Source of the DNA: an uncultured Ignavibacteria bacterium | GTDB lineage: Bacteria > Zixibacteria > MSB-5A5 > DSPP01 > RBG-1 | Length of the DNA stretch: 64,000 nucleotides | Direction of reading: 5' to 3' | Assembly (NCBI GenBank): GCA_964399055.1 | Contig: CAYNPJ010000004.1 | Location: forward strand, 11,158-75,157 | In this document: in pieces, positions 1-64,000 of the stretch | Layout: each line of letters begins with the position of its first letter | Numbering within the stretch: position 1 is the first letter of the stretch | Program-made: the position numbers and the translations under genes | Notes under the pieces: model-generated | The model's input: the letters and a program-made list of their open reading frames with translations, nothing else | Databases searched by the model: none | What the model was told of the DNA's origin: nothing

Positions 1-33
1 TAATCCGACCACCAGGCTGGTTTTTGCCTTCAT
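1..33 (-). CDS. 5' end of an unknown gene running off the window (MKAKTSLVVGL...)
   Basis: ATG at 33-31 on the minus strand, preceded by GAGGTG SD; sigma-70-like promoter upstream; only 11 codons visible. Confidence 0.3.
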   Translation of the reverse strand, partial: MKAKTSLVVGL

Positions 34-115
34 AATTTCACCTCAGGCGGGGTTAAAATTGAACTTTGTCGACAAAAGACGGAGTTTTTATTACCGACTT
101 CCTCCAACTATCAAG

Positions 116-143
116 AAAATAGCCAATTTCGAGAAACTGTCAA
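116..143 (-). promoter_or_regulatory. sigma-70-like promoter TTGACA-N16-TATTTT for the gene leaving the window at position 1
   Basis: Reverse complement of 138-143 is TTGACA and of 116-121 is TATTTT, with a 16-nt spacer. Confidence 0.35.
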
Positions 144-235
144 CAGATATTTTCTGACTCTTAGCCGATTAATCCCTTGCATTACGTCAGGTTAACAATA
201 GCAAAAGTCTTCTTAGTCGGCTTAATACCAACACC

Positions 236-1474
236 TTAAGGTCTCACGACACCTAACTTCCTGAGCAATCTATTCTTACGATAATAAAGGCTTTCCAAAA
301 GTCCGTTTCCTGCCTGTAATGACAAGGAGACATTCAAATTATCAATCGCCCGCTCTACCAGTTTAAGCGCCTGCGGATACTGTCTAATGCGGTGCTCGTA
401 AAATTTGGCTAACTCCAAATAGGGCTCCAGGCAGAATCTATTATTCTCTGTGATTATTTGCCGCCAGATTGCTTCAGCCTTATCCCACTTTGCAGTCCGC
501 TTGTAGAGTCTTCCCAGCCAGAGAAGGCTGTCCATGAAAGAATCCTCGGAAGAGCCTTTCTCCTGAGATTTTTCCCAGCATAGAACAGCTCTCTCATACT
601 GGCCGGAGTAATAGAATTGCCGGCCCAAACTGAGCAAGTCCTCCGGATGTAATATTTCCAATTTTTCTGGTCTTTCCAAAATCTCACATAGATGAGCCAA
701 TAGACCAGCCATGGAGATAATGTCATATGCGTTATGCTCAGTAATAAGTTTAATTTTTTCTCTTTCCCCGCTGCGCAGGAAATCAAAATATGCCTGCGGT
801 ATCAGATAGCTGGGAATATCGAATTCTCTTGCCACTCCTAATATTTCTCTCTCTAAATTAGAGAGGCTGCAATCCTTGACTCTTCTCTTCCACACCCGCC
901 GGGCCGGAAAGAGCAAATCTAAGTGGCCCTCAAATTCCAGAGAGGCCTTGATGCGATTGAGTATGTATCTGGTCTTAAGAATGGGGATGTCGTAACCTTT
1001 GCCGTTATAGGTAACAATGTATGGATAGCTGGATAGCAACTCCGACAAATCGGCCAGCAAAGCTCTTTCCTCCCCATAATCCCGCATGAAAAACTGCCTC
1101 AAAACAAATTTATCAAGAGCAAAGTAGCCGACCCCCACCAGAAAGGGATGAGTGCCGGAGCCGCCCGCCAGGCCGGTAGTTTCGGTGTCTAAAAAGATGG
1201 TTTTGCTCAAATCTATTTCCTGCGAAAGCTGAGTTTTGGCTAAAAGAGTGATAGACCCGGAATCAGCGCTCAACAGGTCAGAAATAACCACCGACCCATG
1301 CTGGTAGGATGGTCTGTATTCCTTCTCAATGAGTACATATTCCCCCTTGGAATTAGAAATCACTCTACCATTCAGGAAATCAACCAGCGAAGAGTCCTTT
1401 TCCACCCTCTCTTTCTTTTCAGTTCTAATTAATCCCAGGCTCTTCAAACTTTGCAAGCGTTCCTGTAAATCCAT
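236..1474 (-). CDS. RNase H-like (DEDD-type, YprB/PF13482-like) predicted 3'-5' exonuclease fused to C-terminal TPR repeats
   Basis: FLDTETTGL exonuclease motif in the N half; TPR-like repeats (WLGRLYKRTAKWDKAEAIWRQ..., AKFYEHRIRQYPQALKLVERAI) in the C half; 5-nt gap to the upstream gene suggests an operon. Confidence 0.6.
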   Translation of the reverse strand: MDLQERLQSLKSLGLIRTEKKERVEKDSSLVDFLNGRVISNSKGEYVLIEKEYRPSYQHGSVVISDLLSADSGSITLLAKTQLSQEIDLSKTIFLDTETTGLAGGSGTHPFLVGVGYFALDKFVLRQFFMRDYGEERALLADLSELLSSYPYIVTYNGKGYDIPILKTRYILNRIKASLEFEGHLDLLFPARRVWKRRVKDCSLSNLEREILGVAREFDIPSYLIPQAYFDFLRSGEREKIKLITEHNAYDIISMAGLLAHLCEILERPEKLEILHPEDLLSLGRQFYYSGQYERAVLCWEKSQEKGSSEDSFMDSLLWLGRLYKRTAKWDKAEAIWRQIITENNRFCLEPYLELAKFYEHRIRQYPQALKLVERAIDNLNVSLSLQAGNGLLESLYYRKNRLLRKLGVVRP

Positions 1475-1478
1475 ACTT

Positions 1479-4412
1479 TTATCTCTTGAATTTATTTAGA
1501 ATTAATGCCAATTTCCCAGTTATGAAAGGGTGCTTCTCCTTCTCTTTCAATAGATTCAACTTGATTGCGTTTTCCATATTATCCGACCCCCCTAAAGCCT
1601 CAATTGTTGTTCCTTTCCCTCTCCAATTTTCTCTGTCATAAACCTGCCACAAGTAGTTACTAGCTGCCTGAGTTTTAGTTTTCCCCAGAGCTGATATGCA
1701 CAGAAGTCTCTTATCTCTTAACAGAGAATTTTCATATTCCCATTTCAGTTGCCCAACTGCTTTCTCTCCCAATTTACCTAATGCCTCCACTGCCGCCATC
1801 AGCACCGAGTAGTGCGGATCATCCAGAGCATAAATAAGATAATCCACTCCCCGCTCATCCTGCAGTTCCCCTAATGCATAGACCGAAGATTTTCTGACCA
1901 CTTCAACAGAATCAGATAACGCAAAAGCAACCCAGTTAAATGCGGAAGTATCTTTGGCATTTCCGATGGCCGTCAGAGCATATCCCCGCACCTGATAATC
2001 AGGATGATTGAGGATATCTATTAAATAGGGAACAGCGACAGTATCTTTCAGCTCACCCAATACCCGGCAGGCGTTCCTGAGCTTCCAATTATCTTCATTT
2101 TGCAATTCGCCTAATACTGAAGCGACCGGCAAAGTTGCCTCCGGAATTTTGCCTAATATATCCACCAGGGTTTGAATCTCTCTGGCATCTCTGGAATCAA
2201 GTTTCTTAACTAAATAAGGAATGGAATTTTCCTTCATCTCTCTCAGAGCCTGTTTTGCCGGCTCTACCCTATCCAAATGCTCCACATTAATGGCAGTTGC
2301 CTGGATAAAGAGTGAATCCACCAGCACTTTGAGGGATTCATTCTCCGGCTGAGTGGCAGTTTTCATTGCCTTTTCCCAGTCAGCCATATGAAAGGCCGGA
2401 AGGCCTGGCATTTTGAAATGGCGCTCAGTTGTGGATATTGTCTCAGGCTCAGAATAATATTCAGCCAAATCTTCTTCCTTCAAATCCAGCCCTATCCCCC
2501 ACTTTGAGCCAATCGACCACCAGGAGCCTTCTGAGCCATTGCCGGAATAATTATCATTTCCTTTCAAATCTAAAAACAAACCTATCGAGCCAAATTCCCT
2601 TCTGGGATTGCCATAGCCTCGAGTGTTGGATTTCTCTTTAGCGTAATAGCCATCATCCCCGGCCTGGTCAATCAAGATTCCGAAGCCATTTGCATTCCCT
2701 GCCCCTTGGGATAAGCCGTTGGCGTAATAATTATCATTTCCAGCTTTATCTAACAAAATCCCGGCTGAGTAATCATGCCCGCAACCCTGACCAACGCCAT
2801 TGACGCGATAAATGTCATCCCCGGCTGCATCGACTAAAGTGCCTAAAGTCATGTGCGTGCCGCAGCCCTGCGCATACTGAAAGCAGGAGTAGTAGTCATT
2901 TCCTTCTTTATCATACAGCCCTCCCCAGCCCCACCAGTAAGAGCTTCCCTGGCCGAAGATGTCCGCATTGTAGATGTCATTGCCGGAGTAGTCGAAGAGT
3001 AAACCAATACCGCCGGACATATAGGGCCTGATGCCATAGGCAAAACCCTGGGAAAGTGAGAGGTAGTGGTCTTTGTATCTTAAAATGTCCTTGTATTTCC
3101 CTCCGGCGAAGTAATTGTCGCTGCCCGATCTGTCAATCAACATCCCGCAGCCAGCCACAAAGCCGAAGCCCTGAGAGAAAAGCGCGCCATTATATGTATC
3201 CGTGCCTTCCAAATCAATCAATAGTCCCAGACCCCACCCTCCTGCTCCCTGCGTATAAGTGTCTCCGAAATATTTATCATCCCCCTTTCTGTCTATTAAT
3301 ACGCCGATTCCAAACAAACCTGAGCCCAGACTGAAATTCTTACCTATGTATGTATCATTTCCCTCTTCGTCAATGAGAATACTCCCACCAAAAAATCCCG
3401 AGGCAATGGCAAAATCAGACTTCGCTCTGTATATATCATCTCCGCTCAGATCAAGTATTGTTTGCATGCATACCAGAGAATCGTATTCCAGTTCATACAC
3501 GTCATCACCACCCAAATCAATAATCAAGGCAGGACTGCCATAGTAATAAGAACTACCGGTTCCACCAATTAAGATATCACCTATTTTAGTCTTGCCATGA
3601 AAAATGATATCATTCACTTCTTGCTTATTTTCCTCTCTCCACTTAGATCTGTGCGCCTGTTCTTCATTTTCGAAATTTATTGCGGCCTCACCAAGATAAG
3701 CACTTACAAACCACATCCAATGTATCCAATCGAATTTTTCACGGAACTTTGAAATTTGTTTGGCCAGTTCTTCCTCATACTTCTGATTCTGGTCCAGTTT
3801 CTCTGGTGTCTTAAATTGATCATTCACATCTTCCAGAAGTAAAATTGGGGCATTATGCCTTAAGAACATAAAAAGAGAGTCCTGTGGAGGTCGAACATTC
3901 CACACATGTTGCATATATAGAAATAATCGCAGTATGTAATTTGTATCCTTTCCCGTAACCTTCTTGAGGATCTTGTTAGCTTTAAAGAGGTCAGGATACT
4001 CACGCTCAGAGGGCACTCCTTCTAACTCTGTTACATCCCAAGGGTGAGGTTTACGCCTGGGTATTATCTCATTATATTTTTCATGCAAATCTAGTGCTGG
4101 TTCCCAAATAGGATGCGTTAGAAATAGGTCTAACCTTATGTCAGTCATACCACCAAAATTGTAAACAATATCCTTTAGTTCCAGTAAACTCGATATAGTG
4201 AATCCCGGTGTGTGCATAAGGCTATCCATAAGTTTTAGCCTGAAATCGTCCACCTCCGTATAATCATTCCTGAAAGTCAAATCCGCAGGCTTCATCAAAA
4301 GACATTTCAGCCCCAGAGCCAAGGCCGAATCAACTTGAGCGTTATACTTGCTCTGCGCAGACGCAATTCCAAAAAGAAATAGACCGAGCAGAGCAATCGA
4401 CACTTTCCTCAT
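1479..4412 (-). CDS. large secreted multi-domain protein: signal peptide, novel ~270-aa N-domain, ~15 tandem beta-roll/RTX-like 'G-x-L-x-D-x-x-G-N/D-D-x-Y' repeats, C-terminal PBS-lyase-type HEAT repeats
   Basis: ORF 1479..4490 opens with a TTG; an internal ATG at 4412 gives the classic signal peptide MRKVSIALLGLFLFGIASAQS; repeats such as LIDLGGDDVY, LIDEEGNDTY, LIDRKGDDKY, LLDKAGNDNYY, LIDQAGDDGYY; HEAT-like repeats (HPDYQVRGYALTAIGNAKD, DPHYSVLMAAVEALGKLG). Confidence 0.7.
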   Translation of the reverse strand: MRKVSIALLGLFLFGIASAQSKYNAQVDSALALGLKCLLMKPADLTFRNDYTEVDDFRLKLMDSLMHTPGFTISSLLELKDIVYNFGGMTDIRLDLFLTHPIWEPALDLHEKYNEIIPRRKPHPWDVTELEGVPSEREYPDLFKANKILKKVTGKDTNYILRLFLYMQHVWNVRPPQDSLFMFLRHNAPILLLEDVNDQFKTPEKLDQNQKYEEELAKQISKFREKFDWIHWMWFVSAYLGEAAINFENEEQAHRSKWREENKQEVNDIIFHGKTKIGDILIGGTGSSYYYGSPALIIDLGGDDVYELEYDSLVCMQTILDLSGDDIYRAKSDFAIASGFFGGSILIDEEGNDTYIGKNFSLGSGLFGIGVLIDRKGDDKYFGDTYTQGAGGWGLGLLIDLEGTDTYNGALFSQGFGFVAGCGMLIDRSGSDNYFAGGKYKDILRYKDHYLSLSQGFAYGIRPYMSGGIGLLFDYSGNDIYNADIFGQGSSYWWGWGGLYDKEGNDYYSCFQYAQGCGTHMTLGTLVDAAGDDIYRVNGVGQGCGHDYSAGILLDKAGNDNYYANGLSQGAGNANGFGILIDQAGDDGYYAKEKSNTRGYGNPRREFGSIGLFLDLKGNDNYSGNGSEGSWWSIGSKWGIGLDLKEEDLAEYYSEPETISTTERHFKMPGLPAFHMADWEKAMKTATQPENESLKVLVDSLFIQATAINVEHLDRVEPAKQALREMKENSIPYLVKKLDSRDAREIQTLVDILGKIPEATLPVASVLGELQNEDNWKLRNACRVLGELKDTVAVPYLIDILNHPDYQVRGYALTAIGNAKDTSAFNWVAFALSDSVEVVRKSSVYALGELQDERGVDYLIYALDDPHYSVLMAAVEALGKLGEKAVGQLKWEYENSLLRDKRLLCISALGKTKTQAASNYLWQVYDRENWRGKGTTIEALGGSDNMENAIKLNLLKEKEKHPFITGKLALILNKFKR

Positions 4413-4531
4413 AGAAGGACCTGCCGAAAATAATCCCCCTCCTGAACAAATGTCAACTTTTTTCTCTAAAAAGCAAAAGCCCTCTGACAATCGCCAGAGG
4501 GCCCGCCCTCCTATACTTAGCCCACCCCTCT

Positions 4532-5968
4532 CTAAGTCAGCTGATATTTAGCCATTCTATCTCTTAGAGTGTTCCTGCTCACCCCTAAAATCTTGGCCGA
4601 GCGCAGTTGATTGGACTCAGTCTGCTTCAAAACTTTTTCTATCAGCGCTTTTTCTAAGGCCGAGGAGATGTGGTCATAGATATGCCCGTCGGAATTGTCC
4701 ATAATCTTGCCGAAGACCGGTTCTAAAACTTCGGAAAAAAGCTTGTAGTAATCCTGCTGAATCTTCTGGAAGTCAAAGGGGATTCTCTCCCTGGTGTCGG
4801 AATACAGAGGGAAATGCTCCGGCGCCAAGATTTCTCCCTTGCACATCACCACTGCGGTGTGAATGTTGTTCTCTAATTCGCGCACGTTGCCGGGCCAGTG
4901 GTATCTGCCCAGCATCTCTTGAGCTTCCTTGGAGACGGACCTTATCTCTTTCCCCACCTGCGGGGCGTATTTTTTGAGGAAGTGTTTGGCTAAAACCGGT
5001 ATGTCGACTTTTCTTTCCCTCAAGGGAGGTAAATATATGGAGACCACTTTCAGACGGTAGAACAAATCTACCCTGAATTTGTTGTCTTTTATCAGCTCGA
5101 CTAAACTTTTATTAGTGGCAGCGATTACCCGGACATCCACCTTTATGGTCTCATTCCCCCCCACCCGCTCGAACTCCTGTTCTTGAAGGACGCGTAAGAC
5201 TTTGCTCTGGGTGACTAAGGACATGTCGGCGATTTCGTCCAAGAAAATAGTGCCATTGTGGCATTGTTCGAATTTTCCAATCTTGCGGGCATAGGCGCCG
5301 GTGAAGGCCCCTTTTTCATGGCCGAATAATTCTGATTCAAGTAAAGTCTCTGGCAGGGCCGCGCAGTTGACTGACAAAAAAGCCTTGTCGGCCCGGCGCG
5401 AATTGCGGAAAATGGCCCGGGCTACTAATTCTTTGCCAGTTCCGGATTCCCCCATGATTAATACTGAAGCGTCGGTTTTGGCAACCTGTCCAATTAATTT
5501 GGCTATCTCTACTATTTCCGGAGACTGGCCGATTATTTCATTTTCGCTAAACTCTCCGGGTTTGCCTCCGTTAGGGGCACCAGGCTTGCCCAGGTGTTTT
5601 TCCGAGAGGGCTTTGCGGACTTCACCAGCCACCTTTTCTAAGGTAAAAGGCTTAGTGATATAATCAAAAGCCCCCTCTTTCATAGCTTCGATGGCCGATT
5701 CAGTGGAGACGTAGCCGGTCAGGATAATGACCGGGACCTTGCCGTCAGTGGTCTTTATCTTTCTTAAGACTTCCAAGCCGGACATTCCCGGAAGATTCAA
5801 GTCTAAAAGAACTACGTCGGGCTGAAGTTCCGGTAGTTTGGCTAAGGCATCTTCCCCTTTTTCAAAGGAGAGCAGGCTGAATTCAGGAGGGGCTAAAAAC
5901 TGGGAAAGGGTCCCGCTTACTGCCGGGTCGTCATCAATCAGAAAGACCTTGGGAGTCTGCAGAGTCAT
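4532..5968 (-). CDS. sigma-54-dependent Fis-family response regulator (NtrC-like enhancer-binding protein), orphan with no adjacent kinase
   Basis: Receiver domain (VFLIDDDPAV...LLDLNLPGMSG); Pro/Gly-rich linker (GKPGAPNGGKPG); AAA+ motifs ESGTGKELVARAIF and GAFTGA; C-terminal HTH (KILGVSRNTLRDRMAKY). Confidence 0.9.
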   Translation of the reverse strand: MTLQTPKVFLIDDDPAVSGTLSQFLAPPEFSLLSFEKGEDALAKLPELQPDVVLLDLNLPGMSGLEVLRKIKTTDGKVPVIILTGYVSTESAIEAMKEGAFDYITKPFTLEKVAGEVRKALSEKHLGKPGAPNGGKPGEFSENEIIGQSPEIVEIAKLIGQVAKTDASVLIMGESGTGKELVARAIFRNSRRADKAFLSVNCAALPETLLESELFGHEKGAFTGAYARKIGKFEQCHNGTIFLDEIADMSLVTQSKVLRVLQEQEFERVGGNETIKVDVRVIAATNKSLVELIKDNKFRVDLFYRLKVVSIYLPPLRERKVDIPVLAKHFLKKYAPQVGKEIRSVSKEAQEMLGRYHWPGNVRELENNIHTAVVMCKGEILAPEHFPLYSDTRERIPFDFQKIQQDYYKLFSEVLEPVFGKIMDNSDGHIYDHISSALEKALIEKVLKQTESNQLRSAKILGVSRNTLRDRMAKYQLT

Positions 5969-6005
5969 TCTAAACTTTTAATCGGTATTTTTGATGAATT
6001 TTTAA

Positions 6006-6015
6006 CTGCCGGCAG
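6006..6015. promoter_or_regulatory. perfect 10-bp palindrome CTGCCGGCAG about 40 nt upstream of the sigma-54 regulator start; candidate operator
   Basis: Palindrome read directly; flanked by TTAA on both sides. Confidence 0.25.
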
Positions 6016-6089
6016 GCTTAAAAATCGTGAATTTTAGCCCTTTTAAAGCAGGAGAGTATGCAATTGATTTCGCATGTCAATCGGAATGT

Positions 6090-6127
6090 CTGTATAAAAC
6101 AGAAAGCGAGCCCTTTTGAGCTCGCTT
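6090..6127 (-). terminator. rho-independent terminator after PEP-CTERM gene 1
   Basis: Minus-strand reading AAGCGAGC-TCAAAAGG-GCTCGCTT (8-bp stem) followed by TCTGTTTTAT. Confidence 0.6.
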
Positions 6128-6158
6128 GTACCATTAAAAGCTGTTCTATATAAGTTAG

Positions 6159-6881
6159 TTACTTCTTACGTCTTAATCTGGCAAAACCGGCTGCACCTAA
6201 GAGGCCGCTGCCAAAGAGAAATAGAGTGGCCGGTTCAGGCACTTCAGGCGGAGTCTCACACAGGTCGGTGCCGTAAACAAATTTGACGTTCCTGATTTTG
6301 GCGCTGGGGTCAAAATAGGAAGAAATGCCGCTCAAGGTGAATACTACCTGATTCTGGATTAGAGCGTTACTTCCAGTAACCGCGGCATTCCCGGAAAATA
6401 AATTATCTGCGGCAGAGGTGATACCGTATTGCAATCCGTCAGGCGAATCAGGGCCTTGCAGATTAGGGCCCGGGAACCTGTCCCCTGACCCGAACAGGCC
6501 AAAGCCGGCAGAGCTTATGCCGTAGCGACCCAATCCATAGTTAGGAAAGCTGGAACTGTACCGAAAAGCCCACTCTCCGCCTACGTTGCCTCCATTAGAA
6601 GGGCCGTAGAATACAGATGAGCCTCCGCCCAGAGCGGCAGAGACCCTGCTTAGAGATGGATTGTACCTAATGTCGAAGAATACCGCGGTAAGCACTTCAT
6701 TGGGTGCCGTGACGTCAGCTGAGGAAGTGTTAGTCAGGGTGATTTGCAGATTTCCACTGACCACAGCAAATATAGCGCTGGCCGCCAGACTGCCACTGGA
6801 CCAGTTGTAAGTGAAAGGCACAGCCAAAGCCGTACCGCTGATTAATAGGGAAAGTAAAATCCCTGCTTTTATGAGCCTCAT
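6159..6881 (-). CDS. PEP-CTERM domain secreted protein (exosortase substrate)
   Basis: N-terminal signal peptide; C-terminal VPEPATLFLFGSGLLGAAGFARLRRKK (PEP motif, TM helix, basic tail); AGGAGG RBS. Confidence 0.9.
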   Translation of the reverse strand: MRLIKAGILLSLLISGTALAVPFTYNWSSGSLAASAIFAVVSGNLQITLTNTSSADVTAPNEVLTAVFFDIRYNPSLSRVSAALGGGSSVFYGPSNGGNVGGEWAFRYSSSFPNYGLGRYGISSAGFGLFGSGDRFPGPNLQGPDSPDGLQYGITSAADNLFSGNAAVTGSNALIQNQVVFTLSGISSYFDPSAKIRNVKFVYGTDLCETPPEVPEPATLFLFGSGLLGAAGFARLRRKK

Positions 6882-7019
6882 TCTCTCCTCCTGCTGGTTA
6901 GCATCCTGTTTATCTTTTTTTTGTTTCAGGGAGCAAGACTCCGCTTGAGTCCCGCTCTTTTTGGTTGTCTGTCTTAGTTATAAATCCTCATGCCATCCTG
7001 TGGCGTAAATCTTCCAGAC

Positions 7020-7658
7020 TTACTTTTTCCGGCGAAGCTTCGAAAATCCGGCTGCGCTTAGGAGTCCGCTGCCTAAGAGTAACATGGTGGCCGGCTCAGG
7101 AATTTCAGGTGTACGTCCTGGACCATACCAAGCAGTGTTTCCGTCAATCTCTTCTCTGTAGTAACCCCAGTCGAGGTGAACCAGGTATTTGGTAGTGGCT
7201 GGATTCAAATTGCATCCAGTGCCATTGAAGTCTGCCACCAGAACATTGGTGCAATCCCCTTTATGAATATAGTCGACTGGTGACCCGGTATGGGTTCCGA
7301 AAACACCTTTGGGTCTTTCGTAGCCGCCGTTGAAGTCCCAGTTGGCTATGGTAGTAACGCCGGCTGTCGTACCCCACCCAGGAACCGCAGCTTCCAAATC
7401 TGGTCCTTGATTACCGTTCTCCAAATAGACCGCAAGGGCTTTAATTCCACCGACGTTAATGATACCGCCAATTGGGGCTCCTGCATCAACGCAGACCTGG
7501 AAGGTCCAGACATTGGCAGGACCCTGAGTGCCCGTTACTGAAACAAAGCTCAAAGTCCCTGCTGAAGCGTTCAGACTTGGCCAGGGGTCAGCGTTTACGG
7601 TTGCTGCTGTCAAAACCAAAACCAGTCCCAGGATTGCCAGCAGAGTTAACTTCTTCAT
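7020..7658 (-). CDS. PEP-CTERM domain secreted protein (exosortase substrate)
   Basis: Start moved to the internal ATG at 7658 (MKKLTLLAILG..., signal peptide) preceded by AAGGAGG; C-terminal IPEPATMLLLGSGLLSAAGFSKLRRKK. Confidence 0.88.
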   Translation of the reverse strand: MKKLTLLAILGLVLVLTAATVNADPWPSLNASAGTLSFVSVTGTQGPANVWTFQVCVDAGAPIGGIINVGGIKALAVYLENGNQGPDLEAAVPGWGTTAGVTTIANWDFNGGYERPKGVFGTHTGSPVDYIHKGDCTNVLVADFNGTGCNLNPATTKYLVHLDWGYYREEIDGNTAWYGPGRTPEIPEPATMLLLGSGLLSAAGFSKLRRKK

Positions 7659-7719
7659 TGATTCCTCCTTAAAGATTTGAATTGGTTTCAAGTTATAATT
7701 CTTCATGCAGAATTAAATC

Positions 7720-7737
7720 AGCAACCGTTATGCCAAT
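7720..7737 (-). promoter_or_regulatory. sigma-54 (RpoN) promoter, -24 TGGCAT / -12 TTGCT, driving the PEP-CTERM genes
   Basis: Reverse complement of 7721-7737 is TTGGCATAACGGTTGCT, matching TGGCAC-N5-TTGCW in spacing and the GG/GC dinucleotides; about 60 nt upstream of the ATG at 7658. Confidence 0.7.
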
Positions 7738-7769
7738 GGCCAGAACTAACCTTCAAAGAGCTAACCTAT

Positions 7770-7782
7770 TGTCATTCTGACA
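7770..7782. promoter_or_regulatory. inverted repeat TGTCA-N3-TGACA, candidate enhancer (UAS) for a sigma-54 activator
   Basis: Perfect IR about 35 bp upstream of the -24 element; a second IR CTGTC-N9-GACAG lies at 7888-7906. Confidence 0.35.
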
Positions 7783-7887
7783 GTTAATTTAAACAACTTA
7801 AAGGCTGACCCCATGCCATTTGTTTGTTTTCCCGACAACCTAAAAACTCATCCTAAGATAAACTCATACAATACATTATATTCCAAC

Positions 7888-7906
7888 TGTCAGGAAAACC
7901 GACAGC
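7888..7906. promoter_or_regulatory. inverted repeat CTGTC-N9-GACAG, second candidate UAS in the divergent PEP-CTERM/exosortase intergenic region
   Basis: Read directly; shares the TGTC/GACA half-sites with the 7770-7782 repeat. Confidence 0.3.
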
Positions 7907-8036
7907 TCTTAAAATACCTCTTCATCTCACTTCAGATTTGTTGCAAGAAGATGCATGATTTACTGAGCAAATCCTCTTGATATGGACTGACTCTTCTCTT
8001 GCCATTTCCTTCCGATAGAATTAATTACAACCGTTG

Positions 8037-8897
8037 ATGGAGACAAAGACTCTGGTTTTTAAACGGCTCTTACGACCCGAAATCCTGTTAATTGGGTTAG
8101 TCCTGGCCTTAATCTATTTTCCTGTCTTTGTAGAGCTCTGGGACGACTGGGAAAGGGATTCTAATTATTCCCACGGCTTCTTAGTGCCTTTGGTCTCCTT
8201 GTTCCTGCTCTGGAAAAAGCGTCGGGAGCTAAGCCAGATTCCTGCTAAACTCTCACCTTTCGGCTTGGCCATCATTGCTGCCGGGCTCTTTCTGCTCATA
8301 GTTGGAACTGCCGGAGCTGAGTATTTTTCGGTCCGACTCTCCTTTGTGGCTCTGATCTTTGGACTGGTCTGGTACTTTGGGGGGGATAAACTGGCAAAAA
8401 GCGCTGCGGTGCCAATCTGGTACCTGGTCTTGGCCATTCCAGTTCCTTATGTGATTTACTTTGCCATGGCTTTTCCCCTTCAGCTTCTGGCCACTAAAGC
8501 GACTGTGGTCCTGCTCCACCTGATGGGCCTACCTTCCATCCGGCAGGGGAACATCATACATCTTCCGGGCTACAGTCTGGAAGTAGTGGAAGCCTGTTCC
8601 GGCTTGCGCTCTTTAATGTCCCTCTTAGCCCTGTCCGGCGTCTATGCCTATTTAACCCAGAAGACTAAACTGAGAAAATTCATTCTCTTTGCCTCTGCGG
8701 TACCGATTGCTCTGGTTGCCAATATCTTTCGAATCATAATCACTGCCTTAGGAGCTTACTTAATCTCACCTAAAATGGCTGAGGATTTCCTGCATGAGCT
8801 TTCCGGCCTGGTGGTCTTCATCATATCTTTTATCTGTCTGTTCATCTTAGGGGAAATATTAAAGCGCATCGGGGCCAAGAAACCGGCTGTCTCTTGA
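8037..8897 (+). CDS. exosortase (PEP-CTERM-processing transpeptidase, Xrt family)
   Basis: Polytopic membrane protein; conserved active-site context EVVEACSGLRSLMS (ACSG Cys motif) and IANIFRII Arg motif; adjacent to two PEP-CTERM genes; the ORF opens at TTG 8034 but the ATG at 8037 is used here. Confidence 0.85.
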   Translation: METKTLVFKRLLRPEILLIGLVLALIYFPVFVELWDDWERDSNYSHGFLVPLVSLFLLWKKRRELSQIPAKLSPFGLAIIAAGLFLLIVGTAGAEYFSVRLSFVALIFGLVWYFGGDKLAKSAAVPIWYLVLAIPVPYVIYFAMAFPLQLLATKATVVLLHLMGLPSIRQGNIIHLPGYSLEVVEACSGLRSLMSLLALSGVYAYLTQKTKLRKFILFASAVPIALVANIFRIIITALGAYLISPKMAEDFLHELSGLVVFIISFICLFILGEILKRIGAKKPAVS

Positions 8898-8932
8898 CCT
8901 TTCCGGCTCTTCTGCTTTAGTTTGATTTTAAT

Positions 8933-9859
8933 ATGCCTATTTTCAAACTTGCGGAGCTAAACTATCAGGACCTGGAAAAACTCTCGCCCGGTAAAACCGT
9001 CTTTTTTATAGTGATTTCCCCTTTAGAGGAGCATGCTCCCCACCTGCCAGTGGGGACTGACCTCTATATTGCCCGGTATTTTGCCCACCGGTGCGCTGAA
9101 GAGCTAATCCAGAGCCGTCCGGAGTGGAATGTGGTCTTAACCCTTCCCATTCCGGTCGGAGCCAATGTCTTCGAATTCAAAGGCTCGGTCCGACATTCCA
9201 TTCGGACAGTTTATGACGTATTATTAAGTTACGGGAAGGCCATCGCTGAGTGGGGGTTTAAAAACTTGGTCATCATCTCGTCGCATGGCGGAGCCGGACA
9301 CATCTCAGTTTTGGAAGAAGCAGCAATAAGAATCTCCAAAAAGTATAAAATCAAGGCCATCTCTCTTACCGGGGTAATTGCGATTGATTTTCTACAGGGT
9401 AAGTACACCGAACAGATACAGAATGCACTTTACAAGCGTCTGGACGATGAGGACCTCAAACATCTAAAATATGATTACCATGCCGGCTGGTGGGAGACCT
9501 CCATGATGCTTTTGATAAAGCCGGAATTGGTCAGGGAAGAATACAAAGAGCTCCCGCCGGTCCTGATTGAAAGCCCCCTGCAACTGAGAGCCGATGCGGC
9601 CTTGAAATTAGGACAGGGCCTGGGATATTTCGGCACCCCCTCTTTTGCGGATGTTAAGTTGGCTGAGGCATCTTCCAAAGTACTGCTAAGTGAGGGAATG
9701 AAGATTCTGTACCGGTTCTTGGATGGGGAGGATGTGAGCAAGGAAACGCAATCCATTATCTTTAAAAGCTTACTATTCCGCAGAGATTTTTTGAGACTTG
9801 CAATTTCGCTGGCAATTTTTCTTCTTATTCTGATTCTTCTTCTTATCAAATCACTCTAA
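8933..9859 (+). CDS. creatininase-family amidohydrolase (creatinine amidohydrolase/MftE-like fold) with a C-terminal transmembrane anchor
   Basis: Metal-binding motifs LEEHAPHLPVGTD and SSHGGAG typical of the creatininase family; hydrophobic C-terminus LAISLAIFLLILILLLI. Confidence 0.6.
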   Translation: MPIFKLAELNYQDLEKLSPGKTVFFIVISPLEEHAPHLPVGTDLYIARYFAHRCAEELIQSRPEWNVVLTLPIPVGANVFEFKGSVRHSIRTVYDVLLSYGKAIAEWGFKNLVIISSHGGAGHISVLEEAAIRISKKYKIKAISLTGVIAIDFLQGKYTEQIQNALYKRLDDEDLKHLKYDYHAGWWETSMMLLIKPELVREEYKELPPVLIESPLQLRADAALKLGQGLGYFGTPSFADVKLAEASSKVLLSEGMKILYRFLDGEDVSKETQSIIFKSLLFRRDFLRLAISLAIFLLILILLLIKSL

Positions 9860-9975
9860 AACGCTAGATTTTCAATAGCATCAATTCGCTTTCGAGCATT
9901 GTGCAACTCCTTGCACATTCTCTGCTAAACCCTACAGGTTTAAACCCCGACCTCGGATTCTTTGTCACAAAATCT

Positions 9976-9989
9976 AACCGATTTCGGTT
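9976..9989. promoter_or_regulatory. perfect 14-bp palindrome AACCGATTTCGGTT about 110 bp upstream of the sugar-transferase sigma-54 promoter; candidate UAS
   Basis: Read directly; sits in an AT-rich non-coding stretch at the spacing typical of enhancer-binding-protein sites. Confidence 0.35.
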
Positions 9990-10097
9990 TTCTCTCATTT
10001 TTTATAACCTCAAGCTAATTAAGGGATTAGCTAAACGAAGGAACATCTTTATTTTCACATTTTCGACAATATATATATATTTTTCCTCCCCTCCCAG

Positions 10098-10113
10098 TGG
10101 CAGTAGTTTTGCT
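10098..10113 (+). promoter_or_regulatory. sigma-54 promoter TGGCAG-N5-TTGCT upstream of the sugar transferase
   Basis: Plus-strand TGGCAGTAGTTTTGCT with exact GG-N10-GC spacing; lies inside the nominal ORF 9901..11127, whose N-terminal ~75 codons are low-complexity and AT-rich, so it is probably a leader. Confidence 0.6.
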
Positions 10114-10188
10114 ATTGACATAAGTCAAGTTGTAGATGCCGTAAGTTTAACACCCCTTAACAGAGATCGGAAGGTTGGGATAATAGAA

Positions 10189-11127
10189 TTGATAGAGATT
10201 AATATAAGTACAGCTAAACCTGCAGAATCCGGGCAGAAAATTTCTGCTCGCCGGCTAAATCCTGCAGCCAACGGTAGCAATGGCAATGGAAACGGGTCTG
10301 GCCGTCAGAATGGCAGCAACGGCAATGGCTCTGCGCTGACGTCTCGCTATTCCGAACAGGTATTATCCAACGTTTATTTAGCTTCTTACGTTTTCTATAC
10401 CTTTCTGAGAGGCCTGGATGGCGCTCAGCCGGAGGTAAAATTCACGACCCGTCTGAGGTTATCCTGCAAAAGAGTCCTGGATGTATTACTCTCCGGAATG
10501 GGCTTGATTCTGCTCTCGCCACTCTTTTTAATGCTGGCGGTATTAATCAAACTAGATTCAGAGGGGCCGGTTTTTTACAAACAAGAGAGAATCGGGCAGA
10601 ACCGGCGCAAAGGTGACCGGAGACGCTTTCAGTTTGATATGAGCAGCGACCGGCGCTTAAACCGTAACCGGCGACGCGAAGATTATTTTGGGGTGCCGTT
10701 CACAGTTTATAAATTCAGGACCATGCACAAGGACGCCGAGAAAAAGTGTGGGCCTATCTGGGCTACCAAAGACGACCCCCGGGTGACCAGAATTGGCCGT
10801 CTGCTGCGTAAGACCAGATTGGATGAGCTTCCTCAGCTCTGGAATGTGTTTAAAGGGGAAATGTCCCTGGTGGGTCCCCGACCGGAAAGACTTTATTTTG
10901 TCCGCAAATTAGCTCCCCAGGTCAGGAATTATACCATGAGACTTACTTTCAAGCCCGGCATAACCGGACTGGCTCAAGTCGAAAAAGGGTATGACTCCAG
11001 CGTGGGTGACGTTAATAAGAAATTAAAATACGACTTACTATATATTAACAACTGGAGCCTGTGGAAAGATATAAAGATTCTGGTTAAGACCACTCTGGTT
11101 GTGATAACCGGAAAGGGTGCTTTTTAA
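10189..11127 (+). CDS. polyprenyl-phosphate (undecaprenyl-phosphate) sugar phosphotransferase, 'bacterial sugar transferase' family (PglC/WbaP C-domain/EpsB-like); start uncertain
   Basis: KRVLDVLLSGMGLILLSPLFLMLAVLIKLDSEGPVFYKQERIG...YKFRTM...VGPRPE...GITGLAQV. The ORF track starts at GTG 9901, but a sigma-54 promoter at 10098 and no in-frame ATG before 10498 suggest TTG 10189 or ATG 10498 as the start. The product contains an unusual ~29-aa Arg-rich insertion. Confidence 0.75.
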   Translation: MIEINISTAKPAESGQKISARRLNPAANGSNGNGNGSGRQNGSNGNGSALTSRYSEQVLSNVYLASYVFYTFLRGLDGAQPEVKFTTRLRLSCKRVLDVLLSGMGLILLSPLFLMLAVLIKLDSEGPVFYKQERIGQNRRKGDRRRFQFDMSSDRRLNRNRRREDYFGVPFTVYKFRTMHKDAEKKCGPIWATKDDPRVTRIGRLLRKTRLDELPQLWNVFKGEMSLVGPRPERLYFVRKLAPQVRNYTMRLTFKPGITGLAQVEKGYDSSVGDVNKKLKYDLLYINNWSLWKDIKILVKTTLVVITGKGAF

Positions 11128-11148
11128 GCTGAATTTTTCAGGAGAGTG

Positions 11149-11178
11149 AGCCAGGGATAAAGCCCTGGCTTTTTTATT
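11149..11178 (+). terminator. rho-independent terminator after the sugar transferase
   Basis: AGCCAGGG-ATAAA-GCCCTGGCT followed by TTTTTTATT. Confidence 0.75.
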
Positions 11179-11187
11179 AAAAACTCC

Positions 11188-11216
11188 TTGCCATACCACA
11201 GGTTAAATCTTATACT
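11188..11216 (+). promoter_or_regulatory. sigma-70-like promoter TTGCCA-N17-TATACT for the PEGA-FN3-membrane-prsK-prsR operon
   Basis: -35 at 11188-11193 and -10 at 11211-11216; about 34 nt upstream of the ATG at 11250. Confidence 0.5.
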
Positions 11217-11249
11217 AACCTTCGCTTTTTGAAAGCCGAATAATAGCAT

Positions 11250-11975
11250 ATGAAACGGTTTGGCATTATTGCCCTGATTTTGACATTAGCCGCGGCAAGT
11301 ACAATTTGGGCTCAGGAAGACACCGCCCAGGTTACTCTGCGTATAACCTCCAATCCTCCGGGCGTTACCGTTAATCTGGATGGACCTTACCAACTCACGA
11401 CCACGACTCCATCTGACATTACCCAGGAGTTAATGGGAACTTACAGAGTCAAAGCTGAAAAATTCGGATATGAGTCCTGGAACTCCTACATCACTTTGAC
11501 ACCGGACCAGCCTGCCAGTTTGAGGATATCACTTTCGCCCAAGACCAGAATCAAAGCCGCCTTCAGGTCGGTACTCCTTCCTGGCTGGGGACAGTTTTAC
11601 AGTGATCGAAAGGGATGGGGATATTTCTTCGCGACCGGAAGCCTGGTCATGGCGACCGGTTTTGTTCTGGCGGATTTGCACTACAGCAATGAATATGATG
11701 ATTACTTGGACGCCAAAAAAGAATTCGAAGAGGCCGTCAGTATCGAAGAGAAGACTAAGCTGAAAGAGAAGCTGGATGACCGGCAGAGCAAGGCTTACGA
11801 TGCCCAGAAGTTAAGAAATGCGGCCCTCGGGGTGGGTATCGCCTTCTGGGCTTACAATGTGCTGGATAATATAATCTTCTTCCCTTCGGTACAGAGTGGC
11901 GTATTTGAGAAACTATCGACGGACTTTGACCCCAATACCGGGCAGGTCAGGCTGACCTACAATTACTCTTTCTGA
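11250..11975 (+). CDS. PEGA-domain membrane protein (signal peptide, PEGA domain, TM segment, coiled region)
   Basis: VTLRITSNPPGVTVNLDG...YRVKAEKFGYESW matches the PEGA consensus; hydrophobic helices follow. Confidence 0.55.
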   Translation: MKRFGIIALILTLAAASTIWAQEDTAQVTLRITSNPPGVTVNLDGPYQLTTTTPSDITQELMGTYRVKAEKFGYESWNSYITLTPDQPASLRISLSPKTRIKAAFRSVLLPGWGQFYSDRKGWGYFFATGSLVMATGFVLADLHYSNEYDDYLDAKKEFEEAVSIEEKTKLKEKLDDRQSKAYDAQKLRNAALGVGIAFWAYNVLDNIIFFPSVQSGVFEKLSTDFDPNTGQVRLTYNYSF

Positions 11976-11987
11976 AACTTACAAGAG

Positions 11988-13541
11988 ATGAAGAAACTCC
12001 TTTCGGTCTTTTTAATCATAGGCTTGGGCTTAATCTTCTTAAATTGTGAGCGGAAGCTGAAAGACTCTACAGGTCCTGCTTTAAATCTCAATCCGCCACC
12101 CACCCCCAAGAACATAGTTCTGGAAATTGGAGATAAGACCATAAAGCTCAGCTGGAGCGTGGACAGCTTGAACGGCATCAGCTATTTTAAGATTTACCGC
12201 TCTGACTCAGTCGGAGTGGAGCCAAAGTTATACGATTCTACGGCCACTGCCATTACGACCTATACAGACCTGGGACTCAAGAATGGCCAGGAATACTTCT
12301 ATCGAATTAGCTCGGTGGCGACGGACAAATTGGAAGGGTACAAATCGGTCAAGGTCAGCGCTGTTCCTAATCTTTTTGCAGTAACGATAAACAGCGGGGC
12401 TAAATACACTAACAATCGCAGCGTCACTATCGGACTGACCGGTGCCAGCAATACCCGGCATGTGATTATTTCGGAAGATTCTCTTTTCGGAGACGCCTCC
12501 TGGCAGACTTTTTCAGGTTCCAAGAGTTTCACCCTTTCTTTCACCGATGGAACCAAGTATGTCTACGCCAGGTTCCGGGACCAGGACGGCAATGAGAGCT
12601 CTGATTTATACTGGGATGACATAATCCTAGACACCCAGGCCAGCATTAGCAGTGTGACCGAGAATACTGCCGGACAGATTAGACAGGCCGGCCAGATAAT
12701 CCATTTTGCGGTAACCGCCGGAGAGACAGAGGGGACGGCCAGGCTCGATTTGGGGACGGTCAGAGACATAGGGCTCTTTGACGACGGCACTCACGGAGAT
12801 GCCTCTGCCAATGACGGCATCTATGAGCTGGATTACATAATTCCCGCTGATGTAGAAATTGCCGATGCTGTGGTTACAGGGGAATTCACTGACGCAGCCG
12901 GCAATCAGGCGCCATCTAAAACTGCCACAGGCCGGGTGACCATTGCCAAAGCCCCGGGGCCGGTGAATTTATTCGCCCCTTTTGCTGTCCCTAATTCTTA
13001 TAGTTCCATCACCTTAAACTGGTCGACCAGCAATGAGAGCGATTTCTCAGTTTATCGCATCTACCGCTCCACATCTTCCGGAGTGGACTTAAATGACACT
13101 TTGATTGCCAACCTTACCAATAAGTCTACTACAACCTATACGGATACGGCTTTATTTGAAAACACCTGGTACCATTATCGAGTCTTTGTCTTTGATGCCA
13201 ACAACCTCTCTGCTGGTTCGAATGAAGACTCGGCTCGCACCAATCAGAACACTCCGCCGACAGCGGTAGTCTTAGCCACGCCCTCCAGGGTCGATTCCAC
13301 CAGCCTGAAATTGGTGTGGACTCAGAATAGCGACCCTGACTTTGATTCTTATCGGATTTACCGCTCAGTCTCTGCCGGGGTGGATACTCTGGATATGTTG
13401 ATTACAGTAGTCAATCAGGCCGGTACCACCGAATATACTGATGAGAATCTGACAACCGGTCAAAATTATTTCTATCGAGTCTTTGTATTTGATCGCAAAG
13501 GACTTTTTACAGGCTCTAATGAAGTCTCTGCTGCACCCTAG
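11988..13541 (+). CDS. secreted/lipoprotein with three fibronectin type-III domains
   Basis: Signal peptide with Cys (IFLNCERK); recurring FN3 signatures (YFYRISSV, WYHYRVFVFD, YFYRVFVFD). Confidence 0.65.
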   Translation: MKKLLSVFLIIGLGLIFLNCERKLKDSTGPALNLNPPPTPKNIVLEIGDKTIKLSWSVDSLNGISYFKIYRSDSVGVEPKLYDSTATAITTYTDLGLKNGQEYFYRISSVATDKLEGYKSVKVSAVPNLFAVTINSGAKYTNNRSVTIGLTGASNTRHVIISEDSLFGDASWQTFSGSKSFTLSFTDGTKYVYARFRDQDGNESSDLYWDDIILDTQASISSVTENTAGQIRQAGQIIHFAVTAGETEGTARLDLGTVRDIGLFDDGTHGDASANDGIYELDYIIPADVEIADAVVTGEFTDAAGNQAPSKTATGRVTIAKAPGPVNLFAPFAVPNSYSSITLNWSTSNESDFSVYRIYRSTSSGVDLNDTLIANLTNKSTTTYTDTALFENTWYHYRVFVFDANNLSAGSNEDSARTNQNTPPTAVVLATPSRVDSTSLKLVWTQNSDPDFDSYRIYRSVSAGVDTLDMLITVVNQAGTTEYTDENLTTGQNYFYRVFVFDRKGLFTGSNEVSAAP

Positions 13542-13544
13542 GCC

Positions 13545-14390
13545 ATGAACTGGCTTTACAAGCTCAATAATTTCTTTCGCATCTGGGGAGCTACCTTTAA
13601 AGCCATGGGAAAGCTCAAAATCTGGCTCCCCTTGCTAATTCTGCTGATATTGCAGATACTGGTTCTTTTTCAATTAGTCAGATTCTATCAGCCCCAGGTC
13701 TCCTGGCTTTTGGTTCCTTTGTTTAAGTTGATTGCCAGCGAAAGAGCGCTGCACTACCCTCAGTTTTATTTGGCTCTTCCCTATTTGTATAACCTTTTTA
13801 ACTTAGTCCTGATTGGCTTTTTTAGCATTTTTGTCAACGCCCTGGTCATCTGGCTCCTGTCTTCACATTTCTGGGGGAAGAAACTTAGCTACAAGGAGGC
13901 CTGGCAGAACACCAGAACCAGATTCGGACATCTGTTTTTAATCTGGTTTTTTAATACCTTGGTGGCCGCTCTAATTCTGATTCTTCCCGGAGTCTTATTT
14001 TCCAACTGGATGTCCGGCTCTCCCCGGCGGACCTTTTTCATTCAAGCGGCAAGTTTTGGCGCTGGAGTTTTGGTCTCCGGACTTTTCGCCTACTGCTATA
14101 ACTCTATCTTACTTTCCGGGGACGCCTGGCTCAAATCCCTATCAACCAATTTCAGAATTTTCCAGCGCAACTTTTTCTCCACCTGTTTTTTTATTGGCAT
14201 TCCCGGATTGTTGTCCTGGGGTTACGGCATCCTGACCAGCAATACGCCTTTGATAATGTCCAAATTCAGGCCCGACATAGTGCCAGTGCTTTTAGTAATC
14301 GGCTCGGTCATAAATCTTTTGGTGGTCTTCTGGATTTTAGGCTCTTTAGCCCGGCTCTTTCTGTATGAGGTAAAAGAGGTTCAGTTGTGA
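13545..14390 (+). CDS. polytopic integral membrane protein, unknown function
   Basis: Multiple hydrophobic helices; translationally coupled between the FN3 protein and prsK. Confidence 0.5.
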   Translation: MNWLYKLNNFFRIWGATFKAMGKLKIWLPLLILLILQILVLFQLVRFYQPQVSWLLVPLFKLIASERALHYPQFYLALPYLYNLFNLVLIGFFSIFVNALVIWLLSSHFWGKKLSYKEAWQNTRTRFGHLFLIWFFNTLVAALILILPGVLFSNWMSGSPRRTFFIQAASFGAGVLVSGLFAYCYNSILLSGDAWLKSLSTNFRIFQRNFFSTCFFIGIPGLLSWGYGILTSNTPLIMSKFRPDIVPVLLVIGSVINLLVVFWILGSLARLFLYEVKEVQL

Positions 14391-14393
14391 GTT

Positions 14394-16514
14394 ATGTCAG
14401 TTCTCTTTGCCGTAATCGCCAGCCTGACCTTAATCTTCGCCGTAGTAGTACTCCTCCGCAATCCTAAAGAGCTTTCCTTTTGGGCTTTTTTTCTCACCGG
14501 CCTATTCTGGGTCTCAATTTTAGCCGGCATTCTGTTTTCACTGCGCTGGGAGTTTCCTCTCTGGGGCTCTGCTCTTCTGGCTCTGGGGATTAGTTTCCTG
14601 CCCTCCCAGGGGACTTTTTTCAGTTTCTGCTTTGCCAGAGAAAATGTCCGGGAACTGTTAAAGCGCTGGCAGTGGTTTCTGGGGCTGACTTACGCCTTCA
14701 GTATAGTTTTTTTCATCTTAGCCCTGCAGGGGAAAGTTTACGCCTTAGGAGTCGGGGAAGTCGAAGGAAAACTGCTATTGGCCTATACCAATCCGGGACG
14801 GCTCTTTCTGGCTTTCCTCTTCTTGACTACTCTGGTCAGCTTAGTCAATTTGGAAAACACTTATCGTCTATCCAAGGGTAAAGAGCGCTCCCGCTTAAAA
14901 TTGCCTCTCACTCTGTCGGTCTCTGCTTACGCCTGGTTGATTTATTCTCTGACCAGTTCCTTCGTATTGGGCTATCTGCAATACTGGGTTTTGCAGGTGG
15001 GTTTTCTCTTAATCTTGGCGGCTCTGATTTCAACCGGCGTTTATCAGCTCAAACAGAGCACTCATCTGCCGGCAATCTATATGGGGCGGAGACTGGCTTA
15101 TTCCTCAGCCGCTTTTGTGCTGGTGGGACTCTACTTAGTCTTCATCGGCCTGGTGGCCAGTTTCATACCCAAACTGGGCGGGAATTTGCAGATTTTCATC
15201 TCGGTCTTAGCCGCCCTGATGGTCTTGATTGTACTGGTAATCTTGGCCTTCTGGGAGACCTGGAGAAAGAGGCTGGAGCATTTGCTGGAAAGGCTTCTCT
15301 ATCCGGGTAAATTCGATTTTCGCGAGGAGTGGAAGAGATTTTCTGAAAATATCTCGGCTCTGCTGGATTCGGGTGAAATTCAAAAAGAGACCGACAAGGT
15401 CATCCGGGAGAATTTGCGGGTCGACCAGTTGGCAGTATATTCCCGCACCAGCAGGAACAGCGATTTGAGAATCACGCATCACTCCTCAGGCAACTATGAC
15501 CAGCCGCCGGCCCTGCCGCCGGAGGACCCTTTCTGGGGCTGGCTTCTGCGCTATGGGGAGACAGTAGAGAAGAGGCAGATAGAAAGGCTGTTGGAAACTT
15601 ATGCCAGCGGCTCTCAGATTAAACATATTTTAGAGCAGACTAAAGGTGAGGTTATAACTCCCTTGATCGCCAACCGGGAGCTGGAAGGGATGATTATCCT
15701 CTCAGACAAGGAAGAGCAGGAGGCTTATACTAACGAAGATTTCGATCTGTTAAATGCCATCTCCGGACAGGCCGCTCTAGCCCTGTTGAATGCCCGGGTA
15801 GGGCAGGAACTGATTTTAAGCAAGGAGATGGAGTCCTTTCACAAATTTGCGGCCTTTGTGGTTCATGACCTGAAGAATTCCATCTCCATGCTCTCTATGC
15901 TTTTGGCCAATGCCCAGGGGAATCTGAATAACCCTCAGTTTCTGGCCAGCGCCTTGGAGACGGTGGACCAGGCAGTCAAAAAAATGAAGACCCTGGCAGA
16001 TAAACTCTCCTCCCCGCCGGAAGGCAGCACCTTAGTGTTAAGGCAAACGGATTTGAATCAGGTCTGGCAGATGGCGGCCCGGGATTTAAAATTGGAGCTG
16101 CTGCCGAACATAAAAGTGGAGTGGCAGTTAGGCGAGTTACCTCTGGTCAACTGCGACCAGGTTCAGTTGGAGAAGGTCTTTCAGAATCTGTTTTTGAATG
16201 CGGTGGAGGCTATGCCTAAGGGAGGTTCGATTAGAGTTACCACTCAATTCTTTGAGAATCAGAATCATCTTCCGGAAGTACGGATGAGCGTCCGGGATAA
16301 CGGAGTCGGCCTAAGCCCGGAATATCTGCGCACCCGTTTATTCCAGCCCTTTGCCTCCACCAAGAAGTCCGGCTTGGGCATAGGTCTGTTTCAGTCTAAG
16401 GAGATTGTTGAACAACACGGAGGCAGAATCTGGGTGGAGACCTGCGAGGGCAAAGGAACCGTTTTTTACATCACCCTGCCAGTGAAAGCAACAGCAGCAC
16501 CGGTAAACAAGTAG
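14394..16514 (+). CDS. prsK: PEP-CTERM system sensor histidine kinase (PrsK family)
   Basis: About 8 N-terminal TM helices, a GAF-like domain, HisKA (FAAFVVHDLKNSIS) and HATPase_c (GLGIGLFQSKEIVEQHGGRIWVE); immediately upstream of the sigma-54 regulator. Confidence 0.8.
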   Translation: MSVLFAVIASLTLIFAVVVLLRNPKELSFWAFFLTGLFWVSILAGILFSLRWEFPLWGSALLALGISFLPSQGTFFSFCFARENVRELLKRWQWFLGLTYAFSIVFFILALQGKVYALGVGEVEGKLLLAYTNPGRLFLAFLFLTTLVSLVNLENTYRLSKGKERSRLKLPLTLSVSAYAWLIYSLTSSFVLGYLQYWVLQVGFLLILAALISTGVYQLKQSTHLPAIYMGRRLAYSSAAFVLVGLYLVFIGLVASFIPKLGGNLQIFISVLAALMVLIVLVILAFWETWRKRLEHLLERLLYPGKFDFREEWKRFSENISALLDSGEIQKETDKVIRENLRVDQLAVYSRTSRNSDLRITHHSSGNYDQPPALPPEDPFWGWLLRYGETVEKRQIERLLETYASGSQIKHILEQTKGEVITPLIANRELEGMIILSDKEEQEAYTNEDFDLLNAISGQAALALLNARVGQELILSKEMESFHKFAAFVVHDLKNSISMLSMLLANAQGNLNNPQFLASALETVDQAVKKMKTLADKLSSPPEGSTLVLRQTDLNQVWQMAARDLKLELLPNIKVEWQLGELPLVNCDQVQLEKVFQNLFLNAVEAMPKGGSIRVTTQFFENQNHLPEVRMSVRDNGVGLSPEYLRTRLFQPFASTKKSGLGIGLFQSKEIVEQHGGRIWVETCEGKGTVFYITLPVKATAAPVNK

Positions 16515-16523
16515 TTTGAGAAA

Positions 16524-17885
16524 ATGGACCGGGATAAGATTCTCATTGTAGACGACGAAGAGGGAATCCGCACTCAACTTGCCTGGGCTCTGTCTGCGGA
16601 ATACCGAGTCTTGCAGGCTGACTCGGCAGCGCCAGCCTTGGATATAGTCCGGGCAGAGAACCCGAATCTAATCTTGCTGGATTTAGCCTTAAGCACCACT
16701 CAGGCCGAGCCGGATGGATTGGAACTCTTGGGAACTTTTCTGGAGAAAGACCCCTTTTTGAAAGTCATTATGATCACCGGCCATGATGAAAAGCCCAATG
16801 CTTTGGAGGCCATTAAAAAGGGGGCTTACGACTTTTACGCCAAACCCATCGACTTAGATGAAATTAAAATCATCATAAAGCGGGCTCTCTACATCCAGAA
16901 ATTGGAAAAAGAGAACCGGCAATTAGCTGAAGAGTTAGAGAGTAAACAAAAATTTGAGGAAATCATTGGCACCTCAGAGAAGATGGAGCAGATTTACCGG
17001 ACCGTTTCCAGGGTTGCCCCCACTGATGCCACAGTTCTGGTAGTGGGAGAATCCGGCACCGGCAAGGAACTGATAGCCAGAGCCATTCACAGCCTGTCAC
17101 CCCGTAGTTCCAAGCCTTTTGTCACCATCAACTGCGGGGCTATTCCGCCCAATCTTTTGGAATCCGAGCTCTTTGGTCACGAAAAGGGAGCCTTTACTGA
17201 CGCCCACATCCAGCGCAAGGGGAGGTTCGAAATGGCTGAAGGCGGGACAATTTTCTTAGATGAAATCGGCGAACTCTCTCTGCCCCTGCAGGTCAAGATT
17301 CTGAGGTTTTTGCAGGAAAAAGAGATTGAACGAGTGGGAGGCCGGGAGCCAATTTACGTGGATGCCAGGGTTCTGGCGGCGACAAACAAGGCGCTGCTGG
17401 AAGAGGTCAAGCTGAAAACCTTCAGAGAAGACCTTTATTACCGGCTCAGTGTAATTACCATTAATCTTCCCTCTTTAAAAGAGAGGGGTCAGGACATATT
17501 GCTTTTGGCCCACACCTTTTTGAGCCGTTTTTCGGCAGAATACAACAAAAGCAAGCTGACTTTTAGTCCTGCGGCCGAGAGGGCCCTTTTAGCCTATCCC
17601 TGGCCCGGCAACGTGCGCGAGCTGGAGAACAAAGTCAAACGGGCGGTAATTTTAAGCCTGGGAAATAAGATTACTCCCTATGATTTGGGACTGGAACAAG
17701 AGTCCGGAGGCAAGAGGCCAACCCTGCAGGAGCTGCGGGAGCAAGTAGAGAGTCAGTTCATTCAGGAAACGCTCCAGCGCCATCAGGGGAACGTCACCAA
17801 CGCTGCTAAAGAATTAGGGGTTAGCCGGACTACTCTTTATGATATCATGGAGAAGTACAAGATTAAAAGAGAGTCTTTGGATTAA
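16524..17885 (+). CDS. prsR: PEP-CTERM-box sigma-54-dependent response regulator (PrsR family)
   Basis: Receiver domain (ILIVDDEEGIR...LLDLAL); AAA+ motifs GESGTGKELIARAIH and GAFTDA; C-terminal HTH. Confidence 0.85.
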   Translation: MDRDKILIVDDEEGIRTQLAWALSAEYRVLQADSAAPALDIVRAENPNLILLDLALSTTQAEPDGLELLGTFLEKDPFLKVIMITGHDEKPNALEAIKKGAYDFYAKPIDLDEIKIIIKRALYIQKLEKENRQLAEELESKQKFEEIIGTSEKMEQIYRTVSRVAPTDATVLVVGESGTGKELIARAIHSLSPRSSKPFVTINCGAIPPNLLESELFGHEKGAFTDAHIQRKGRFEMAEGGTIFLDEIGELSLPLQVKILRFLQEKEIERVGGREPIYVDARVLAATNKALLEEVKLKTFREDLYYRLSVITINLPSLKERGQDILLLAHTFLSRFSAEYNKSKLTFSPAAERALLAYPWPGNVRELENKVKRAVILSLGNKITPYDLGLEQESGGKRPTLQELREQVESQFIQETLQRHQGNVTNAAKELGVSRTTLYDIMEKYKIKRESLD

Positions 17886-18280
17886 CCTTGAATTAACTTT
17901 AGCCAGAGCCGGCGCGCTCGGGGCCCGTCGAATTCACAGAAGAAAATCCCCTGCCAGGTTCCTAATAATAATTTTCCCTTATCAAAGAGGATGCTCTTCG
18001 AAGAGCCGATTAAACTGGCCTTGATGTGAGCATCTGCATTCCCTTCGGTGTGATGATAATCTGCGGAGCGAGGGATGTTTTTCTCGAAAAATTCAAGCAG
18101 GTCGCGTTTGACCGAGGGGTCCGCATTTTCATTGATTGTCACTCCGGCAGTGGTGTGGGGACAATAGATGACGCAAACGCCTGAAGCTATCTTACTTTCG
18201 GAAATGAGAGCTTGAATTCTATCGGTAATGTCCTCCATCTCATTCCTGCGTGAAGTTTTAATTTCCAGTTCTTTAATCAT
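17882..18280 (-). CDS. YjbQ/UPF0047 family protein (secondary thiamine-phosphate synthase-like)
   Basis: Family hallmarks CPHTTAGVTINENADPSV...HHTEGNADAHIKASL; convergent with prsR with a 4-nt overlap. Confidence 0.7.
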   Translation of the reverse strand: MIKELEIKTSRRNEMEDITDRIQALISESKIASGVCVIYCPHTTAGVTINENADPSVKRDLLEFFEKNIPRSADYHHTEGNADAHIKASLIGSSKSILFDKGKLLLGTWQGIFFCEFDGPRARRLWLKLIQG

Positions 18281-19200
18281 TCGAACAGCGCCTCCACAAA
18301 ATCCTTGGCCTGAAATTCCTCCAAATCCTCTATCCCCTCTCCCACTCCTAAGTAGCGCACCGGCACTCCTAACTGGTCTGCAATGGCAATTACCACCCCG
18401 CCTTTGGCTGTGCCGTCTAATTTGGTTAGAATTAAGCCGGTGGGCTGGACCGCCTCCTGGAAGATTTTTACCTGAGAAAGAGCATTCAGGCCGGTAGTGG
18501 CATCCAGCACCAGTAAAACCTCTTGTGGAAAAGCCGGGTCAGTTTTGGAGATTACTCTTTTAATCTTCTTCAACTCTTCCATTAGATTCACTTTGGTGTG
18601 CAGCCTTCCGGCTGTGTCGATTATGACTACATCTAAGCCCCGCGCCAAAGCGGACTGCAGCGCATCAAAAGCCACTGCAGCCGGGTCGGCCTCTGGCTGG
18701 CTTTTGACGAACTCCGCCTGAGCCCTTTTAGCCCAGATGGAGAGCTGGTCAATGGCTGCGGCCCGGAAGGTGTCGCTGGCTGCAATTAGGGCCTTCTTGC
18801 CTTCGCTCTTGTACTTATAGGCCAGTTTGCCGATACTGGTGGTTTTGCCGGTCCCGTTCACTCCGATGACTAAAATGACCTGCGGTTTGCTTTCTGACTC
18901 AGCCGGAGAGAAACCTGTGTTTCTTTCCAGAATCTCTTGAATCTCTTCCTTAAGGAGTCTTACCACCTCCTGAGGGTCTTCAATTTTGTCTTGGGAGACT
19001 CTTTGTTTTAAACCGGATAGAATTTTTTCAGCGGTGGTTATTCCTACGTCAGCGCTTATTAAAATCTCTTCTAACTCAGATAGAAGCTCCTGGTCAATCT
19101 GCCGGTGCTGGCCCACAGCCCGGCTTAATTTTTCTACAAAGACCGACTTGGTCTTGGATAAAGACTGCTTAAGCTTGTCAAAAGAGATTTTGAAAACCAC
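18277..19200 (-). CDS. ftsY: signal recognition particle receptor FtsY (short form, NG domain only)
   Basis: GVNGTGKTTSIGKLA P-loop; DTAGRLH; SRP-GTPase family features. Confidence 0.9.
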   Translation of the reverse strand: MVFKISFDKLKQSLSKTKSVFVEKLSRAVGQHRQIDQELLSELEEILISADVGITTAEKILSGLKQRVSQDKIEDPQEVVRLLKEEIQEILERNTGFSPAESESKPQVILVIGVNGTGKTTSIGKLAYKYKSEGKKALIAASDTFRAAAIDQLSIWAKRAQAEFVKSQPEADPAAVAFDALQSALARGLDVVIIDTAGRLHTKVNLMEELKKIKRVISKTDPAFPQEVLLVLDATTGLNALSQVKIFQEAVQPTGLILTKLDGTAKGGVVIAIADQLGVPVRYLGVGEGIEDLEEFQAKDFVEALFE

Positions 19201-19208
19201 GGGAGAGG

Positions 19209-22200
19209 TTACTGAACCGCCGGCTCCTTATTCAGTCGCACTGAGACCAGCTGAGAAACCCCCGGCTCTATCATGGTCACCCCGTAAAGTGTGTCGGCCT
19301 CCTCCATGGTGAGCTTGTTGTGGGTTATGATGATGAACTGGGTCCGGTCCGTAAACTGGCGGACTAACTTGATGAACCTGCCGATGTTGGAATCATCCAA
19401 GGGAGCGTCGACTTCGTCTAAGATGCAGAAGGGGGAGGGCTTTACCAGATAGAGGGAGAATAAAAGCGAGATGGCCACCAAGGCTTTCTCTCCTCCGGAG
19501 AGCTGGGCTAAAGTGACTAATTTTTTCCCTCTGGGCTTGGCCATGATTTCGATTTTGGCCTCCAGCGGGTCGATTCCTTCTTCTAAGATTAAGTCTGCTT
19601 CTCCGCCGTCGAACAAATTGGCCAGGACTTTCTGAAAATTGGCTTTTACCTGCTGAAAGGTCTCCATGAATAATGAGCGGGCTGTGTCGTTGATTTTAGT
19701 AATAGTGGATTGCAGGGTTTCTTTGGCGGAGATTAAATCCTGTACCTGCTTTTGTAAAAAGTCCAGGCGCTCTTTTTCTCTCTGATAATCTTCCAAGGCC
19801 AAAAGGTTGACGGCCCCGTAACTCTTGAGTCGGTTGCGGAGCTGAAAAATCTCCTCCTGATAAGCCGGAATTTTCTCTTCTTCTTCTGGCGTTAAATCTG
19901 GAATTGAGTTTAAATCGATTTCATATTCTTCCCAGATACGACTCTGCAGCTGCTGAAGCCGGGTAACCAACTCATGCTTGTCTAAATCCAGCCGGTGAAT
20001 TTCCTCCTGGCCTTCTGAATGTGCCTTGCGGATGCCCTTTAATTCCTGCTCTTTCAAGTTAATCCGCTCCAAGAGTCGGTGTTCCTTCTGGGCCTGTTCA
20101 TTCAAGGAGACGAATTGTTCTTGCTTGCGGGAATCCAGCAGTTTCAATTCTTCCTGGTCTTTTATAGTCTGTTCCTCTAATGACTTTAGGTCATACTGTG
20201 TCTTCTCTTTTTGCTCGGCTTTGGCCTGGGCGCTGATTTGCGCCTGAGAGACCGCCTCTACTAAGCGCAGGCTGTCATTTTCCAGACGCTCCTTCTGCCC
20301 CTGCAGGGTAATCAGCTCAATCATCTTATCATTTAATTTCTGGCTGGTTTCTGCTAAGTCTTTTTCTTTGAGCTGGAGTTTCTGTTTGGCATCTTGCAGC
20401 GCTTTCTCTGAACTGACAGACTCGGTCTGCAGCTGTCCGAATTCAGCCTGAAGTGAGTCAATCTCACCGGAATATTCTTGGACCAGAGCCTGCAGTCTCT
20501 CAATCTCTTGCTGGTAATTGTGCAGATTCTCCAGGGTAAATGCCTGTCGGGATTTAAACTCAGTCAGGTCAATCTGGGTGTTTTGAAAGGCAGTTTTCAC
20601 CCGCTCAATTTCAGTTTCCATTATTTCTAATTCATTCTGCCAAGATTGGACTGAGGCTGAAAGGTTGTCAATGCTTTCCTTCAGCCTGGCTGCCTCTTTG
20701 CTCAGTTTCTCTATTCTAACTTCTGCCTGCTGTATCTGTTCCTGTCTTCCCACCAGGGTCGGACTCTTTTTCTTGCCGCCCTTAATGACGCCCAGGCCTG
20801 AGAACAACTCTCCGCTTGGAGTGACCAAGGTTACTTCAGGAGCTATTTCTGTCAGAAGCCTTTGAGCAGAAACAGAGTCAGGAACCAGATATACATTTTT
20901 TAACAACATTCCATAGAATTCTTCCCATCTTTCATTTACTGGTCTGACGATATTCAGAATCGGAACTAGACCTGCAGGTATATTAACTGAGCCTGAATTT
21001 TCATTGCTCGATCTGGCTTTCAAGTCGGCGATGACAAATCCTGCCTCTCCCCACTCTTGTTCTTTTAAAGTGTCAATGGCTTCCATAATCTGCTCTGAGT
21101 TGGAGGCCACTAAATAACCGGCCTTCTCCCCTAAGGCTGCCTCTACTGCCAGAGCGTAAGCCTCTTCAGTCTGCAGGAGATTGGCCACCGTGTCGGCCAG
21201 CCCGAATCTCTCTCTCTGTTCAATCAGTTTGCGGACCCCTTCCTGATAGCCCTCATAAGATTTCAAGATTTGAGTGAGGACTTCTTTTTTGGCTGTCTCC
21301 GAGGCCAGTTTTTCTTCTATCTGTTTGAGCTTTTTTTGCAGTCCTTCGATTTGTCTTTCTTCTCTTAAAACTGTTGTGTGTAATTCATCCTTCTTGCCTG
21401 TTAATTCGATAATCTGGCTCTGCAGCCGTGCTGCCTCGAATTCCTTCTGACTGAGGTCTAATTCTAACTGCGACTTGGCTTCGCTGGTTTTCTTAAGATT
21501 TTTCTCTTTCTCCTCTTGTTCTGTCTGGGTCTCCTGAAGCCGCACACGCAGAGACTCCATTCTAGTCTCTCGGTCTTTAACCGCCAGCAGTTTTTCCGAA
21601 CAAGTTTGACTTAATTCCTCTGAAGTTCTCCTGATTGAGTTAGTCTCTCTCTGCAACTGCTCCACGTCACCCTGGAACACAGTCTGCTCGGTCTTGACCT
21701 TTTCCAGACGGTCTAAAACTGCCACGGCCTCGACCTTCTTGTTGGAAATGGCTTGTTCTAAATCCACTTTTTGTTGACTGAGCTGAGCAATCTCCTCTGT
21801 TAGTCGATTGTAGTTTTCCTTTTGGCTTTCTGCCTTCTGCCGGGCGACTGAAATAGCCTCCCGTTTTCTGAATATTGCCGATGAAATTTCATCTAAGTCA
21901 GCCCTTTGAATCTGCAGGGTTTTCTCGATTTCCAAAAGCTCTAACTTGAGCTGTTCTAACTCTAATTCCCTGGTGGCCAGCTCTGCTCCACCGGATTGTC
22001 TGCCGCTCTGCAGACCCTGCAAGGCTTCCTCAATCTGGCTTAGTTTCTGGGTTGCCTCTTGTTGTCTCTTCTTATGAGTCTTGACTTCCAAGACCTTGAG
22101 TTCATCCTTTATTTTCTTATACCCCTCGGCCTTGCGCATCTGCCTTTTCAGGGAATTGACTTGTTTTTCTACTTCAGCCACTAAGTCGGTCAGGCGCAGC

Positions 22201-22763
22201 AGGTCGGCCTCAGTGCTCTCCAATTTTCGGGCGGCCAGTCTGCGTTTCAGCTTATACTTGGTGATGCCGGCTGCCTCGTCAAATACTTCACGGCGGCTGT
22301 CGTCCCGGTCTGAAATCAGAGATTCCACCATTCCCTGTTCCATTACCGTGTAAGCCGAGGCTCCTACTCCGGTGTCGGCGAACAATTCCAAAATGTCACG
22401 CAATAGACAGGGCATCCCGTTCAAGAGGTATTCGGACTCCCCGCTGCGATATAAGCGCCTGGTCACCCTGGTCTTTTCTGAGCCGTTTAATGTCAGGTCA
22501 CCATTGCTTTCGATGACTAAGCTGACTTCTGCCATGCTCCCGGAGTTCCTGGAATTGCTGCCGGTGAAAATCACTGATTCCATCCGCTCGCCCCGCAGGG
22601 ATTTGGCGCTCTGCTCTCCTAAAACCCAGCGGATGGAGTCCACTAAGTTGCTTTTGCCGCAGCCATTGGGACCCACGATGGAGGTTATTCCGGAGTTAAA
22701 ATTCAAAACCGTGCGGGTAGGAAAGGACTTAAAGCCCATCAATTCCAATTCAGCCAGACGCAT
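19209..22763 (-). CDS. smc: chromosome segregation protein SMC
   Basis: MRLAELELMGFKSF...GPNGCGKSN Walker A; long coiled coils; C-terminal LSGGEKAL signature motif. Start set at ATG 22763 (MRLAEL) rather than TTG 22790, which overlaps the upstream gene. Confidence 0.9.
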   Translation of the reverse strand: MRLAELELMGFKSFPTRTVLNFNSGITSIVGPNGCGKSNLVDSIRWVLGEQSAKSLRGERMESVIFTGSNSRNSGSMAEVSLVIESNGDLTLNGSEKTRVTRRLYRSGESEYLLNGMPCLLRDILELFADTGVGASAYTVMEQGMVESLISDRDDSRREVFDEAAGITKYKLKRRLAARKLESTEADLLRLTDLVAEVEKQVNSLKRQMRKAEGYKKIKDELKVLEVKTHKKRQQEATQKLSQIEEALQGLQSGRQSGGAELATRELELEQLKLELLEIEKTLQIQRADLDEISSAIFRKREAISVARQKAESQKENYNRLTEEIAQLSQQKVDLEQAISNKKVEAVAVLDRLEKVKTEQTVFQGDVEQLQRETNSIRRTSEELSQTCSEKLLAVKDRETRMESLRVRLQETQTEQEEKEKNLKKTSEAKSQLELDLSQKEFEAARLQSQIIELTGKKDELHTTVLREERQIEGLQKKLKQIEEKLASETAKKEVLTQILKSYEGYQEGVRKLIEQRERFGLADTVANLLQTEEAYALAVEAALGEKAGYLVASNSEQIMEAIDTLKEQEWGEAGFVIADLKARSSNENSGSVNIPAGLVPILNIVRPVNERWEEFYGMLLKNVYLVPDSVSAQRLLTEIAPEVTLVTPSGELFSGLGVIKGGKKKSPTLVGRQEQIQQAEVRIEKLSKEAARLKESIDNLSASVQSWQNELEIMETEIERVKTAFQNTQIDLTEFKSRQAFTLENLHNYQQEIERLQALVQEYSGEIDSLQAEFGQLQTESVSSEKALQDAKQKLQLKEKDLAETSQKLNDKMIELITLQGQKERLENDSLRLVEAVSQAQISAQAKAEQKEKTQYDLKSLEEQTIKDQEELKLLDSRKQEQFVSLNEQAQKEHRLLERINLKEQELKGIRKAHSEGQEEIHRLDLDKHELVTRLQQLQSRIWEEYEIDLNSIPDLTPEEEEKIPAYQEEIFQLRNRLKSYGAVNLLALEDYQREKERLDFLQKQVQDLISAKETLQSTITKINDTARSLFMETFQQVKANFQKVLANLFDGGEADLILEEGIDPLEAKIEIMAKPRGKKLVTLAQLSGGEKALVAISLLFSLYLVKPSPFCILDEVDAPLDDSNIGRFIKLVRQFTDRTQFIIITHNKLTMEEADTLYGVTMIEPGVSQLVSVRLNKEPAVQ

Positions 22764-22767
22764 GAGT

Positions 22768-23511
22768 TTATGATTTTCCTTGGATATCAACCAATTGTTT
22801 CAGGTTTTGAGAGCCAATGCTTAGACCCTGTTTGACGGATTCTTCATATACGCGCTTTTTTAACGGGTATCCGTTGATGAAGAGCTTCACTTCCCCGGGT
22901 CGGTCAATCCGCACCAAAAATCCAGATTGTGAGTTCCAGATATACTCCTGGTTTTTAGTCAGACTACCATTGAATAAAGTATCTGTGCCGGAAATTACTA
23001 ACCCGCTGCACCTTTCCTCGGCTTCAATTTTGAGAACCAGGAGTTGGGGTGATGTCTGCTGAGCTGATGCCTGACTGTCAGCCGAAACAGGTGAGAGCGG
23101 CAGGCCCTGCAGAACTTTCAGGCTGGCTTCTTCGAAATCCGAAATTTTCTGTTGCTCAGGCTTGAGAACCAGGATTAACAAAACGATTAAGCCTAATATT
23201 AGACCGCCGCCTACGAAAATATAATCTAAGTGTTTGGTGTGTCTCTTTTTTCCGGGATGGTCTATTCTCCAGACTGCAGTCTCTTCTATGAGTTCTAACT
23301 TTGGCTCCAACTCCTGCGGAGTAACCCCTAATTGATGGGCATAGGAGGAGACAAAAATTTTGCCGTAGACATTGGCGGGCAACAGGTCGAAGCGGTCCTG
23401 CTCGATAGCTTCCAGGTATTTCTGGTTAATCTTGGTGTTCTGGGCTATCTCTTCCAGGGTCAGACCCAGCTCCTCCCTCCGCCGCTTGAGGAAAGACCCT
23501 ATTGATTCCAA
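22768..23511 (-). CDS. RodZ-like cytoskeleton protein (XRE-type HTH, TM helix, C-terminal DUF4115-like domain)
   Basis: LGLTLEEIAQNTKINQKYLEAIEQDRFDLLP HTH; single TM segment (IFVGGGLILGLIVLLILVL). Confidence 0.65.
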   Translation of the reverse strand: MESIGSFLKRRREELGLTLEEIAQNTKINQKYLEAIEQDRFDLLPANVYGKIFVSSYAHQLGVTPQELEPKLELIEETAVWRIDHPGKKRHTKHLDYIFVGGGLILGLIVLLILVLKPEQQKISDFEEASLKVLQGLPLSPVSADSQASAQQTSPQLLVLKIEAEERCSGLVISGTDTLFNGSLTKNQEYIWNSQSGFLVRIDRPGEVKLFINGYPLKKRVYEESVKQGLSIGSQNLKQLVDIQGKS

Positions 23512-23512
23512 A

Positions 23513-24136
23513 TCAGGAGACCTCCGCTAAAAGTCTGAGTACAGTTGCCAGCGGCAACCCGATGACGTTGTCCAAATCTCCTTTTATCTCTTTGACCAAA
23601 AAACTCCCCATCCCCTGGATGCCGTAAGCCCCGGCTTTATCCTGGTATTCGCTGCTGGAAAGATACTCCTCAATTTGAGCCTTACTGAGCTGATTGAAGG
23701 TCACCCGGGTGGTCTGATATCCGGTGGCCTCACGCTCGCTTTCCGAATTAATTAGCGCTACGCCGGTATAAACCGTATGAGTCTGCCCGCTCAGTTTAGA
23801 AAGCATCAGTGAGGCTTCCTCTTTATTTCCTGGTTTTCCCATAACCTCATTGCCAAGAACCACGACCGTATCTGCTGCCAGAATTATGCCGGCTGAAATC
23901 TGCCCGGCAACTGCCCGGGCTTTAAACAGAGAGTATTTGGTGACGTGAACTTCCGGGGCAGAGCCGTTCAGATTCTCCTCAAGCGCCGGTGATAATATTT
24001 TAAATTTTAAGCCGATTTCGTTTAAAATCTGCTGTCGGCGAGGAGAGCTTGAGGCTAATATGAGGCTACGAGCGCCCAACAGTTTTCTTATTTCTTGACC
24101 AGCCTCCAGGAATCTGAATTCAGTTAGAAGCGGCAT
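23513..24136 (-). CDS. maf: Maf-like nucleoside triphosphate pyrophosphatase (septum formation protein)
   Basis: LILASSSPRRQQILNEIGL N-terminal signature. Confidence 0.85.
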   Translation of the reverse strand: MPLLTEFRFLEAGQEIRKLLGARSLILASSSPRRQQILNEIGLKFKILSPALEENLNGSAPEVHVTKYSLFKARAVAGQISAGIILAADTVVVLGNEVMGKPGNKEEASLMLSKLSGQTHTVYTGVALINSESEREATGYQTTRVTFNQLSKAQIEEYLSSSEYQDKAGAYGIQGMGSFLVKEIKGDLDNVIGLPLATVLRLLAEVS

Positions 24137-24137
24137 C

Positions 24138-24575
24138 TCATGACTCCAGAATGAAGGTCACCGGCCCATCGTTGAAAATCTTGACCAGCATTTTAGAACC
24201 AAATATCCCGGTCTGAATCTTGAGGCCATAGTTTTTCAACAGCTCTACAAATTTATTATACAATTTATCTGCCGAATCCGGCTCTAAGGCTTCATCAAAA
24301 CCCGGCCTGCGCCCTTTCTGGGTGTCTCCGTAAAGGGTGAATTGCGAGATTGCCAAGATTTCTGCCTGCGTATCCAGGGCTGACAGATTCATCTTTCCCT
24401 GCTGGTCTTCAAAGATTCTCAAATTGACGATTTTTTCTGCTAAATACTGGGCGTCTTTTTCCTGGTCGCCCTTTTTGGCGCCGATTAGAATAACCAGTCC
24501 TTTTTTTATCTCTCCGACTGTCTTACCGTCAACTTCGACTCTGGCTTCCTTTACTCTCTGCAGTACGACCCTCAA
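24138..24575 (-). CDS. dtd: D-aminoacyl-tRNA deacylase
   Basis: MRVVLQRV...GLVILIG...SQFTLYGD family signature; 145 aa. Confidence 0.85.
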   Translation of the reverse strand: MRVVLQRVKEARVEVDGKTVGEIKKGLVILIGAKKGDQEKDAQYLAEKIVNLRIFEDQQGKMNLSALDTQAEILAISQFTLYGDTQKGRRPGFDEALEPDSADKLYNKFVELLKNYGLKIQTGIFGSKMLVKIFNDGPVTFILES

Positions 24576-24598
24576 AACTCCTCTAAATTTCAGGGTAA

Positions 24599-24627
24599 AT
24601 TAAGGGGCAGGGGGAAATTTGTCAACA
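24599..24627 (-). promoter_or_regulatory. sigma-70-like promoter TTGACA-N17-TAATTT upstream of dtd
   Basis: Reverse complement of 24599-24627 reads TTGACAAATTTCCCCCTGCCCCTTAATTT. Confidence 0.45.
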
Positions 24628-24711
24628 GAAATTCATTGGGGGACAAGAAGTTCTTTGACTCTATTTATAAATCAGCGGGCCTTTCAGAATTTTGCAGAAA
24701 GTTTACTTATT

Positions 24712-27321
24712 TTATTTCTTTTGAATTATAATTCTTTCACCGTCTGAATCTACCCTTATAGAATCGCCGGCCTCAATTTCTTTCTTCAGAATCTTCTCAG
24801 CCAACAACTGGACAATCTCTTTTTCCATCACTCTTTTAAGTGGTCTAGCGCCAAGAGTCGGGTCAAAACCGGCTTCAGCCAGATATTCTTTGGCCCCGGC
24901 AGTAAGCTCGGCCCGGATGTCCTGCTCCTGCAATCTTTTTTGCGTTCGGGCAAAGAGCAGGTCGATTATTTTGACAAATTCCTTGGATCTCAAAGGCTGG
25001 AAGACCAGTATCTCGTCAATTCGGTTTAAGAACTCCGGCCTAACTGAGTGCCTCAGTAAGTCTAAGACGTCTTTCTTCATAGCCTGATATAGTGTTGGGT
25101 CCTCTTTGTTTCTGGAATTCTCGAATCGCTCCATTATCTGCTCTGCACCTAAATTGGAAGTCATAATCAATATGGTGTTCTTAAAGGAGATTGTCCTCCC
25201 TTGATTGTCAGTCAATCTTCCATCATCTAAGATCTGGAGGAGCAAATTAAAGACCTCCGGGTGTGCCTTTTCAAATTCATCAAAGAGTATTACCGAATAA
25301 GGTTTTCTGCGGACTCTCTCGGACAGCTGCCCTCCCTCTTCATAGCCCACATAACCTGGCGGAGCTCCGATTAGACGAGAGACTGAGAATTTCTCCATAT
25401 ATTCAGACATATCGATTCTGATTAAAGCATTCTCATTGCCGTAAAGAGACTCCGCTAAAGCTCTGGCTAATTCGGTCTTTCCCACACCGGTCGGACCCAG
25501 AAAAATGAAGGAGCCATATGGCCTCTGCGGGTCTGACAGGCCGGCTCTGCTGCTGCGCACTATCCTGGCTACGGCTCTGACTGCTTCGTCCTGTCCGACT
25601 ATTCTTCTATGTAATTCTTCTTCTAGATGGACTAATCTTTCCGATTCAGTCTGGGTTAGTTTGGTCAGGGGAATACCGGTCCATTTCGCTACTACCTCGG
25701 CGATGTCTTCTGCATCTACTACTTCTTTAATCATTCTCTTTTCTTTTTGAATTTGGGACAGCTCGCCGGTCTTGGTTTCCAACTCGTTTTGTAATCGGCT
25801 TAATTCCCCGTAGCGCAAACGGGCAGCCTTCTCGTAATCGGCTATTCTCTCAGCTTTATCTGCATCCAGCCGGACTTTCTCCATTTCCTGTTTGAGGCTG
25901 CTGATATTGTTCATCAGCGTTTTTTCCTTCAGCCATTGATTTCTCAATACCTCTCGCTGAGAATATAAATCCTTCAATTCCTCCTCAATCGGCTTCAGTC
26001 TCTCTTGGGCGTCTTTTTCTTTCTTGACCACCTCACGTTCTATTTCTAACTGGCGTATTTTCCTTTCCAGACTGTCTAACTCTGCAGGCATAGAGTCCAT
26101 CTCTATTCTCAAATCCGCCGCAGCCTCGTCAATCAAATCAATGGCCTTATCCGGAAGAAAGCGGTCGGTGATATAGCGTTCGGAGAGCTTGGCCGCGGCT
26201 ACCAGGGCTTCGTCCGAAATCTTGACCCGGTGGTGTACTTCGTATCTCTCTTTTAGGCCTCGCAGGATGGAGATGGTGTCTTCCACCGAGGGCTCGCTTA
26301 CCAAGACCGGTGCGAATCTCCGCTCCAGGGCTGGATCTTTCTCTATGTGCTTGCGGTATTCATCCAGAGTGGTGGCACCAATGCAGCGCAGAGTTCCCCG
26401 GGCCAGGGCCGGCTTTAGCATGTTGGAAGCATCCAGAGCCCCATCTACCCGGCCCGCACCAATGATGGAGTGTAATTCGTCGATAAACAGAACTATATTG
26501 CCGTTGGACTTTTCTATTTCCCTTAATATGGCCTTCAGTCTCTCTTCAAATTCCCCCCGGAACTTGGAGCCGGCCAAAAGCGCACCCATGTCCAAAGCGA
26601 CTATTTTTCTCCCCTTTAAAGACTCAGGGACATCGCCGGAGGCAATTTTATTTGCCAGTCCCTCGGCTATAGCGGTCTTGCCCACTCCTGGCTCGCCGAT
26701 TAAGACCGGGTTATTCTTTGTGCGGCGCGAGAGTATTTTGGTAACCCGCCTGATTTCCTCATCCCGTCCAATGACCGGATCTAATTTCCCCTGGCCTGCC
26801 AGTTCAGTTAGATCCCGGCTGTATTTTTCCAGAACTTGATATTTGGATTCGGGATTGGGATCGGTCACCCTCTCAGTCCCGCGAATTGCAGTCAGTGCTT
26901 GGTAGATTATATTTCGGTTGACCCCAGCCTGCCTGAGAATCTCCTGAGCTTTGGTGCCAGAGACTTCTGCCAAGGCGATTAGCAAGTGTTCCACGCTGAT
27001 AAACTCATCTTTGAGCTGAGCCGCCTCTTCTTGGGCTTGTTGCAATACCCTTCTGAAATTAGAAGAGAGATAGAGCTCCGGCTGACTCTGGCTGGAGGAG
27101 ACTTTGGGAAAGAAATCTATTTCATCTGCTAATTTGTCTTTAAGGGAACTGACCGAAGCGTTTAGTCTTTCTAGAATAGTCTTGACTAAACCCTCTTCTT
27201 GCTCCAACAATGAAAGAAGCAGATGCTCCGGCTCCAACTGCTGATTTCTACTGCTGATGGCCATCTCCTGGGCATAGGCGATGGCGTCCTGACTCTTCTC
27301 GGTGAATTTATCTAATCTCAT
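24712..27321 (-). CDS. clpB: ATP-dependent chaperone ClpB
   Basis: Clp N-domain, two AAA+ modules (GEPGVGKTA; GPTGVGKTE) and a long middle coiled-coil; start set at MRLDKFT (27321), because the upstream in-frame ATG lies inside a terminator-like hairpin. Confidence 0.92.
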
Positions 27322-27348
27322 CTTAGCTTCCACAAAAAAGCCGAGCAC

Positions 27349-27381
27349 TGAAGGCCCGGCTTATTAAACTGTCACTCTTAA
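27349..27381 (-). terminator. hairpin plus U-tract (AAGCCGGGC-CTTCAGT-GCTCGGCTTTTTTG) between fmdB and clpB
   Basis: 8-bp stem with one G-U pair, 7-nt loop and six T; ends about 25 nt before the clpB start codon. Confidence 0.5.
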
Positions 27382-27410
27382 ATCGAATCATCCCCTTTTT
27401 ATTTTCTCTG

Positions 27411-27647
27411 TCATTTTTTTTCGGGACTTGAACCCGTCTCCTCTTTGGCTTTTTTCTTATAAGAATCACTTCGGTAGTCCGTAATGTAGAATCCTGAGCC
27501 TTTGAAGAGCAGGCCCGCCCCGGGCGAGATTATCCTCTCCGGCACTCCCTTGCATTCCGGGCAGCTTCTGACCGGCTCCTCGCTCATCTTCTGAAAGACT
27601 TCAAAGCGGTGCCCGCAGCCGGAGCAGAGATACTCGTAGGTGGGCAT
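27411..27647 (-). CDS. FmdB-family zinc-ribbon protein (putative regulatory protein)
   Basis: MPTYEYLCSGCGHRFEV...CPECKG CxxC...CxxC. Confidence 0.8.
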   Translation of the reverse strand: MPTYEYLCSGCGHRFEVFQKMSEEPVRSCPECKGVPERIISPGAGLLFKGSGFYITDYRSDSYKKKAKEETGSSPEKK

Positions 27648-27901
27648 TACTCCTCCTTGAAGAGGCTTCTGCCGGATTCCTCGTAGTATTTGATTTTTCC
27701 TTCGGTCAAATCCTGCAGGGCTTTGACCGTCACCTTGGTCTTCTCGTCTAAGACCGGGTCGACCAAGTCCGGGGTAATCATGGCCGCCTCCTTTTGCCTT
27801 TTGAGCTTCTGGTTTATGGCCCTTGCTCTTTTGGAGGCAATCAACACCGCCTGGTATCGGTTGAGTGGCAATTTTTCTAACTCTCCCATCTGTTTAATCA
27901 T
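27647..27901 (-). CDS. rpoZ: DNA-directed RNA polymerase subunit omega
   Basis: LPLNRYQAVLIASKRARAIN omega signature; 84 aa. Confidence 0.8.
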   Translation of the reverse strand: MIKQMGELEKLPLNRYQAVLIASKRARAINQKLKRQKEAAMITPDLVDPVLDEKTKVTVKALQDLTEGKIKYYEESGRSLFKEE

Positions 27902-27923
27902 TGATACTCCCTTTCCTGGTCAT

Positions 27924-29819
27924 TTATTTGACCACTTCAAAGTCTGCGTCTACTGCTTTGTCTTTGCCTGAGGCAGAGGACTTGCCTGCTGTCTCTGGCT
28001 CCGCCTGAGTCTGCGCCTGGGTTGTCTGCTGATACATCCGGCTGGCTGCCTGATGCCAGACCGAATTCAGATTCTCCTGGGCCGATTTGATCGCACTGAT
28101 ATTGTCTGTTTTCAGGGCTTCTCTGACCTTCTTGACGGCATCTTCAACCCTAGCTCTGGTCTCTGAATCTATCTTGTCGCCGTACTCTTTTAGACTTTTT
28201 TCAGTCTGATAGGCTAACTGGTCGGCCTGGTTGCGGATCTCGACCTCCTGGCGCCGCTTCTTATCCTCTTCTGCATTCTGCTGGGCCTCTCTGACCATTC
28301 TCTGGATTTCGGATTCGGATAGACCCGAGGAGGCCTCGATTCTGATGGACTGTTTCTTGCCGGTGCCTCTATCCTGAGCTGATACGTGTAAAATGCCGTT
28401 GGCGTCAATGTCGAAAGTAACTTCTATCTGGGGCATTCCTCTGGGGGCTGGCGGGATTCCGTCTAAGTGGAATCTGCCTATGGATCGGTTATCTCTGGCC
28501 ATCTCTCTTTCGCCCTGAAGCACATGGATTTCCACTGAGGTCTGGCTGTCTTCAGCCGTGCTGAAGATTTCCGATTTTTTAGTCGGAATAGTAGTGTTGC
28601 GCTCGATTAGTTTGGTAAAGACTCCGCCCAGGGTCTCCACGCCCAGAGAAAGCGGGGTTACGTCTAATAAGAGCACTTCTTTGACTTCGCCGGCAAGAAC
28701 TCCTCCCTGTATAGCGGCGCCAACTGCCACTACCTCGTCCGGATTCACGCCTTTGTGCGGCTCTTTCTTAAACAATTCTCGAACGACTTCCTGAACCTTG
28801 GGCATTCTGGTCATTCCACCCACCAAGACGACCTCATCTATGTCAGAGGCGCCTAACTTTGCATCAGCCAAGGCTCTCCGGCACGGCTCGACTGTTCGCT
28901 GAATCAGGTCATCTACTAACTGCTCTAACTTAGACCGGGTTAAGTTCAAGTTCAGATGCTTTGGCCCATTGGCATCCGCGGTAATAAAAGGCAGATTGAT
29001 TTGGGTCTCTAAGGCAGAGGAAAGCTCGCATTTTGCCTTCTCCGCCGCCTCTTTTAACCTCTGCATGGCCATGGGGTCTCGGGAAAGGTCAATCCCCTCT
29101 TGCATTTTGAACTCAGCCACAATCCAGTCTATAACCCGTTTATCAAAATCGTCTCCACCCAAATGAGTATCTCCATTGGTGGCCCGGACTTCAAAAACTC
29201 CCTCGCCGATTTCTAATATAGAGATGTCAAAGGTGCCGCCGCCTAAATCATACACCGCTATCTTCTCGTCCTTCTTCTTATCTAAGCCATAGGCTAAAGA
29301 GGCTGCAGTCGGCTCATTGATGATTCTTTTTACATCTAAGCCGGCAATTCGACCGGCATCTTTGGTGGCCTGTCTCTGGGAGTCATTGAAATAAGCTGGA
29401 ACCGTAATGACCGCCTCTGTGACCTTTTCTCCTAAGTAGTCTTCTGCGGTCTGTTTCATCTTCTGCAGAATCAAGGCTGAGATTTCCGGAGGAGTGTATT
29501 CTTTGCCCGCCACTTTGACCACGGCCAAGTCGCTATTCCCTCTGGCAACCTGATAGGGTACTATTTTGATTTCCTCGCCGACTTCGCCATAGCGCCGGCC
29601 CATGAATCTTTTAATGGAATAAACCGTGTTCTGCGGGTTGGTGATGGCCTGGCGCTTGGCCACCTGGCCGACCAAAATTTCTCCGCTTTTAGTAAAAGCC
29701 ACCACCGAAGGGGTAGTGCGGGCACCCTCGGAATTGGGGATAACCGCCGGCTTTCCTGCTTCCACGACTGCCACACAGGAATTGGTAGTGCCTAAGTCTA
29801 TGCCTATAATTTTACTCAT
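27924..29819 (-). CDS. dnaK: molecular chaperone DnaK (Hsp70)
   Basis: [18 protein letters not shown]..., DLGGGTFD, full Hsp70 architecture. Confidence 0.97.
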
Positions 29820-29848
29820 TTAAGAATCAACTCCTCCGGGGATCCTAT

Positions 29849-29877
29849 ATTTTAAACGTTAATCTTGCTTTCGTCAA
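29849..29877 (-). promoter_or_regulatory. sigma-70-like promoter TTGACG-N17-TAAAAT upstream of dnaK
   Basis: Reverse complement reads TTGACGAAAGCAAGATTAACGTTTAAAAT; GGAGGAG SD follows. Confidence 0.5.
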
Positions 29878-29959
29878 GTCTAATGTTGTTAAATTACACC
29901 CCAGACTGGCTGCCCCGACTGTCTGAAGGACAGCCGGAGCAGCGCCGGGCCTGAATTAC

Positions 29960-30409
29960 TTACTTTCCGGATATAGTAATCGGAATCTCTTTGGGCTTCA
30001 CTTCTTCAGCCTTGGGTAATTCCACCCGCAGGATTCCATTCTCGTAAGCCGCCTTAATCTTATCCGCCTTGACCATAGTAGGCAGACTGAAGGAGCGGGT
30101 GAAGAAGCCGTAGTTCCGCTCGAGGCGGTGATAATTAGTATCTTTATCCTCTTTCTCCTGGTGCTTCTCACCCCGGATAGTGAGGATGTTATCCTGGACC
30201 GAAACCTTGATGTCGTCTCTCTTCATTCCAGGGAGTTCTAACGAGACCACCACATCATCCTTAGTCTCGTAGATGTCAGTGGCCGGAAGCCACATCCCAC
30301 CATCTTCTATCTGGCGAGTTCCCCGGTCGAAGAAGCCTTCGAACATCCGGTTAACTTCATCCTGTAGATTGTACAGGTCTCTAAATGGTCTCCATCTTAC
30401 TAACGTCAT
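29960..30409 (-). CDS. Hsp20/alpha-crystallin family small heat-shock protein
   Basis: Alpha-crystallin domain (VSLELPGMKRDDIKVSVQDNILTIRGEK...GILRVELPK); AGGAGG RBS. Confidence 0.9.
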   Translation of the reverse strand: MTLVRWRPFRDLYNLQDEVNRMFEGFFDRGTRQIEDGGMWLPATDIYETKDDVVVSLELPGMKRDDIKVSVQDNILTIRGEKHQEKEDKDTNYHRLERNYGFFTRSFSLPTMVKADKIKAAYENGILRVELPKAEEVKPKEIPITISGK

Positions 30410-30450
30410 TTCATGTTCCTCCTTTCTGTCATTTTTGCACTACTATGAAA

Positions 30451-30465
30451 GCAAGTAGTATGCCA
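30451..30465 (-). promoter_or_regulatory. sigma-54 promoter TGGCAT-N5-TTGCT directly upstream of hsp20
   Basis: Reverse complement of 30451-30465 is TGGCATACTACTTGC(T); same -24/-12 hexamers as the PEP-CTERM promoter; contains the ACTACT/AGTAGT inverted repeat. Confidence 0.6.
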
Positions 30466-30667
30466 CAGAGTGTCTGGCCGGTGTGAAGACCTATAACTTA
30501 ATATGTATAAGTAACTTACGGCCAATTTATACCTTGAATGATATTTTGGAATAGTTTTTCATAACTGCCATTTTGACTTAATCAGTAGAATTTGACAGAA
30601 AAATAATGCCGAATTGAATGACTTACTGTATTTCTGGCAGAGGCAAGCAAAAGATCTGATATGAAGT

Positions 30668-31780
30668 TTATCTGAAGCAATATAAATACTTATCTTCTCC
30701 GCCTATATAATATTTCCCATCTCCAAAAGAGGCGGAGGAACTCAGGATACCTTCGGTCTGGAAATCAAAAACAACTTTCCCGGTCTCTTTATTTAAGGCA
30801 TAGAACTTCTTATCAAAAGACCCGAAACAGACCCATTTTCCCACCAAAATTGGAGAAGAGTGAATCAAGCTGCCAGCTTGAAATTTCCAGACCAATTGAC
30901 CGCTTTCTTTATCCAGACAGAAGAGATAACTGTCATTGGAGCCGAAGTAAACTCTGTTTGAGTCAAGAGCGGCTGAACTGTAAATGGCCCCTTCGGTCTT
31001 GAATCTCCAAATCTCCTTTCCTCCCACAGACAGAGCATAAAAAGTCCCATCCTGGGAGCCAAAGTAGACTTTATCTCTGTTCAAAACTGGGCTGGTATGA
31101 ATCCCGCCAGCGGTCTTAAACTTCCAGATTTCATCTCCCTTATCAAGACCGAGGCAATACAGGAAGCCATCCAGGCTGCCGAAGAATATCTTCTCTTCAG
31201 CGACTGCTGGAGCAGAATGGACAACGTCTCCGGTCTTAAAGCTCCACAGCTCTTTCCCACTGTTCTTATCCAGACAGAACAACTTGCCTTCTCCGGTTCC
31301 GGCTAAGAGCCGGTTGCCTGCCAACACCATGGGACCAGTGACTTCGCCTAATTTAGCCTCCCAGAGCATGACTTCCTGCACAAAATTGAAGGCATAGAGC
31401 TTCTTGTTCTTAGGAGTAGCAAAAAAAATAACATCTCCAGATAGGCAGGGCGTGGTCAATACCATTCCGGGCAGGGAAAGATGATTGATTTTAAGCCCGG
31501 TTAAAGCATTGACAAAATAGAGCTTCTTTTCGGCAGTGCCGAAAATGACGGTATTCCCTCTCAATAGAGGAGTCGTGGTAACTGCCCCGCCGGCCTTGAA
31601 TTTCCACAAAAGACCGCTGGGAGAAGGAACTTCTTTCTCTAAGCAGGCGGAATTAGTCAGATCGTTTCTGAAACTTGCCCAAAAAACCTGGCCGGTGCCT
31701 AAGTTCCGGGGATGAAACTGGAAGCCTCCTGCGCAGGAGAGGATTAAACCGACTAAGAATATGACCCCTTTTTTAATCAA
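30668..31780 (-). CDS. PQQ-like beta-propeller repeat protein (BamB-like fold), secreted
   Basis: Signal peptide; repeated '...G.LY.LD..TG...W.F.T' PQQ-type blades. Confidence 0.7.
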   Translation of the reverse strand: MIKKGVIFLVGLILSCAGGFQFHPRNLGTGQVFWASFRNDLTNSACLEKEVPSPSGLLWKFKAGGAVTTTPLLRGNTVIFGTAEKKLYFVNALTGLKINHLSLPGMVLTTPCLSGDVIFFATPKNKKLYAFNFVQEVMLWEAKLGEVTGPMVLAGNRLLAGTGEGKLFCLDKNSGKELWSFKTGDVVHSAPAVAEEKIFFGSLDGFLYCLGLDKGDEIWKFKTAGGIHTSPVLNRDKVYFGSQDGTFYALSVGGKEIWRFKTEGAIYSSAALDSNRVYFGSNDSYLFCLDKESGQLVWKFQAGSLIHSSPILVGKWVCFGSFDKKFYALNKETGKVVFDFQTEGILSSSASFGDGKYYIGGEDKYLYCFR

Positions 31781-31790
31781 CAGCCCTCAC

Positions 31791-34580
31791 TTAAAAGTTC
31801 CAGCCAAAGAAAAAGTCGAAATTAGGTCCTGGTGTAATCTTGTGAAAATTGTGGGTCCAGGCCCAGTCAAACCGGAGCACCGTGAAGTAGCCTAAGCTTA
31901 ATCGGGCGCCGAATCCCATACTGCCGTACATTCTCCCCACCTCATCCTCCCAGGCCTTGCCGGCATCAGTGAAAATAGCACCCCGGATGGCTTTGAATCC
32001 GAATTTGCCGATGGGAAAGCCGATGAACAAGTCATCAATCAAGGGGAAACGCAGCTCGGCATTGGCTAAGAAGAGATGCCGGCCCAAAAAGGCCTTGCGG
32101 TCGAAGCCCCTCAGACTCCAGCTTCCGCCTAAATACAGTCTCTGAGGCTCTGAGCCGTCTGAAGTATACCCGACCACCCGGGTGGCTAAGCTGGAATTAT
32201 TCCCCAAACGGAAGTACTGGCGGACGTCAGCCGAGAGGATGCGATTGTAAGTCTTCACTTGATTTAATCCGTAAGTCAAGCCAAAGGTGAAGTTCCAGCG
32301 GGTGCCTTCCAATGGCCCGGTCTGTTCCCACAAAGAGGTATCCTTTATCCAGGAAAGGTAATTGGTGGCTAATATGGCTTTGCGGTCCCTGGGAGAGTAG
32401 AGCCAGTCTCTCTCTGAGTTCCGCAAAAAGAAACTGCTCTCTATTCTCTGAAATTTAGAAAAAGGGTAGGAGGCAAAAACTGCCCCGCCGATCTGTCTTT
32501 CCCGGTAGTCCCCTTTAATCTCGTCTAAGTAGCGCTCATAGAAGTGGTAGAAACCGTAGCCATAATTGAGTCTTTTGGTGCGGTTGATATAGGTGACGGC
32601 CAGATTGAAGCTGGTCAAAAAGTCCGATTTGGTCTCAGCCGAATTGCTGACTAAGAAGACATACTGGTGGTCGCCTAACATATCTGACACCGCGGCCTGG
32701 AAGCCTCCCCCCACCCCGAAGAAGGCGTCATAGGCAATGGCTGACTGGGCGATGTCAAAAGAAAAGCGGTTCTGGTACTTCAGGGTCCCCTGAGTGCTGG
32801 GCAAGAGCAGCCCCTGGGGCTGCCAGCTCTTTTTCTCTTCTGTGACCTGCGCCACGGGGACGCTTTCAATTTCGGTCGAGTCTAAATTCAGCGAATAGAT
32901 GTGGAAACTGTAATTTTCGAATCCAGAAAAGAATATCTTCCTGTGGTCAGAAGCAAACTGCGGGTCAAAACAGCCGGTCACAAAGTGAGTCAGCTGTTGT
33001 AATTGGCCCAGGCTGTCTATAAGATAAAGATTCATTATTCCTTCCCTATCGGAACTGAAGACTATCTGTTGGCCGTCTTTTGACCAGGCCGGGGTCTGGT
33101 CCCGAAAAAGGCCAAAGGTGAGCTGGGTCACTTCTCTGGTATCTAAATTCAACTTGAAAAGATTCAGTGCGCCGGTTTTACCCTCTGTCCCCTGGTCGGA
33201 AGAGAAGACTATTTCGTCTGCGACCGGCGACCAGGCCGGGTCTCTTTCCTGATAGATATTGTCAGTCAGTTGAGTAAGTCTTTGTCGGTCTAAATCGAAA
33301 ACATACAGGTTGGTAAATCCGGCTTTAGTCACCCCGGCAAAACAGACTAGATTTGCTCTGGGGGACCAGGCCGGCGAAGTAATGGCCACTAGTTCCTCAA
33401 AGGCATAGCTTTTGGTGATTTTACCGGCCCGGGTATCATAGATATAAAGGAAATCCCGCTCCTGATTCTTGGAGGCAAAGACAATCTCTCCTCTGGCATT
33501 GGCTGAAATCTTGCTTTTTAAAAGATGGAGCGATTCAAACGCGGCTGACCTCTCCCCCTTTACCAACGTTTTCAGTTTATCCTTCTCGCCCGATTCCGGC
33601 ATCAGACAAATAGTCGAATAGCCCCGGCGATTGGTTTTAAAGGCGATTTGATTCTCTTTTTTGCCGGACTGTTTTGTGTTAATCAGAGCCGGAGAGACAT
33701 TGAAACCTTCCTTAGTTAATCGGCTGGCCTGATGGCTTAGGAATTCTTTGCCCTGGATATCCGGAAAGTACTTCTGCTTGAGATAGAGTTGCCATTCCTT
33801 ATCTAACTGTTCGATGGATTTGCGAAAGACTTTACTAAGCACGTCCTCGAAATTCTTCCCGCGCCAGTACTCGTCAAATATCCTGGTTAATTTTTCTTGG
33901 CCGTAATTCTCGGCCACGAAATGACAGAATGATTCACCCTCCTTATACATTAAAAAGGTGCCGTAGATGGAAAACATGTCGCTCAGAGGTACTAACTGCC
34001 CGGAAATCGCCAGGTCGCGCATAATCATCTCGGCCTGGCTGTCCATCTGGCCAGACCAGAACTCGGCAATCCCTTCTGAAAACCATAGGGGCAGGGGACT
34101 GTAATCTAATTTGCGGTGCTGGCTGTGATTGTAGCTGAGCTTCTCATAGGAAAACACATGCACCAGCTCATGTTTTATGACCCTGGCAAAAGCGAAATAA
34201 GAGCCGTCAAAGGGAATCACCATCCGGCCTTTGATGAACTCGGTGAAGCCGGCCACGTTTTCCGGAAGTAACTGGGGAATGACGTTGGTCTGCTCAAAAT
34301 AATGGGGAGAGCTGTAAACGATGAAAGGGATGGGCTTGAATATCTCGTGGTTGAATTTCTGTCGCAGATCTGCGTAAGCCTCCTCTGCGATTTGGGCTCC
34401 GATGTGGCCCAGCTGCTCTTCCGCCTGGTAAAAATAAACCTCAAAATGCTCGGTCTTCAGGACCCGCCAGTCGAAGCGAGTGTACTGGACCTTATTTTTG
34501 CCGAAGTAAAACTGGCTCTGGGCCGGTCCGCTCCAGAAGAGGAAAATTGCCGGCCAGAAAAGGAAAACAAGCTTCTTCAT
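31791..34580 (-). CDS. large outer-membrane-type protein: signal peptide, HExxH segment, TolB-like WD40 beta-propeller repeats, C-terminal beta-barrel (Omp85/surface-antigen-like) ending in aromatic residues
   Basis: HELVHVF motif; three 'PAWSP...VF.S' TolB-type blades; C-terminus FDFFFGWNF. Confidence 0.55.
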   Translation of the reverse strand: MKKLVFLFWPAIFLFWSGPAQSQFYFGKNKVQYTRFDWRVLKTEHFEVYFYQAEEQLGHIGAQIAEEAYADLRQKFNHEIFKPIPFIVYSSPHYFEQTNVIPQLLPENVAGFTEFIKGRMVIPFDGSYFAFARVIKHELVHVFSYEKLSYNHSQHRKLDYSPLPLWFSEGIAEFWSGQMDSQAEMIMRDLAISGQLVPLSDMFSIYGTFLMYKEGESFCHFVAENYGQEKLTRIFDEYWRGKNFEDVLSKVFRKSIEQLDKEWQLYLKQKYFPDIQGKEFLSHQASRLTKEGFNVSPALINTKQSGKKENQIAFKTNRRGYSTICLMPESGEKDKLKTLVKGERSAAFESLHLLKSKISANARGEIVFASKNQERDFLYIYDTRAGKITKSYAFEELVAITSPAWSPRANLVCFAGVTKAGFTNLYVFDLDRQRLTQLTDNIYQERDPAWSPVADEIVFSSDQGTEGKTGALNLFKLNLDTREVTQLTFGLFRDQTPAWSKDGQQIVFSSDREGIMNLYLIDSLGQLQQLTHFVTGCFDPQFASDHRKIFFSGFENYSFHIYSLNLDSTEIESVPVAQVTEEKKSWQPQGLLLPSTQGTLKYQNRFSFDIAQSAIAYDAFFGVGGGFQAAVSDMLGDHQYVFLVSNSAETKSDFLTSFNLAVTYINRTKRLNYGYGFYHFYERYLDEIKGDYRERQIGGAVFASYPFSKFQRIESSFFLRNSERDWLYSPRDRKAILATNYLSWIKDTSLWEQTGPLEGTRWNFTFGLTYGLNQVKTYNRILSADVRQYFRLGNNSSLATRVVGYTSDGSEPQRLYLGGSWSLRGFDRKAFLGRHLFLANAELRFPLIDDLFIGFPIGKFGFKAIRGAIFTDAGKAWEDEVGRMYGSMGFGARLSLGYFTVLRFDWAWTHNFHKITPGPNFDFFFGWNF

Positions 34581-34612
34581 GGATTATTTGAACTCTGGAA
34601 AATATACGCAAA

Positions 34613-36826
34613 TCAAGCCTGAGATGACAAGGGCGCAGTCGCCTTATGCCTGGCTACCAGGGCAGATATCTTGGCCTCTAAGGGGTCCTTCTTGAGGAAG
34701 GAAAAGAGGTTTTTGTGCATCTCGTGTAAATATTGTTCCAATTGGGCAATAATGGCCGGGCTTGCTTTGTGGCAGAAGTAATTTAAAGCTAACGCCCTGA
34801 CTTCATCCTCGGGCTTGATCTTAAAATTAAACCCTTTTCTACTTCTTCCGGTCAGAAGACTGAGGAAGAAATCCTCCGCATATTGACATTCTAACTGGGA
34901 TAGCGCCTGGCAGACTGATTTCCTGTCCTCAGCGTAGTCGGAAAAGTGATTAATCAGCATCTGTACTGCTCTGGTATCTGCGCCCTCTGCGACAGACTCT
35001 ATTGCCTCCTGGCGAATTTTAGGGTCGGTATCCTTCAGGTAAAGATAGAGAATCACCTTGGCTTCCTGTTTCAGGGGATGCAGGCCTAAGTATTTTATCG
35101 CCTCCGCACGAATATCTGAATCCGGGTCGTTTTTGAGCCTTCCCAAGAGCTGTAGGGCCTGTTTCTCTTCTACTAAAGTCAGTATCCGGGTAATGAGTAA
35201 CATCTTCGGTTTGTCAGCTGAGGAAATGGCAGAACTGCTGCCTGTCGATTCTCCCAGCCTGACATTTATCAAATGGTCAAAATATGACAGCAGGGCCTCT
35301 GGCATAGACCTGAGCAGATTTACCGCTTGCTCTGTTTGCAGCTGACTATAATGGCTCCAGCCGGAGAGAATTTCCTCAATAACCGGTTCGGTTGCCAGTA
35401 GCTTGAGGAGAGCCTGAGCTTCCCCGGACTGGGCCCGGTCCGAAGACCTTAGCCAGTCCTGGAGCAACTGACTGGCAGTCTCCTGATTGCCCAGAGCCGT
35501 GACCAGTTCCAGAGAGGCCTTTTGAACCTTTTCTGAAAAGACCACTTCTTTGTGACAGCGGGATCTGACCCCCAGGACGATTTCTTTGACAGGTCTATAA
35601 TCCTTTTTACGGATGAGCCAGCGGGTCAAAGGAAGCGCAGTCTTAAGATATTCTAAATAAAGGGGCTCGCTCAACTTGACCTCTCTGATGCGCTGGACAG
35701 TTACCTCTTTAATATGCTCTATCTCCCGGAGCCGATTAGCGCTGAGAGCTTGGTTCAGGATGGCCTGTAAGAGCAGGCTGGCGGTTTGCCTTGATTCGCT
35801 CCGGGGAGACTCTATTTCTGCAATTAGCCGCTCAATGGCCAGCTCTGAGAGCTTATCGTCTTCTAAAGTCAGCAATCTCCGGGCCATTTCGTTCAATTTC
35901 TGAGAATCACAAGTCTCACTCTTCAAGGCCGAAGAGAAATCCTCTACAATCTTCTCGCTCTTTTCCCGGCGCTCCTGCAAAGTCTTCTTCAGAATCTTCT
36001 GATTCAAGAGCCCGTAGCGCTCAGCAATTATCTCTAATTGGGGAAAGAGATTCTTCAATTCCTGGGACTGAAGCGCCGCCAGGACTGTTTCCAGGTCTTC
36101 TTTCTTCTGGACTTCCTCGGTCAAGACTTTCTCCAATTCCCGCTTAATCTTGCCGGAGATTAAGCTGAGCAGGTTTTCATCTGAGAGCTGCGAGATCTCC
36201 TGTTCTAATACGGCCACGATTTTATCCTCGGGCAGTTCTATCCGATACCTGTTTTTCAGGGCTTCCGCAGTACCCGGGCCGCCGAACAATATCTCCTTCA
36301 GGATTTGAGGATTTTCTTTCAATGTTGCTGCGAACTGGCTCTTCAGGTCTATCTTTAGTTTTTCGGTCTTGCTGATTACTTCCTGCCTCTCGGAGACCTC
36401 TACGTAATGGACTTTGTTGGCAACTATGGAACTGATACCCTCCCCATTTAAGAATTCCTCCAGAGCCTGATGATAGTGCCGGTCCATTATCCGCCTGGCA
36501 TAGTAATTCAGAAAAGATTTAAACTCTTCTCCGGAAACGCTGGATTTAAACTCGACCGACTTTACCGCGGCCTGCTGGAAAAGCTGGAAGAAGACATTCT
36601 GAGTGAAATCCTCCGGTATGGTCTCTCCGTTGATGACAAATTTATTCTCCTTGACCGACACCACTAATCTCTGGTCGCGGGACAAGATGTTTTGTAAGAG
36701 CTCAAATGGCCCGGCCGCTGCTACACTCTGGGTAGGATGGCCGGGCGGATAAAAGGAGAATTTTTTAATGGCGGCGATGGTCCCCTTGAGCCAAGATGAA
36801 TAGAGCTTTACTTTCTCTTCGGACAT
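34613..36826 (-). CDS. HEAT-repeat (PBS-lyase-type) protein, unknown function
   Basis: C-terminal HEAT repeats (DPDSDIRAEAIKYLGL, DTDPKIRQEAIESVAEG); alpha-helical throughout. Confidence 0.5.
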   Translation of the reverse strand: MSEEKVKLYSSWLKGTIAAIKKFSFYPPGHPTQSVAAAGPFELLQNILSRDQRLVVSVKENKFVINGETIPEDFTQNVFFQLFQQAAVKSVEFKSSVSGEEFKSFLNYYARRIMDRHYHQALEEFLNGEGISSIVANKVHYVEVSERQEVISKTEKLKIDLKSQFAATLKENPQILKEILFGGPGTAEALKNRYRIELPEDKIVAVLEQEISQLSDENLLSLISGKIKRELEKVLTEEVQKKEDLETVLAALQSQELKNLFPQLEIIAERYGLLNQKILKKTLQERREKSEKIVEDFSSALKSETCDSQKLNEMARRLLTLEDDKLSELAIERLIAEIESPRSESRQTASLLLQAILNQALSANRLREIEHIKEVTVQRIREVKLSEPLYLEYLKTALPLTRWLIRKKDYRPVKEIVLGVRSRCHKEVVFSEKVQKASLELVTALGNQETASQLLQDWLRSSDRAQSGEAQALLKLLATEPVIEEILSGWSHYSQLQTEQAVNLLRSMPEALLSYFDHLINVRLGESTGSSSAISSADKPKMLLITRILTLVEEKQALQLLGRLKNDPDSDIRAEAIKYLGLHPLKQEAKVILYLYLKDTDPKIRQEAIESVAEGADTRAVQMLINHFSDYAEDRKSVCQALSQLECQYAEDFFLSLLTGRSRKGFNFKIKPEDEVRALALNYFCHKASPAIIAQLEQYLHEMHKNLFSFLKKDPLEAKISALVARHKATAPLSSQA

Positions 36827-36991
36827 AAAATGTCTAACTTGGATTATTCATCCGTCCATAGGTATATCGGCAGTTACGGTAACTTAATAAACGCTAAAAC
36901 GTTACAGAGCTTATCCGATTGAACTGTTCCGAGTAATTGGGCAAAAGAGAATAAGTAGTAAGAGCGGTTTGAGATATGACAGATAAATAAC

Positions 36992-37693
36992 TTAACGGGC
37001 CGTGATTCTCACCACAATTATGCTGATTTCATAAAGGATGTATAGCGGGATTCCTAAGAGAAGCTGGGAAAAAACGTCCGGCGAGGGGGTAAGAACAGCG
37101 GCTAAAATTAATATAGAAACAAAGGCATATTTCCTGCCTTTGGCCAAGGAATACGAGCTGACGATGCCTAATTTCCCCAAGAAAAAAGTGATTATCGGCA
37201 ATTGGAAAACCAGGCCGAAGGCCAAGACCATCCAGGAGACAAAGCTGATGTAATCTCCGATCTTAATCAAAGGGAGAAGTTTCTCAGTCTGATAGCCTAA
37301 CAGGAACTTGATGCCTAAGGGGAGGACTAGAAAGTAGCAGAATACTACTCCTCCGAAGAAAAATAGAGTAGAAACAGAGACTACCGGTATGACATATCCG
37401 ACCTCTCTTTTGCTCAGGCCCGGGACGATAAACTGCCAGAGCTGGTATAGAATTACGGGAATTGAAGCGATAAGTCCCAGAATCAAAGAGAGTTTAATCC
37501 GGACCGCAAAAGCCTCAGTTGGCGCTGTAAAATAGACCGTCCCCACCGGCCGGGAGAGATAATCTATTATCTGTTCGGAAAAAAAGTAAATCGCTATCGA
37601 GAATATCAGAATCGAGGCAATCGATTTTATCAGTCTCCGGCGCAGCTCCTCTAAGTGGTCGAGGAAGCTCATCACTTTGGGGTCAGAGGGCAT
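36992..37693 (-). CDS. tatC: twin-arginine translocase subunit TatC
   Basis: MSFLDHLEELRRRL start and six TM helices typical of TatC. Confidence 0.85.
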   Translation of the reverse strand: MPSDPKVMSFLDHLEELRRRLIKSIASILIFSIAIYFFSEQIIDYLSRPVGTVYFTAPTEAFAVRIKLSLILGLIASIPVILYQLWQFIVPGLSKREVGYVIPVVSVSTLFFFGGVVFCYFLVLPLGIKFLLGYQTEKLLPLIKIGDYISFVSWMVLAFGLVFQLPIITFFLGKLGIVSSYSLAKGRKYAFVSILILAAVLTPSPDVFSQLLLGIPLYILYEISIIVVRITAR

Positions 37694-37739
37694 GGACTTA
37701 AGGGAAATTTATATGGCAGGCTGAAACTTGAGAGCTCAA

Positions 37740-38192
37740 TTAATCTAACAGCCCCTTAAGTTCTTCCAGGAATTCGCTTTTATCTTTAAACTTCCGGTAG
37801 ACCGAAGCAAAGCGGACGTAAGCCACCTCGTCCAGAGATTTTAACCGCTCCATCACCAGTTCCCCTATTTTTTTGCTGGTCACCTCGGTTCCTTTGGAGG
37901 AGTTCTGCAGCTCCTCCTCCAGTTGAGAAACCAGGTTATTTATCTGTTCTTCTGAGACAGGCCTTTTGTTGCAGGCCAGGGCAATACCCTTGAAAAGCTT
38001 CTGCCGGTCAAAGTCCTCTCTGCGTCCGTCACTTTTTACTACGCTCAGAGTTACTTTCTCTACGTATTCGTAAGTCGTGTAGCGTTTGCCGCAGGAAAGA
38101 CATTCCCTTCTTCGTCTGACTGAACGCCCGTCCTGGGCCGCTCTGGAGTCGACCACCTTATCTTCTTCTGAATCACAAAAAGGACATTTCAT
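37740..38192 (-). CDS. nrdR: transcriptional repressor NrdR
   Basis: MKCPFCDSEEDKVVDSRAAQDGRSVRRRRECLSCGKRYTTYE zinc ribbon plus ATP-cone. Confidence 0.92.
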   Translation of the reverse strand: MKCPFCDSEEDKVVDSRAAQDGRSVRRRRECLSCGKRYTTYEYVEKVTLSVVKSDGRREDFDRQKLFKGIALACNKRPVSEEQINNLVSQLEEELQNSSKGTEVTSKKIGELVMERLKSLDEVAYVRFASVYRKFKDKSEFLEELKGLLD

Positions 38193-38965
38193 AGAGATAT
38201 TTCTATTTTGTCGCCCACTTTGGCTTTGAGTTTTGAGCGGGCATTACCTTCACGCAGTCCTATTTCCAGAAAATCGCTGCTTCCGATATAGGCTAACAAC
38301 TCTCCTCTTTTGACCTCGGCAAAAGTTCTGCTGAGGGCTGGTATCGTGTGTCCTTTTATTCTCATTTTAAATCCATCAACCTGGCCCAGGTCTTGGGCCG
38401 TTACATTACTAACCAAATTCCCGAATTTGTCAATATGTATAATCTGGCCGATTATTCTGGCTTTGCTCTTCTTGATTCTGGGCAGGTCAAGTTCCTGGAT
38501 GTTTTTAAGTTTTGTCCCGAATTCCTCGGTTTTGATTCCTAAGGATAGGTAAGCCGCCACCGGCGCAAAAATATCCCGGCCCTGAAAAGTCGGGGAATTC
38601 CAACCTAGAAAATATCGTGAATTTTTGAGCTCAATGGCCTTTATAACTTTGTCTTTTCGCAGGATTAGACCAAAAATGCCATTGTCCGGGCCTATTAAAT
38701 AAAATCTCTCAGTCTGTATCAGAACTGCCTTTCTCTTACTCCCCACGCCCGGGTCGACTACAGCTAAGTGGATTGTCTCCCTGGGAAAAAGAGGAGCCGA
38801 ATTAAACAGACAGCAAGCCCCGGCCAGAACATTTTGAGAGGGAATCCGATGAGAAATATCAACTATATTTACTTTAGGATTAATGCTGAGAATGACACCC
38901 TTGATTGCGCCGGCATATCCATCCTGGGTGCCGAAATCAGTGGTCAGGGCGATGATTCTTTTCAA
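38189..38965 (-). CDS. SAM hydroxide adenosyltransferase family protein (DUF62, fluorinase/chlorinase-like fold)
   Basis: IIALTTDFGTQDGYAGAIKGVI...VVDPGVGS family motifs. Confidence 0.75.
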   Translation of the reverse strand: MKRIIALTTDFGTQDGYAGAIKGVILSINPKVNIVDISHRIPSQNVLAGACCLFNSAPLFPRETIHLAVVDPGVGSKRKAVLIQTERFYLIGPDNGIFGLILRKDKVIKAIELKNSRYFLGWNSPTFQGRDIFAPVAAYLSLGIKTEEFGTKLKNIQELDLPRIKKSKARIIGQIIHIDKFGNLVSNVTAQDLGQVDGFKMRIKGHTIPALSRTFAEVKRGELLAYIGSSDFLEIGLREGNARSKLKAKVGDKIEISL

Positions 38966-39388
38966 TTAAGAGAGGTCCAAGAGCTTTAAGCCAATTTCTG
39001 CATCCAATTTTCTGGAGACCGCCAGGCTGAAATCAAGAATAGTAATCTCGCCGGTGGCGTGTATCTGGGCTGAAAAAAGGTGGCCGCCAAAAGCCCGGCA
39101 GTCCTCATCGGAAATGGTCATATGGGCGTGAATGAGGGGCTTCCCCTCAAACTGAGAGATGTTTCCGGTAAGATTGACGATTTCAAATTCACCCTCAAAG
39201 GTTTCGCTCTGATATTCTTTGGTCTTCAGGTCATAATAGCCCAATTTAGGATTGGCTACTGCTCCGAGCCCGAACAGAAATCCTGATTGAAGTTTTTCTT
39301 TCTCTGCCAGAGAAGTGAGTGAAGCGATAATCTCTTCGCCTCGTTGTAATCTGATAAAATATCCGAATTTAGTCTTTTTGTATTCCAT
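38966..39388 (-). CDS. PPC/DUF296-domain protein
   Basis: About 140 aa with the typical DUF296 N-terminus (FIRLQRGEEIIASL) and a Gly-rich loop. Confidence 0.5.
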   Translation of the reverse strand: MEYKKTKFGYFIRLQRGEEIIASLTSLAEKEKLQSGFLFGLGAVANPKLGYYDLKTKEYQSETFEGEFEIVNLTGNISQFEGKPLIHAHMTISDEDCRAFGGHLFSAQIHATGEITILDFSLAVSRKLDAEIGLKLLDLS

Positions 39389-39711
39389 TAACTCCTCTTA
39401 GTCCCTTTCCTGACCCAGCTTAGATAATGTTTTTCCCCGGCGGCAATTGGAAGGGCAATTATCTCCGGAACCTCATAGCTGTGGTGTCTTTTCACCGAGG
39501 CAGAAAGCTTGGAAAACAGAACTCTATTGGTTTTAACCAGCAACAATGCCTCATTTTCTTCATTCAGCTTCTTGTTCCAGAAGAACAATGACTTAATTTC
39601 CGGCATGACATTCACGCAGGCCGCCAATCTTTTCTCCACCAACTCCTTCCCAATTTTTTCGGCTTCTGCGGAATTACGACAGGTAACCAGCACCACACAA
39701 AACTGGCTCAT
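39388..39711 (-). CDS. cutA: divalent-cation tolerance protein CutA
   Basis: VVLVTCRNSAEAEKIGKELVEKRLAACVNV...SWV CutA1 signature. Confidence 0.8.
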   Translation of the reverse strand: MSQFCVVLVTCRNSAEAEKIGKELVEKRLAACVNVMPEIKSLFFWNKKLNEENEALLLVKTNRVLFSKLSASVKRHHSYEVPEIIALPIAAGEKHYLSWVRKGTKRS

Positions 39712-40010
39712 CGCTTAATCTTGCGGCCTAAAGTCTTCTCCACTGAGTCAACTTTTGCTTTCAGTCTTCCTTTGGCCCCTTTGCGGTCGTCCAATTTGAT
39801 TACCCCATAGACCCGGTCGTGGTTTTTTCTAAGAGTGTGGTGGCATTTTTTGATTAAATTAAAAACCTCATCATAGTCTCCTTCCACCAAAGTGCCCATC
39901 GAGGTAGTTTGATAAGCCAGACCGGATTTATCAATAATGTCAATAATTCGTGAGACCGGCTTGGTCAAAGATTTTTCGCCGACCGGAAACAACGAAAATT
40001 GCACTAACAT
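39708..40010 (-). CDS. MTH1187/YkoF-family (UPF0045/DUF77) small protein
   Basis: About 100 aa; VQFSLFPVG...TSMGTLVEGDYDEVF pattern. Confidence 0.6.
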   Translation of the reverse strand: MLVQFSLFPVGEKSLTKPVSRIIDIIDKSGLAYQTTSMGTLVEGDYDEVFNLIKKCHHTLRKNHDRVYGVIKLDDRKGAKGRLKAKVDSVEKTLGRKIKR

Positions 40011-40018
40011 AACTCCTC

Positions 40019-41281
40019 CTATACCTCAACCTCTTCCATCAATCTCTCTTGATACAGAGGAAATTCCAGGCAAAGCTCCCGCACTTCTTCGCCAACTTCT
40101 TTGTAAACTGTTTCGTTGCCTAAACTAGATATGACCCGGTGGATAAACTTGGCAATCCTCTTCATTTCCGGCTCCTTCATTCCGCGTGTGGTTACTGCAG
40201 GCGTACCAATTCGAATGCCGGAGGTAATGAAAGGCTTTTGCGGGTCAAAGGGTACTGTGTTCTTATTGACGGTGATGCCTGCCTGCTCCAAGGCCTTTTC
40301 AATCTCTTTGCCAGTCAAGCCTTTTTCAATAAAAGAGAGCAACAGCAAATGCGTGTCCGTCCCGCCGGAAACCACATGATAGTCATAATTCTTCAACTCC
40401 CCTGCTAAGGTTTTGGCATTTTTCACAATCTGCTTTTGATATTCCTTAAACTCAGGCTCGAGCGCCTCTTTGAAAGCCACGGCCTTAGCGGCGATGATGT
40501 GCATCAAAGGCCCCCCCTGAATACCTGGCATGACCATCCCGTCGATTTCCTTGGCATATTTTTCCTTGCACATTATCATGCCGGCCCGGGGACCGCGTAA
40601 AGTCTTGTGCGTGGTGGTGGTAACGAAATCGGCATAAGGAATGGGCGATTGGTGCAGACCAGCTACTATAAGACCAGCAATATGGGCGATATCTACCATC
40701 AAGTAGGCGCCGACCGCATCCGCAGCTTCTCTGAATTTTTTGAAATCAAGCTCCCTTGGATAAGCCGAAGCCCCGGCGACAATCATCCTGGGCTTGTGTT
40801 CTTTGGCAATGGCTATTAACTCATCATAGTCGATGACTTCGGTATCCTTTCTGACTCCGTATGGCACGACTTTGTAAAAGCGCCCGGAAAAATTGACCGG
40901 ATGGCCATGAGTCAGATGCCCGCCATGCGAGAGATTCAAGCCTAAGATAGTGTCTCCCGGCTTCAGGAAGGCAAAATAGACCGCCATATTCGCCTGCGAG
41001 CCGGAATGAGGCTGGACATTGACATGCTCACAGCCGAAGAGCAGTTTAGCTCTCTCTCTGGCCAAGTTTTCAACCACATCGACAAATTCACAGCCGCCGT
41101 AGTATCTTTTCCCCGGATACCCCTCCGCATACTTATTGGTCATCACCGAGCCGGCCGCCTCCATCACCGCGTAGGAAACAAAGTTCTCCGAGGCGATGAG
41201 CTCTAATTTGTAAGCCTGGCGCTTAGTCTCGTTTAAGATGGCTTGATAGACTTCCGGGTCGGTTGTTTTCAAATAATTCAT
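40019..41281 (-). CDS. glyA: serine hydroxymethyltransferase
   Basis: SHMT motifs ([17 protein letters not shown]-lysine context); 420 aa. Confidence 0.95.
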
Positions 41282-41292
41282 AGATGTATCGC

Positions 41293-41742
41293 TTAGAGTT
41301 TTCTGTCTAAATCTAAGATTTTTTTCACCCTTCTCTCATGCCTCCCCCCCTCAAATTTAGTCCCCATCCAGGCATCCACAATCTTCTTTGCCTCTGCCTC
41401 AGTCGTAAATGCGCCGGACAGCGCCAGCAGATTCGCATCATTATGTCCCCGCGCCAGTTTAGTATCTTCCACGGTTCGGACAACTGCCGCCCGAACGCCC
41501 TTAACTTTATTGGCCGCTATTGACATCCCGATCCCAGATTTACAAACCAAAACCCCCCAGTCCACTATCTTCTGCGAGACCTGCTCGGCCACTTTGACCG
41601 CAAAATCCGGATAATCCACCGACTCAGTCGAATTAGTCCCCAAATCTAAAGTCTCCACTCCTTTAGACTGCAGATACTTTTTAACTTTCTCTTTCAACTC
41701 ATAGCCGGCGTGGTCAGCGCCCAAAGCGACTTTCAATTTCAC
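41293..41742 (-). CDS. rpiB: ribose-5-phosphate isomerase B
   Basis: [20 protein letters not shown]...; 149 aa RpiB/LacAB family. Confidence 0.88.
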
Positions 41743-42650
41743 CTCTGCTGGACAAAGGTCAGCCAGTGCAGTTTTTCCGGGTCCTGGGCAGTGACAATCT
41801 TCATGAATCTCTCCTGCAACTGGCGGGTGAACTGGCCCGGCTCCCCGCAGCCGATTTTAATCTTATCGATATAAGTAATCGGGGAAATCTCTGCCGCAGT
41901 GCCGGTGAAAAAGACCTCGTCTGCCACATAGAGCGCTTCCCTGGGAATGTTCTCTTCGATGACCTTCAGGCCCATCTCCTGGGCCATGGTTATAACAGTA
42001 TTTCTGGTAATCCCCGGGAGAATCGAAGCCGCATAAGGCGGAGTAATCAGAGCTTTGTCCCGGACAATGAAGATATTCTCGCCGGAGCCTTCGGAGACGT
42101 AGCCGTAAGCATCCAGGGCAATCCCTTCCCCATAGCCATGGCTGAGGGCTTCTAACTTTATTAGCTGGGAATTCATATAGTTGGCCCCGGATTTGGCCAT
42201 AGAGGGCAATGTATTGGGAGCGATTCTAATCCAGGAGGAGACACAGGCAGTCGTATTCTGAAGATACTTGCCCCATTTCCAGACCCCGATGGCCACGTCA
42301 ATCGGCGTGCCAGTAGGGTCTACGCCTAAGTGACTGTAGCCCCGGTAAGCCACTGGCCGGATATAGCATTCTTCCATCTGGTTAGCTTTGACCGTATCGA
42401 TTATGGCCTGATTAATCTGTTCTTCAGTATAGGGGATTTCCATCCGGTAGATTTTGGCAGAATTGAATAACCTCTCGGTATGCTCCTTGAGCCGGAACAC
42501 AGCCGGGCCTTTTTGGGTCTTGTAGCAGCGAATCCCCTCGAAGACCGAGGAGCCGTAATGCACCACGTGGGACATGACGTGAATCTTAGCTTCGGCCCAC
42601 TCGGTCATTTTGCCGTTCATCCAGATTTTTCCCTTTCCTTCAAAAGGCAT
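41739..42650 (-). CDS. ilvE: branched-chain amino acid aminotransferase
   Basis: Fold type IV PLP aminotransferase motifs (YIRPVAYRG..., EVFFTGTAAEISPI). Confidence 0.88.
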   Translation of the reverse strand: MPFEGKGKIWMNGKMTEWAEAKIHVMSHVVHYGSSVFEGIRCYKTQKGPAVFRLKEHTERLFNSAKIYRMEIPYTEEQINQAIIDTVKANQMEECYIRPVAYRGYSHLGVDPTGTPIDVAIGVWKWGKYLQNTTACVSSWIRIAPNTLPSMAKSGANYMNSQLIKLEALSHGYGEGIALDAYGYVSEGSGENIFIVRDKALITPPYAASILPGITRNTVITMAQEMGLKVIEENIPREALYVADEVFFTGTAAEISPITYIDKIKIGCGEPGQFTRQLQERFMKIVTAQDPEKLHWLTFVQQR

Positions 42651-42666
42651 AGGCTCTCCTTAGATG

Positions 42667-43806
42667 CTATAAGTTTTTCAAAAGCTGACGCGCGATCACG
42701 ATTCTTAGAATCTCTGAGGTCCCTTCCCCGATTTCGCACAGCTTCTGGTCCCGGTACATTCTCTCCAGGGGGTAAGAGGACATATATCCGTATCCGCCCA
42801 AGATTTGCATGGCCTGATAGACTACCTGCCGGCCAATCTCAGAGGCAAAGAGCTTGGCCATGGCCGCTTCTCTGGTAAAGGGCTTGCCTGAGTCCTTTAA
42901 ATAAGCGGCATTATAGACCAAATTTCTGGCAGCCTCAATCTTGGTAGCCATGTCAGCCAGTTTCCACTGGATGGCCTGGAACTCTGAAATAGAGTGACCG
43001 AACTGTTTTCTCTGCTTGGCGAACTTCAGGGCAATCTCAAGAGCAGCCTGTGCAATTCCTACTGACATAGCCCCTATGCCGATGCGGCCCGCATCCAAAA
43101 TCTGCAGGAACTGCTTGAACCCCTCTCCTTCTTTGCCCAACAGGTTCTCTTTGGGAACCTTGATTTCTTCGAAGTGAATCAAGGCTGTGTCAGAGGCCCG
43201 CAAACCCATTTTATCCTCTTTTTTCCCCACTGAGAATCCGGGCCATTTGCTTTCCACTATGAAAGAGCTTATCTCCCTGGCCTTGGCCGAATCGGCTCTC
43301 TTGGCGGTGATTATCAGCACTCCCCCGATGCTCCCATTGGTGATGAAACATTTGCTGCCATTGAGAACATAGGCCCCCCCGTTTTCTGAGAAATTGGTCT
43401 TGGTGCCTCCGGCATCCGAGCCGGCCTCCGGCTCGGTCAGGCCGAAGGCGCCCAGAATCTCGCCTCGTGCCAGTGGAGGGACGTATTTTTCGCGTTGAGA
43501 CTGATTACCGAAGTTGAAGATGGGATTCAGACACAGGGAATTGTGAGCCGCATAGGTTATGGCCGTAGAGCCGCAAACCGCCGAGAGCTCCTCCAGCACG
43601 ATTAAGTAGTGGAAAGTGCTCAGACCCAACCCCCCATACTCCTTGGGTATCATTATCCCCAGGAAGCCCTTTTGAGCTAGCTTCCTGATGTTTTCAGCCG
43701 GGAATTCCATGGACTGGTCAATCTGGTCGGCAGTCGGAGCAATCTCTGACCGGGCGAACTCATTTATTTCGGCTCTAAACTTCTCTAATTCAGGCGAAAG
43801 TTTCAT
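42667..43806 (-). CDS. acyl-CoA dehydrogenase
   Basis: ACAD N/middle/C domains; catalytic Glu context YEGTSEI. Confidence 0.9.
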   Translation of the reverse strand: MKLSPELEKFRAEINEFARSEIAPTADQIDQSMEFPAENIRKLAQKGFLGIMIPKEYGGLGLSTFHYLIVLEELSAVCGSTAITYAAHNSLCLNPIFNFGNQSQREKYVPPLARGEILGAFGLTEPEAGSDAGGTKTNFSENGGAYVLNGSKCFITNGSIGGVLIITAKRADSAKAREISSFIVESKWPGFSVGKKEDKMGLRASDTALIHFEEIKVPKENLLGKEGEGFKQFLQILDAGRIGIGAMSVGIAQAALEIALKFAKQRKQFGHSISEFQAIQWKLADMATKIEAARNLVYNAAYLKDSGKPFTREAAMAKLFASEIGRQVVYQAMQILGGYGYMSSYPLERMYRDQKLCEIGEGTSEILRIVIARQLLKNL

Positions 43807-43849
43807 CTGGCCTTATAGCGATTTAATGTATTTATCAAATCTCTAAAAT

Positions 43850-44992
43850 CTAATCCCTCAAAAGCTCTCTGGATATAACTATTCTCTGCGCTTCTGAAGT
43901 CCCTTCGTAAATCTCGGTGATGCGGGCATCCCGGAAATATCTTTCCACGGCATACTCCTTCATGTAGCCGTAGCCGCCGTGAATCTGGACTGCCTCGTTG
44001 GCTACGTAATTGCACGTTTCCGAGGCAAACAGCTTGGCCATGGAGGATTCTTTAGTAAAAGGCTGTCCGGTAGACTGTAAATGAGCCGCCTGATAGACTA
44101 ACCATCTGGCCGCCTCAATTCGCATGGCCATGTCCGCTAACTTGAATTGAATGCCCTGGAAATTGGCAATTGGCTGGCCGAATTGCTTGCGCTGGAGGGA
44201 ATATCTGATAGATTCGTCCAAAGCGGCTTCCGCAATCCCCAGAGCCTGGGCTCCCACTCCGATTCGGCCATGGTTGAGAATGGTTAAAGCCATTCTGAAG
44301 CCGTGATTCTCTTCGCCGATTAAATTCTCCTTGGGAACCGGAGTGTCGGAGAGAGAAACTTCTCTGGTGTCAGAGCATTTAATTCCCAACTTTTTTTCCG
44401 GAGCCCCTAGGGTCAGGCCCGAAGACTTGGCTTCTACCACAAATCCAGAAATGCCCCTCGATTTCAAATCCGGCTTGGTCAGGGCAAACACCAAGAAGAT
44501 GTCCGCAATTCCGGCATTGGTGACAAAGGATTTGGTGCCGTTGAGAATGTATTGCTCTCCGCGCAGAACTGCAGTGGCAGACATTCCGCCGGCATCAGTT
44601 CCAGAACCGGGCTCGGTCAGGCAATAAGCGCCAATTAACTCTCCTTTGGCCATGCGCGGCAGATACTTCTGCTTTAATTGTTCGGAGCCGAATTGCACCA
44701 ATCCCTCGCAGAATAAAGTATTGTGGACTGACACCACAATCATCAATCCGGCTGAAACCTTGGCCAGCTCTTCTAACATCAGGACGTAAGAAAGCATATC
44801 TAAATCTAAGCCGCCGTACTCCTCCGGTATGCGGATTCCAAAATACCCTAATTCGGCCAGCTCCTGCAGAATTTCTCTGGGTACTTCTTCTTTTTCATCC
44901 ATCTCCCTGGCCAGGGAGGTAATCCTTTTCTGGGCGAATTCCCGGGCTGCCTCCTGGACAGTTTTCTGGTCTTCGGTCAGTTCGAAATTCAT
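43850..44992 (-). CDS. acyl-CoA dehydrogenase (short-chain/butyryl-CoA dehydrogenase-like)
   Basis: ACAD signature; IYEGTSEAQRIVI. Confidence 0.9.
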   Translation of the reverse strand: MNFELTEDQKTVQEAAREFAQKRITSLAREMDEKEEVPREILQELAELGYFGIRIPEEYGGLDLDMLSYVLMLEELAKVSAGLMIVVSVHNTLFCEGLVQFGSEQLKQKYLPRMAKGELIGAYCLTEPGSGTDAGGMSATAVLRGEQYILNGTKSFVTNAGIADIFLVFALTKPDLKSRGISGFVVEAKSSGLTLGAPEKKLGIKCSDTREVSLSDTPVPKENLIGEENHGFRMALTILNHGRIGVGAQALGIAEAALDESIRYSLQRKQFGQPIANFQGIQFKLADMAMRIEAARWLVYQAAHLQSTGQPFTKESSMAKLFASETCNYVANEAVQIHGGYGYMKEYAVERYFRDARITEIYEGTSEAQRIVISRELLRD

Positions 44993-45001
44993 TTTTTCCT
45001 C

Positions 45002-46195
45002 TCAGAGCATGTCCACTGCTAAGGCCACGGCGTTTCCTCCGCCCAGACATAGAGTGGCTAATCCCCGCTTGCCGCCTTTATCTTTCAGCGCGTAAAGAAG
45101 TGTGGTTAGAATTCTGGCGCCTGAGGCTCCAATCGGATGTCCTAAGGCTACGGCACCGCCATGAACGTTGACCTTCTTCCAGTCCCAACCGAGCTCTTTG
45201 CCATCGGCTAAGCACTGGGCTGAGAAAGCCTCATTAGCCTCAACCAGGTCAAATTGATTGATTTCTTTATTACCGAGCTTGTCCATCAAACTGCGAACCG
45301 CATAGATAGGGGCATAGAACAACAACTCCGGCGGTGTTCCTGCGGTGGCGTAGTTAACGATTTTGGCTATTGGTTTAATCCCTTTCTCCTTAGCTTTGTC
45401 TGCGGACATGACCACTAAGGCAGAAGCGCCATCGTTTAATCCTGGAGCATTGCCGGCAGTCACAGTCCCATCCTTCTGGAAAGCCGGTCTCAGTTTAGCT
45501 AAGGTTTCCATCGAAGTATTCGGCCTGGGCCCTTCGTCGGTGTCGAAAATTATGGGGTCGCCCTTCTTCTGAGGTATGGATACGGGGACAATTTCTGCCT
45601 TGAATTTGCCTGCTTTTTGCGCGGCCACTGCTTTCATATGGGAGTTGTAAGCGTACTCATCCTGCTGTTCCCTGGTAATATTGGACTTCTTGGCAGTCAA
45701 TTCTGCTGCATTTCCCATATGGAAGTTATTGAAAGAATCCCACAGGCCGTCTAATATCATTGAATCCAAAAGAGTCTGGTGCCCGAACTTGAAACCTCCT
45801 TTAGCGCCATGCAGAACATATGGCGTTGAAGACATCGACTCCATCCCTCCGGCTACAATTATGTCGGCATCTCCACAACGAATAGCCTGAGCGGCCAGCA
45901 TAACTGCTTTCAAACCTGAGCCGCAGACTTTATTTATTGTGACTGCGCCTTTTTCAGCCGGAATCCCAGCATGAATGGCCGCCTGACGGCCAGGCGCCTG
46001 GCCAGCTCCGGCTTGGACCACGTGGCCCATTATTACTTCATCTACATCTTCCGGTTTAATTCCGGCCCGGTTGACTGCTTCTTTGATGACAATCGAGCCT
46101 AATTGCGGCGCGGTAAAGGACGCCAGGCCGCTCAAAATGTTACCTATGGCTGTCCGACAGGCGGACACTATTACTGCATCTCTTAATTCTGGCAT
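45002..46195 (-). CDS. acetyl-CoA C-acetyltransferase (thiolase II)
   Basis: Thiolase catalytic Cys context (VNKVCGSGL), NVHGGAVALGHPIGASG, C-terminal CLGGG. Confidence 0.93.
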   Translation of the reverse strand: MPELRDAVIVSACRTAIGNILSGLASFTAPQLGSIVIKEAVNRAGIKPEDVDEVIMGHVVQAGAGQAPGRQAAIHAGIPAEKGAVTINKVCGSGLKAVMLAAQAIRCGDADIIVAGGMESMSSTPYVLHGAKGGFKFGHQTLLDSMILDGLWDSFNNFHMGNAAELTAKKSNITREQQDEYAYNSHMKAVAAQKAGKFKAEIVPVSIPQKKGDPIIFDTDEGPRPNTSMETLAKLRPAFQKDGTVTAGNAPGLNDGASALVVMSADKAKEKGIKPIAKIVNYATAGTPPELLFYAPIYAVRSLMDKLGNKEINQFDLVEANEAFSAQCLADGKELGWDWKKVNVHGGAVALGHPIGASGARILTTLLYALKDKGGKRGLATLCLGGGNAVALAVDML

Positions 46196-46224
46196 GACAA
46201 CCTCCTATTTATTTAGGACTATTC

Positions 46225-47034
46225 TTATTTGATTTTATCAATATCAAAATCATTTCCTTTAATCTTTCGATTTAGAAGATAAATTTCATCTATGTTTTTG
46301 TGAACATTAGGGCCCTCTTGAACCATAAGTTTCATTGCATTTGGTTCAGGAAAGGAGTGACCTTCACGACTATTAATAGCCAACAAGATGGTTTTCTTGC
46401 CCTCTTCTTTTGGGATTGCTAACTTTGCGTTATTGTCAAGAATTACTGCTCGCAGAGCATTATTACCTATTTCAGTGCCTATACCAATTCCATACCCTCC
46501 ATCTGTGTTAGACAAGATCAATATTCCAGGCTTTGCTGCGTCGACCACACTTAAGGAACAGTTTACTCGTAAGGTGTCGTTCAACTTGAGTGTCCTGACT
46601 ATTCTTTGAGGGTTATCTATATTTTCATATGCGGTAGTCATCCATTTCAGTAACTCGGTGACCCTAGCTTTACATTCTGTACTCTCATCTCTCAAGGGTA
46701 CTCTATTAAAATCTATATTAAATATATATTCCTTGGTAGGTGTAAATTCTTTAGAAAGTTCGCGTCGCAATTCTTCTACAAAATTCGCATATATATTGGA
46801 ATCCCTCATATCAGCTTCGCTTTTGTAGATTCCACCTAGCTCTACGGCTAATGAAGGGTCACGCCCATATTGTTCTTGATAAAGAAAATCATATGTTCCA
46901 TTGATCTGCTTGGAGATTGGGTCAGTTTTATCCTCTGGTCTACACTTAAATTGATACTCCATGCCGTTTCGTTTGTTATAATACACTATGAATTTATCCA
47001 CTTGGAATCTTTCTTCCACATGCTTAAGCGCCAT
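46225..47034 (-). CDS. hypothetical protein, compositionally foreign (about 35% GC) ORFan inside the CoA-transferase/thiolase operon
   Basis: Uninterrupted 270-280 codon ORF with GAGGGG SD before ATG 47034 (alternative TTG 47067 overlaps the atoA-like stop); no recognisable motif; AT-rich codon usage unlike its neighbours. Confidence 0.55.
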   Translation of the reverse strand: MALKHVEERFQVDKFIVYYNKRNGMEYQFKCRPEDKTDPISKQINGTYDFLYQEQYGRDPSLAVELGGIYKSEADMRDSNIYANFVEELRRELSKEFTPTKEYIFNIDFNRVPLRDESTECKARVTELLKWMTTAYENIDNPQRIVRTLKLNDTLRVNCSLSVVDAAKPGILILSNTDGGYGIGIGTEIGNNALRAVILDNNAKLAIPKEEGKKTILLAINSREGHSFPEPNAMKLMVQEGPNVHKNIDEIYLLNRKIKGNDFDIDKIK

Positions 47035-47063
47035 TTTCCCCTCTTGAAATACACCGTTGCTTG

Positions 47064-47732
47064 TCAAATCTCCATCTCCTTCACATCCGGCGCCACCACA
47101 AAGTCTGCTTCTGTGGCTTTCTTTACATCATCAACCGTGACTCCAGGAGCGGTTTCTTTTAGCACTAATTTCCCCAGATTGTAATCCACGTCCATCACTG
47201 CCAGCTCACTAATAATACGATGAACCACTTTTTTACCCGTAAGAGGAAGGGTGCACTTTTTCAGAATCTTCGATTTCCCCTCTTTGGTAACATGCTGCAT
47301 CATCACCACCACTCTCTTGGCACCGGCCACCAGATCCATGGCTCCCCCCATCCCTTTGACCATCTTGCCCGGAATCATCCAGTTGGCCAAATTTCCTTCC
47401 TGGTCTACCTCCATGGCCCCTAAAATGGTCAAGTCAACATGACCCCCTCGAATCATGGCAAAAGAGTCAGCTGAAGAGAAAAAAGAAGCGCCGGGAAGAG
47501 TAGTGACAGTCTGCTTGCCGGCATTGATTAAATCCGGGTCCTCTTCTCCTTCATAAGGGAAGGGTCCCATCCCCAAAATACCATTTTCGGATTGAAAGAT
47601 AATCTCCATGCCGGGCGGGATGTGATTGGAGACTAAGGTGGGCATGCCGATGCCTAAATTGACGTAATAGCCGTCTTTTAGCTCTTTAGCCGTTCTTAGG
47701 ACGAGTAGTTCTTTGCTCGATACGCTTTTCAT
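47064..47732 (-). CDS. 3-oxoacid/acetate CoA-transferase subunit B
   Basis: [31 protein letters not shown]...; start set at ATG 47732, which overlaps the end of the A subunit by 47 nt. Confidence 0.85.
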
Positions 47733-48399
47733 AGTTTTTTCCCTGAAAGATGTACTTGACATAGATACCCGGCGTATGAATTCCCTCCGGGTCCAACTCA
47801 CCCGGCTCCACCAGATGCTCCACCTCCGCAATCGTAATCTTCGCCGCCGTGGCCATCATCGGATTAAAATTCCGGGCACTCATCCGGTAGACTAAATTCC
47901 CTAATTTGTCTCCTTTATAAGCTTTCACGAAAGCGAATTCCGCCTTCAAAGGCTTCTCCAAGATATATTCCTTGCCTTCAATTACGCGCGCTTCTTTCCC
48001 TTCTGCAATCACAGTACCGGCTCCGGTAGGAGTGAAAAATCCGGCAATCCCCGCACCTCCGGCTCTGATTCTCTCCGAAAAAGTCCCCTGCGGCACGAAT
48101 TCTAATTCTAAGATGCCGTCCAGAAATTGCCGCTCGAAAATGGCATTCTCCCCCACGTAGGTGGAGACCATCTTCCTAACCTGCCTGGTCTGTAGAAGTA
48201 ATCCCAAGCCAAAGTCATCCACTCCGGCGTTGTTGGATATCACCGTCAGATTCTTATAACCCAAATCCCGCAGAGCTAAAATCAGATTCTCCGGAATCCC
48301 GCACAGGCCGAACCCCCCCATCATAAGGGTGGCGCCATCTTTTATCCCGGCTTTCAGTATGGCTTCTTTAGCGTCAGAGACTACCTTTTTTATGGGCAC
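47686..48399 (-). CDS. 3-oxoacid/acetate CoA-transferase subunit A
   Basis: [15 protein letters not shown]...; GTG start preceded by GGAGG. Confidence 0.88.
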
Positions 48400-48419
48400 G
48401 TTTCCTCCATCGAAAGTCC

Positions 48420-48448
48420 AATATAATAGCTTCTCCAGCTGAGTTCAA
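48420..48448 (-). promoter_or_regulatory. sigma-70-like promoter TTGAAC-N17-TATATT upstream of CoA-transferase A
   Basis: Reverse complement of 48420-48448; a perfect 6-bp IR GTGCCG-N12-CGGCAC lies just upstream at about 48451-48474. Confidence 0.4.
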
Positions 48449-48466
48449 CCCTGAGTGCCGATTCTG

Positions 48467-49012
48467 TTAAGCCGGCACAAAATAGACATCCGTAGGTTTG
48501 AATTTAGAGAGCCTCTTGAACTTCGCCTTCACCTTCATGCCTATTTTAATGTCCTTTTCTTCTGCTCCTATCAGCCGGGACAGAAACAAAGTATTAACCC
48601 CGTCAAATTCCACTAGGATTAAGTTAAAAGGGCACTCCGGCAAAAACTCCTCTGAGCCGAAGTAACAGGTGGTCCAGGTATGAACCCTGCCGGTTTGAGG
48701 CAATTCGAACCACTTGGTTTTGCTCCCGCAATACATGCAGTGCCCCTTGGGAGTGGCATAGCGATATTTGCACTTGGGGCATTCGGTGCCTAATAGCTTT
48801 TTGTTGGTCAAACCGGCAAAGAAGGGGGAGTCCTGCCCGTAGCTGTGGATGTAGTCGATTTGATAGGGGGATTTGATAATAATGGGCGCCAGCTTGTCTA
48901 AGTCTCTCAAATCCATGGGCAAAGGGACATTGTAAACTACTGTGCCGTCTAAAACTTCTTCCATTTTCACGTTTTCGAATTCTTTGGCTTTTTTGCTGGT
49001 TTTCTTAGGCAT
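48467..49012 (-). CDS. DUF35 Zn-ribbon/OB-fold protein (thiolase partner)
   Basis: CPKCKYRYATPKGHCMYCGS zinc ribbon plus OB fold; typically partnered with SCP-x-type thiolases. Confidence 0.8.
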   Translation of the reverse strand: MPKKTSKKAKEFENVKMEEVLDGTVVYNVPLPMDLRDLDKLAPIIIKSPYQIDYIHSYGQDSPFFAGLTNKKLLGTECPKCKYRYATPKGHCMYCGSKTKWFELPQTGRVHTWTTCYFGSEEFLPECPFNLILVEFDGVNTLFLSRLIGAEEKDIKIGMKVKAKFKRLSKFKPTDVYFVPA

Positions 49013-49020
49013 TTTTCCTC

Positions 49021-50313
49021 CTATACTCTTTCCATTATGCTGACCGTGACATAAGTGCCGGTTCCGGCGTGGGAGTGAATCAAGCCTCTTTTGGCGTTCT
49101 TAATCTGCAGTTTGGTGTTTCCGAAGTGTTTGCCGATGGTGCTTTGCAGCTGCCAGAAGGCAAAAACTGCCTGCATCAGACCTGTGGCCCCGACTGGATG
49201 TCCACAGGCAATCAGGCCGCCTGAAGGGTTGACCGGACACTGACCCCCGACTTCCACTTTGCCGGACTCGGCTAAGGGACCGCCTTCCCCGTATTTGCAC
49301 AGGCCTAAGTCTTCGTAAGTCTGAATTTCAGAAGAGGTATAGGCGTCATGGAGTTCAATGAAGTCTATTTCTTCGATTGGTTCAGTAACACCTGCCATCT
49401 CGTAAGCCATCTTGCCTGCGGTTCTTCCGGCCCGGAAGGAATGCACTCCCGGATATTTTAGTTTCTTGTAATCCGAGGGCTTCTCCCTGGGGATGAGTAT
49501 TACCTCGCCGTGCGGCCGGTCAGCCATGCGCATGGCATCAGTTCCTCTCCCTATGCCGGTTATCTTCACTGGCTTAATTGACTGACGGGTGGCTTTCTGC
49601 AATTTCTTCAGTCCTTCTTCTGAAGCCAAAATACAGACCGCTGCCCCATCAGACATGACGCAAATATCTAAACGGGTCAAGGGATAAGCCACCATTGGAG
49701 AATTGCGCACATCCTCCACGGTCAAATCCGGGATTCTCTTTTGAGCATAGGGATTCCAGAAGGCATTCTTATGATTCTTGATGGAGACTTTGGCCATCTG
49801 TTCTACGGTGGTGCCGAACTCGTACATGTGCCTGACCACCATCATGGCATAGTAGCCGGAGTAGAAACCGCCTACCGGGTAGTCGAAGCTGACGTCTGAG
49901 GCTAAGGCGATGAATTCATTCCCCTTCCAGGTCTGGACATGGGACATGGTCTCAAAGCCGTAAGCCACACAGACATCCATGTGTCCTGAAGCCACGCTCT
50001 TCCAGGCTTCCTGAAAACAGAGTCCGCCAGTTGCTCCTCCCCCTTCTACCCGGTGAGAGGGCTTGGGGCAGAGGCCCAGATAGTCCTGCACCATGATGCC
50101 TGACATCAATTGTCGTTGAAAATGGTCTGAGAAATAGGAAGCCACCGACCCATCCACCAGCTCGGTAAACCTTTTCTGGGAAAGACCTAAGTCCTGCAGG
50201 GCATAATCGTAAGCCTCCTTGACCATTGGTTGAAATGTTATGTCCGGACGGGCTTTGGCAAATTTCGACACCCCGCCGGAGACCATGTAAACTGGACGCT
50301 GTGGTTTTTGCAT
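49021..50313 (-). CDS. SCP-x-type thiolase-like protein (lipid-transfer-protein-family acyltransferase)
   Basis: Thiolase fold without a classic N-terminal Cys-loop; adjacent DUF35 partner. Confidence 0.8.
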   Translation of the reverse strand: MQKPQRPVYMVSGGVSKFAKARPDITFQPMVKEAYDYALQDLGLSQKRFTELVDGSVASYFSDHFQRQLMSGIMVQDYLGLCPKPSHRVEGGGATGGLCFQEAWKSVASGHMDVCVAYGFETMSHVQTWKGNEFIALASDVSFDYPVGGFYSGYYAMMVVRHMYEFGTTVEQMAKVSIKNHKNAFWNPYAQKRIPDLTVEDVRNSPMVAYPLTRLDICVMSDGAAVCILASEEGLKKLQKATRQSIKPVKITGIGRGTDAMRMADRPHGEVILIPREKPSDYKKLKYPGVHSFRAGRTAGKMAYEMAGVTEPIEEIDFIELHDAYTSSEIQTYEDLGLCKYGEGGPLAESGKVEVGGQCPVNPSGGLIACGHPVGATGLMQAVFAFWQLQSTIGKHFGNTKLQIKNAKRGLIHSHAGTGTYVTVSIMERV

Positions 50314-50372
50314 CTATGCCTCCCGGCTCTTTACAGTATAATATAGTGACATATGCTACTCCCTTCCTGTTT

Positions 50373-50765
50373 TTAGCTTTCTTTCAATTCAATCAGTACT
50401 CCACCGGTGCTGCGCGGGTGCAGGAAGACAATTCTCTTGCCTGAGCCGCCGACAGTCGGGCTACCTATGATTTCAACTTCTTTTTTCTTTAAGTAATCCA
50501 ATGTCCGGTCAAGGTTTTCCACCTCAAGGCAAATATGATGTAGTCCCTCCCCCCTCTTCTCCAAGAATTTTGCAATCGGGCTTTCTGGCGAAGCAGGAGA
50601 AGTCAGTTCGATCTTAGCTCCTTCAGTCTCCCCGAAGCGTAAATAAACCTTCTGGGAATCCACCAGTCTGCCAGGAGTGAATTTGATGCCGAACAACTTC
50701 TTGTACAGCTCTGCAAATTTATCTATATCTTTGACCGCAATGCTGACGTGATTCAATTTAGGCAT
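50373..50765 (-). CDS. methylmalonyl-CoA epimerase (VOC/glyoxalase fold)
   Basis: MPKLNHVSIAVKDIDKFAELY...HHICLEVENLD. Confidence 0.85.
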   Translation of the reverse strand: MPKLNHVSIAVKDIDKFAELYKKLFGIKFTPGRLVDSQKVYLRFGETEGAKIELTSPASPESPIAKFLEKRGEGLHHICLEVENLDRTLDYLKKKEVEIIGSPTVGGSGKRIVFLHPRSTGGVLIELKES

Positions 50766-50774
50766 TTTTTAATA

Positions 50775-52355
50775 TCATTTCTCCTTATATTCTCCCCAGA
50801 CCCCGCGCAGAACCTCGCAAATTTCCCCGATGGTACAGTAACTGCGCGCACATTCCAAGATGACCGGCATCAGATTCTCCGTCCCCTCTGCGGCTGATTT
50901 TAGAGATTTGAGACTCTTTTCGACCTTATTATGGTCTCTATTTGTTCTCAATATATTCAATCTTTCAATCTGCTCGGCAGTGATTTTCTGGTTAACCCTG
51001 TGAATGGGCGGTTCCTGAATTTCTTCAGTGATAAATTGATTTACTCCAACTACGATTTCCTCGCCGGACTCAACTTTCTTTTGATATTCATAGGCCGACC
51101 TGGCAATCTCGCTTTGATAGAATCCTGTTTCGATTGCACGCAAGGCTCCCCCCATAGTCTCTATTTTTTCGATGTATTCCCAGGCCTTTTTTTCTAATTC
51201 ATTAGTAAGGTGTTCTATGTAATAGGAACCAGCCAAGGGGTCTACGGTATTCGTAACTTTGCTTTCGTATGCTATTATCTGCTGAGTCCGCAGAGCTAAC
51301 TGAACCGCCTGTTCCGTAGGCAATGCCAGGGCTTCGTCTTTGGAATTGGTGTGCAGGGATTGAGTTCCGCCCAGAACTGCGGAGAGCGCCTGCAAAGTTA
51401 CCCTGACCACATTGTTATCAATCTGTTGAGCAGTTAAACTGCTGCCTGAAGTTTGGGTATGGAAGCGCAGCTTGAGCGAATCTTCTATATTGGCATTGAA
51501 TCTCTCTTTCATGATTTTCGCCCACATCCTCCGCGCAGCCCGGAATTTGGCTATTTCCTCCAAGAAATCAGAGCCGGAGATGAAGAAGAAAGATAAACGC
51601 CCGGCGAAATCATCCACATTCAGTCCGGCTTCAACAGCATTCTGGACATAGCAGATGGCATTGGAAAAAGTAAAAGCCAACTCCTGCACCGCCGTGGCTC
51701 CGGCTTCCCGCATATGATAGCCGGAAATCGATATCGGATTCCAGCGCGGAACTTTCTGACTGCAGAATTTGAAAACGTCCGCAATCAGGCGCAGAGAAGG
51801 CCCGGGCGGAAATATGTAAGTCTTGCGGGAGATATATTCTTTCAGGATGTCATTCTGAATCGTTCCCGAGAGCCGGTCAAAGGCAATGCCTCTCTTTTCT
51901 GCCAGGGCCAGGTAAAAGGCCAAAAGGATTGGAGCCGTGGCATTGATGGTCATGGAAACGCTCACCTTTTCCTGCGGTATACCGTCGAAGAGAATTTCCA
52001 TGTCTTCCAAACTGCAAATCGCCACTCCGGTGCGTCCCACCTCACCTCCTGCCATCTTATGGTCAGAGTCATAGCCCATCTGGGTGGGCAAGTCGAAAGC
52101 CACTGAAAGACCGGTCTGGCCGTGGGAGAGCAGATATTTGAATCTCTGATTGGTCTCTTTGGCGGTGCCGAAACCGGAGTACTGCCGCATGGTCCAGAGC
52201 TTGCCCCGGTAAAGGTCTTTATGAATGCCGCGGGTAAAAGGGTAGCTGCCCGGGTCGGCTAAGTTCTGCTGATAATCTATCCGGACCTTGTCGTGACTGT
52301 AGAATTCTTCACTGGGTATCCCTGAGGCGGTCTGGAAGTTTTTTGTACTCTTCAA
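50775..52355 (-). CDS. methylmalonyl-CoA mutase-family large subunit (catalytic TIM-barrel part, no fused B12 domain)
   Basis: Mutase N-terminal substrate-binding barrel motifs ([24 protein letters not shown]...); 526 aa. Confidence 0.88.
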
Positions 52356-52363
52356 TCCTTCAC

Positions 52364-52861
52364 CTAATCAAAGATTATCAATGGCTGGTCCTTTTCCACG
52401 GTTTGTTTTTCTCTGACCAGAATCTTTTTTATCTTTCCCGGAAAAGACGATTTGATTTCGTTCTCCATCTTCATGGCCTCTAAAATCAGGATTCCCTGAC
52501 CCGCCTTCACTTCCTCTTCTTCCTGAACTTCGACTTTGACCACCACTCCCGGCAACGGGGACTTTAATTCTCTGACCAGCGTTCTTGTAACCGGAGAGGA
52601 TTTTTCAATCTCGGCCAGTCTCTTATCTTCCACCTGTGCTTCGAATTTTTCTCCATTCCAAACCAGCCGCTGCGTTGAATTAACTTGTTCTGATTCCAAT
52701 TCAATCACCCGGTTGCCTAACAGAATCGAGTAGTGCGGAGAGGCAGACTCCAATATTCGGGCAGGATATTCCTTTCCGTTCAGCCTCACCGTGAGACGGT
52801 TTGCTTTTTCAAGAATCTCAATTTCCAATTCCCTTTCTGCAATCCTGACCAGATACTTCAT
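52364..52861 (-). CDS. biotin carboxyl carrier protein (biotinyl domain)
   Basis: C-terminal EAMKMENEI biotinylation motif. Confidence 0.85.
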
Positions 52862-54372
52862 TCCCGGTTTCTCAAGGCCGCCTGTCTGGCCTGCATCTTC
52901 CAGTTGCTCTTGTGATGGCCGTTGGCCGGAAAAATCCTGGTCCTCTTTCTGTTCTCCCAGTGCTCGATTAAAGCAGAAGAAATGGCCATTAAATTGATTT
53001 CTTCGGGACTCAACTTCTTTCTTTGCACGGCTTGACCGAACTCCTCGGCAATGAATTGAGTGGATAATTCCCCGGCTACAAAGCGTGGGTTGTCCATCAC
53101 CCGGCTGTGGAACTCCACAGTCGTATTTACTCCCGCAACTTTGTACTCAGCCAGGGCCCGTTTCATTCTTATAATGGCTTCGGTTCGGTCCTTTCCCCAG
53201 GCAATGAGTTTGGATATAAGCGGGTCATAATACAGTGATACTTCGCTCCCTTTGCTCACCCCGGAATCGACTCTTACGCCCGGCCCTCCTGGCTCGCGGT
53301 AATCGGTAATCTTTCCGCTGGAAGGGAAGAAATTGTTCTCAAAATCTTCAGCATAAATTCGACACTCGATAGCCCAGCCGGTAGATTTGATCTGCTCCTG
53401 TGTCAAAGTCAGCGCCTCTCCCTGCGCAATTAGTATCTGCCATTTGACCAGATCTAAACCGGTGACCATTTCGGTGACCGGGTGTTCTACTTGTAAGCGG
53501 GCATTGACCTCTAAGAAGTAAAAATTCTTGTCCTGGTCTAAAAGAAACTCCACTGTGCCGGCATTGACGTAGCCAACAGTTTCAGCCACTCCCACTGCGG
53601 CACGGCCCATCTTCTGGCGCAGTTTCTGGTCTAGTAGAGTTGAGGGGGACTCCTCGATTAACTTCTGATGTCTCCTCTGAATCGAACACTCCCTTTCTCC
53701 CAAATAGATGCAGTTGCCCTGCGAGTCTGCTAAGATCTGTATCTCAATATGTCTGGGTTTTGCTAAATATTTCTCAAGATAGATCCGCTCATCCCCGAAA
53801 GCCGATTTGGCTTCATGTCTGGCTCCCCGCAGAGCCGCGGACATCTCATGGCCGGAATGCACGATTCGCATCCCTTTTCCGCCACCCCCTCCGGCTGCTT
53901 TCAAAAGCACTGGATAGCCGATCTGCTCGGCTATCTCCAGAGCATCTTTTTCCGAGGCGACTGATTCTGAGCCTAGGACCACCGGGATACCGTGCTGGCG
54001 GATTAATCTGCGGGCATCTAATTTGTCGCCGCTTAATTTCATCGCCTCTGCCGGCGGCCCTATGAAGCTTATTCCCGCTCGGCTGACTTTTTCTGCAAAC
54101 TCTGAATTCTCAGCCAAGAATCCATACCCAGGATGAATCGCATCTACCTTGCATTCTCTGGCTATCTGGATAATTTTTTCTTGATTGAGATAACTTTGTG
54201 CAGCCGGAGCAGGCCCGACCAAATAGGCTTCATCTGCCAGGCGAACGTGCAGGGAACTCTGGTCTGCTTCTGAAAAAATCACTACTGGAGAAATATCTAA
54301 CTCCCGGCAGGCTCTGATTATTCGAACTGCAATCTCCCCCCGGTTGGCGATTATAATCTTTTTGAATTTCAT
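52858..54372 (-). CDS. biotin carboxylase subunit of acyl-CoA (propionyl/acetyl-CoA) carboxylase
   Basis: [22 protein letters not shown]...; ATP-grasp and BC C-terminal domains. Confidence 0.92.
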   Translation of the reverse strand: MKFKKIIIANRGEIAVRIIRACRELDISPVVIFSEADQSSLHVRLADEAYLVGPAPAAQSYLNQEKIIQIARECKVDAIHPGYGFLAENSEFAEKVSRAGISFIGPPAEAMKLSGDKLDARRLIRQHGIPVVLGSESVASEKDALEIAEQIGYPVLLKAAGGGGGKGMRIVHSGHEMSAALRGARHEAKSAFGDERIYLEKYLAKPRHIEIQILADSQGNCIYLGERECSIQRRHQKLIEESPSTLLDQKLRQKMGRAAVGVAETVGYVNAGTVEFLLDQDKNFYFLEVNARLQVEHPVTEMVTGLDLVKWQILIAQGEALTLTQEQIKSTGWAIECRIYAEDFENNFFPSSGKITDYREPGGPGVRVDSGVSKGSEVSLYYDPLISKLIAWGKDRTEAIIRMKRALAEYKVAGVNTTVEFHSRVMDNPRFVAGELSTQFIAEEFGQAVQRKKLSPEEINLMAISSALIEHWENRKRTRIFPANGHHKSNWKMQARQAALRNRE

Positions 54373-55922
54373 CACAGAGGAATATTGCCGTGCTTTTTAG
54401 GCGGGTTGGTATCTTTCTTGGTCGACAGCATCTCCAGGGCTTTAATTAAACGCGGCCTGGTCTCTTTCGGCTCAATGATGTCGTCCACGTAACCCCGCTC
54501 GGCTGCGGTGTAAGGATTGGCAAACCTTTCCCGGTATTCCTGCTCTTTTTCAGCCAACATTTTTTCTGGGTCCTTGGCCGTCCCAATCTCTTTCTTAAAA
54601 ATAATCTCTGCCGCGCCCCGGGGGCCCATCACCGCTATCTCCGCAGTGGGCCAGGCATAATTGATGTCTCCCCGGATGTGCTTGGAGTTCATGACGTCAT
54701 AGGCGCCGCCGTAGGCTTTTCTGGTGATGACCGTGACCTTGGGTACGGTCGCCTCAGCGTAGGCGTAGAGTAACTTGGCGCCATGACGAATGATTCCGCC
54801 GAATTCCTGATTCTTGCCAGGGAGAAAGCCCGGCACGTCCTCAAAAGTTATCAAGGGGATGTTGAAGGCATCGCAAAATCTGACAAAGCGCGCTCCTTTA
54901 TCCGACGAATCAATGTCCAAAACTCCGGCCAGAACCGCCGGCTGGTTGCCGATTATTCCGACCGGCTTGCCGCTCATTCTGGCAAATCCGACCACAATAT
55001 TCTGCGCGAAATTCTCATGCACTTCCAAAAATTCTCCGTTATCCATCACTCGTTTGATAATCTCTTTGATGTCGTAGGGCTTGTTGGGATTCTCCGGAAC
55101 TAATCGGTTCAGTTCTTCATCCTGCCGGTCAACCGGGTCGTCATTTTCAATCACCGGCGGGTCATCCAAATTATTCAAGGGGATATAGCTCATCAATCTT
55201 CTTATCAGCTTAAGAGCCTCGGCCTCGTTTTCGCTGGCAAAATGCGCTACTCCGGATTTAGTCGCATGGGTAAGCGCCCCTCCCAATTCTTCGAAGGAGA
55301 CCTCTTCATGGGTGACGGTCTTCACCACGTTTGGCCCGGTAACAAACATGTAGCTGGTATTTTTGACCATGATGATAAAATCTGTGATGGCCGGCGAATA
55401 CACTGCCCCGCCAGCACAGGGACCTAAAACGACCGAAATTTGAGGAATTACTCCGGAAGCAAGTGTGTTACGCAGGAATATGTCAGCATAGCCGCCTAAG
55501 CTGACCACCCCCTCCTGAATCCTGGCCCCCCCTGAATCATTTAATCCAATCACTGGCGCTCCGATTTTCATGGCCATATCCATTATCTTGCAAATTTTTT
55601 CTGCGTGCGCTTCAGATAAAGAGCCTCCGAACACGGTGAAATCCTGGGAGAAAACGAATACTAATCGTCCATCGATAGTGCCGTAGCCAGTAACCACCCC
55701 ATCTCCTAAATACTGTTGCTTTTCCAGGCCGAACTCCCGGCTGCGGTGTACCATGAACATGTCGAATTCTTCGAAAGAGCCCTCGTCTAAGAGGATTTCC
55801 AGTCTCTCCCGGGCGGTCAGTTTCCCCTTTTTATGCTGTTCCTCGATTCTCTTTTCCCCGCCCCCTAACTTAGCCTCCTTTTTTTTCTGCCGGAGGAGTT
55901 TCAGTTTCTCTTCTATGTTCAT
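54372..55922 (-). CDS. acyl-CoA carboxylase carboxyltransferase subunit (propionyl-CoA carboxylase beta / methylmalonyl-CoA carboxyltransferase-like)
   Basis: Carboxyltransferase N and C domains (crotonase-like); 516 aa. Confidence 0.9.
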
Positions 55923-55940
55923 TGACTCTTGAACTTTTTG

Positions 55941-56786
55941 TTATGAGGTTACGATCGGTTCCGCGTAGATGGTCCCTTCTGAGTCCTTTTTTAATTTGGC
56001 GATTTTAACATTCAAATCGTGGTCAAAGGCAACATACCATCCCTGCTCAATCGCCTCCGGGATAATTTGCTTTTTAACTTTCATGGTCTGGCGGGGATAT
56101 AAGTCTAAACCGGCAACATAATGCGGCTTGAGATGGTGGGAAGTCGGTACGATATCGCCGTAATAGATTAACTTTTCCCCGTTGGCTGAGATTTCAATTC
56201 CCTGGTGACCCTCAGTATGTCCTCCGGTCTTCACCACTTTTAATCCAGGCAGGATTTCCGCTTCCCCGTCTACCAACTCTAAAACCTTATAGTTATCTAA
56301 AACAGAGAGGTGATTCATCAGATATCCGGCTGTAGTCCTCTCGTCTAAGTTGAGTGCATCTTCCCATTCTGCCTTCTGCAGGACTATTTTAGCCTTTTTA
56401 AAGCGAGGCACTCCTCTGCCATTTTCGGCCTTAATTGTTCCGCAGGCATGGTCGGCGTGCAGATGAGAGAGTATTACTATATCTATCTCCTCCGGTTTGA
56501 CGCCCAGAGCTAATAATCCGACTTCCAGATTGGAAGGATTGTAAGCCGCATAGACCTTTCTTTCGCGGTCGGTAAATACGTCTCCTAAACCTGAATCAAT
56601 TAAAACATTTTTCCCCTGAGCCTTGACTAGGAGTAGATTTGTGTCTAAGGGAATTAAGTTCTTGTCATTAGGGGGAATCAGCTTCTCCCAGAAAATCTTA
56701 GGGACGATGCCGAACATGGCTCCCCCGTCTAAATGAAATCTCCCCTCGACTAAGGAGAAAATTTGGAAATCGCCTATTTTTAGCAT
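55941..56786 (-). CDS. MBL-fold metallo-hydrolase
   Basis: HLHADHACG metal-binding motif. Confidence 0.8.
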   Translation of the reverse strand: MLKIGDFQIFSLVEGRFHLDGGAMFGIVPKIFWEKLIPPNDKNLIPLDTNLLLVKAQGKNVLIDSGLGDVFTDRERKVYAAYNPSNLEVGLLALGVKPEEIDIVILSHLHADHACGTIKAENGRGVPRFKKAKIVLQKAEWEDALNLDERTTAGYLMNHLSVLDNYKVLELVDGEAEILPGLKVVKTGGHTEGHQGIEISANGEKLIYYGDIVPTSHHLKPHYVAGLDLYPRQTMKVKKQIIPEAIEQGWYVAFDHDLNVKIAKLKKDSEGTIYAEPIVTS

Positions 56787-57947
56787 CTATCCCCGCAGGT
56801 AATTGCCGGAGATGATTAGGCGCTGAATCTCCGAGGTGCCTTCATAGATTTCGGTCAGCCGCTGGTCCCGGTAGAGTTTCTCCACCATGCTGAACTCGCC
56901 GATGTAGCCGTAGCCGCCGTGAATCTGCATGCAGCGGTCCACGCAGAACTTGGCCGCCTCTGTAGCATATACCTTGGCCTGGGAAGCTTCCAAAGTGACC
57001 TTCTGCCCCTGGTCATAGAGCTGGGCTGCCTTATAGGTCAGGCATCTGGCCGCCTCCAATCGCAGAGACATATCCGCCACCATCCACTGAATGGCCTGGT
57101 ATTTGGCAATCGGCTGGCCGAAGGTGACTCTGGTGCGGGCATATTTGACCGCTTCATCGAAGGCGCGCTGGGCTATTCCCACGGCCTGAGCCGCTATTCC
57201 GATTCTGGCGCCGTCCAAGGTCTGCAGAGCAATTCTGAAGCCTTTGCCCTTTTCACCTAATAGATTGGAGACCGGCACCCGCACGTCCTCGAACCAGACC
57301 CGGGCTGTGGTGGCGCATTTCATCCCCATTTTGTACTCCAAAGTCTTGGCTTTTAAACCCGGGGTCCCTTTTTCCACGATGATGGCAGATATGGTGGATT
57401 TGTCGGACTTATGCGCATCTTCGGTGATTTTGCAGAAGACCACATGCACGTGGGCCACATCCCCGTGCATGATAAAGATTTTCTCGCCGTTAATTACGAA
57501 ATGCCCGTCCTCAATCCTGGCGCTGCTCTGCTGATTGCCGGCATCTGACCCGGCTGAAGGCTCGGTTAAATCGTAGGCGGCCAGATATTCGCCCGAAGCT
57601 ATTTTAGGAATGTATTTTTTCTTTTGCTCTTGGTTGCCAAATACTTCAATGGGATAACAGGCTAATGAAGAGACTGCTGCCAAAAGGCAGACCGCCGCAT
57701 CGAAATAGGCCAGTTCCTCCAGCAAAGTAGCCTCCAGAAGCTTTCTTGAACCGGCTCCTCCAAACTCCTTAGGCATGGAGAATCCCACTATTCCGTAATC
57801 TGATAGTTTCTTGTACAAATCATAGGGGAATTTCTGCGGCTCCGGCCTCCGGTCTAATTCTACGCTTAAGGGAACTATTTCTTTCTCGCAAAACTTCCTG
57901 GCCCATTCTCTGATTTCCTGCTGTCCAGGGTCAACATTGTAAGGCAT
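56787..57947 (-). CDS. acyl-CoA dehydrogenase
   Basis: ACAD signature; IYEGTSEIQRLII. Confidence 0.88.
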   Translation of the reverse strand: MPYNVDPGQQEIREWARKFCEKEIVPLSVELDRRPEPQKFPYDLYKKLSDYGIVGFSMPKEFGGAGSRKLLEATLLEELAYFDAAVCLLAAVSSLACYPIEVFGNQEQKKKYIPKIASGEYLAAYDLTEPSAGSDAGNQQSSARIEDGHFVINGEKIFIMHGDVAHVHVVFCKITEDAHKSDKSTISAIIVEKGTPGLKAKTLEYKMGMKCATTARVWFEDVRVPVSNLLGEKGKGFRIALQTLDGARIGIAAQAVGIAQRAFDEAVKYARTRVTFGQPIAKYQAIQWMVADMSLRLEAARCLTYKAAQLYDQGQKVTLEASQAKVYATEAAKFCVDRCMQIHGGYGYIGEFSMVEKLYRDQRLTEIYEGTSEIQRLIISGNYLRG

Positions 57948-57961
57948 CTATCCTCCTGGGA

Positions 57962-58381
57962 TTAAAAGATGGCTTCCTTTTTTCTTCTGCCCGGAACCGC
58001 CTGCTTGACATACTCTATTATCTCCGAAGTAGGAGTGCCCGGGCCGAACAATTTTCCGATTCCTATTTTTTCTAAAGCCTGCATGTCTTCTTTGGGTATG
58101 ATTCCTCCTCCGAAAAGTAGAATATGCTCTGCATTTTTCTCTCTTAAAAGCTGCCAGGTTTTGGGAAACAAAGTCATGTGCGCGCCGGAGAGGATGGACA
58201 GGCCGACCGCATCCGCATCCTCCTGAATGGCCGCCTCCACTACCATCTCCGGGGTCTGCCGCAGGCCTAAATAGATTACTTCTAACCCGGCATCCCGCAT
58301 GGCCGCGGCAATGACTTTTAACCCCCGGTCATGCCCGTCTAAGCCCGGCTTGGCTAACACCACTCTGATTTTCTTTTCCAT
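57962..58381 (-). CDS. methylmalonyl-CoA mutase small subunit (cobalamin-binding domain)
   Basis: [27 protein letters not shown]12-binding DxHxxG. Confidence 0.9.
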
Positions 58382-58414
58382 ATTTCAGCTCACTCTCTCT
58401 TCTTCTTTCCAGTT

Positions 58415-60094
58415 TTAAAACCAGGCCGGCTCCCGGTAATCTCCGTATACCTCTTTGAGGGAATTGACTATTTCACCTTCCGTAGCATAAGCTTTGACGC
58501 ACTCAATTAAATGCGGCATGGTATTCTCTGTTCCGGCCGCGGCTTTTTTCAAATCTTCAAGAGTGTGTTTAACCTTATCATTGTCTCTGGTCTCTTTTAC
58601 GGTCTTAATGCTTTGAGCCTGCTCTCTGGCCACCGATTCGTCAATCTTCAAGATGGGAATATCAACTTTTTCATCTTCCTCCACAAATTCATTGACCCCG
58701 ACGTGGAATTTTTCCTTCCGCTCCAAGGCCTGCTGATATTCAAAAGCCGCCTGCGCGATTTCCTTCTGAAAAAATCCCTCTTCAATGCACTTTAAAACCC
58801 CGCCCCGTCTTTCAATTTCAGCAAAATACTTTTCTGCCTCCTCTTCCATCCTATTGGTCAGGGCTTCGATAAAATAAGAGCCGCCTAAAGGGTCAATGGT
58901 ATTGGTCACCCCGGTCTCGCAGGCTATTATCTGCTGGGTGCGTAAGGCAATCTTGACCGCCTTTTCAGTGGGCAAGGCCCAGGTCTCATCCATGGAATTG
59001 GTGTGCAGGGATTGTGTGCCACCCAAAACCGCAGCCAAAGCTTCATAGGCAGTTCGAACAATGTTATTCTCCGGCTGCTGAGCGGTTAAAGAAACACCCG
59101 CTGTTTGAGTGTGAAATCTCATCAGCCAGGATTCCTTTTTCTTGGCTTTGTATCTCTCCCGCATGTGCCGAGCCCAGATTCTCCTGGCGGCCCGGTATTT
59201 GGCGATTTCTTCGAAGAAATCCAAATGGGAGTTGAAGAAAAAAGATAAACGCGGGGCAAAATCATCCACATTCAGTCCGGCATTGATGCCTGCTTCTACA
59301 TAGGCAAACCCATCCGCCAGAGTGAAAGCTAACTCCTGAACCGCAGTTGAACCGGCTTCGCGGATGTGATAACCGGAAATTGAAACGTAATTGTACTTGG
59401 GCATATGCTGGGTGCAGAATTTCATCATATCCACAATCAGACGCATGGAAGGCTCCGGCGGAAATATCCACTCTTTCTGAGCAATGTATTCTTTGAGAAT
59501 ATCTGTCTGGCAGGTGCCGGCTAACTTTCTGACTGGAACTTTCTTCTTTTCTCCGGTGGCGATGTACATGGCCAAGACAATAGGAGCAGGACCATTGATG
59601 GTCATGGAAGTAGTAATATTGCCTAAGTCTATTCCGTCGAACAGAATTTCCATATCCCGCAGAGAGTCGACTGCCACCCCGCAGATGCCCACTTCTCCTT
59701 CAGACCAGGGGTCGTCTGAATCATGTCCCATCAGAGTGGGTAAATCGTAAGCTACGGAAAGGCCTGTCTGGCCATGCTTGAGCAGGAACTTGTATCTCTC
59801 ATTGGTCTGCCGGGGGGTGCCGAATCCGGAGAACTGCCTCATAGTCCAGAGTCTGCCCCGGTACATTGAGTGTCTGATTCCTCTGGTATAAGGGAATTCT
59901 CCAGGGAAATTCAGGTCTTTGAAATAGTCGATTTCTTGGAGGTCTAAGGGTGTGTAGAGTTCATTAATTGGTTGCCCGGAAATGGTGCTAAATTTGCTGT
60001 TCTGGCAATGAGGGTTCAGTTTGCGATACTCTTCTTCCCATTTTTTCCGCTCCTGCTGAACGTTTCTCAAAAATTCTTTTTCAAACATCTCCAC
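58415..60094 (-). CDS. methylmalonyl-CoA mutase-family large subunit (second paralogue)
   Basis: About 60% similar to the 50775..52355 product over the barrel; immediately upstream of the B12-binding subunit. Confidence 0.9.
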
Positions 60095-60096
60095 TC

Positions 60097-61035
60097 CTAA
60101 GATTTCCAGGATTTTAAGATTTTATCTGCCAGACTGTAAGGGGTCTCTTTTTTCTGAAGGATTTGCAGCGCCAAATCGTCCCAGTCCAAATCAGATTTTA
60201 GTTGATTCCTGACCGCCGATTTTATCTGCTTTTCCAAGATTCTCTGTAACTGGTTTTTTAATTGCAACTTTCTCCTCTTAAGCAATAGGTCGTTCTTCTC
60301 CAGAAAACCGCGGTGCTGATTGACCGTCTGCCACAACTCCTTTATCCCCTGACCGCCGGTGGCCACGGTAGACAAAACCGGATAGCTCCATTTTTCATTT
60401 TTTCTTTTTAGCTCTAAACTCATGTTTAGTTGCACCGCCAGTCGGTCAGCTCCTTCTCGGTCGGTTTTGTTGACCACGAATATGTCTCCGATCTCCATCA
60501 GGCCGGCCTTGAAGGTTTGGATGGAGTCCCCGGACTCCGGGGAGAGCACCACCACGATGCTGTCGCTGTGCTGGGCCACCTCCAATTCAATCTGACCCAC
60601 GCCGACCGTCTCTAAAATTATCAAATCCTTGCCAAAGGCGTCAAGTATTAAACAGGCCTCAAAAGTCGTGGCTGACAGTCCGCCCAAGGAGCCCCGGGAG
60701 GCCATGCTACGGATGTAGACATTCAATTTGCCGGCCAGAGTCTGCATTCTGATCCGATCTCCTAAGAAAGCCCCGCCGGAGAACGGGCTGCTCGGGTCCA
60801 CGGCGATAATTCCCACCTTGGCGTCGTCCCTGACAATTTCGTTTACCAGAGCATCTACTAAGGTGCTTTTGCCTGCTCCTGGAGGACCGGTAATGCCTAA
60901 CTTGTAAGCCCTGCCGGTGCGGGGAAATATGGCAGAGATAATCTCCTGGTATCCGTTGGACTGGTTTTCCACCTCACTTATCAGCCGGGACAGAGCCTGT
61001 ATCTCGCCGGAGTAAAATTTCTCCAAAAGTGACAT
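60097..61035 (-). CDS. meaB: methylmalonyl-CoA mutase-associated G-protein chaperone MeaB/ArgK
   Basis: [19 protein letters not shown]-loop; ArgK family. Confidence 0.9.
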
Positions 61036-61037
61036 AT

Positions 61038-62746
61038 TTAAGGGCTGAACCTCACGTCTTTGATTCTGAGCTGAATGTTAGTCTGGCCATTCCAGGAGTT
61101 GTTTTCTAATACATAGGCTAGATCAAAAGTACCGGCATTTGTGGCTATGGGCTTGGCCCATTGTCCTAAGGAAAATCCGATGGCGTCAAACTCTGTGCCA
61201 GACTGAGCCACCCGCAATTTAAGATGATTATTCCCCACTATTCCCGGAAAATCTGCCTTGGAGATTTTGCGACTGGCGAAGACCGGCCTCATATTTCCAG
61301 GCCCGAAAGGAGTCAAGAGTTCTATAGATTCCAACAAGCCCTGGTCTATCTCTTTTAACTCCAGTTCGGCATCAATCTGTTGCCTGGGAATTAAATCCTG
61401 TTCAGACAGTCTCTCGGATGCTATCTGCAAGAAATTATGCCGGAATTCTTCAAACTTGGCGGGTCTGACAGTCAGGCCAACAGCCTGTCTATGCCCGCCA
61501 AACTTTTCTAAACATCTTTCACACTCTTTCAGGGCGGCAAATAAGTCGAAGCCGGGTATAGAGCGACCAGAACCTTTCCCCTCACTCTGGTCGAAAGTGA
61601 CTAAAATCGTGGGGCGGTAGTAACTCTCGGCTATCCTTGCTGCCACAATGCCCAAGATTCCGGGATGCCAATCAGGCCGGGAGAGAATGACGGCTTTGTC
61701 TTGAGACAGATTGACAGTTCTTTCAATTAGCTCCTCGGCCTCCTTCTGAGTCCTCTCGTCCAACTTTCTTCTCTTGCTGTTTTCGGATTCTAAAAATCCA
61801 GCTATTTGAAAGGCTTCATTTTCGTTTTTGGTGACCAGAAGCTTGATGGAGGAGACAGCGTCTCCCAGTCTTCCCACCGCATTCAAACGCGGGGCTAACA
61901 TAAAAACCACCTGGGCTGTGCCAATTGGCCTTCCCTGCAGGCCGGCTGAATTGATTAAAGCCTTCAGGCCGGGTTTGGTGGTCTTGGCTATCTGCTCCAG
62001 ACCGAATTTGCACAAAATTCGATTCTCTCCGGTCAGAGGAACCACATCCGCAGAGGTACCTAAAGCCACCAAATCCAGATGTTCTTCCAAGCCGCTCTCG
62101 TCCAGGTCCAGTTTACGGTACAGCGCCTGAACAATCTTGAAAGCCACCCCCACCCCGGCTAATTCTCCGCCCGGGTATTCGCTCTGCTGAAATTTGGGAT
62201 TTATGATGGCATAGGCCCTAGGAATATTGTCCCCGGCTAGGTGGTGGTCAGTGATGATTAAGTCCAGTCCTAATCCCTTGGCATAATCAGCCTCTTCCAC
62301 TGCGGTCATCCCGCAGTCAGTAGAGATTACTAAGCTAGCTCCTCTTCGCTTAGCTTCATCCATTCCCTCCGGCGAGAGCCCATATCCCTCAGTCAGGCGA
62401 TGAGGCAAGTAATAGCTCACTTCAGCACCCAGCTGGCTTAGGACCAGATATATAAGCGCAGTGGCGGAAATTCCGTCCACGTCATAATCTCCGAAAATCA
62501 TGATTTTTTCTCTGTTTTCCAGAGCCTGGCAGATACGAGTGATGGCTTTCTCCATTTCCGGAAGAACAAAAGGGTCAATTAGGTCGGAGAGTTTAGGATA
62601 GAGAAAACTCCGGGCCTGCTCAGGAGTGGCAATGCCTCTCTGAGAGAGAATCTGGCCTAAGACTCTGGGCAACCGAAGCGAGTCGGTCCACTCCGGCGCA
62701 TAAGCGGAGGCAAACTGCGGCCTGAATTCCCAGATAGTCTGCATAT
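61038..62746 (-). CDS. recJ: single-stranded-DNA-specific exonuclease RecJ
   Basis: DHH motifs (IFGDYDVDGISATALI; ITDHH) and DHHA1 domain. The ORF-track start at 62795 overlaps the 3' end of rnpB, so the start is moved to ATG 62746 (MQTIWEF...). Confidence 0.85.
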
Positions 62747-62752
62747 AAACTT

Positions 62753-63100
62753 GAGCCAGAGCAGGCCGTAAGCCGAGTTCTGTTTGGGTCATCATCTATC
62801 TGGGCCGACTGTCGCCAGCCGGCTCAAGCGGCCTACCCGGAAGTAATAGCGGAACAGGCTCTTCCTTCTTCCTTATTTGGCCTTGCTCCAGGTGGGGTTT
62901 GCCAGCCCCCGATATCACTATCGGGGCGGTGGTCTCTTACACCACCCTTTCACCCTTGCCCCGAGCTAGTCGGGGTGGTCTGGTCTCTGTGGCACTTTCC
63001 ATATTCTTGCGAATCCCTGGGATTACCAGGCGCCCTGCCTTAGGAGCTCGGACTTTCCTCCCCGATGACTATCGGGGCGATGACCTGGTCTGCTCCGGCT
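62753..63100 (-). ncRNA. rnpB: RNase P RNA, bacterial type A
   Basis: Minus-strand sequence carries GGAAAGTCCGAGCTCC, AAGGCAGGGCGCCTGGTAATCCCAGGG, GTGCCACAGAGACCAGACC, AGGGTGAAAGGGTGGTGTAAGAGACCACC, CACCTGGAGCAAGGCCAAATAAGG, GGGTAGGCCGCTTGAGCC and ACAGAACTCGGCTTAC; P1 pairs the 5' GCCGGAGCAGACC with the 3' GGCCTGCTCTGGC. Ends are approximate to about 10 nt. Confidence 0.93.
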
Positions 63101-63215
63101 TAAACTTTTTCTTCACCTCCTGAAGGTTTCTTGATTTTGTCTCCTTAACAAGTTACGATTTTCACTTGGGATTAGGCACTTATTTTGTTCACGAGAAATG
63201 TAGTGCATCGAAAAC

Positions 63216-64000
63216 TTACTGCCTCATCCTGTAATTAGGCGCTTCTTTGGTGATGAAGACTGAATGGGGGTGGCTTTCCCTTAACCCCGCCTCGGTCAAG
63301 CGAACAAAGCGCGCTTTCCGTTTCAGCTCCGCAATATATTTGGCACCACACATCCCCATGCCGGCCCGCAGGCCGCCTATTAGCTGAAAGATTGTATCTG
63401 CTAAGCTTCCTTTGTAGGGGACTAAACCCTCTATTCCTTCCGGGACAAGTTTAGCCGACTCTTGCTGTTCCTCCTGAAAATATCTGTCCTTACTGCCGGA
63501 TTTCATGGCTTCAATCGAGCCCATCCCTCGGTAGGCTTTGAAGGTTCTTCCCTCCCACAGAATGGTTTCACCCGGGCTTTCTTCTGTGCCAGCAAACAAA
63601 GAGCCAATCATGACTGCATCAGAGCCGGCAGCTAAGGCTTTGACAATATCGCCGGAATAGCGGATGCCTCCGTCTGAAATCAGAGGAACACTATATTGCG
63701 TGCACACTTCTGCGCACTCGCTTATGGCAGTAACTTGTGGAACCCCGGCCCCGATTACCACCCGGGTGGTACAGATTGAGCCCGGGCCGACCCCGACTTT
63801 AATTGAATCAGCCCCGGCCTTGATTAAATCTAAAGCCCCTTCCCGAGTGGCCACGTTGCCGGCCATGACTGGCACTCTGGGAAACCATTTTTTAAGATTT
63901 TCCACTGCCTGTAAGACATTTTTGGAGTGCCCGTGAGAAGAATCGACTGCTAAGAAATCTACCCCTTCTTTGACTAAGGCGGCGGCCCTCTCTTTCAAAT
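63216..64000 (-). CDS. guaB: inosine-5'-monophosphate dehydrogenase, C-terminal part; the gene continues beyond the window
   Basis: IMPDH catalytic-loop motifs ([40 protein letters not shown]); the N-terminal half and CBS domains lie outside the window. Confidence 0.9.

Follow-up and report, generated by a model that had tools for sequence, protein, structure and literature searches.

[quoted passage not shown] In that survey the DNA motif was confined to the Proteobacteria and its phylogenetic distribution coincided with that of PrsR; motif 1 is 17 nt long with TTTACA at its 3' end and is sometimes repeated, the spacer between the two motifs measures 62.8 +/- 10.6 nt (range 32-92) and motif 2 lies 71 +/- 38.5 nt from the ATG (PMC1569441). 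An experimental counterpart appeared in 2023 with pepA of Aquincola tertiaricarbonis, an RpoN1-dependent PEP-CTERM gene with -24/-12 elements TGGCAC / CTGCTT, whose start site has been mapped, whose transcription is lost in an rpoN mutant and for which an enhancer is predicted upstream (PMC9850573). The architecture considered here has thus already been published (PMC1569441; PMC9850573), a fact absent from the earlier note on this DNA.

The region of interest is a 378-bp spacer within a 64-kb stretch of DNA, hereafter the window. On one side of the spacer lies a divergent exosortase gene, xrtA, and on the other are two PEP-CTERM cargo genes. The sequence flagged within it very probably represents a genuine sigma-54 promoter that, together with two upstream activator sites, drives a gene for a secreted PEP-CTERM surface protein. 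Our main reading, to which we assign a probability of roughly three in four, is that the spacer holds an enhancer-dependent sigma-54 promoter at which PrsR, acting from two boxes, brings about transcription of the cargo genes. The genes and transcript elements flanking the spacer are:

6104..6127, minus strand: intrinsic terminator after the cargo genes (a ten-pair stem, then a T run)
6159..6881, minus strand: second cargo gene, XDD4-family PEP-CTERM (NF045504 220 bits, TIGR02595 25.5 bits)
6931..6957, minus strand: intercistronic hairpin with an 11-bp stem and without a U tract (fold z-score -3.4)
7020..7658, minus strand: PEP-CTERM cargo gene, 212 aa (TIGR02595 23.9 bits, cut-off 16)
8037..8897, plus strand: exosortase XrtA, divergent (TIGR03109 211.4 bits, cut-off 208)

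XrtA adjoins EPS genes, among them a sugar transferase that scores 304.3 on TIGR03025 against a cut-off of 295.55, and the two PEP-CTERM proteins; a search of genome contigs for XrtA returned only two distant relatives, at 34% and 57% identity. The family of the 212-aa cargo protein is small, with 15 members. The earlier note had given 7658 as the corrected start of the gene, and this position, not 7706, is borne out both by an AAGGAGG Shine-Dalgarno sequence at 7670..7664 and by the database gene call, which yields the identical 212-aa protein. The XDD4 gene is probably co-transcribed with the first cargo gene, and the stem of the hairpin between them is retained in a related region (L016) despite sequence changes. 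A sigma-54 promoter of its own for the XDD4 gene was sought at TGGCATGAGGATTTAT (6994..6979) and rejected, since no GC stands at -12 and L016 carries a 5-nt insertion; with no -12 element at the right spacing after the nearby TGGCAT, the intercistronic spacer lacks an independent sigma-54 promoter.

Within the 378-bp spacer and its leader, the following elements were distinguished, alignment A5 being a six-way alignment of orthologous spacers:

7659..7709, minus strand: predicted 5' untranslated leader, about 51 nt, containing the Shine-Dalgarno sequence
7720..7736, minus strand: sigma-54 -24/-12 element TTGGCATAACGGTTGCT (GG at 7734/7733, GC at 7722/7721)
7770..7782, no strand assigned: inverted repeat TGTCA-N3-TGACA, unique in the window and lineage-specific
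7821..7837, minus strand: proximal PEP-CTERM box TGTCGGGAAAACAAACA, candidate PrsR enhancer site (GTC...ACA invariant in A5)
7866..7878, minus strand: conserved block TATAATGTATTGT, within GGAATATAATGTATTGTATG, between both boxes (identity 0.82)
7888..7904, minus strand: distal PEP-CTERM box TGTCGGTTTTCCTGACA (TGT...ACA invariant in A5)
7942..7955, no strand assigned: palindrome-like TGCAAGAAGATGCA (consensus TGCAA-N4-TTGCA); the -24 GG is about 207 bp downstream

The positions of GG and GC make the GG-N10-GC spacing of the sigma-54 element exact. The motif had been reported at 7721-7737, one base away from its true position at 7736..7720; TGGCATAACGGTTGCT, at 7735..7720 of the minus strand, is TTGGCATAACGGTTGCT minus the leading T. 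Its 3' end is 61 nt upstream of the ATG at 7658, on the same strand and inside the spacer, in agreement with the distance of about 60 nt claimed earlier and within the published 71 +/- 38.5 nt for motif 2. The pattern TGGCAY-N5-TTGCW occurs twice in the 64 kb against 0.19 expected (both strands), and TGGCA-N6-TTGCW three times in the window against 0.33 expected, a count of three being reached in 0 of 100 shuffles. All three of the latter matches fall in intergenic DNA, which makes up 6.6% of the window, and each has a gene start about 40-75 nt downstream. On a matrix derived from the 18 known sigma-54 promoters of E. coli in Table 1 of PMC2831329, the cargo site reaches 16.3 bits, the second-highest value in the window; the known E. 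coli sites range from 9.3 to 23.4. When the window was shuffled by mononucleotide 20 times, two or three of the shuffled sequences attained 16.3 bits as well, so this single match is not significant alone at window scale, and the case for the predicted cargo promoter is carried by position and conservation. The GGCA and TTGCT columns are invariant in alignment A5, where pairwise identity is 0.80 in the motif, 0.93 around the Shine-Dalgarno sequence and the ATG, and 0.54 over the spacer as a whole. Each of the 12 non-identical homologous upstream regions retrieved has a -24/-12 element 68-90 nt upstream of the ATG, the set extending to homologues of no more than 41-48% identity and to xrtA-linked genes that are more distant still. 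Comparison of sequences thus establishes both the promoter motif and its fixed position.

Upstream of the promoter motif, the PEP-CTERM box is a 17-nt element of the form TGTCG-N8-T(T/G)ACA, present in two copies whose centres are 67 bp apart; published motif 1 is likewise 17 nt long. Between the proximal box and the 17-nt sigma-54 motif lie 84 nt, near the top of the 32-92 nt reported in 2006. Orthologous copies of the proximal box read TGTCGATAAAGTTTACA, CGTCGAGAAAATTTACA and TGTCAGCGGAGTTTACA, and the distal box has a pairwise identity of 0.72 vs 0.54 for the whole spacer. The boxes end in TTTACA in four orthologous regions (L005, L009, L013, L016), as published motif 1 does, whereas the two copies in the window have CTGACA and AAAACA at that end. 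In L005 there is also a paralogue with a promoter and a proximal box of its own, together with an imperfect distal box ending in TTTACT. Two inverted repeats had previously been proposed as enhancer-type sites. The distal one, CTGTC-N9-GACAG, is real, conserved, of enhancer type and unique in the window; it lies at 7887..7905, one base from where it had been placed, and the distal box forms its core. The proximal one, TGTCA-N3-TGACA, had been located exactly but is not conserved in five orthologous regions (identity 0.49 vs 0.54 for the whole spacer), and we rejected it as an enhancer site. The second box, at 7837..7821, had not been noticed before.

For motif 1, the comparison drew on its published description and on boxes from a Vibrio alfacsensis plasmid that carries annotated prsK, prsR and prsT genes. 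This plasmid contains two regions in which a box is followed by a promoter. In region 1, TGTCGATATATTTTACA is followed after 72 nt by TGGTATGCATATTGCT (TGGTAT-N5-TTGCT) and after a further 71 nt by the ATG of a PEP-CTERM gene; in region 2, TGTCAGGAATTTTTACA is separated by 93 nt from TGGCTTGGAAATTGCT. The boxes of the window share their form with both Vibrio boxes, TGTCGATATATTTTACA and TGTCAGGAATTTTTACA. Because the same box precedes a PEP-CTERM gene on a plasmid bearing prsK, prsR and prsT, we equate the window spacer with the cis-regulatory region of 2006. The literature yielded no direct proof that PrsR binds the box, Proteobacteria included.

Several other elements of the spacer were considered. 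The TATAATGTATTGT block is its most conserved stretch outside the ribosome-binding site. A 55-aa ORF at 7813..7980 was rejected as coding because the gaps in orthologous alignments are not multiples of three. TGCA-N6-TGCA does not qualify as a degenerate sigma-54 site, its spacing in the cargo spacer being 9, not 10, and IHF-like CAA-N4-TTA cores at about 7763..7772 and about 7867..7876 match too weakly to be claimed. An Rfam scan returned nothing in the spacer, the sole match in the window being RNase P RNA. The TGCAA-N4-TTGCA palindrome is conserved in L005, L009, L013, L014 and L016, with similar elements in L006, L007 and L017; it is absent from the Vibrio locus (41 kb examined).

The regulators encoded in the window are:

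4532..5968, minus strand: orphan response-regulator enhancer-binding protein (REC, AAA+ with canonical GAFTGA, HTH_8)
14394..16514, plus strand: histidine kinase PrsK (TIGR02916 334.7 bits, cut-off 300)
16524..17885, plus strand: PrsR, PEP-CTERM-box response regulator (TIGR02915 571.3 bits, cut-off 502.6)

PrsR and the orphan had both been named as candidate activators, and both are indeed present in the locus with the architecture of enhancer-binding proteins (REC, Sigma54_activat and HTH_8; PF00158 E-values of 8.1e-72 for 16524..17885 and 2.4e-71 for 4532..5968). The sigma-54 contact loop of PrsR reads GAFTDA, not GAFTGA. We do not take this as a mark of inactivity, since GAFTDA or GSFTDA is the majority form of the clade (100 of the 120 top PrsR homologues) and GAFTDA is a tolerated variant: it is listed among those expected to leave an enhancer-binding protein competent for activation, and one Desulfovibrio vulgaris protein of this type with an assigned regulon carries it (PMC4641369). 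RpoN itself was absent among the approximately 50 proteins scanned in the 64-kb window; the two enhancer-binding proteins encoded there lead us to infer that the genome has an rpoN gene. No match to TIGR02917 (the TPR lipoprotein PrsT) was found among the 30 window proteins searched with NCBIfam; the others were searched with Pfam only, and the sole TPR among them was a weak TPR_2 (236..1474). PrsT is often unlinked.

According to our main reading, sigma-54 RNA polymerase would rest on TTGGCATAACGGTTGCT as a closed complex, and transcription is predicted, from the usual -12 spacing, to start near 7709. The two 17-bp boxes (7837..7821 and 7904..7888) would then lie about 120 and about 187 bp upstream of the start. 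PrsR, phosphorylated with PrsK as the partner kinase, would bind these boxes and open the promoter through DNA looping and ATP hydrolysis. The transcript would comprise the 212-aa gene, followed by the XDD4 gene through partial read-through of the hairpin, and would end at the terminator (6127..6104).

The window contains two further sigma-54 sites, listed here with the palindrome upstream of the first:

9902..9915, no strand assigned: TGCAACTCCTTGCA, a perfect palindrome within the sugar-transferase leader; the -24 GG at 10099 is about 183 bp downstream
10098..10113, plus strand: second sigma-54 -24/-12 element TGGCAGTAGTTTTGCT, sugar-transferase operon (matrix 13.3 bits)
30450..30465, minus strand: hsp20 sigma-54 promoter TGGCATACTACTTGCT; 40 nt lie between its end and the ATG at 30409

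The earlier claim of -24/-12 sites at these two places is upheld, for both are real and conserved in relatives. Around TGGCAGTAGTTTTGCT, a 30-nt island shows a single mismatch in L004 and L022, the rest of the leader having diverged; the TGCAACTCCTTGCA palindrome is conserved in the same two regions, and prsK and prsR are downstream of this promoter on the same strand. The hsp20 site has the top matrix score of the window (20.2 bits), and its conservation extends to L011 and L012, in which the similarity sets in precisely at the motif; CIRCE, an alternative heat-shock operator, was searched for and is absent.

Among alternatives that accept the sigma-54 promoter, the activator may instead be the orphan, alone or with PrsR, bound at the TGTCG boxes or at the TGCAA-N4-TTGCA palindrome (7942..7955). 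We regard this as possible but unlikely. The orphan possesses the required domains and is encoded directly 3' of the cargo genes in the window and in L005 and L013 (87% and 82% identity). The palindrome has only one further match in the window, at 9902..9915. Both sites are followed about 180-210 bp downstream by a sigma-54 promoter, relative to which they are oriented alike; in L006, L007 and L017, in which no TGTCG box was found, similar elements occur 90-120 bp upstream of the promoter. Against the orphan as the activator, the boxes agree with the motif whose phylogenetic distribution in Proteobacteria parallels that of PrsR (PMC1569441) and with those of the prsR-bearing Vibrio plasmid, which is palindrome-free in the portion examined. 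The helix-turn-helix of the window PrsR is also nearer to that of Vibrio PrsR (GNVTNAAK...TLY) than is that of the orphan (SNQLRSAK...TLR), which scores 401 on TIGR02915, below the PrsR cut-off of 502.6. Activation by the orphan is in any case compatible with our main reading, and we tentatively entertain an arrangement in which the cargo promoter would integrate two enhancer-binding proteins, PrsR at the boxes and the orphan at the palindrome. With the palindrome also upstream of the sugar-transferase promoter, this would amount to a sigma-54 cascade or a feed-forward loop: a single regulator would license both matrix synthesis and PrsKR, and PrsKR would then switch on the cargo; such a scheme is at present speculative.

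The earlier note had gone further and joined the EPS genes to hsp20 in one small RpoN regulon. That the cargo genes, the EPS operon and hsp20 share a common activator now seems improbable, even with three strong -24/-12 sites in 64 kb that are intergenic, correctly oriented and all conserved in relatives. Shared sigma-54 does not imply a shared activator, and sigma-54 regulons are normally divided among dedicated activators. A PEP-CTERM box and a TGCAA palindrome are both missing from the hsp20 promoter, its own conserved upstream island (about 30560..30640) differs from the cargo elements, and hsp20 is 22 kb away amid housekeeping genes. An independent precedent for its site exists in E. coli ibpB, a small heat-shock gene with a sigma-54 promoter (Kuczynska-Wisnik et al. 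2001, as cited in PMC2831329), in which the organism and the upstream element differ. Least credible of all is the view that the cargo motif matches by coincidence, or binds a factor but lacks promoter function, the cargo gene being read from an unrecognised sigma-70-type promoter. Its score does recur in shuffled sequence, a comparable one belongs to an intragenic site at 33498..33519, and a TATAAT-like hexamer occurs at 7877..7872, inside the conserved TATAATGTATTGT block. Yet chance would leave unexplained a position conserved in 12 diverged homologous regions and columns invariant amid a spacer of 0.54 identity; moreover, a consensus scan of the cargo strand of the spacer found no sigma-70-type promoter, and the A at position 2 of the hexamer is not conserved.

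What is new here is modest: a host outside the Proteobacteria, and an additional conserved palindrome, TGCAA-N4-TTGCA, common to the cargo and sugar-transferase sigma-54 promoters. By comparison, nearly the same box as in the Proteobacteria, in the same arrangement with sigma-54, is found in a distant uncultured phylum, so the PrsR-DNA recognition code would be old and stable. The finding alone opens no new biological question. It does provide a pattern with which metagenome-assembled genomes can be searched for exosortase cargo genes and the associated regulon, and it defines precisely the sites to which DAP-seq, EMSA or reporter tests could be applied, besides correcting a gene start and locating the real second enhancer site.

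At glnAp2, a sigma-54 promoter, the NtrC-type enhancer sites are a pair of 17-bp palindromes situated about 100-140 bp upstream. The present locus resembles it in that a -24/-12 element is preceded by two 17-bp sites with dyad symmetry and in an activator of the REC-AAA+-Fis-type HTH kind; the half-sites here are TGT...ACA as opposed to TGCACC...GGTGCA, the sites are further apart and the regulon is another. The Aquincola pepA promoter differs in being known from experiment, in a betaproteobacterium, with an upstream region of nearly 85 nt, whereas here two boxes are recognised in a 378-bp spacer from sequence alone. The closest relative is the region described in 2006. It differs in that the host here appears Zixibacteria-like, not proteobacterial, in that no PrsT was found among the window proteins scanned and in the GAFTDA loop of PrsR, and the present locus adds the conserved palindrome and a second, syntenic enhancer-binding protein. 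The two have in common a large non-coding stretch before a PEP-CTERM gene, and PrsK and PrsR near XrtA and the EPS genes.

Upstream of the cargo genes (the first PEP-CTERM gene, 7020..7658, and the XDD4-family gene that follows it), the sugar-transferase gene and hsp20, the window carries the following elements:

7736..7720, minus strand: sigma-54 motif TTGGCATAACGGTTGCT, in the spacer between xrtA (8037..8897, plus strand) and the first PEP-CTERM gene (minus strand)
7837..7821, minus strand: proximal box TGTCGGGAAAACAAACA
7904..7888, minus strand: distal box TGTCGGTTTTCCTGACA
7942..7955: TGCAA-N4-TTGCA palindrome, about 207 bp 5' of the cargo-promoter GG
9902..9915: TGCAA-N4-TTGCA palindrome, about 183 bp 5' of the GG in the site at 10098..10113
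10098..10113: second sigma-54 site TGGCAGTAGTTTTGCT, in the sugar-transferase leader
30465..30450: hsp20 sigma-54 promoter TGGCATACTACTTGCT, 40 nt from motif end to ATG

A sigma-54 promoter before the PEP-CTERM gene had been proposed in an earlier note, and the proposal stands, with the motif placed one base lower. Its GG-N10-GC spacing is exact. The pattern TGGCA-N6-TTGCW has three matches in the window against 0.33 expected, a count reached in none of 100 shuffles; all three are intergenic (intergenic DNA makes up 6.6% of the window) and each faces a start codon at a distance of about 40-75 nt. On a matrix derived from 18 known E. coli sigma-54 promoters (Table 1 of PMC2831329), the cargo site scores 16.3 bits (known sites, 9.3-23.4), second-best in the window; since this value is also reached by shuffled windows (two or three in 20), the motif match alone is not decisive. 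A scan of the spacer found no sigma-70-type consensus on the cargo strand. The ATG at 7658, which the note had also advanced, lies 61 nt beyond the motif end, is preceded by AAGGAGG and begins the identical 212-aa protein of the public gene call, which makes the longer ORF from 7706, a position near +4 of the predicted transcript, an over-extension. A 20-bp near-perfect palindrome, TAATTCTGCATGAAGAATTA (7696..7715), overlaps the predicted transcription start and is unconserved in relatives.

Relatives were gathered from metagenomes and read-archive assemblies with XrtA and the cargo protein as queries. Six orthologous spacers have an overall pairwise identity of 0.54; across them GGCA and TTGCT do not vary, and the identity of the 17-nt motif is 0.80. 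The -24/-12 element recurs in 12 non-identical homologous regions, 68-90 nt 5' of the ATG: the window, L016, L009, L013, L014, two L005 paralogues, L017, L018 and L020 (homologues at 41-48% identity), and L006 and L007, whose cargo genes adjoin more distant xrtA genes. From these sequence comparisons, we take the cargo promoter to be real.

Alignment of the spacers also revealed two conserved boxes, each 17 nt long and with the form TGTCG-N8-T(T/G)ACA; copies in orthologues include TGTCGAATTTCTTTACA, TGTCGATAAAGTTTACA, CGTCGAGAAAATTTACA and TGTCAGCGGAGTTTACA. The two enhancer repeats previously suggested fare differently: the distal CTGTC-N9-GACAG is the conserved distal box, again one base lower (the remaining coordinates were correct), while the proximal TGTCA-N3-TGACA (7770..7782), which occurs once in the window, is kept in none of five relatives, has an identity of 0.49, below the spacer mean, and is ruled out as an enhancer repeat. 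The true proximal site, 7837..7821, had been overlooked. Between both boxes lies a block, TATAATGTATTGT (7866..7878), that at an identity of 0.82 is better conserved than any other part of the spacer except the ribosome-binding site; its plus strand carries a weak IHF-like core, CAA-N4-TTA.

A conserved hairpin that lacks a U tract lies in the spacer that separates the cargo genes, and beside it a remnant TGGCAT (6994..6989) lacking a -12 element precedes the XDD4-family gene; that spacer holds no valid -12 element, and a canonical terminator lies 3' of the XDD4 gene. We infer that both genes would be read as a single transcript, partly attenuated. The position of the XDD4-family gene is taken in L005 (region 8640..8950) by a paralogue of the first cargo gene, a terminator-separated unit with its own proximal box and promoter, TGGCATATTGGTTGCT, and an imperfect distal box ending TTTACT.

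Two enhancer-binding response regulators at the locus are possible activators, PrsR (16524..17885) and an orphan (4532..5968). In the sigma-54 contact loop (around residue 220 of PrsR), the window PrsR has GAFTDA, and both Vibrio PrsR and the orphan have GAFTGA. Of the 120 best PrsR homologues, mostly labelled Zixibacteria, 100 carry GAFTDA or GSFTDA, which looks like a clade-wide variant. GAFTDA is listed among variants expected to leave such proteins activation-competent, and one Desulfovibrio vulgaris enhancer-binding protein with an assigned regulon has it (PMC4641369); being the majority form and tolerated, it is no argument against PrsR. The helix-turn-helix of the window PrsR is closer to that of Vibrio PrsR than the orphan's is, a likeness that hints at PrsR as a candidate binder of the boxes. 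In L005 and L013, as in the window, the cargo genes are followed directly by the orphan gene. Farther 3' on the same strand (window 236..4490; L005 2129..6296) are genes for a 1003-aa HEAT-repeat protein and an RNase-H-like/TPR protein, with 61% and 74% identity between window and L005.

The palindrome TGCAA-N4-TTGCA (14 bp) occurs in just two places in the window, in identical orientation relative to its own promoter, and both copies are conserved in relatives. Its positions in relatives are L004 3561..3574, L009 1064..1077, L006 3603..3616, L007 470..483 and L017 332..345, those in L006, L007 and L017 being similar palindromes 90-120 bp 5' of the promoter. The orphan regulator is a candidate factor for it. 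The sigma-54 site in the sugar-transferase leader, also noted earlier, is borne out by L004 and L022, where it lies within a 30-nt island with one mismatch in an otherwise diverged leader; prsK and prsR are among the same-strand genes that follow. Because relatives' gene calls give 317-320 aa, with a start equivalent to about 10174..10189, and the window has AAG at the position of the L004 GTG start, the 408-aa ORF from GTG 9901 probably over-extends the gene, with TTG 10189 the likely start.

At 20.2 bits the hsp20 site outscores every other site in the window on the matrix, and similarity to L011 and L012 starts exactly at the motif; a small heat-shock gene under sigma-54 is already known in E. 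coli, ibpB (PMC2831329). The further suggestion of an RpoN regulon joining hsp20 to the cargo genes finds no evidence: the hsp20 spacer (30410..30667) has neither PEP-CTERM box nor TGCAA palindrome, and a separate conserved island with arms CTGCCAG ... TGGCAG lies 100-170 nt 5' of the motif (about 30560..30640). No activator gene adjoins hsp20. The dnaK gene directly 3' has a sigma-70-like TTGACG-17-TAAAAT, and CIRCE is absent. Elsewhere in the window, what looks like a 575-bp gap separating clpB from dnaK (27349..27923) holds two small genes absent from the 110-aa ORF list, for an RNA polymerase omega-like and an FmdB-type zinc-ribbon protein (both called in L022; PF01192, PF09723). A sigma-54-like site, TGGCTGAAATCTTGCT (33498..33519, plus strand, 15.5 bits), antisense within a 929-aa TolB/Omp85-like gene, is probably due to chance. 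A bacterial class A RNase P RNA lies at 62754..63096 (minus strand, 289.6 bits).

Haft et al. 2006 (PMC1569441) described large non-coding regions 5' of proteobacterial PEP-CTERM genes. In these, motif 1 (17 nt, with TTTACA at its 3' end, at times repeated) is separated by 62.8 +/- 10.6 nt (range 32-92) from the sigma-54 motif 2, also 17 nt long, and a further 71 +/- 38.5 nt lead to the ATG. The phylogenetic profile of the DNA motif, found in that survey in Proteobacteria only, matches PrsK, PrsR and PrsT (PMC1569441). A Vibrio alfacsensis plasmid with annotated prsK, prsR and prsT has two such regions: TGTCGATATATTTTACA, 72 nt, TGGTATGCATATTGCT, 71 nt and the ATG of a PEP-CTERM gene; and TGTCAGGAATTTTTACA, 93 nt and TGGCTTGGAAATTGCT, upstream of another secreted-protein gene. 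Since the Vibrio boxes match in form, the window boxes are, by sequence, the same known element. PrsK (334.7 bits, cut-off 300), PrsR (571.3, 502.6) and XrtA (211.4, 208) are all in the window, and for Aquincola pepA RpoN dependence and a mapped start have been demonstrated (PMC9850573). Taken together, these points indicate that the earlier interpretation was largely right and that the system is known, having been published in kind.

Named PrsR homologues are all from Zixibacteria except one labelled candidate division KSB1 (best, 76% identity); named homologues of the housekeeping protein SMC are all from Zixibacteria (37-41%), its closest relatives being metagenome proteins (67%). PrsR in Zixibacteria is already annotated by NCBI, which leaves nothing new on the side of the protein; as far as we could find, the literature holds no description, for this lineage, of the conserved cis element. 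Compared with the region of Haft et al. 2006, the box-to-sigma-54 spacer is 84 nt here, with 61 nt to the ATG. TGCAA-N4-TTGCA is absent from the 41-kb Vibrio locus and is no part of the published PEP-CTERM box; in the window's clade it recurs 5' of cargo and EPS sigma-54 promoters.

Follow-up and report, generated by a model that had tools for sequence, protein, structure and literature searches.

The question raised by this locus is where the sugar transferase that it encodes begins, and what the DNA ahead of that start does. The window (the whole stretch of DNA analysed, 64,000 nt) comes from a Zixibacteria-like genome and forms an XrtA/PEP-CTERM locus, in which the transferase is called from GTG 9901 (9901..11127, 408 aa); public collections hold the same 408-aa product (P0001). 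No stop interrupts the frame between 9868 and 11127, and the only in-frame ATG, GTG or TTG codons within 9901-10500 are GTG 9901, TTG 10189 and ATG 10498, the last of which is M104 of ...KRVLDVLLSGMGLILL. A preliminary description of this DNA, which had correctly noted that no in-frame ATG precedes 10498 and that TTG 10189 is the sole candidate between that codon and GTG 9901, closed on two alternatives: an enzyme with an unusual Asn/Gly/Ser-rich N-terminal tail, or a structured or translated leader with regulatory potential. Comparison across orthologous loci favors the first of these and points to a sigma-54 promoter with a distant putative activator site in the DNA that had been called as the N-terminus.

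The -24/-12 element and the upstream dyad

The element TGGCAGTAGTTTTGCT at 10098..10113 on the forward strand has the layout of a sigma-54 (-24/-12) promoter: its GG (10099-10100) and GC (10111-10112) doublets are separated by exactly 10 nt, and 10/12 positions match the consensus TGGCACG-N4-TTGCW. Each of the 13 loci has GG-N10-GC 51-99 nt ahead of the start codon (76 nt from the motif end to TTG 10189 in the window), and in an eight-locus alignment (A2) GGCA and GTTTTGCTATT are invariant. Across the window, TGGCA-N6-TTGCW was observed three times compared to 0.33 expected, a count reached in 0/100 shuffles, and all three sites are intergenic and oriented toward a gene 40-76 nt downstream; a separate sigma-54 motif at 7735-7720 precedes a PEP-CTERM gene. 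Conservation in every locus, position, orientation and enrichment in the window bear out the earlier proposal that a sigma-54 promoter at this site drives the gene, and on these grounds we regard the element as real and predict that the gene is sigma-54-dependent in vivo. A search of the 64-kb window for an RpoN box found none, and the presence of rpoN is therefore implied only by the two activators described below.

Upstream of this element, a dyad that is perfect in the window, TGTGCA-N6-TGCACA (9900..9917), is, by its conservation and spacing, a candidate upstream activator sequence for an NtrC-family enhancer-binding protein. It carries no more than two mismatches in 11/13 orthologous loci and three in the other two, compared to a chance occurrence at two or fewer mismatches in ~1% of random 400-nt windows. 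The distance from the dyad to the -24 element is 194-198 nt (~197), and 181-222 nt in distant relatives. Zixibacteria loci contained 11 pairings of dyad and sigma-54 motif, each one ahead of the transferase gene, and 825 kb of negative-control loci contained none. These controls are the loci of unrelated transferases from a contig scan with the full alignment, which contains the generic motifs PGITGLAQV and VLxGEMSLVG and for which the matches listed included unrelated transferases only; a scan of metagenome contigs with residues 50-175 yielded one more true ortholog (L093), the others being WbaP-like or generic. The center of the dyad falls at ~-215 from the predicted transcription start, farther upstream than most enhancer sites.

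Directly 3' of the dyad lies a conserved block, TTCTCTGCTAAACCCTACA (9918..9936, forward strand), in which columns T64, G65, C66, T67, C72, T74, A75, C76 and A77 of alignment A2 are invariant and whose ...TACA/GACA end is retained in distant loci; it may extend the activator site or form a second one. Between this block and the promoter is an AT-rich spacer (9937..10097), whose GC content is 0.35 (window, 0.48; true coding sequence, 0.49) and which includes a pyrimidine-rich, AT-rich low-complexity tract at ~10069-10095. The preliminary description was thus accurate in placing AT-rich low-complexity DNA within the called N-terminus. In nine near-clade loci, which are related and so do not provide independent observations, the spacer measures 156-159 nt, while its pairwise identity (49-56%) equals that of a shuffled control (52%). 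A length that is held while the sequence is randomized fits an enhancer-binding-protein site, and the dyad fits a candidate activator site of this type, though it could alternatively form an RNA hairpin. Within the spacer, AACCGATTTCGGTT (9976-9989) had been described as a perfect 14-bp palindrome and actually consists of 6-bp arms around a non-complementary TT; palindromes of this 6+2+6 form are common by chance (26 in the window versus ~14 in shuffles) and this one is unconserved in orthologous loci, so it was set aside as a meaningful element.

We also weighed whether the main transcript might instead arise from a sigma-70-type promoter (10054-10081 and 10157-10184 being examples) or from xrtA-creatininase read-through, in which case GG-N10-GC and the dyad would have some other role, for instance that of an RNA hairpin or a repressor operator. 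Sigma-70-like matches at both positions score 10/12, the creatininase-family gene is followed by no strong terminator (only the weak hairpin at 9976-9989), and the dyad can be folded as a 7-bp hairpin. The sigma-70-like hexamers, however, are unconserved in the alignment in which the -24/-12 element is invariant, and a -10 hexamer at 10179-10184 would put the transcription start at or after the TTG. In the orthologs, upstream genes differ or sit on the opposite strand, and read-through is therefore not the conserved mode. Constant dyad-promoter spacing over a randomized spacer further argues that the two elements act jointly. We consider this alternative improbable, if the best placed of those examined.

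By contrast, we judge the sigma-54/enhancer explanation as a whole, with a start at TTG 10189, to be probable. An NtrC-family enhancer-binding protein (PrsR or the activator encoded at 4532-5968) would bind the dyad at 9900-9917, loop over the AT-rich spacer of fixed length (~160 nt) and, by use of ATP, open the sigma-54 holoenzyme complex at 10098-10113. Transcription would begin near 10124, proceed through an unstructured leader of ~65 nt to TTG 10189, and end at a terminator at 11148-11177. Positions 9860-10188 of the window are on this reading a regulatory region and not protein, and the GGCAATGG repeats encode a disordered Asn-Gly-rich tail of ~49 residues.

Start codon and leader

The start was placed by comparison of orthologs, which supports a coding sequence at 10189..11127 (forward strand) for a polyprenyl-phosphate glycosyl-phosphotransferase of 312 aa with a TTG start. 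In six of eight aligned loci, the column of TTG 10189 holds a TTG, GTG or ATG (TTG/TTG/GTG/GTG/ATG/ATG). In-frame stops lie 1-26 codons 5' of this column in five orthologs (L001, L002, L005, L006 and L008); they are one codon away in L008 and four codons away in L001, and in L002, L005 and L006 an in-frame stop falls directly 3' of the sigma-54 motif. Close homologs are 312-320 aa long and start within ~7 codons of the TTG 10189 column, and residues 1-96 of the 408-aa call align to no homolog except P0002, whose extension is the same DNA read through. Taken together, the 13 orthologous loci put the start within a few codons of TTG 10189, yielding a 312-aa protein, and they mark the call from GTG 9901 as an over-extension whose codons 1-96 (9901-10188) are non-coding. 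The suspicion that the annotated N-terminus is spurious, and the choice of TTG 10189 as the start, are both upheld by the ortholog stops, the start codons in the ortholog column, the lengths of the homologs, and regulatory elements that are conserved without a reading frame. A start-codon error propagated in public databases (408 aa) would thereby be corrected to 312 aa, and the spurious GTG 9901 falls within the dyad, that is, inside a likely activator site.

The same architecture with initiation at a nearby alternative or non-canonical codon, such as ATA 10180, would account for some details. A Shine-Dalgarno-like GGAAGG at 10169-10174 is separated from the TTG by a long 14 nt, and L002 has an ATG in the column of ATA 10180, 5 nt past this conserved block. 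L005 and L006 have GTA, not a start codon, in the TTG column, and their start is therefore six codons upstream in both; together with the long GGAAGG-TTG distance, this means that the exact start may shift by a few codons. ATA is, however, a very rare initiator, and the start codons at the 10189 column in most aligned loci, along with the stops just 5' of it in L008 and L001, make initiation at such a neighboring codon unlikely.

With a transcription start predicted from the usual sigma-54 geometry, TTG 10189 would be preceded by a 5' UTR of ~65 nt (10124..10188, forward strand). Although the preliminary description had envisaged a long regulatory leader, this one is short, and only its sequence is conserved, in the block GGAGGTTTGG of alignment A2: RNAalifold found 0 conserved pairs in the leader, its minimum free energy (RNAfold, -8.9 kcal/mol, z = +1.47 versus shuffles) is not unusually stable, and an Rfam search at a permissive E-value returned only matches with E > 1. 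A structured or translated regulatory leader (riboswitch, attenuator or uORF) was rejected, as no conserved structure or upstream ORF was found, and the comparison supports a leader of ~65 nt lacking conserved structure.

The Asn-Gly-rich tail and the encoded enzyme

Translation from TTG 10189 yields an N-terminal tail (residues 1-49, 10189..10335, forward strand) that is predicted to be disordered from an AlphaFold model, with pLDDT <50 over residues 1-51. It contains seven Asn-Gly dipeptides and four N-G-S triplets, encoded in part by two 20-nt repeat copies (10270-10289 and 10309-10328) that are 85% identical. These had been described as near-tandem; they are spaced 39 nt (13 codons) apart, and Tandem Repeats Finder reports no array in the region. 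Read against the frame, both copies encode NGSNGNG and their three differing positions are all synonymous. Among orthologs, the NG-rich part shows differences of 0.41/0.35/0.64 at codon positions 1/2/3 and the core 0.21/0.12/0.51, indels in the Asn/Gly/Ser stretch (10270-10330) keep the frame, P0002-P0011 keep NGNG motifs, and relatives retain NGNG/NGT motifs as neighboring residues drift. This third-position excess with in-frame indels is a protein and not an RNA pattern of conservation, and indicates that the stretch is coding and conserved as protein; of the two alternatives with which we began, the Asn/Gly/Ser-rich tail is the correct one.

The tail, with its seven NG dipeptides and four N-G-S/T triplets, might itself be functional, as a post-translational control module on the priming enzyme, either a deamidation-prone timer or degron or a cytoplasmic N-glycosylation acceptor; the one observation in favor of this is the conservation of NG motifs among drifting neighbors, and we consider it quite unlikely. 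If true, such a module would add a second layer of control above the sigma-54 gate.

Less likely still is the reading in which the NGS/GGCAATGG stretch belongs to a long leader, as structured RNA or a translated uORF, and the enzyme begins at ATG 10498. No earlier in-frame ATG exists, and there is indeed a +1-frame ORF, MAMETGLAVRMAATAMALR*, of 19 codons at 10280-10339. This part of the earlier uORF proposal stands; its regulatory part does not, as the ORF is internal to the coding sequence and unconserved, its counterparts in orthologs being of unrelated sequence and anywhere between 0 and 60 codons long. AAT-GGN codons give rise to the "uORF" incidentally. An inverted repeat at 10230-10250, also inside the coding sequence, is absent from L002, L005 and L006. 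A start at ATG 10498 would moreover lose the invariant K94, R95 and D98 and half of the membrane helix, while residues 53-93 and the NG motifs are kept as protein, the repeat copies differ only synonymously, and Rfam provides no match, so that on comparative evidence this reading is already contradicted. Finally, a real 408-aa protein from GTG 9901 with a low-complexity N-terminal extension has the open frame and the public call in its favor and is virtually dismissed by ortholog stops, unaligned residues, a GC content of only 0.35, and conservation that falls on the promoter and dyad rather than on the reading frame.

The 312-aa product itself is identified by its profile matches (PF02397, 229 bits, cut-off 27; TIGR03025, 305.6 bits, cut-off 295.55) as a monotopic phosphoglycosyl transferase, predicted to prime exopolysaccharide synthesis in the XrtA/PEP-CTERM locus. 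Its PF02397 catalytic domain, KFRTM and LDELPQ motifs and modelled helix-break-helix membrane anchor (LLSPLF) are shared with PglC and WbaP (PglC 8e37, Foldseek E = 1e-11; WbaP 8t53, phmmer E = 3e-30). From the AlphaFold model, hydropathy and alignment, an aromatic-rich helix (residues 50-76) is followed by the anchor (residues 85-123; 10336..10557 in all, forward strand). The modelled helices span residues 50-76, 85-108 and 110-123, and hydropathy attains 2.3 only at residues 96-125. The anchor carries K94, R95, D98 and S110-P111, of which K94, D98 and P111 are invariant among homologs, and D212-E213 is conserved. Unlike PglC and WbaP, the protein has an N-terminal region of ~90 residues (the disordered Asn-Gly-rich tail, then the aromatic helix) and an Arg-rich insertion (~30 residues) that separates the first and second strands of the catalytic domain. 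This insertion (residues 138-167, 10600..10689, forward strand) splits the Pfam match into two stretches, aligns poorly to WbaP and has low pLDDT at residues 141-162; 25 homologs all retain six of its 11 arginines (R139, R140, R144, R145, R156 and R162).

Candidate activators, related systems and the transcription unit

The proposed arrangement resembles NtrC/NifA-type sigma-54 promoters (such as glnAp2) in having a dyad of TGCAC half-sites upstream of GG-N10-GC, AT-rich intervening DNA, and a predicted AAA+ activator encoded nearby. The NtrC site is TGCACC-N5-GGTGCA, from which the dyad differs in half-site orientation and spacing. It also differs from these systems in that a single dyad is evident, ~-215 falls toward the far limit of the distances usually seen, and no convincing IHF site was found in the spacer, where the one 1-mismatch consensus match was rejected.

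Two PF00158 proteins are encoded within the window. One is the sigma-54-type response regulator PrsR (16524-17885, forward strand; TIGR02915, 571.3 bits, cut-off 502.6), adjacent to the histidine kinase PrsK (14394-16514, forward strand; TIGR02916, 334.7 bits, cut-off 300). The other, identified by family matches and motif, is an NtrC-family sigma-54 activator with an intact GAFTGA (4532..5968, reverse strand), whose orthologs in L091 and L092 (56-58% identity) stand at the end of the transferase cluster. PrsR has GAFTDA in place of GAFTGA. This substitution was considered and rejected as a bar to PrsR being the activator: it is conserved in 103/120 homologs, and GAFTDA is listed among variants thought to stay active and has been seen in an active-class regulator (PMC4641369). 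We infer that PrsR is a candidate activator acting at the dyad, with the 4532-5968 protein as the alternative candidate. The region 9900-9936 offers a precise DNA target for telling which neighboring activator controls matrix production in an uncultured phylum.

In Proteobacteria, a PEP-CTERM box has been described for PEP-CTERM genes that occur with PrsK/PrsR: a sigma-54 motif (motif 2) at a mean of ~71 nt from the start codon, and a 17-nt motif 1 ending in TTTACA that lies ~63 nt (32-92) upstream of motif 2, these motifs being found only in Proteobacteria (Haft et al., 2006; PMC1569441). The present locus shares with that regulon the XrtA (EpsH) exosortase locus, PEP-CTERM proteins, PrsK and PrsR, a long non-coding upstream region with a sigma-54 motif at a similar distance (76 nt), and a single-gene target unit. 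It differs in its organism (Zixibacteria-like), in its target (a priming glycosyltransferase, not a PEP-CTERM protein), in the GAFTDA of its PrsR, and in carrying the TGTGCA-N6-TGCACA dyad ~180 nt before the sigma-54 motif, the element reported for that regulon being the TTTACA motif at ~63 nt. No TTTACA-type block is conserved in alignment A2 at the motif 1 distance, and the fetched proteobacterial loci gave no usable example of a TTTACA motif upstream of sigma-54-like sites. Experiments have demonstrated that one PEP-CTERM gene, pepA of Aquincola tertiaricarbonis, depends on RpoN; its transcription start was mapped experimentally downstream of a -24/-12 promoter (TGGCAC/CTGCTT), and this PEP-CTERM system also includes PrsK/PrsR and EpsB2. 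In the accessible text of that study, the sigma-54 target is the PEP-CTERM gene and sigma-54 control of a sugar transferase is not reported (PMC9850573).

These comparisons would take the PrsK/PrsR and sigma-54 model of Haft et al. outside the Proteobacteria and to genes other than PEP-CTERM ones. At their XrtA/PEP-CTERM loci, Zixibacteria seem to place the committed first step of exopolysaccharide synthesis in a tightly gated sigma-54 unit of its own, which has a dedicated enhancer and an enhancer-promoter distance that appears to be under selection. What emerges is an ordinary, well-supported candidate sigma-54/enhancer unit controlling a priming glycosyltransferase, together with an annotation correction, useful to specialists in exopolysaccharide and sigma-54 regulation and unsurprising.

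The transferase retains its regulatory region across loci although its upstream neighbors vary, and downstream it is closed by a predicted intrinsic terminator (GCCAGGG...CCCTGGC, then T6; 11148..11177, forward strand). A hairpin with a T-run was found at this place in 11/11 orthologous loci examined, the distant ones with a different stem sequence, and the transferase gene is therefore predicted to be monocistronic. Beyond the terminator, a sigma-70-like promoter (TTGCCA-17-TATACT, 11188..11216, forward strand) precedes an operon encoding a PEGA/DUF5683 protein, an fn3 protein, a 281-aa protein, PrsK and PrsR, and the block GTTAAAAACTCCTTGCC...TTTATACT at this promoter is kept in seven loci.

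Start codon and N-terminal tail of the transferase

The sugar transferase was called as a 408-aa ORF (9901-11127, +) opening at a GTG, and the preliminary description suspected that its N-terminus was mis-annotated; both this ORF and the AT-rich, pyrimidine-rich tract within it are present where they had been placed. Homologs were sought among about 5.8 billion proteins, and orthologous DNA was compared across eight close and four distant loci, plus one from a metagenome scan. Many homologs of 299-325 aa were recovered, and in the closest (312-320 aa; 83-61% identity) the N-terminus falls within a few codons of the TTG 10189 column. In the DNA alignment of orthologs this column reads TTG, TTG, GTG, GTG, ATG and ATG, an exchange that is the pattern expected for a start codon. 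Orthologous loci carry in-frame stops upstream of it, one codon away in L008, four codons in L001 and 26 codons in L002, L005 and L006, where the stop lies directly 3' of the sigma-54 motif; the frame that stays open back to 9901 in the window is therefore accidental. Both the suspected mis-annotation and TTG 10189 as the start are thus borne out. GTG 9901, TTG 10189 and ATG 10498 are the only in-frame start codons available, and ATG 10498 was excluded, as a protein begun there would lack K94 and D98, both invariant, along with half of the membrane anchor.

The Asn/Gly/Ser repeats had been proposed to belong to a long leader. Eight orthologs compared base by base differ at codon positions 1, 2 and 3 in fractions of 0.41, 0.35 and 0.64 for residues 29-52, 0.34, 0.24 and 0.54 for residues 53-93, and 0.21, 0.12 and 0.51 for the catalytic core, and indels among homologs keep the frame. 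Two 20-nt copies each encode N-G-S-N-G-N-G (residues 28-34 and 41-47), and their three mismatches, read against the frame, are all synonymous; NGNG motifs occur in every close homolog, while adjoining residues vary. The pattern is that of coding sequence and, with a leader of only about 65 nt predicted, the long repeat-bearing leader is refuted. The repeat described as near-tandem is not tandem: its two 20-nt copies lie 39 nt apart, and Tandem Repeats Finder reports no array in this stretch. The ORF noted in the +1 frame is present at 10280-10339 and exists because AAT-GGN codons contain ATG; it is not conserved in orthologs, some of which lack it while others have up to 60 codons of unrelated sequence.

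In the AlphaFold model (mean pLDDT 68), residues 1-49 are disordered and are followed by a helix (50-76), a helix-break-helix anchor (85-123) and a transferase fold matching PglC and WbaP. The protein is an exopolysaccharide priming enzyme whose disordered, Asn-Gly-rich tail is unusual. In its catalytic domain, ERIG and FTVYKFRTM flank an Arg-rich insertion (NRRKGDRRRFQFDMSSDRRLNRNRRREDYF; 10600-10689, +) of some 30 residues, 11 of them Arg. Several of these Arg do not vary among 25 homologs; disorder is predicted for the segment, and nothing corresponds to it in the alignments of the PDB matches, chains of PglC and WbaP. Codons 14-21 contain a near-perfect inverted repeat (CGGGCAGAAA/TTTCTGCTCG; 10230-10250, +), identical in the two closest relatives and probably fortuitous, because it is not kept in L002, L005 and L006.

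The predicted sigma-54 promoter and the upstream dyad

The sigma-54 motif TGGCAGTAGTTTTGCT lies at 10098-10113 (+), as previously placed, 76 nt from the transferase start. Against an expectation of 0.33, the window has three TGGCA-N6-TTGCW sites, a number that no shuffle out of 100 attained; all three are intergenic and directed toward a gene. A GG-N10-GC element with at least nine of 12 consensus matches lies 51-99 nt ahead of the start in 13 of 13 loci, and GGCA...GTTTTGCTATT is invariant between variable flanks in the eight-sequence alignment. Kept throughout and enriched in the window, the promoter looks genuine. The second site, TGGCATAACGGTTGCT (7735-7720, -), is 61 nt upstream of a PEP-CTERM gene listed at 7020-7706 (-), whose real start is ATG 7658 (RBS AAGGAGG, signal peptide MKKLTLLAILGLVLVLTAATVNA). 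The third, TGGCATACTACTTGCT (30465-30450, -), stands about 40 nt ahead of the ATG of an HSP20 small heat-shock gene (29960-30409, -); no TGCA-N6-TGCA dyad was seen upstream of it.

Usual sigma-54 geometry would place the transcription start near 10124. The resulting leader shows no conserved base pairs among orthologs, has no Rfam match and, with z = +1.47, is less stably folded than shuffled sequence. The palindrome described as 14 bp and perfect is a palindrome with 6-bp arms around a non-complementary TT; 26 of this kind occur in the window versus about 14 in shuffles, and it is not conserved in orthologous loci.

The alignment contains a second invariant block (9900-9936), in which the mis-annotated GTG start falls and where a perfect dyad, TGTGCA-ACTCCT-TGCACA (9900-9917), is followed by TTCTCTGCTAAACCCTACA. 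The dyad has at most two mismatches in 11 of 13 loci and three in the remaining two; a match with at most two arises in about 1% of random 400-nt windows. Its start lies 195-198 nt upstream of the -24 element in nine near-clade loci; in distant relatives this distance is 194, 206, 222 and 181 nt. A dyad with a sigma-54 motif 150-260 nt away was found 11 times in Zixibacteria loci, always ahead of the transferase gene, and not once in unrelated loci, of which 825 kb were scanned on both strands. The spacer between the blocks measures 156-159 nt in nine loci, with an identity (49-56%) no better than that of a shuffled control (52%). Selection acts on spacer length, not on its sequence, as would be expected if a dyad-bound protein has to reach the promoter complex through a DNA loop. 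The dyad, which goes beyond the preliminary description, is a candidate enhancer-like site. CTAAC recurs in the block after the dyad (9925-9930) and about 80 nt downstream (10005-10011), the latter with invariant columns (T146, A147, A148 and C152 of the eight-locus alignment A2) in an otherwise unconserved spacer, and may be a second protein site.

Gene order and limits of the unit

The locus is of the XrtA exosortase/PEP-CTERM exopolysaccharide type, and candidate division Zixibacteria is the annotation of most named homologs, for the transferase as for PrsR. An NtrC-family sigma-54 activator (4532-5968, -) and two PEP-CTERM proteins (6159-6881 and 7020-7658, -) are followed by exosortase XrtA (8034-8897, +), a creatininase-family protein (8933-9859, +) and the transferase. 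Upstream neighbours vary among orthologous loci (a transposase fragment, FG-GAP proteins, an oxidoreductase on the other strand, creatininase); therefore, the dyad-to-promoter block belongs to the transferase gene.

After the stop codon, the window and all orthologs examined have a GC-rich hairpin with a T-run (11148-11177, +), its stem differing in sequence in distant relatives. Downstream of this terminator is a conserved sigma-70-like promoter (TTGCCA-17-TATACT; 11188-11216, +), ahead of the PEGA gene. Together they part the transferase from an operon encoding a PEGA/DUF5683 protein (11250-11975), a 517-aa fn3-like protein (11988-13541), a 281-aa protein (13545-14390), PrsK (14394-16514; TIGR02916, 335 bits, cut-off 300) and PrsR (16524-17885; TIGR02915, 571 bits, cut-off 503), all on the + strand. 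The transferase is therefore predicted to be a single-gene sigma-54 unit, and the operon ending in prsK-prsR has its own promoter. The block after the terminator (GTTAAAAACTCCTTGCC...TTTATACT) is highly conserved and resembles a sigma-70-type promoter.

Candidate activators and relation to the PEP-CTERM regulon

PrsR is encoded in the locus, and in the nearest relative it (P0122) and the transferase (P0004) very likely share a contig; for each, the longest contig measures 70,199 nt. Its sigma-54-contact motif (around 17187) is GAFTDA, versus the canonical GAFTGA found in a proteobacterial PrsR (L062). GAFTDA or GSFTDA occurs in 103 of the 120 closest homologs, mostly from Zixibacteria, so that GAFTDA is a conserved lineage variant, not an error; it is listed among variants expected to retain activity (PMC4641369). 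The second, NtrC-family activator carries GAFTGA and scores below the PrsR and NtrC cut-offs. Its orthologs (56-58% identity; L091 10419-11843, L092 10157-11587), not PrsR, end the transferase cluster in these two distant Zixibacteria loci, and neither PrsK nor PrsR was seen in the stretch fetched downstream. The protein that acts at the dyad may in fact be this activator. Upstream of the PEP-CTERM promoter are TGTCA-N3-TGACA (7782-7770) and CTGTC-N9-GACAG (7905-7887), unlike the transferase dyad; therefore, the two activators may serve different promoters.

Haft et al. described, in Proteobacteria only, a 17-nt motif ending TTTACA about 63 nt ahead of a sigma-54 motif, itself about 71 nt ahead of PEP-CTERM genes, with a phylogenetic profile matching PrsK, PrsR and PrsT (PMC1569441); in Aquincola, a gene of this kind was shown to depend on RpoN (PMC9850573). 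The transferase unit resembles this regulon in having the sigma-54 motif at a similar distance from the start, a layout of one gene per unit and PrsK/PrsR, but belongs to another phylum, has a priming transferase as its target and carries an upstream element of other nature and distance. It would work like the PEP-CTERM regulon but falls outside the PEP-CTERM box as published, since motif 1 does not occur at the defined distance. It is a member of the sigma-54/enhancer class, new here, with a conventional, well conserved predicted order of enhancer, sigma-54 promoter, short leader, gene and terminator.

Follow-up and report, generated by a model that had tools for sequence, protein, structure and literature searches.

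In the textbook account, heat-shock genes are regulated by sigma-32, HrcA/CIRCE, HspR and RNA thermometers. For lonD of Myxococcus xanthus, a sigma-54 promoter has reportedly been described by Ueki and Inouye. According to PMC3892784, in which their work is cited, the HsfB/HsfA two-component system of this species activates lonD, a heat-shock gene. In Chlorobaculum tepidum, dRNA-seq placed a primary transcription start with an RpoN motif in front of CT0644, a member of the HSP20 family, and this was the sole non-nif primary start with a significant RpoN motif in that study (bioRxiv 10.1101/172254). Predicted sigma-54 promoters were found enriched at GroEL, IbpA (COG0071), GroES, GrpE, DnaJ and DnaK in the Bacteroidota and Planctomycetota (Carrera-Reyna et al. 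2025, PMC12316311), in a text that mentions neither Zixibacteria nor Ignavibacteria. An earlier note on the locus studied here had also put forward ibpB of E. coli as a precedent. In genome-wide ChIP-seq this promoter gave only background sigma-54 signal, and the authors judged it to be probably misannotated (PMC4591121), so that ibpB is unfit as a further precedent. The paper on the sigma-54 regulome of D. vulgaris does not mention sHSP (small heat-shock protein) genes.

The present analysis concerns hsp20, the sHSP gene in a stretch of 64,000 nt of DNA from an uncultured Zixibacteria lineage (the whole stretch is called the window below). Taken together with 34 related loci, the window locus suggests that, in several uncultured phyla, the main sHSP is controlled by a sigma-54 promoter of the enhancer-dependent kind. 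Such a promoter would imply control by a kinase-responsive, ATP-dependent activator and not by direct temperature sensing.

The hsp20 transcription unit and its probable promoter element

Ahead of hsp20 lies a spacer of 258 nt, with a BamB-like beta-propeller gene (30668..31780) on its other side. The minus strand of the spacer reads ...CTGTGGCATACTACTTGCTTTCATAGTAGTGCAAAAATGACAGAAAGGAGGAACATGAAATG. The unit and its surroundings comprise the following features:

29960..30409, minus: hsp20 coding sequence for a small heat-shock protein of 149 aa, which has an alpha-crystallin domain (Pfam HSP20, E = 3.5e-27; NCBIfam sHSP families)
30416..30425, minus: ribosome-binding site AAAGGAGGAA, with GGAGG 8 nt ahead of the ATG; the block is kept in orthologs
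30437..30441, minus: predicted transcription start of hsp20, 11-13 nt 3' of the -12 GC, from standard sigma-54 geometry
30450..30465, minus: sigma-54 -24/-12 element TGGCAT-ACTAC-TTGCT (TGGCATACTACTTGCT), with the GG at 30464-63 and the GC at 30452-51
29892..29957, minus: GC-rich hairpin, very stable by fold energy, directly 3' of the hsp20 stop, without a U-tract
29849..29877, minus: sigma-70-like promoter TTGACG-N17-TAAAAT ahead of dnaK, part of the neighbouring unit and outside the sigma-54 module

With TGGCAT at 30465..30460 and TTGCT at 30454..30450 on the minus strand, TGGCATACTACTTGCT is a perfect match in the TGGCAC-N5-TTGCW test, its GG and GC being exactly 10 nt apart. The element is intergenic and on the hsp20 strand, and the C of the -12 GC lies 42 nt ahead of the hsp20 ATG (30409), in agreement with the minus-strand sequence, the GG-N10-GC spacing and the distance of about 40 nt given for it in the earlier note. 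Two exact matches to TGGCAY-N5-TTGCW are present in the 64-kb window, where shuffles predict 0.19, and the number of perfect sites expected by chance in the 258-nt spacer in the correct orientation is about 0.0004. The only other perfect sigma-54 promoter in the window is TGGCATAACGGTTGCT (7735..7720, minus), upstream of the PEP-CTERM-associated genes. The hexamers of the two promoters had been described as identical and indeed are (TGGCAT/TTGCT at both sites), which only shows that both match the sigma-54 consensus. An ACTACT-N9-AGTAGT inverted repeat, to which part of the hsp20 element had been assigned, is also present, yet no significance could be attached to it: at least one 6-bp inverted repeat is found in 63% of spacer shuffles and the orthologs lack this one, and we therefore treat it as a product of chance, having considered and rejected an operator or a hairpin. 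The repeat would not be part of the RNA either, because its right arm extends no further than the predicted start.

Given the predicted start, the 5' untranslated region of hsp20 would measure about 30 nt. An RNA thermometer (ROSE, fourU or similar) in this leader was rejected, since it has no Rfam match at E <= 1, is unstructured in the window (-3.5 kcal/mol, z = 0.38) and yields 0 pairs when 10 orthologous leaders are folded together with RNAalifold. The other classical heat-shock controls were rejected for hsp20 as well, as none of the corresponding elements was found in the spacer. CIRCE (TTAGCACTC-N9-GAGTGCTAA) gave 0 matches in the whole window with up to 3 mismatches allowed; HAIR (CTTGAGT-N7-ACTCAAG) gave 5 matches with three mismatches, against 3.1 expected, none of them near hsp20, dnaK or clpB; and the sigma-32 consensus of E. 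coli (CTTGAAA-N13-15-CCCCATNT) gave none upstream of these three genes with up to 4 mismatches. No sigma-70-like promoter was seen in the hsp20 spacer in an E. coli-style scan, the promoter types of the phylum being uncharacterised.

The hairpin that follows the hsp20 stop has a fold energy of -37.9 kcal/mol (z = -4.95), a stability equalled in 0 of 200 shuffles, and similar GC-rich hairpins are seen after hsp20 in orthologs. It is likely to be a terminator or a 3' stabiliser, and may represent a type of terminator that is missed by a standard scan. The promoter TTGACG-N17-TAAAAT that had been attributed to dnaK was recovered at 29877..29849, with no obvious conservation in orthologs. Because of the strong hairpin and the separate promoter-like site of dnaK, hsp20 looks like a monocistronic transcription unit of its own, and co-transcription of hsp20 and dnaK from the sigma-54 promoter is unlikely. 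Among the heat-shock genes of the window only hsp20 has the sigma-54 module; dnaK and clpB are without the motif.

Conservation across sHSP loci and the upstream palindromes

A search of the GTDB species representatives with the window sHSP yielded 80 loci (1.18 Mb), from a collection in which the window's own genome is absent. The closest sHSP loci are from Zixibacteria MAGs (up to 61% identity, some under other deposit names), followed by loci from Ignavibacteria, Calditrichota, KSB1, Poribacteria and others. Every GG-N10-GC site within 300 nt upstream of each sHSP copy was scored. In 27 loci a strong -24/-12 element begins 56-132 nt ahead of the ATG, and in 7 further loci a perfect element precedes a longer ORF that ends in an sHSP domain, so that 34 of the 80 loci, from several phyla, have a strong element directly upstream of an sHSP gene. 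Perfect sites are concentrated at these positions: 30 of the 33 found in the 1.18 Mb (both strands) lie directly upstream of sHSP genes, which corresponds to an enrichment of about 360-fold, and one more is a divergent promoter on the same enhancer. When the upstream region of the window was aligned with those of the 10 closest syntenic (hsp20-dnaK) loci of the Zixibacteria type, TGGCA and TTGC were invariant and in the same columns in all 11 regions, whereas the N5 spacer and the flanks vary.

The first 23 loci, which are of the Zixibacteria type, include 21 positive ones; the exceptions are L004, where only 32 nt of contig precede the first hsp20 copy, and L014. The latter (L014:3850-4000, from the Zixibacteria bin1014 chromosome CP070839.1) is a syntenic hsp20-dnaK locus that has retained the leader and a -12 TTGCG; the -24 element and the enhancer are seemingly lost, and the adjoining sequence is GC-rich and coding-like. 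L014 may represent a promoter loss that arose naturally. Another variation is found in five Poribacteria loci (L054, L069, L070, L073 and L078), where two tandem perfect or near-perfect -24/-12 elements, about 40-70 nt apart, lie 56-132 nt ahead of hsp20, the first gene of an sHSP cluster. The palindrome array described below is mostly absent within 250 nt in these loci.

The seven loci with a longer ORF (L005-L009, L017 and L023) belong to one Zixibacteria subclade, in which one ORF of about 300 aa is under the sigma-54 promoter. This ORF is an in-frame fusion of a Response_reg domain (Pfam, residues 7-115) and an HSP20 domain (residues 199-297), as for instance in L006:3542-4444, where the sigma-54 motif is at L006:3489. 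Palindromes of the GCCATTATGGC type are found upstream of the fusion ORFs. A phospho-regulated sHSP, if true, would be unusual.

Anchoring all positive loci on the -24 element brought out a 13-bp palindrome, TGYCA-N3-TGRCA, with an A/T-rich N3. TGACAG-type repeats had been reported from the hsp20 spacer before and are present there, TTTGACAG at the position given for it (30591-30598) and CTGCCATTTTGAC at 30565-30577, one base away from the coordinate given. These repeats are copies of the conserved palindrome. In the 6.75 kb made up by the 250-nt zones in front of the promoters, 23 perfect and 26 one-mismatch copies were counted, against 1 perfect and 18 one-mismatch copies in the remaining 188 kb of the same loci, which makes the perfect ones about 640-fold enriched upstream; palindromes are rare upstream of hsp20 genes that lack the sigma-54 element. 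Their positions are also fixed. In the clade nearest to the window their starts fall at -131, -111 and -91, counted from the T of TGGCA, and a second clade has them at -193, -173 and -143. Since these spacings are multiples of 10 bp, mostly 20 bp, the palindromes lie on one face of the helix. Activators of the NtrC family bind as dimers and assemble into rings, and such a layout of sites is classic for them. The phased array thus has the signature of an NtrC-type enhancer, i.e. of a predicted UAS. In the window, the array and its surroundings comprise the following features:

30566..30578, minus: predicted UAS palindrome AGTCAAAATGGCA, differing from TGYCA-N3-TGRCA at one base; start at -113 relative to the -24 T, aligned with array site 2
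30585..30597, minus: predicted UAS site TGTCAAATTCTAC, degenerate but with an intact left half-site; start at -132 relative to the -24 T, aligned with array site 1
30466..30565, minus: AT-rich spacer of 100 nt that separates the enhancer from the promoter (66% AT; the window as a whole has 52%)
30427..30439, minus: palindrome-like site TGCAAAAATGACA, with one mismatch, overlapping the predicted start; no clear conservation in orthologs

The full site at -113 and the half-site at -132 keep the 20-bp register of the orthologs. Close relatives of the window have three or four sites; with one full site, one half-site and the third site absent, the window array is a reduced form. The AT-rich segment is presumed to be the looping segment. 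An IHF site within it was considered and dropped, as the consensus WATCAANNNNTTR has no match between enhancer and promoter even with one mismatch and the segment is merely AT-rich. The site TGCAAAAATGACA is unlikely to have arisen by chance, about 0.006 such sites being expected in a 60-nt zone (arithmetic from the palindrome background).

Only two perfect palindromes occur in the window (TGTCAGAATGACA and TGCCATTGTGGCA), against 0.32 expected. The first, of the hsp20 type, is at 7782..7770 (minus), 47 nt upstream of the second sigma-54 promoter; the other, at 5251-5263, falls within the coding sequence of the gene for an enhancer-binding protein (EBP) at 4532..5968. The promoter at 7735..7720 stands at the head of a gene for a secreted protein, an XDD4 PEP-CTERM gene (6159..6881) and the same EBP gene. 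A related EBP may bind in the promoter region 7720-7782, or this region may share its regulation with hsp20.

Candidate activator, proposed mechanism and alternatives

Two genes for activators of the EBP type, both with sigma-54 interaction domains, are found in the window, one of them next to a kinase gene:

4532..5968: EBP_4532, of REC-AAA+(GAFTGA)-HTH_8 architecture, from a profile and motif scan
16524..17885: PrsR, an EBP (TIGR02915, 571 bits, above cutoff) adjoining PrsK, with a variant loop only and not GAFTGA
14394..16514: PrsK, a kinase (NCBIfam, above cutoff)

PrsK and PrsR (14394-17885) form a complete XrtA/PEP-CTERM sigma-54 two-component pair, both members scoring above their NCBIfam cutoffs. 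The gene rpoN itself is absent from the 64-kb window. As we know of no role for EBPs without sigma-54, the presence of these EBPs indicates that the window's genome almost certainly encodes it.

A better candidate for the activator of hsp20 came from the related loci. In L013 and L022, an EBP of 510 aa (REC-AAA+-HTH_8) is encoded directly upstream of, and on the same strand as, a tandem hsp20 driven by sigma-54. A protein search with the L013-type EBP gave a tight ortholog group (P0001-P0016, 64-95% identity, then a drop to about 50%) that shares the HTH motif GGNRKKAAKLLGIGERTLYRKIQAYGL. In four further contigs, orthologs with 69-80% identity are encoded upstream of hsp20-dnaK at a distance of 3-5 kb, which brings to six the related contigs in which a REC-AAA+-HTH_8 EBP is adjacent to or near hsp20. 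The gene order in the four contexts is FtsK, LolA, RimO-like, EBP, AMP-binding enzyme, epimerase, hsp20 (1-2 copies) and dnaK, the dnaK end being seen in L161, where the locus extends far enough. Within each of these four EBP-hsp20 loci (11-13 kb), the only strong sigma-54 site and nearly all palindromes are in front of hsp20. This confinement and the linkage make the L013-type EBP the best candidate for the hsp20 activator, with moderate confidence, because the evidence comes from one Zixibacteria subclade, in which the linkage could be a matter of inherited gene order with no functional meaning. When metagenomes were scanned with the L013 EBP, the conserved AAA+ core pattern dominated the result, and 80 generic EBPs (41-48% identity) were returned, none with hsp20 nearby. 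No ortholog of the L013-type EBP is found in the 64-kb window; the gene for the cognate activator is probably outside the 64 kb, and the activator in the window's genome is most likely an L013-type ortholog.

A sensor kinase gene is found in one of the Poribacteria loci. In L068:3490-3760, a perfect sigma-54 promoter that points away from hsp20 (L068:3683, minus) shares the hsp20 palindromes and drives a sensor kinase of 1154 aa (Reg_prop/Y_Y_Y-HisKA-HATPase). The arrangement suggests an autoregulated two-component circuit with feedback.

Taken together, the invariance of the element in the orthologs, its occurrence in 34 of the 80 loci, the phased palindromes, the EBPs of the window and the lack of competing elements make it very probable that hsp20 is expressed from a functional, enhancer-dependent sigma-54/EBP promoter, as the earlier note had proposed in preference to a sigma-70 promoter under CIRCE/HAIR control. 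Points that speak against this reading are the reduced array of the window, the absence of rpoN and of an L013-type ortholog from the 64 kb, the differing recognition helices of the two window EBPs, the limitation of the EBP-hsp20 linkage to one subclade and the apparent loss of the -24 element in L014. It is established that sigma-54 RNA polymerase forms a closed complex and cannot start transcription alone. At hsp20, it would bind TGGCAT-N5-TTGCT (30465..30450) as such a closed complex. An activator of the NtrC family (receiver, AAA+ with GAFTGA, Fis-type HTH) would bind the TGYCA-N3-TGRCA palindromes 100-135 nt upstream, and its phosphorylation by a sensor kinase would lead to oligomerisation. 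The activator would then loop over the AT-rich spacer and open the hsp20 promoter with ATP. Transcription would start near 30439 and give an unstructured leader of about 30 nt with a strong ribosome-binding site; the GC-rich hairpin past the stop would end the hsp20 unit, and dnaK would use its own promoter. The inducing signal would be whatever the partner kinase senses, which need not be heat itself. We infer the start site, the acting activator, the kinase, the signal and the use of the promoter.

The main alternative accepts the sigma-54 promoter and differs in the activator, which would be EBP_4532 or PrsR, with hsp20 co-regulated with the PEP-CTERM/exosortase surface-protein genes. We consider this unlikely. 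The perfect palindrome 47 nt upstream of the promoter at 7735..7720 speaks for it, as about 0.0013 perfect copies are expected in such a zone, and so does the fact that this promoter heads a string of genes ending in EBP_4532. However, the two window EBPs share only 38-40% identity with the hsp20-linked EBP and have different recognition helices (RNTLRDRMAK in EBP_4532 and RTTLYDIMEK in PrsR, against ERTLYRKIQA in the hsp20-linked EBP), so that the HTH comparison gave no support for either as the cognate activator and they were retained for this alternative only. Furthermore, none of the sites in the hsp20 loci is as close to its promoter as the -47 site, the spacing of the other repeats near the promoter at 7735..7720 is different (CTGTCGG-N4-CCTGACAG), and TGTC/GACA half-sites are common among regulators of the NtrC family.

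Less likely still is that hsp20 is expressed mainly from an unrecognised promoter of the sigma-70 family in the spacer, with sigma-54 as a minor, condition-specific input. Dual promoters are common for stress genes, and E. coli-style scans could miss such a promoter because the promoter consensus of the phylum is uncharacterised. Nevertheless, these scans gave no sigma-70-like or sigma-32-like match, and the 11 aligned regions conserve no block beyond the -24/-12 element, the palindromes and the ribosome-binding site.

That the palindromes serve a repressor or another non-EBP regulator as operators, instead of forming an enhancer, we regard as very improbable. The palindrome-like site at 30439..30427, which overlaps the predicted start, has a position typical of repressor sites, but the conserved sites are found at 90-190 nt upstream of the promoter, arrayed at intervals of 20 bp, and this is enhancer geometry; they occur only together with the -24/-12 element and are rare at hsp20 genes that are negative for it; and in L068 they lie between two divergent sigma-54 promoters. 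Finally, a functionless chance match of the -24/-12 motif, for which nothing speaks beyond the general possibility, is effectively refuted by the comparative data (0.0004 sites expected in the spacer, invariance in orthologs, the roughly 360-fold enrichment and the enhancer array alongside).

Comparison with known systems

The reading that we prefer, an enhancer-dependent sigma-54 promoter at hsp20, comes with a defined promoter, an enhancer motif of 13 bp whose phasing is fixed and a family of candidate activators, and is thus testable in vitro without cultivation. The palindrome motif also offers a handle to annotate sigma-54 regulons in MAGs of Zixibacteria and Poribacteria. It is possible, although we put it forward tentatively, that Zixibacteria, Poribacteria and a few neighbouring uncultured lineages share a dedicated sHSP circuit (kinase, REC-AAA+-HTH activator, TGYCA-N3-TGRCA and -24/-12 element) that replaces thermosensing by sigma-32, HrcA or HspR, and that the activity of the REC-fused sHSPs is controlled by the phosphorelay too. 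In the literature we found no description of the palindrome, of the candidate activator or of such control in Zixibacteria or Poribacteria.

Among the described cases, CT0644 of C. tepidum resembles hsp20 of the window in being an sHSP gene of the FCB group behind a sigma-54-type promoter. It belongs to another phylum, no enhancer motif or activator was reported for it, and the case for the window is one of sequence comparison. The survey of Bacteroidota and Planctomycetota is likewise a prediction across phyla in which sigma-54 replaces control of the sigma-32/HrcA type at chaperone genes, sHSP genes included; here, in contrast, hsp20 alone carries the motif, and an enhancer palindrome and a candidate activator are defined. 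E. coli ibpB is also an sHSP gene with a proposed -24/-12 promoter, but the window element is far better supported by conservation, and to our knowledge no enhancer or activator has been described for ibpB. HsfB/HsfA of M. xanthus, which is assigned to heat shock, combines a histidine kinase with an NtrC-type regulator and in this matches the REC-AAA+-HTH candidate and the L068 kinase; its target is the Lon protease and not an sHSP, it belongs to another phylum, and the likeness is one of system type only.

A sigma-54 promoter with an NtrC-type enhancer is in itself an ordinary device, and the sHSP target is uncommon and has already been predicted elsewhere. Most likely, hsp20 is switched on by a signalling protein through a switch of a known type that has not been described in this Zixibacteria lineage. 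The classical controls of sHSP genes (sigma-32, HrcA/CIRCE, HspR/HAIR and ROSE/fourU) act on the same class of target and their elements are absent here; in contrast to the thermolabile repressor, sigma factor or RNA on which they rely, the control proposed for hsp20 would be exerted by a phosphorelay-responsive, ATP-dependent activator.
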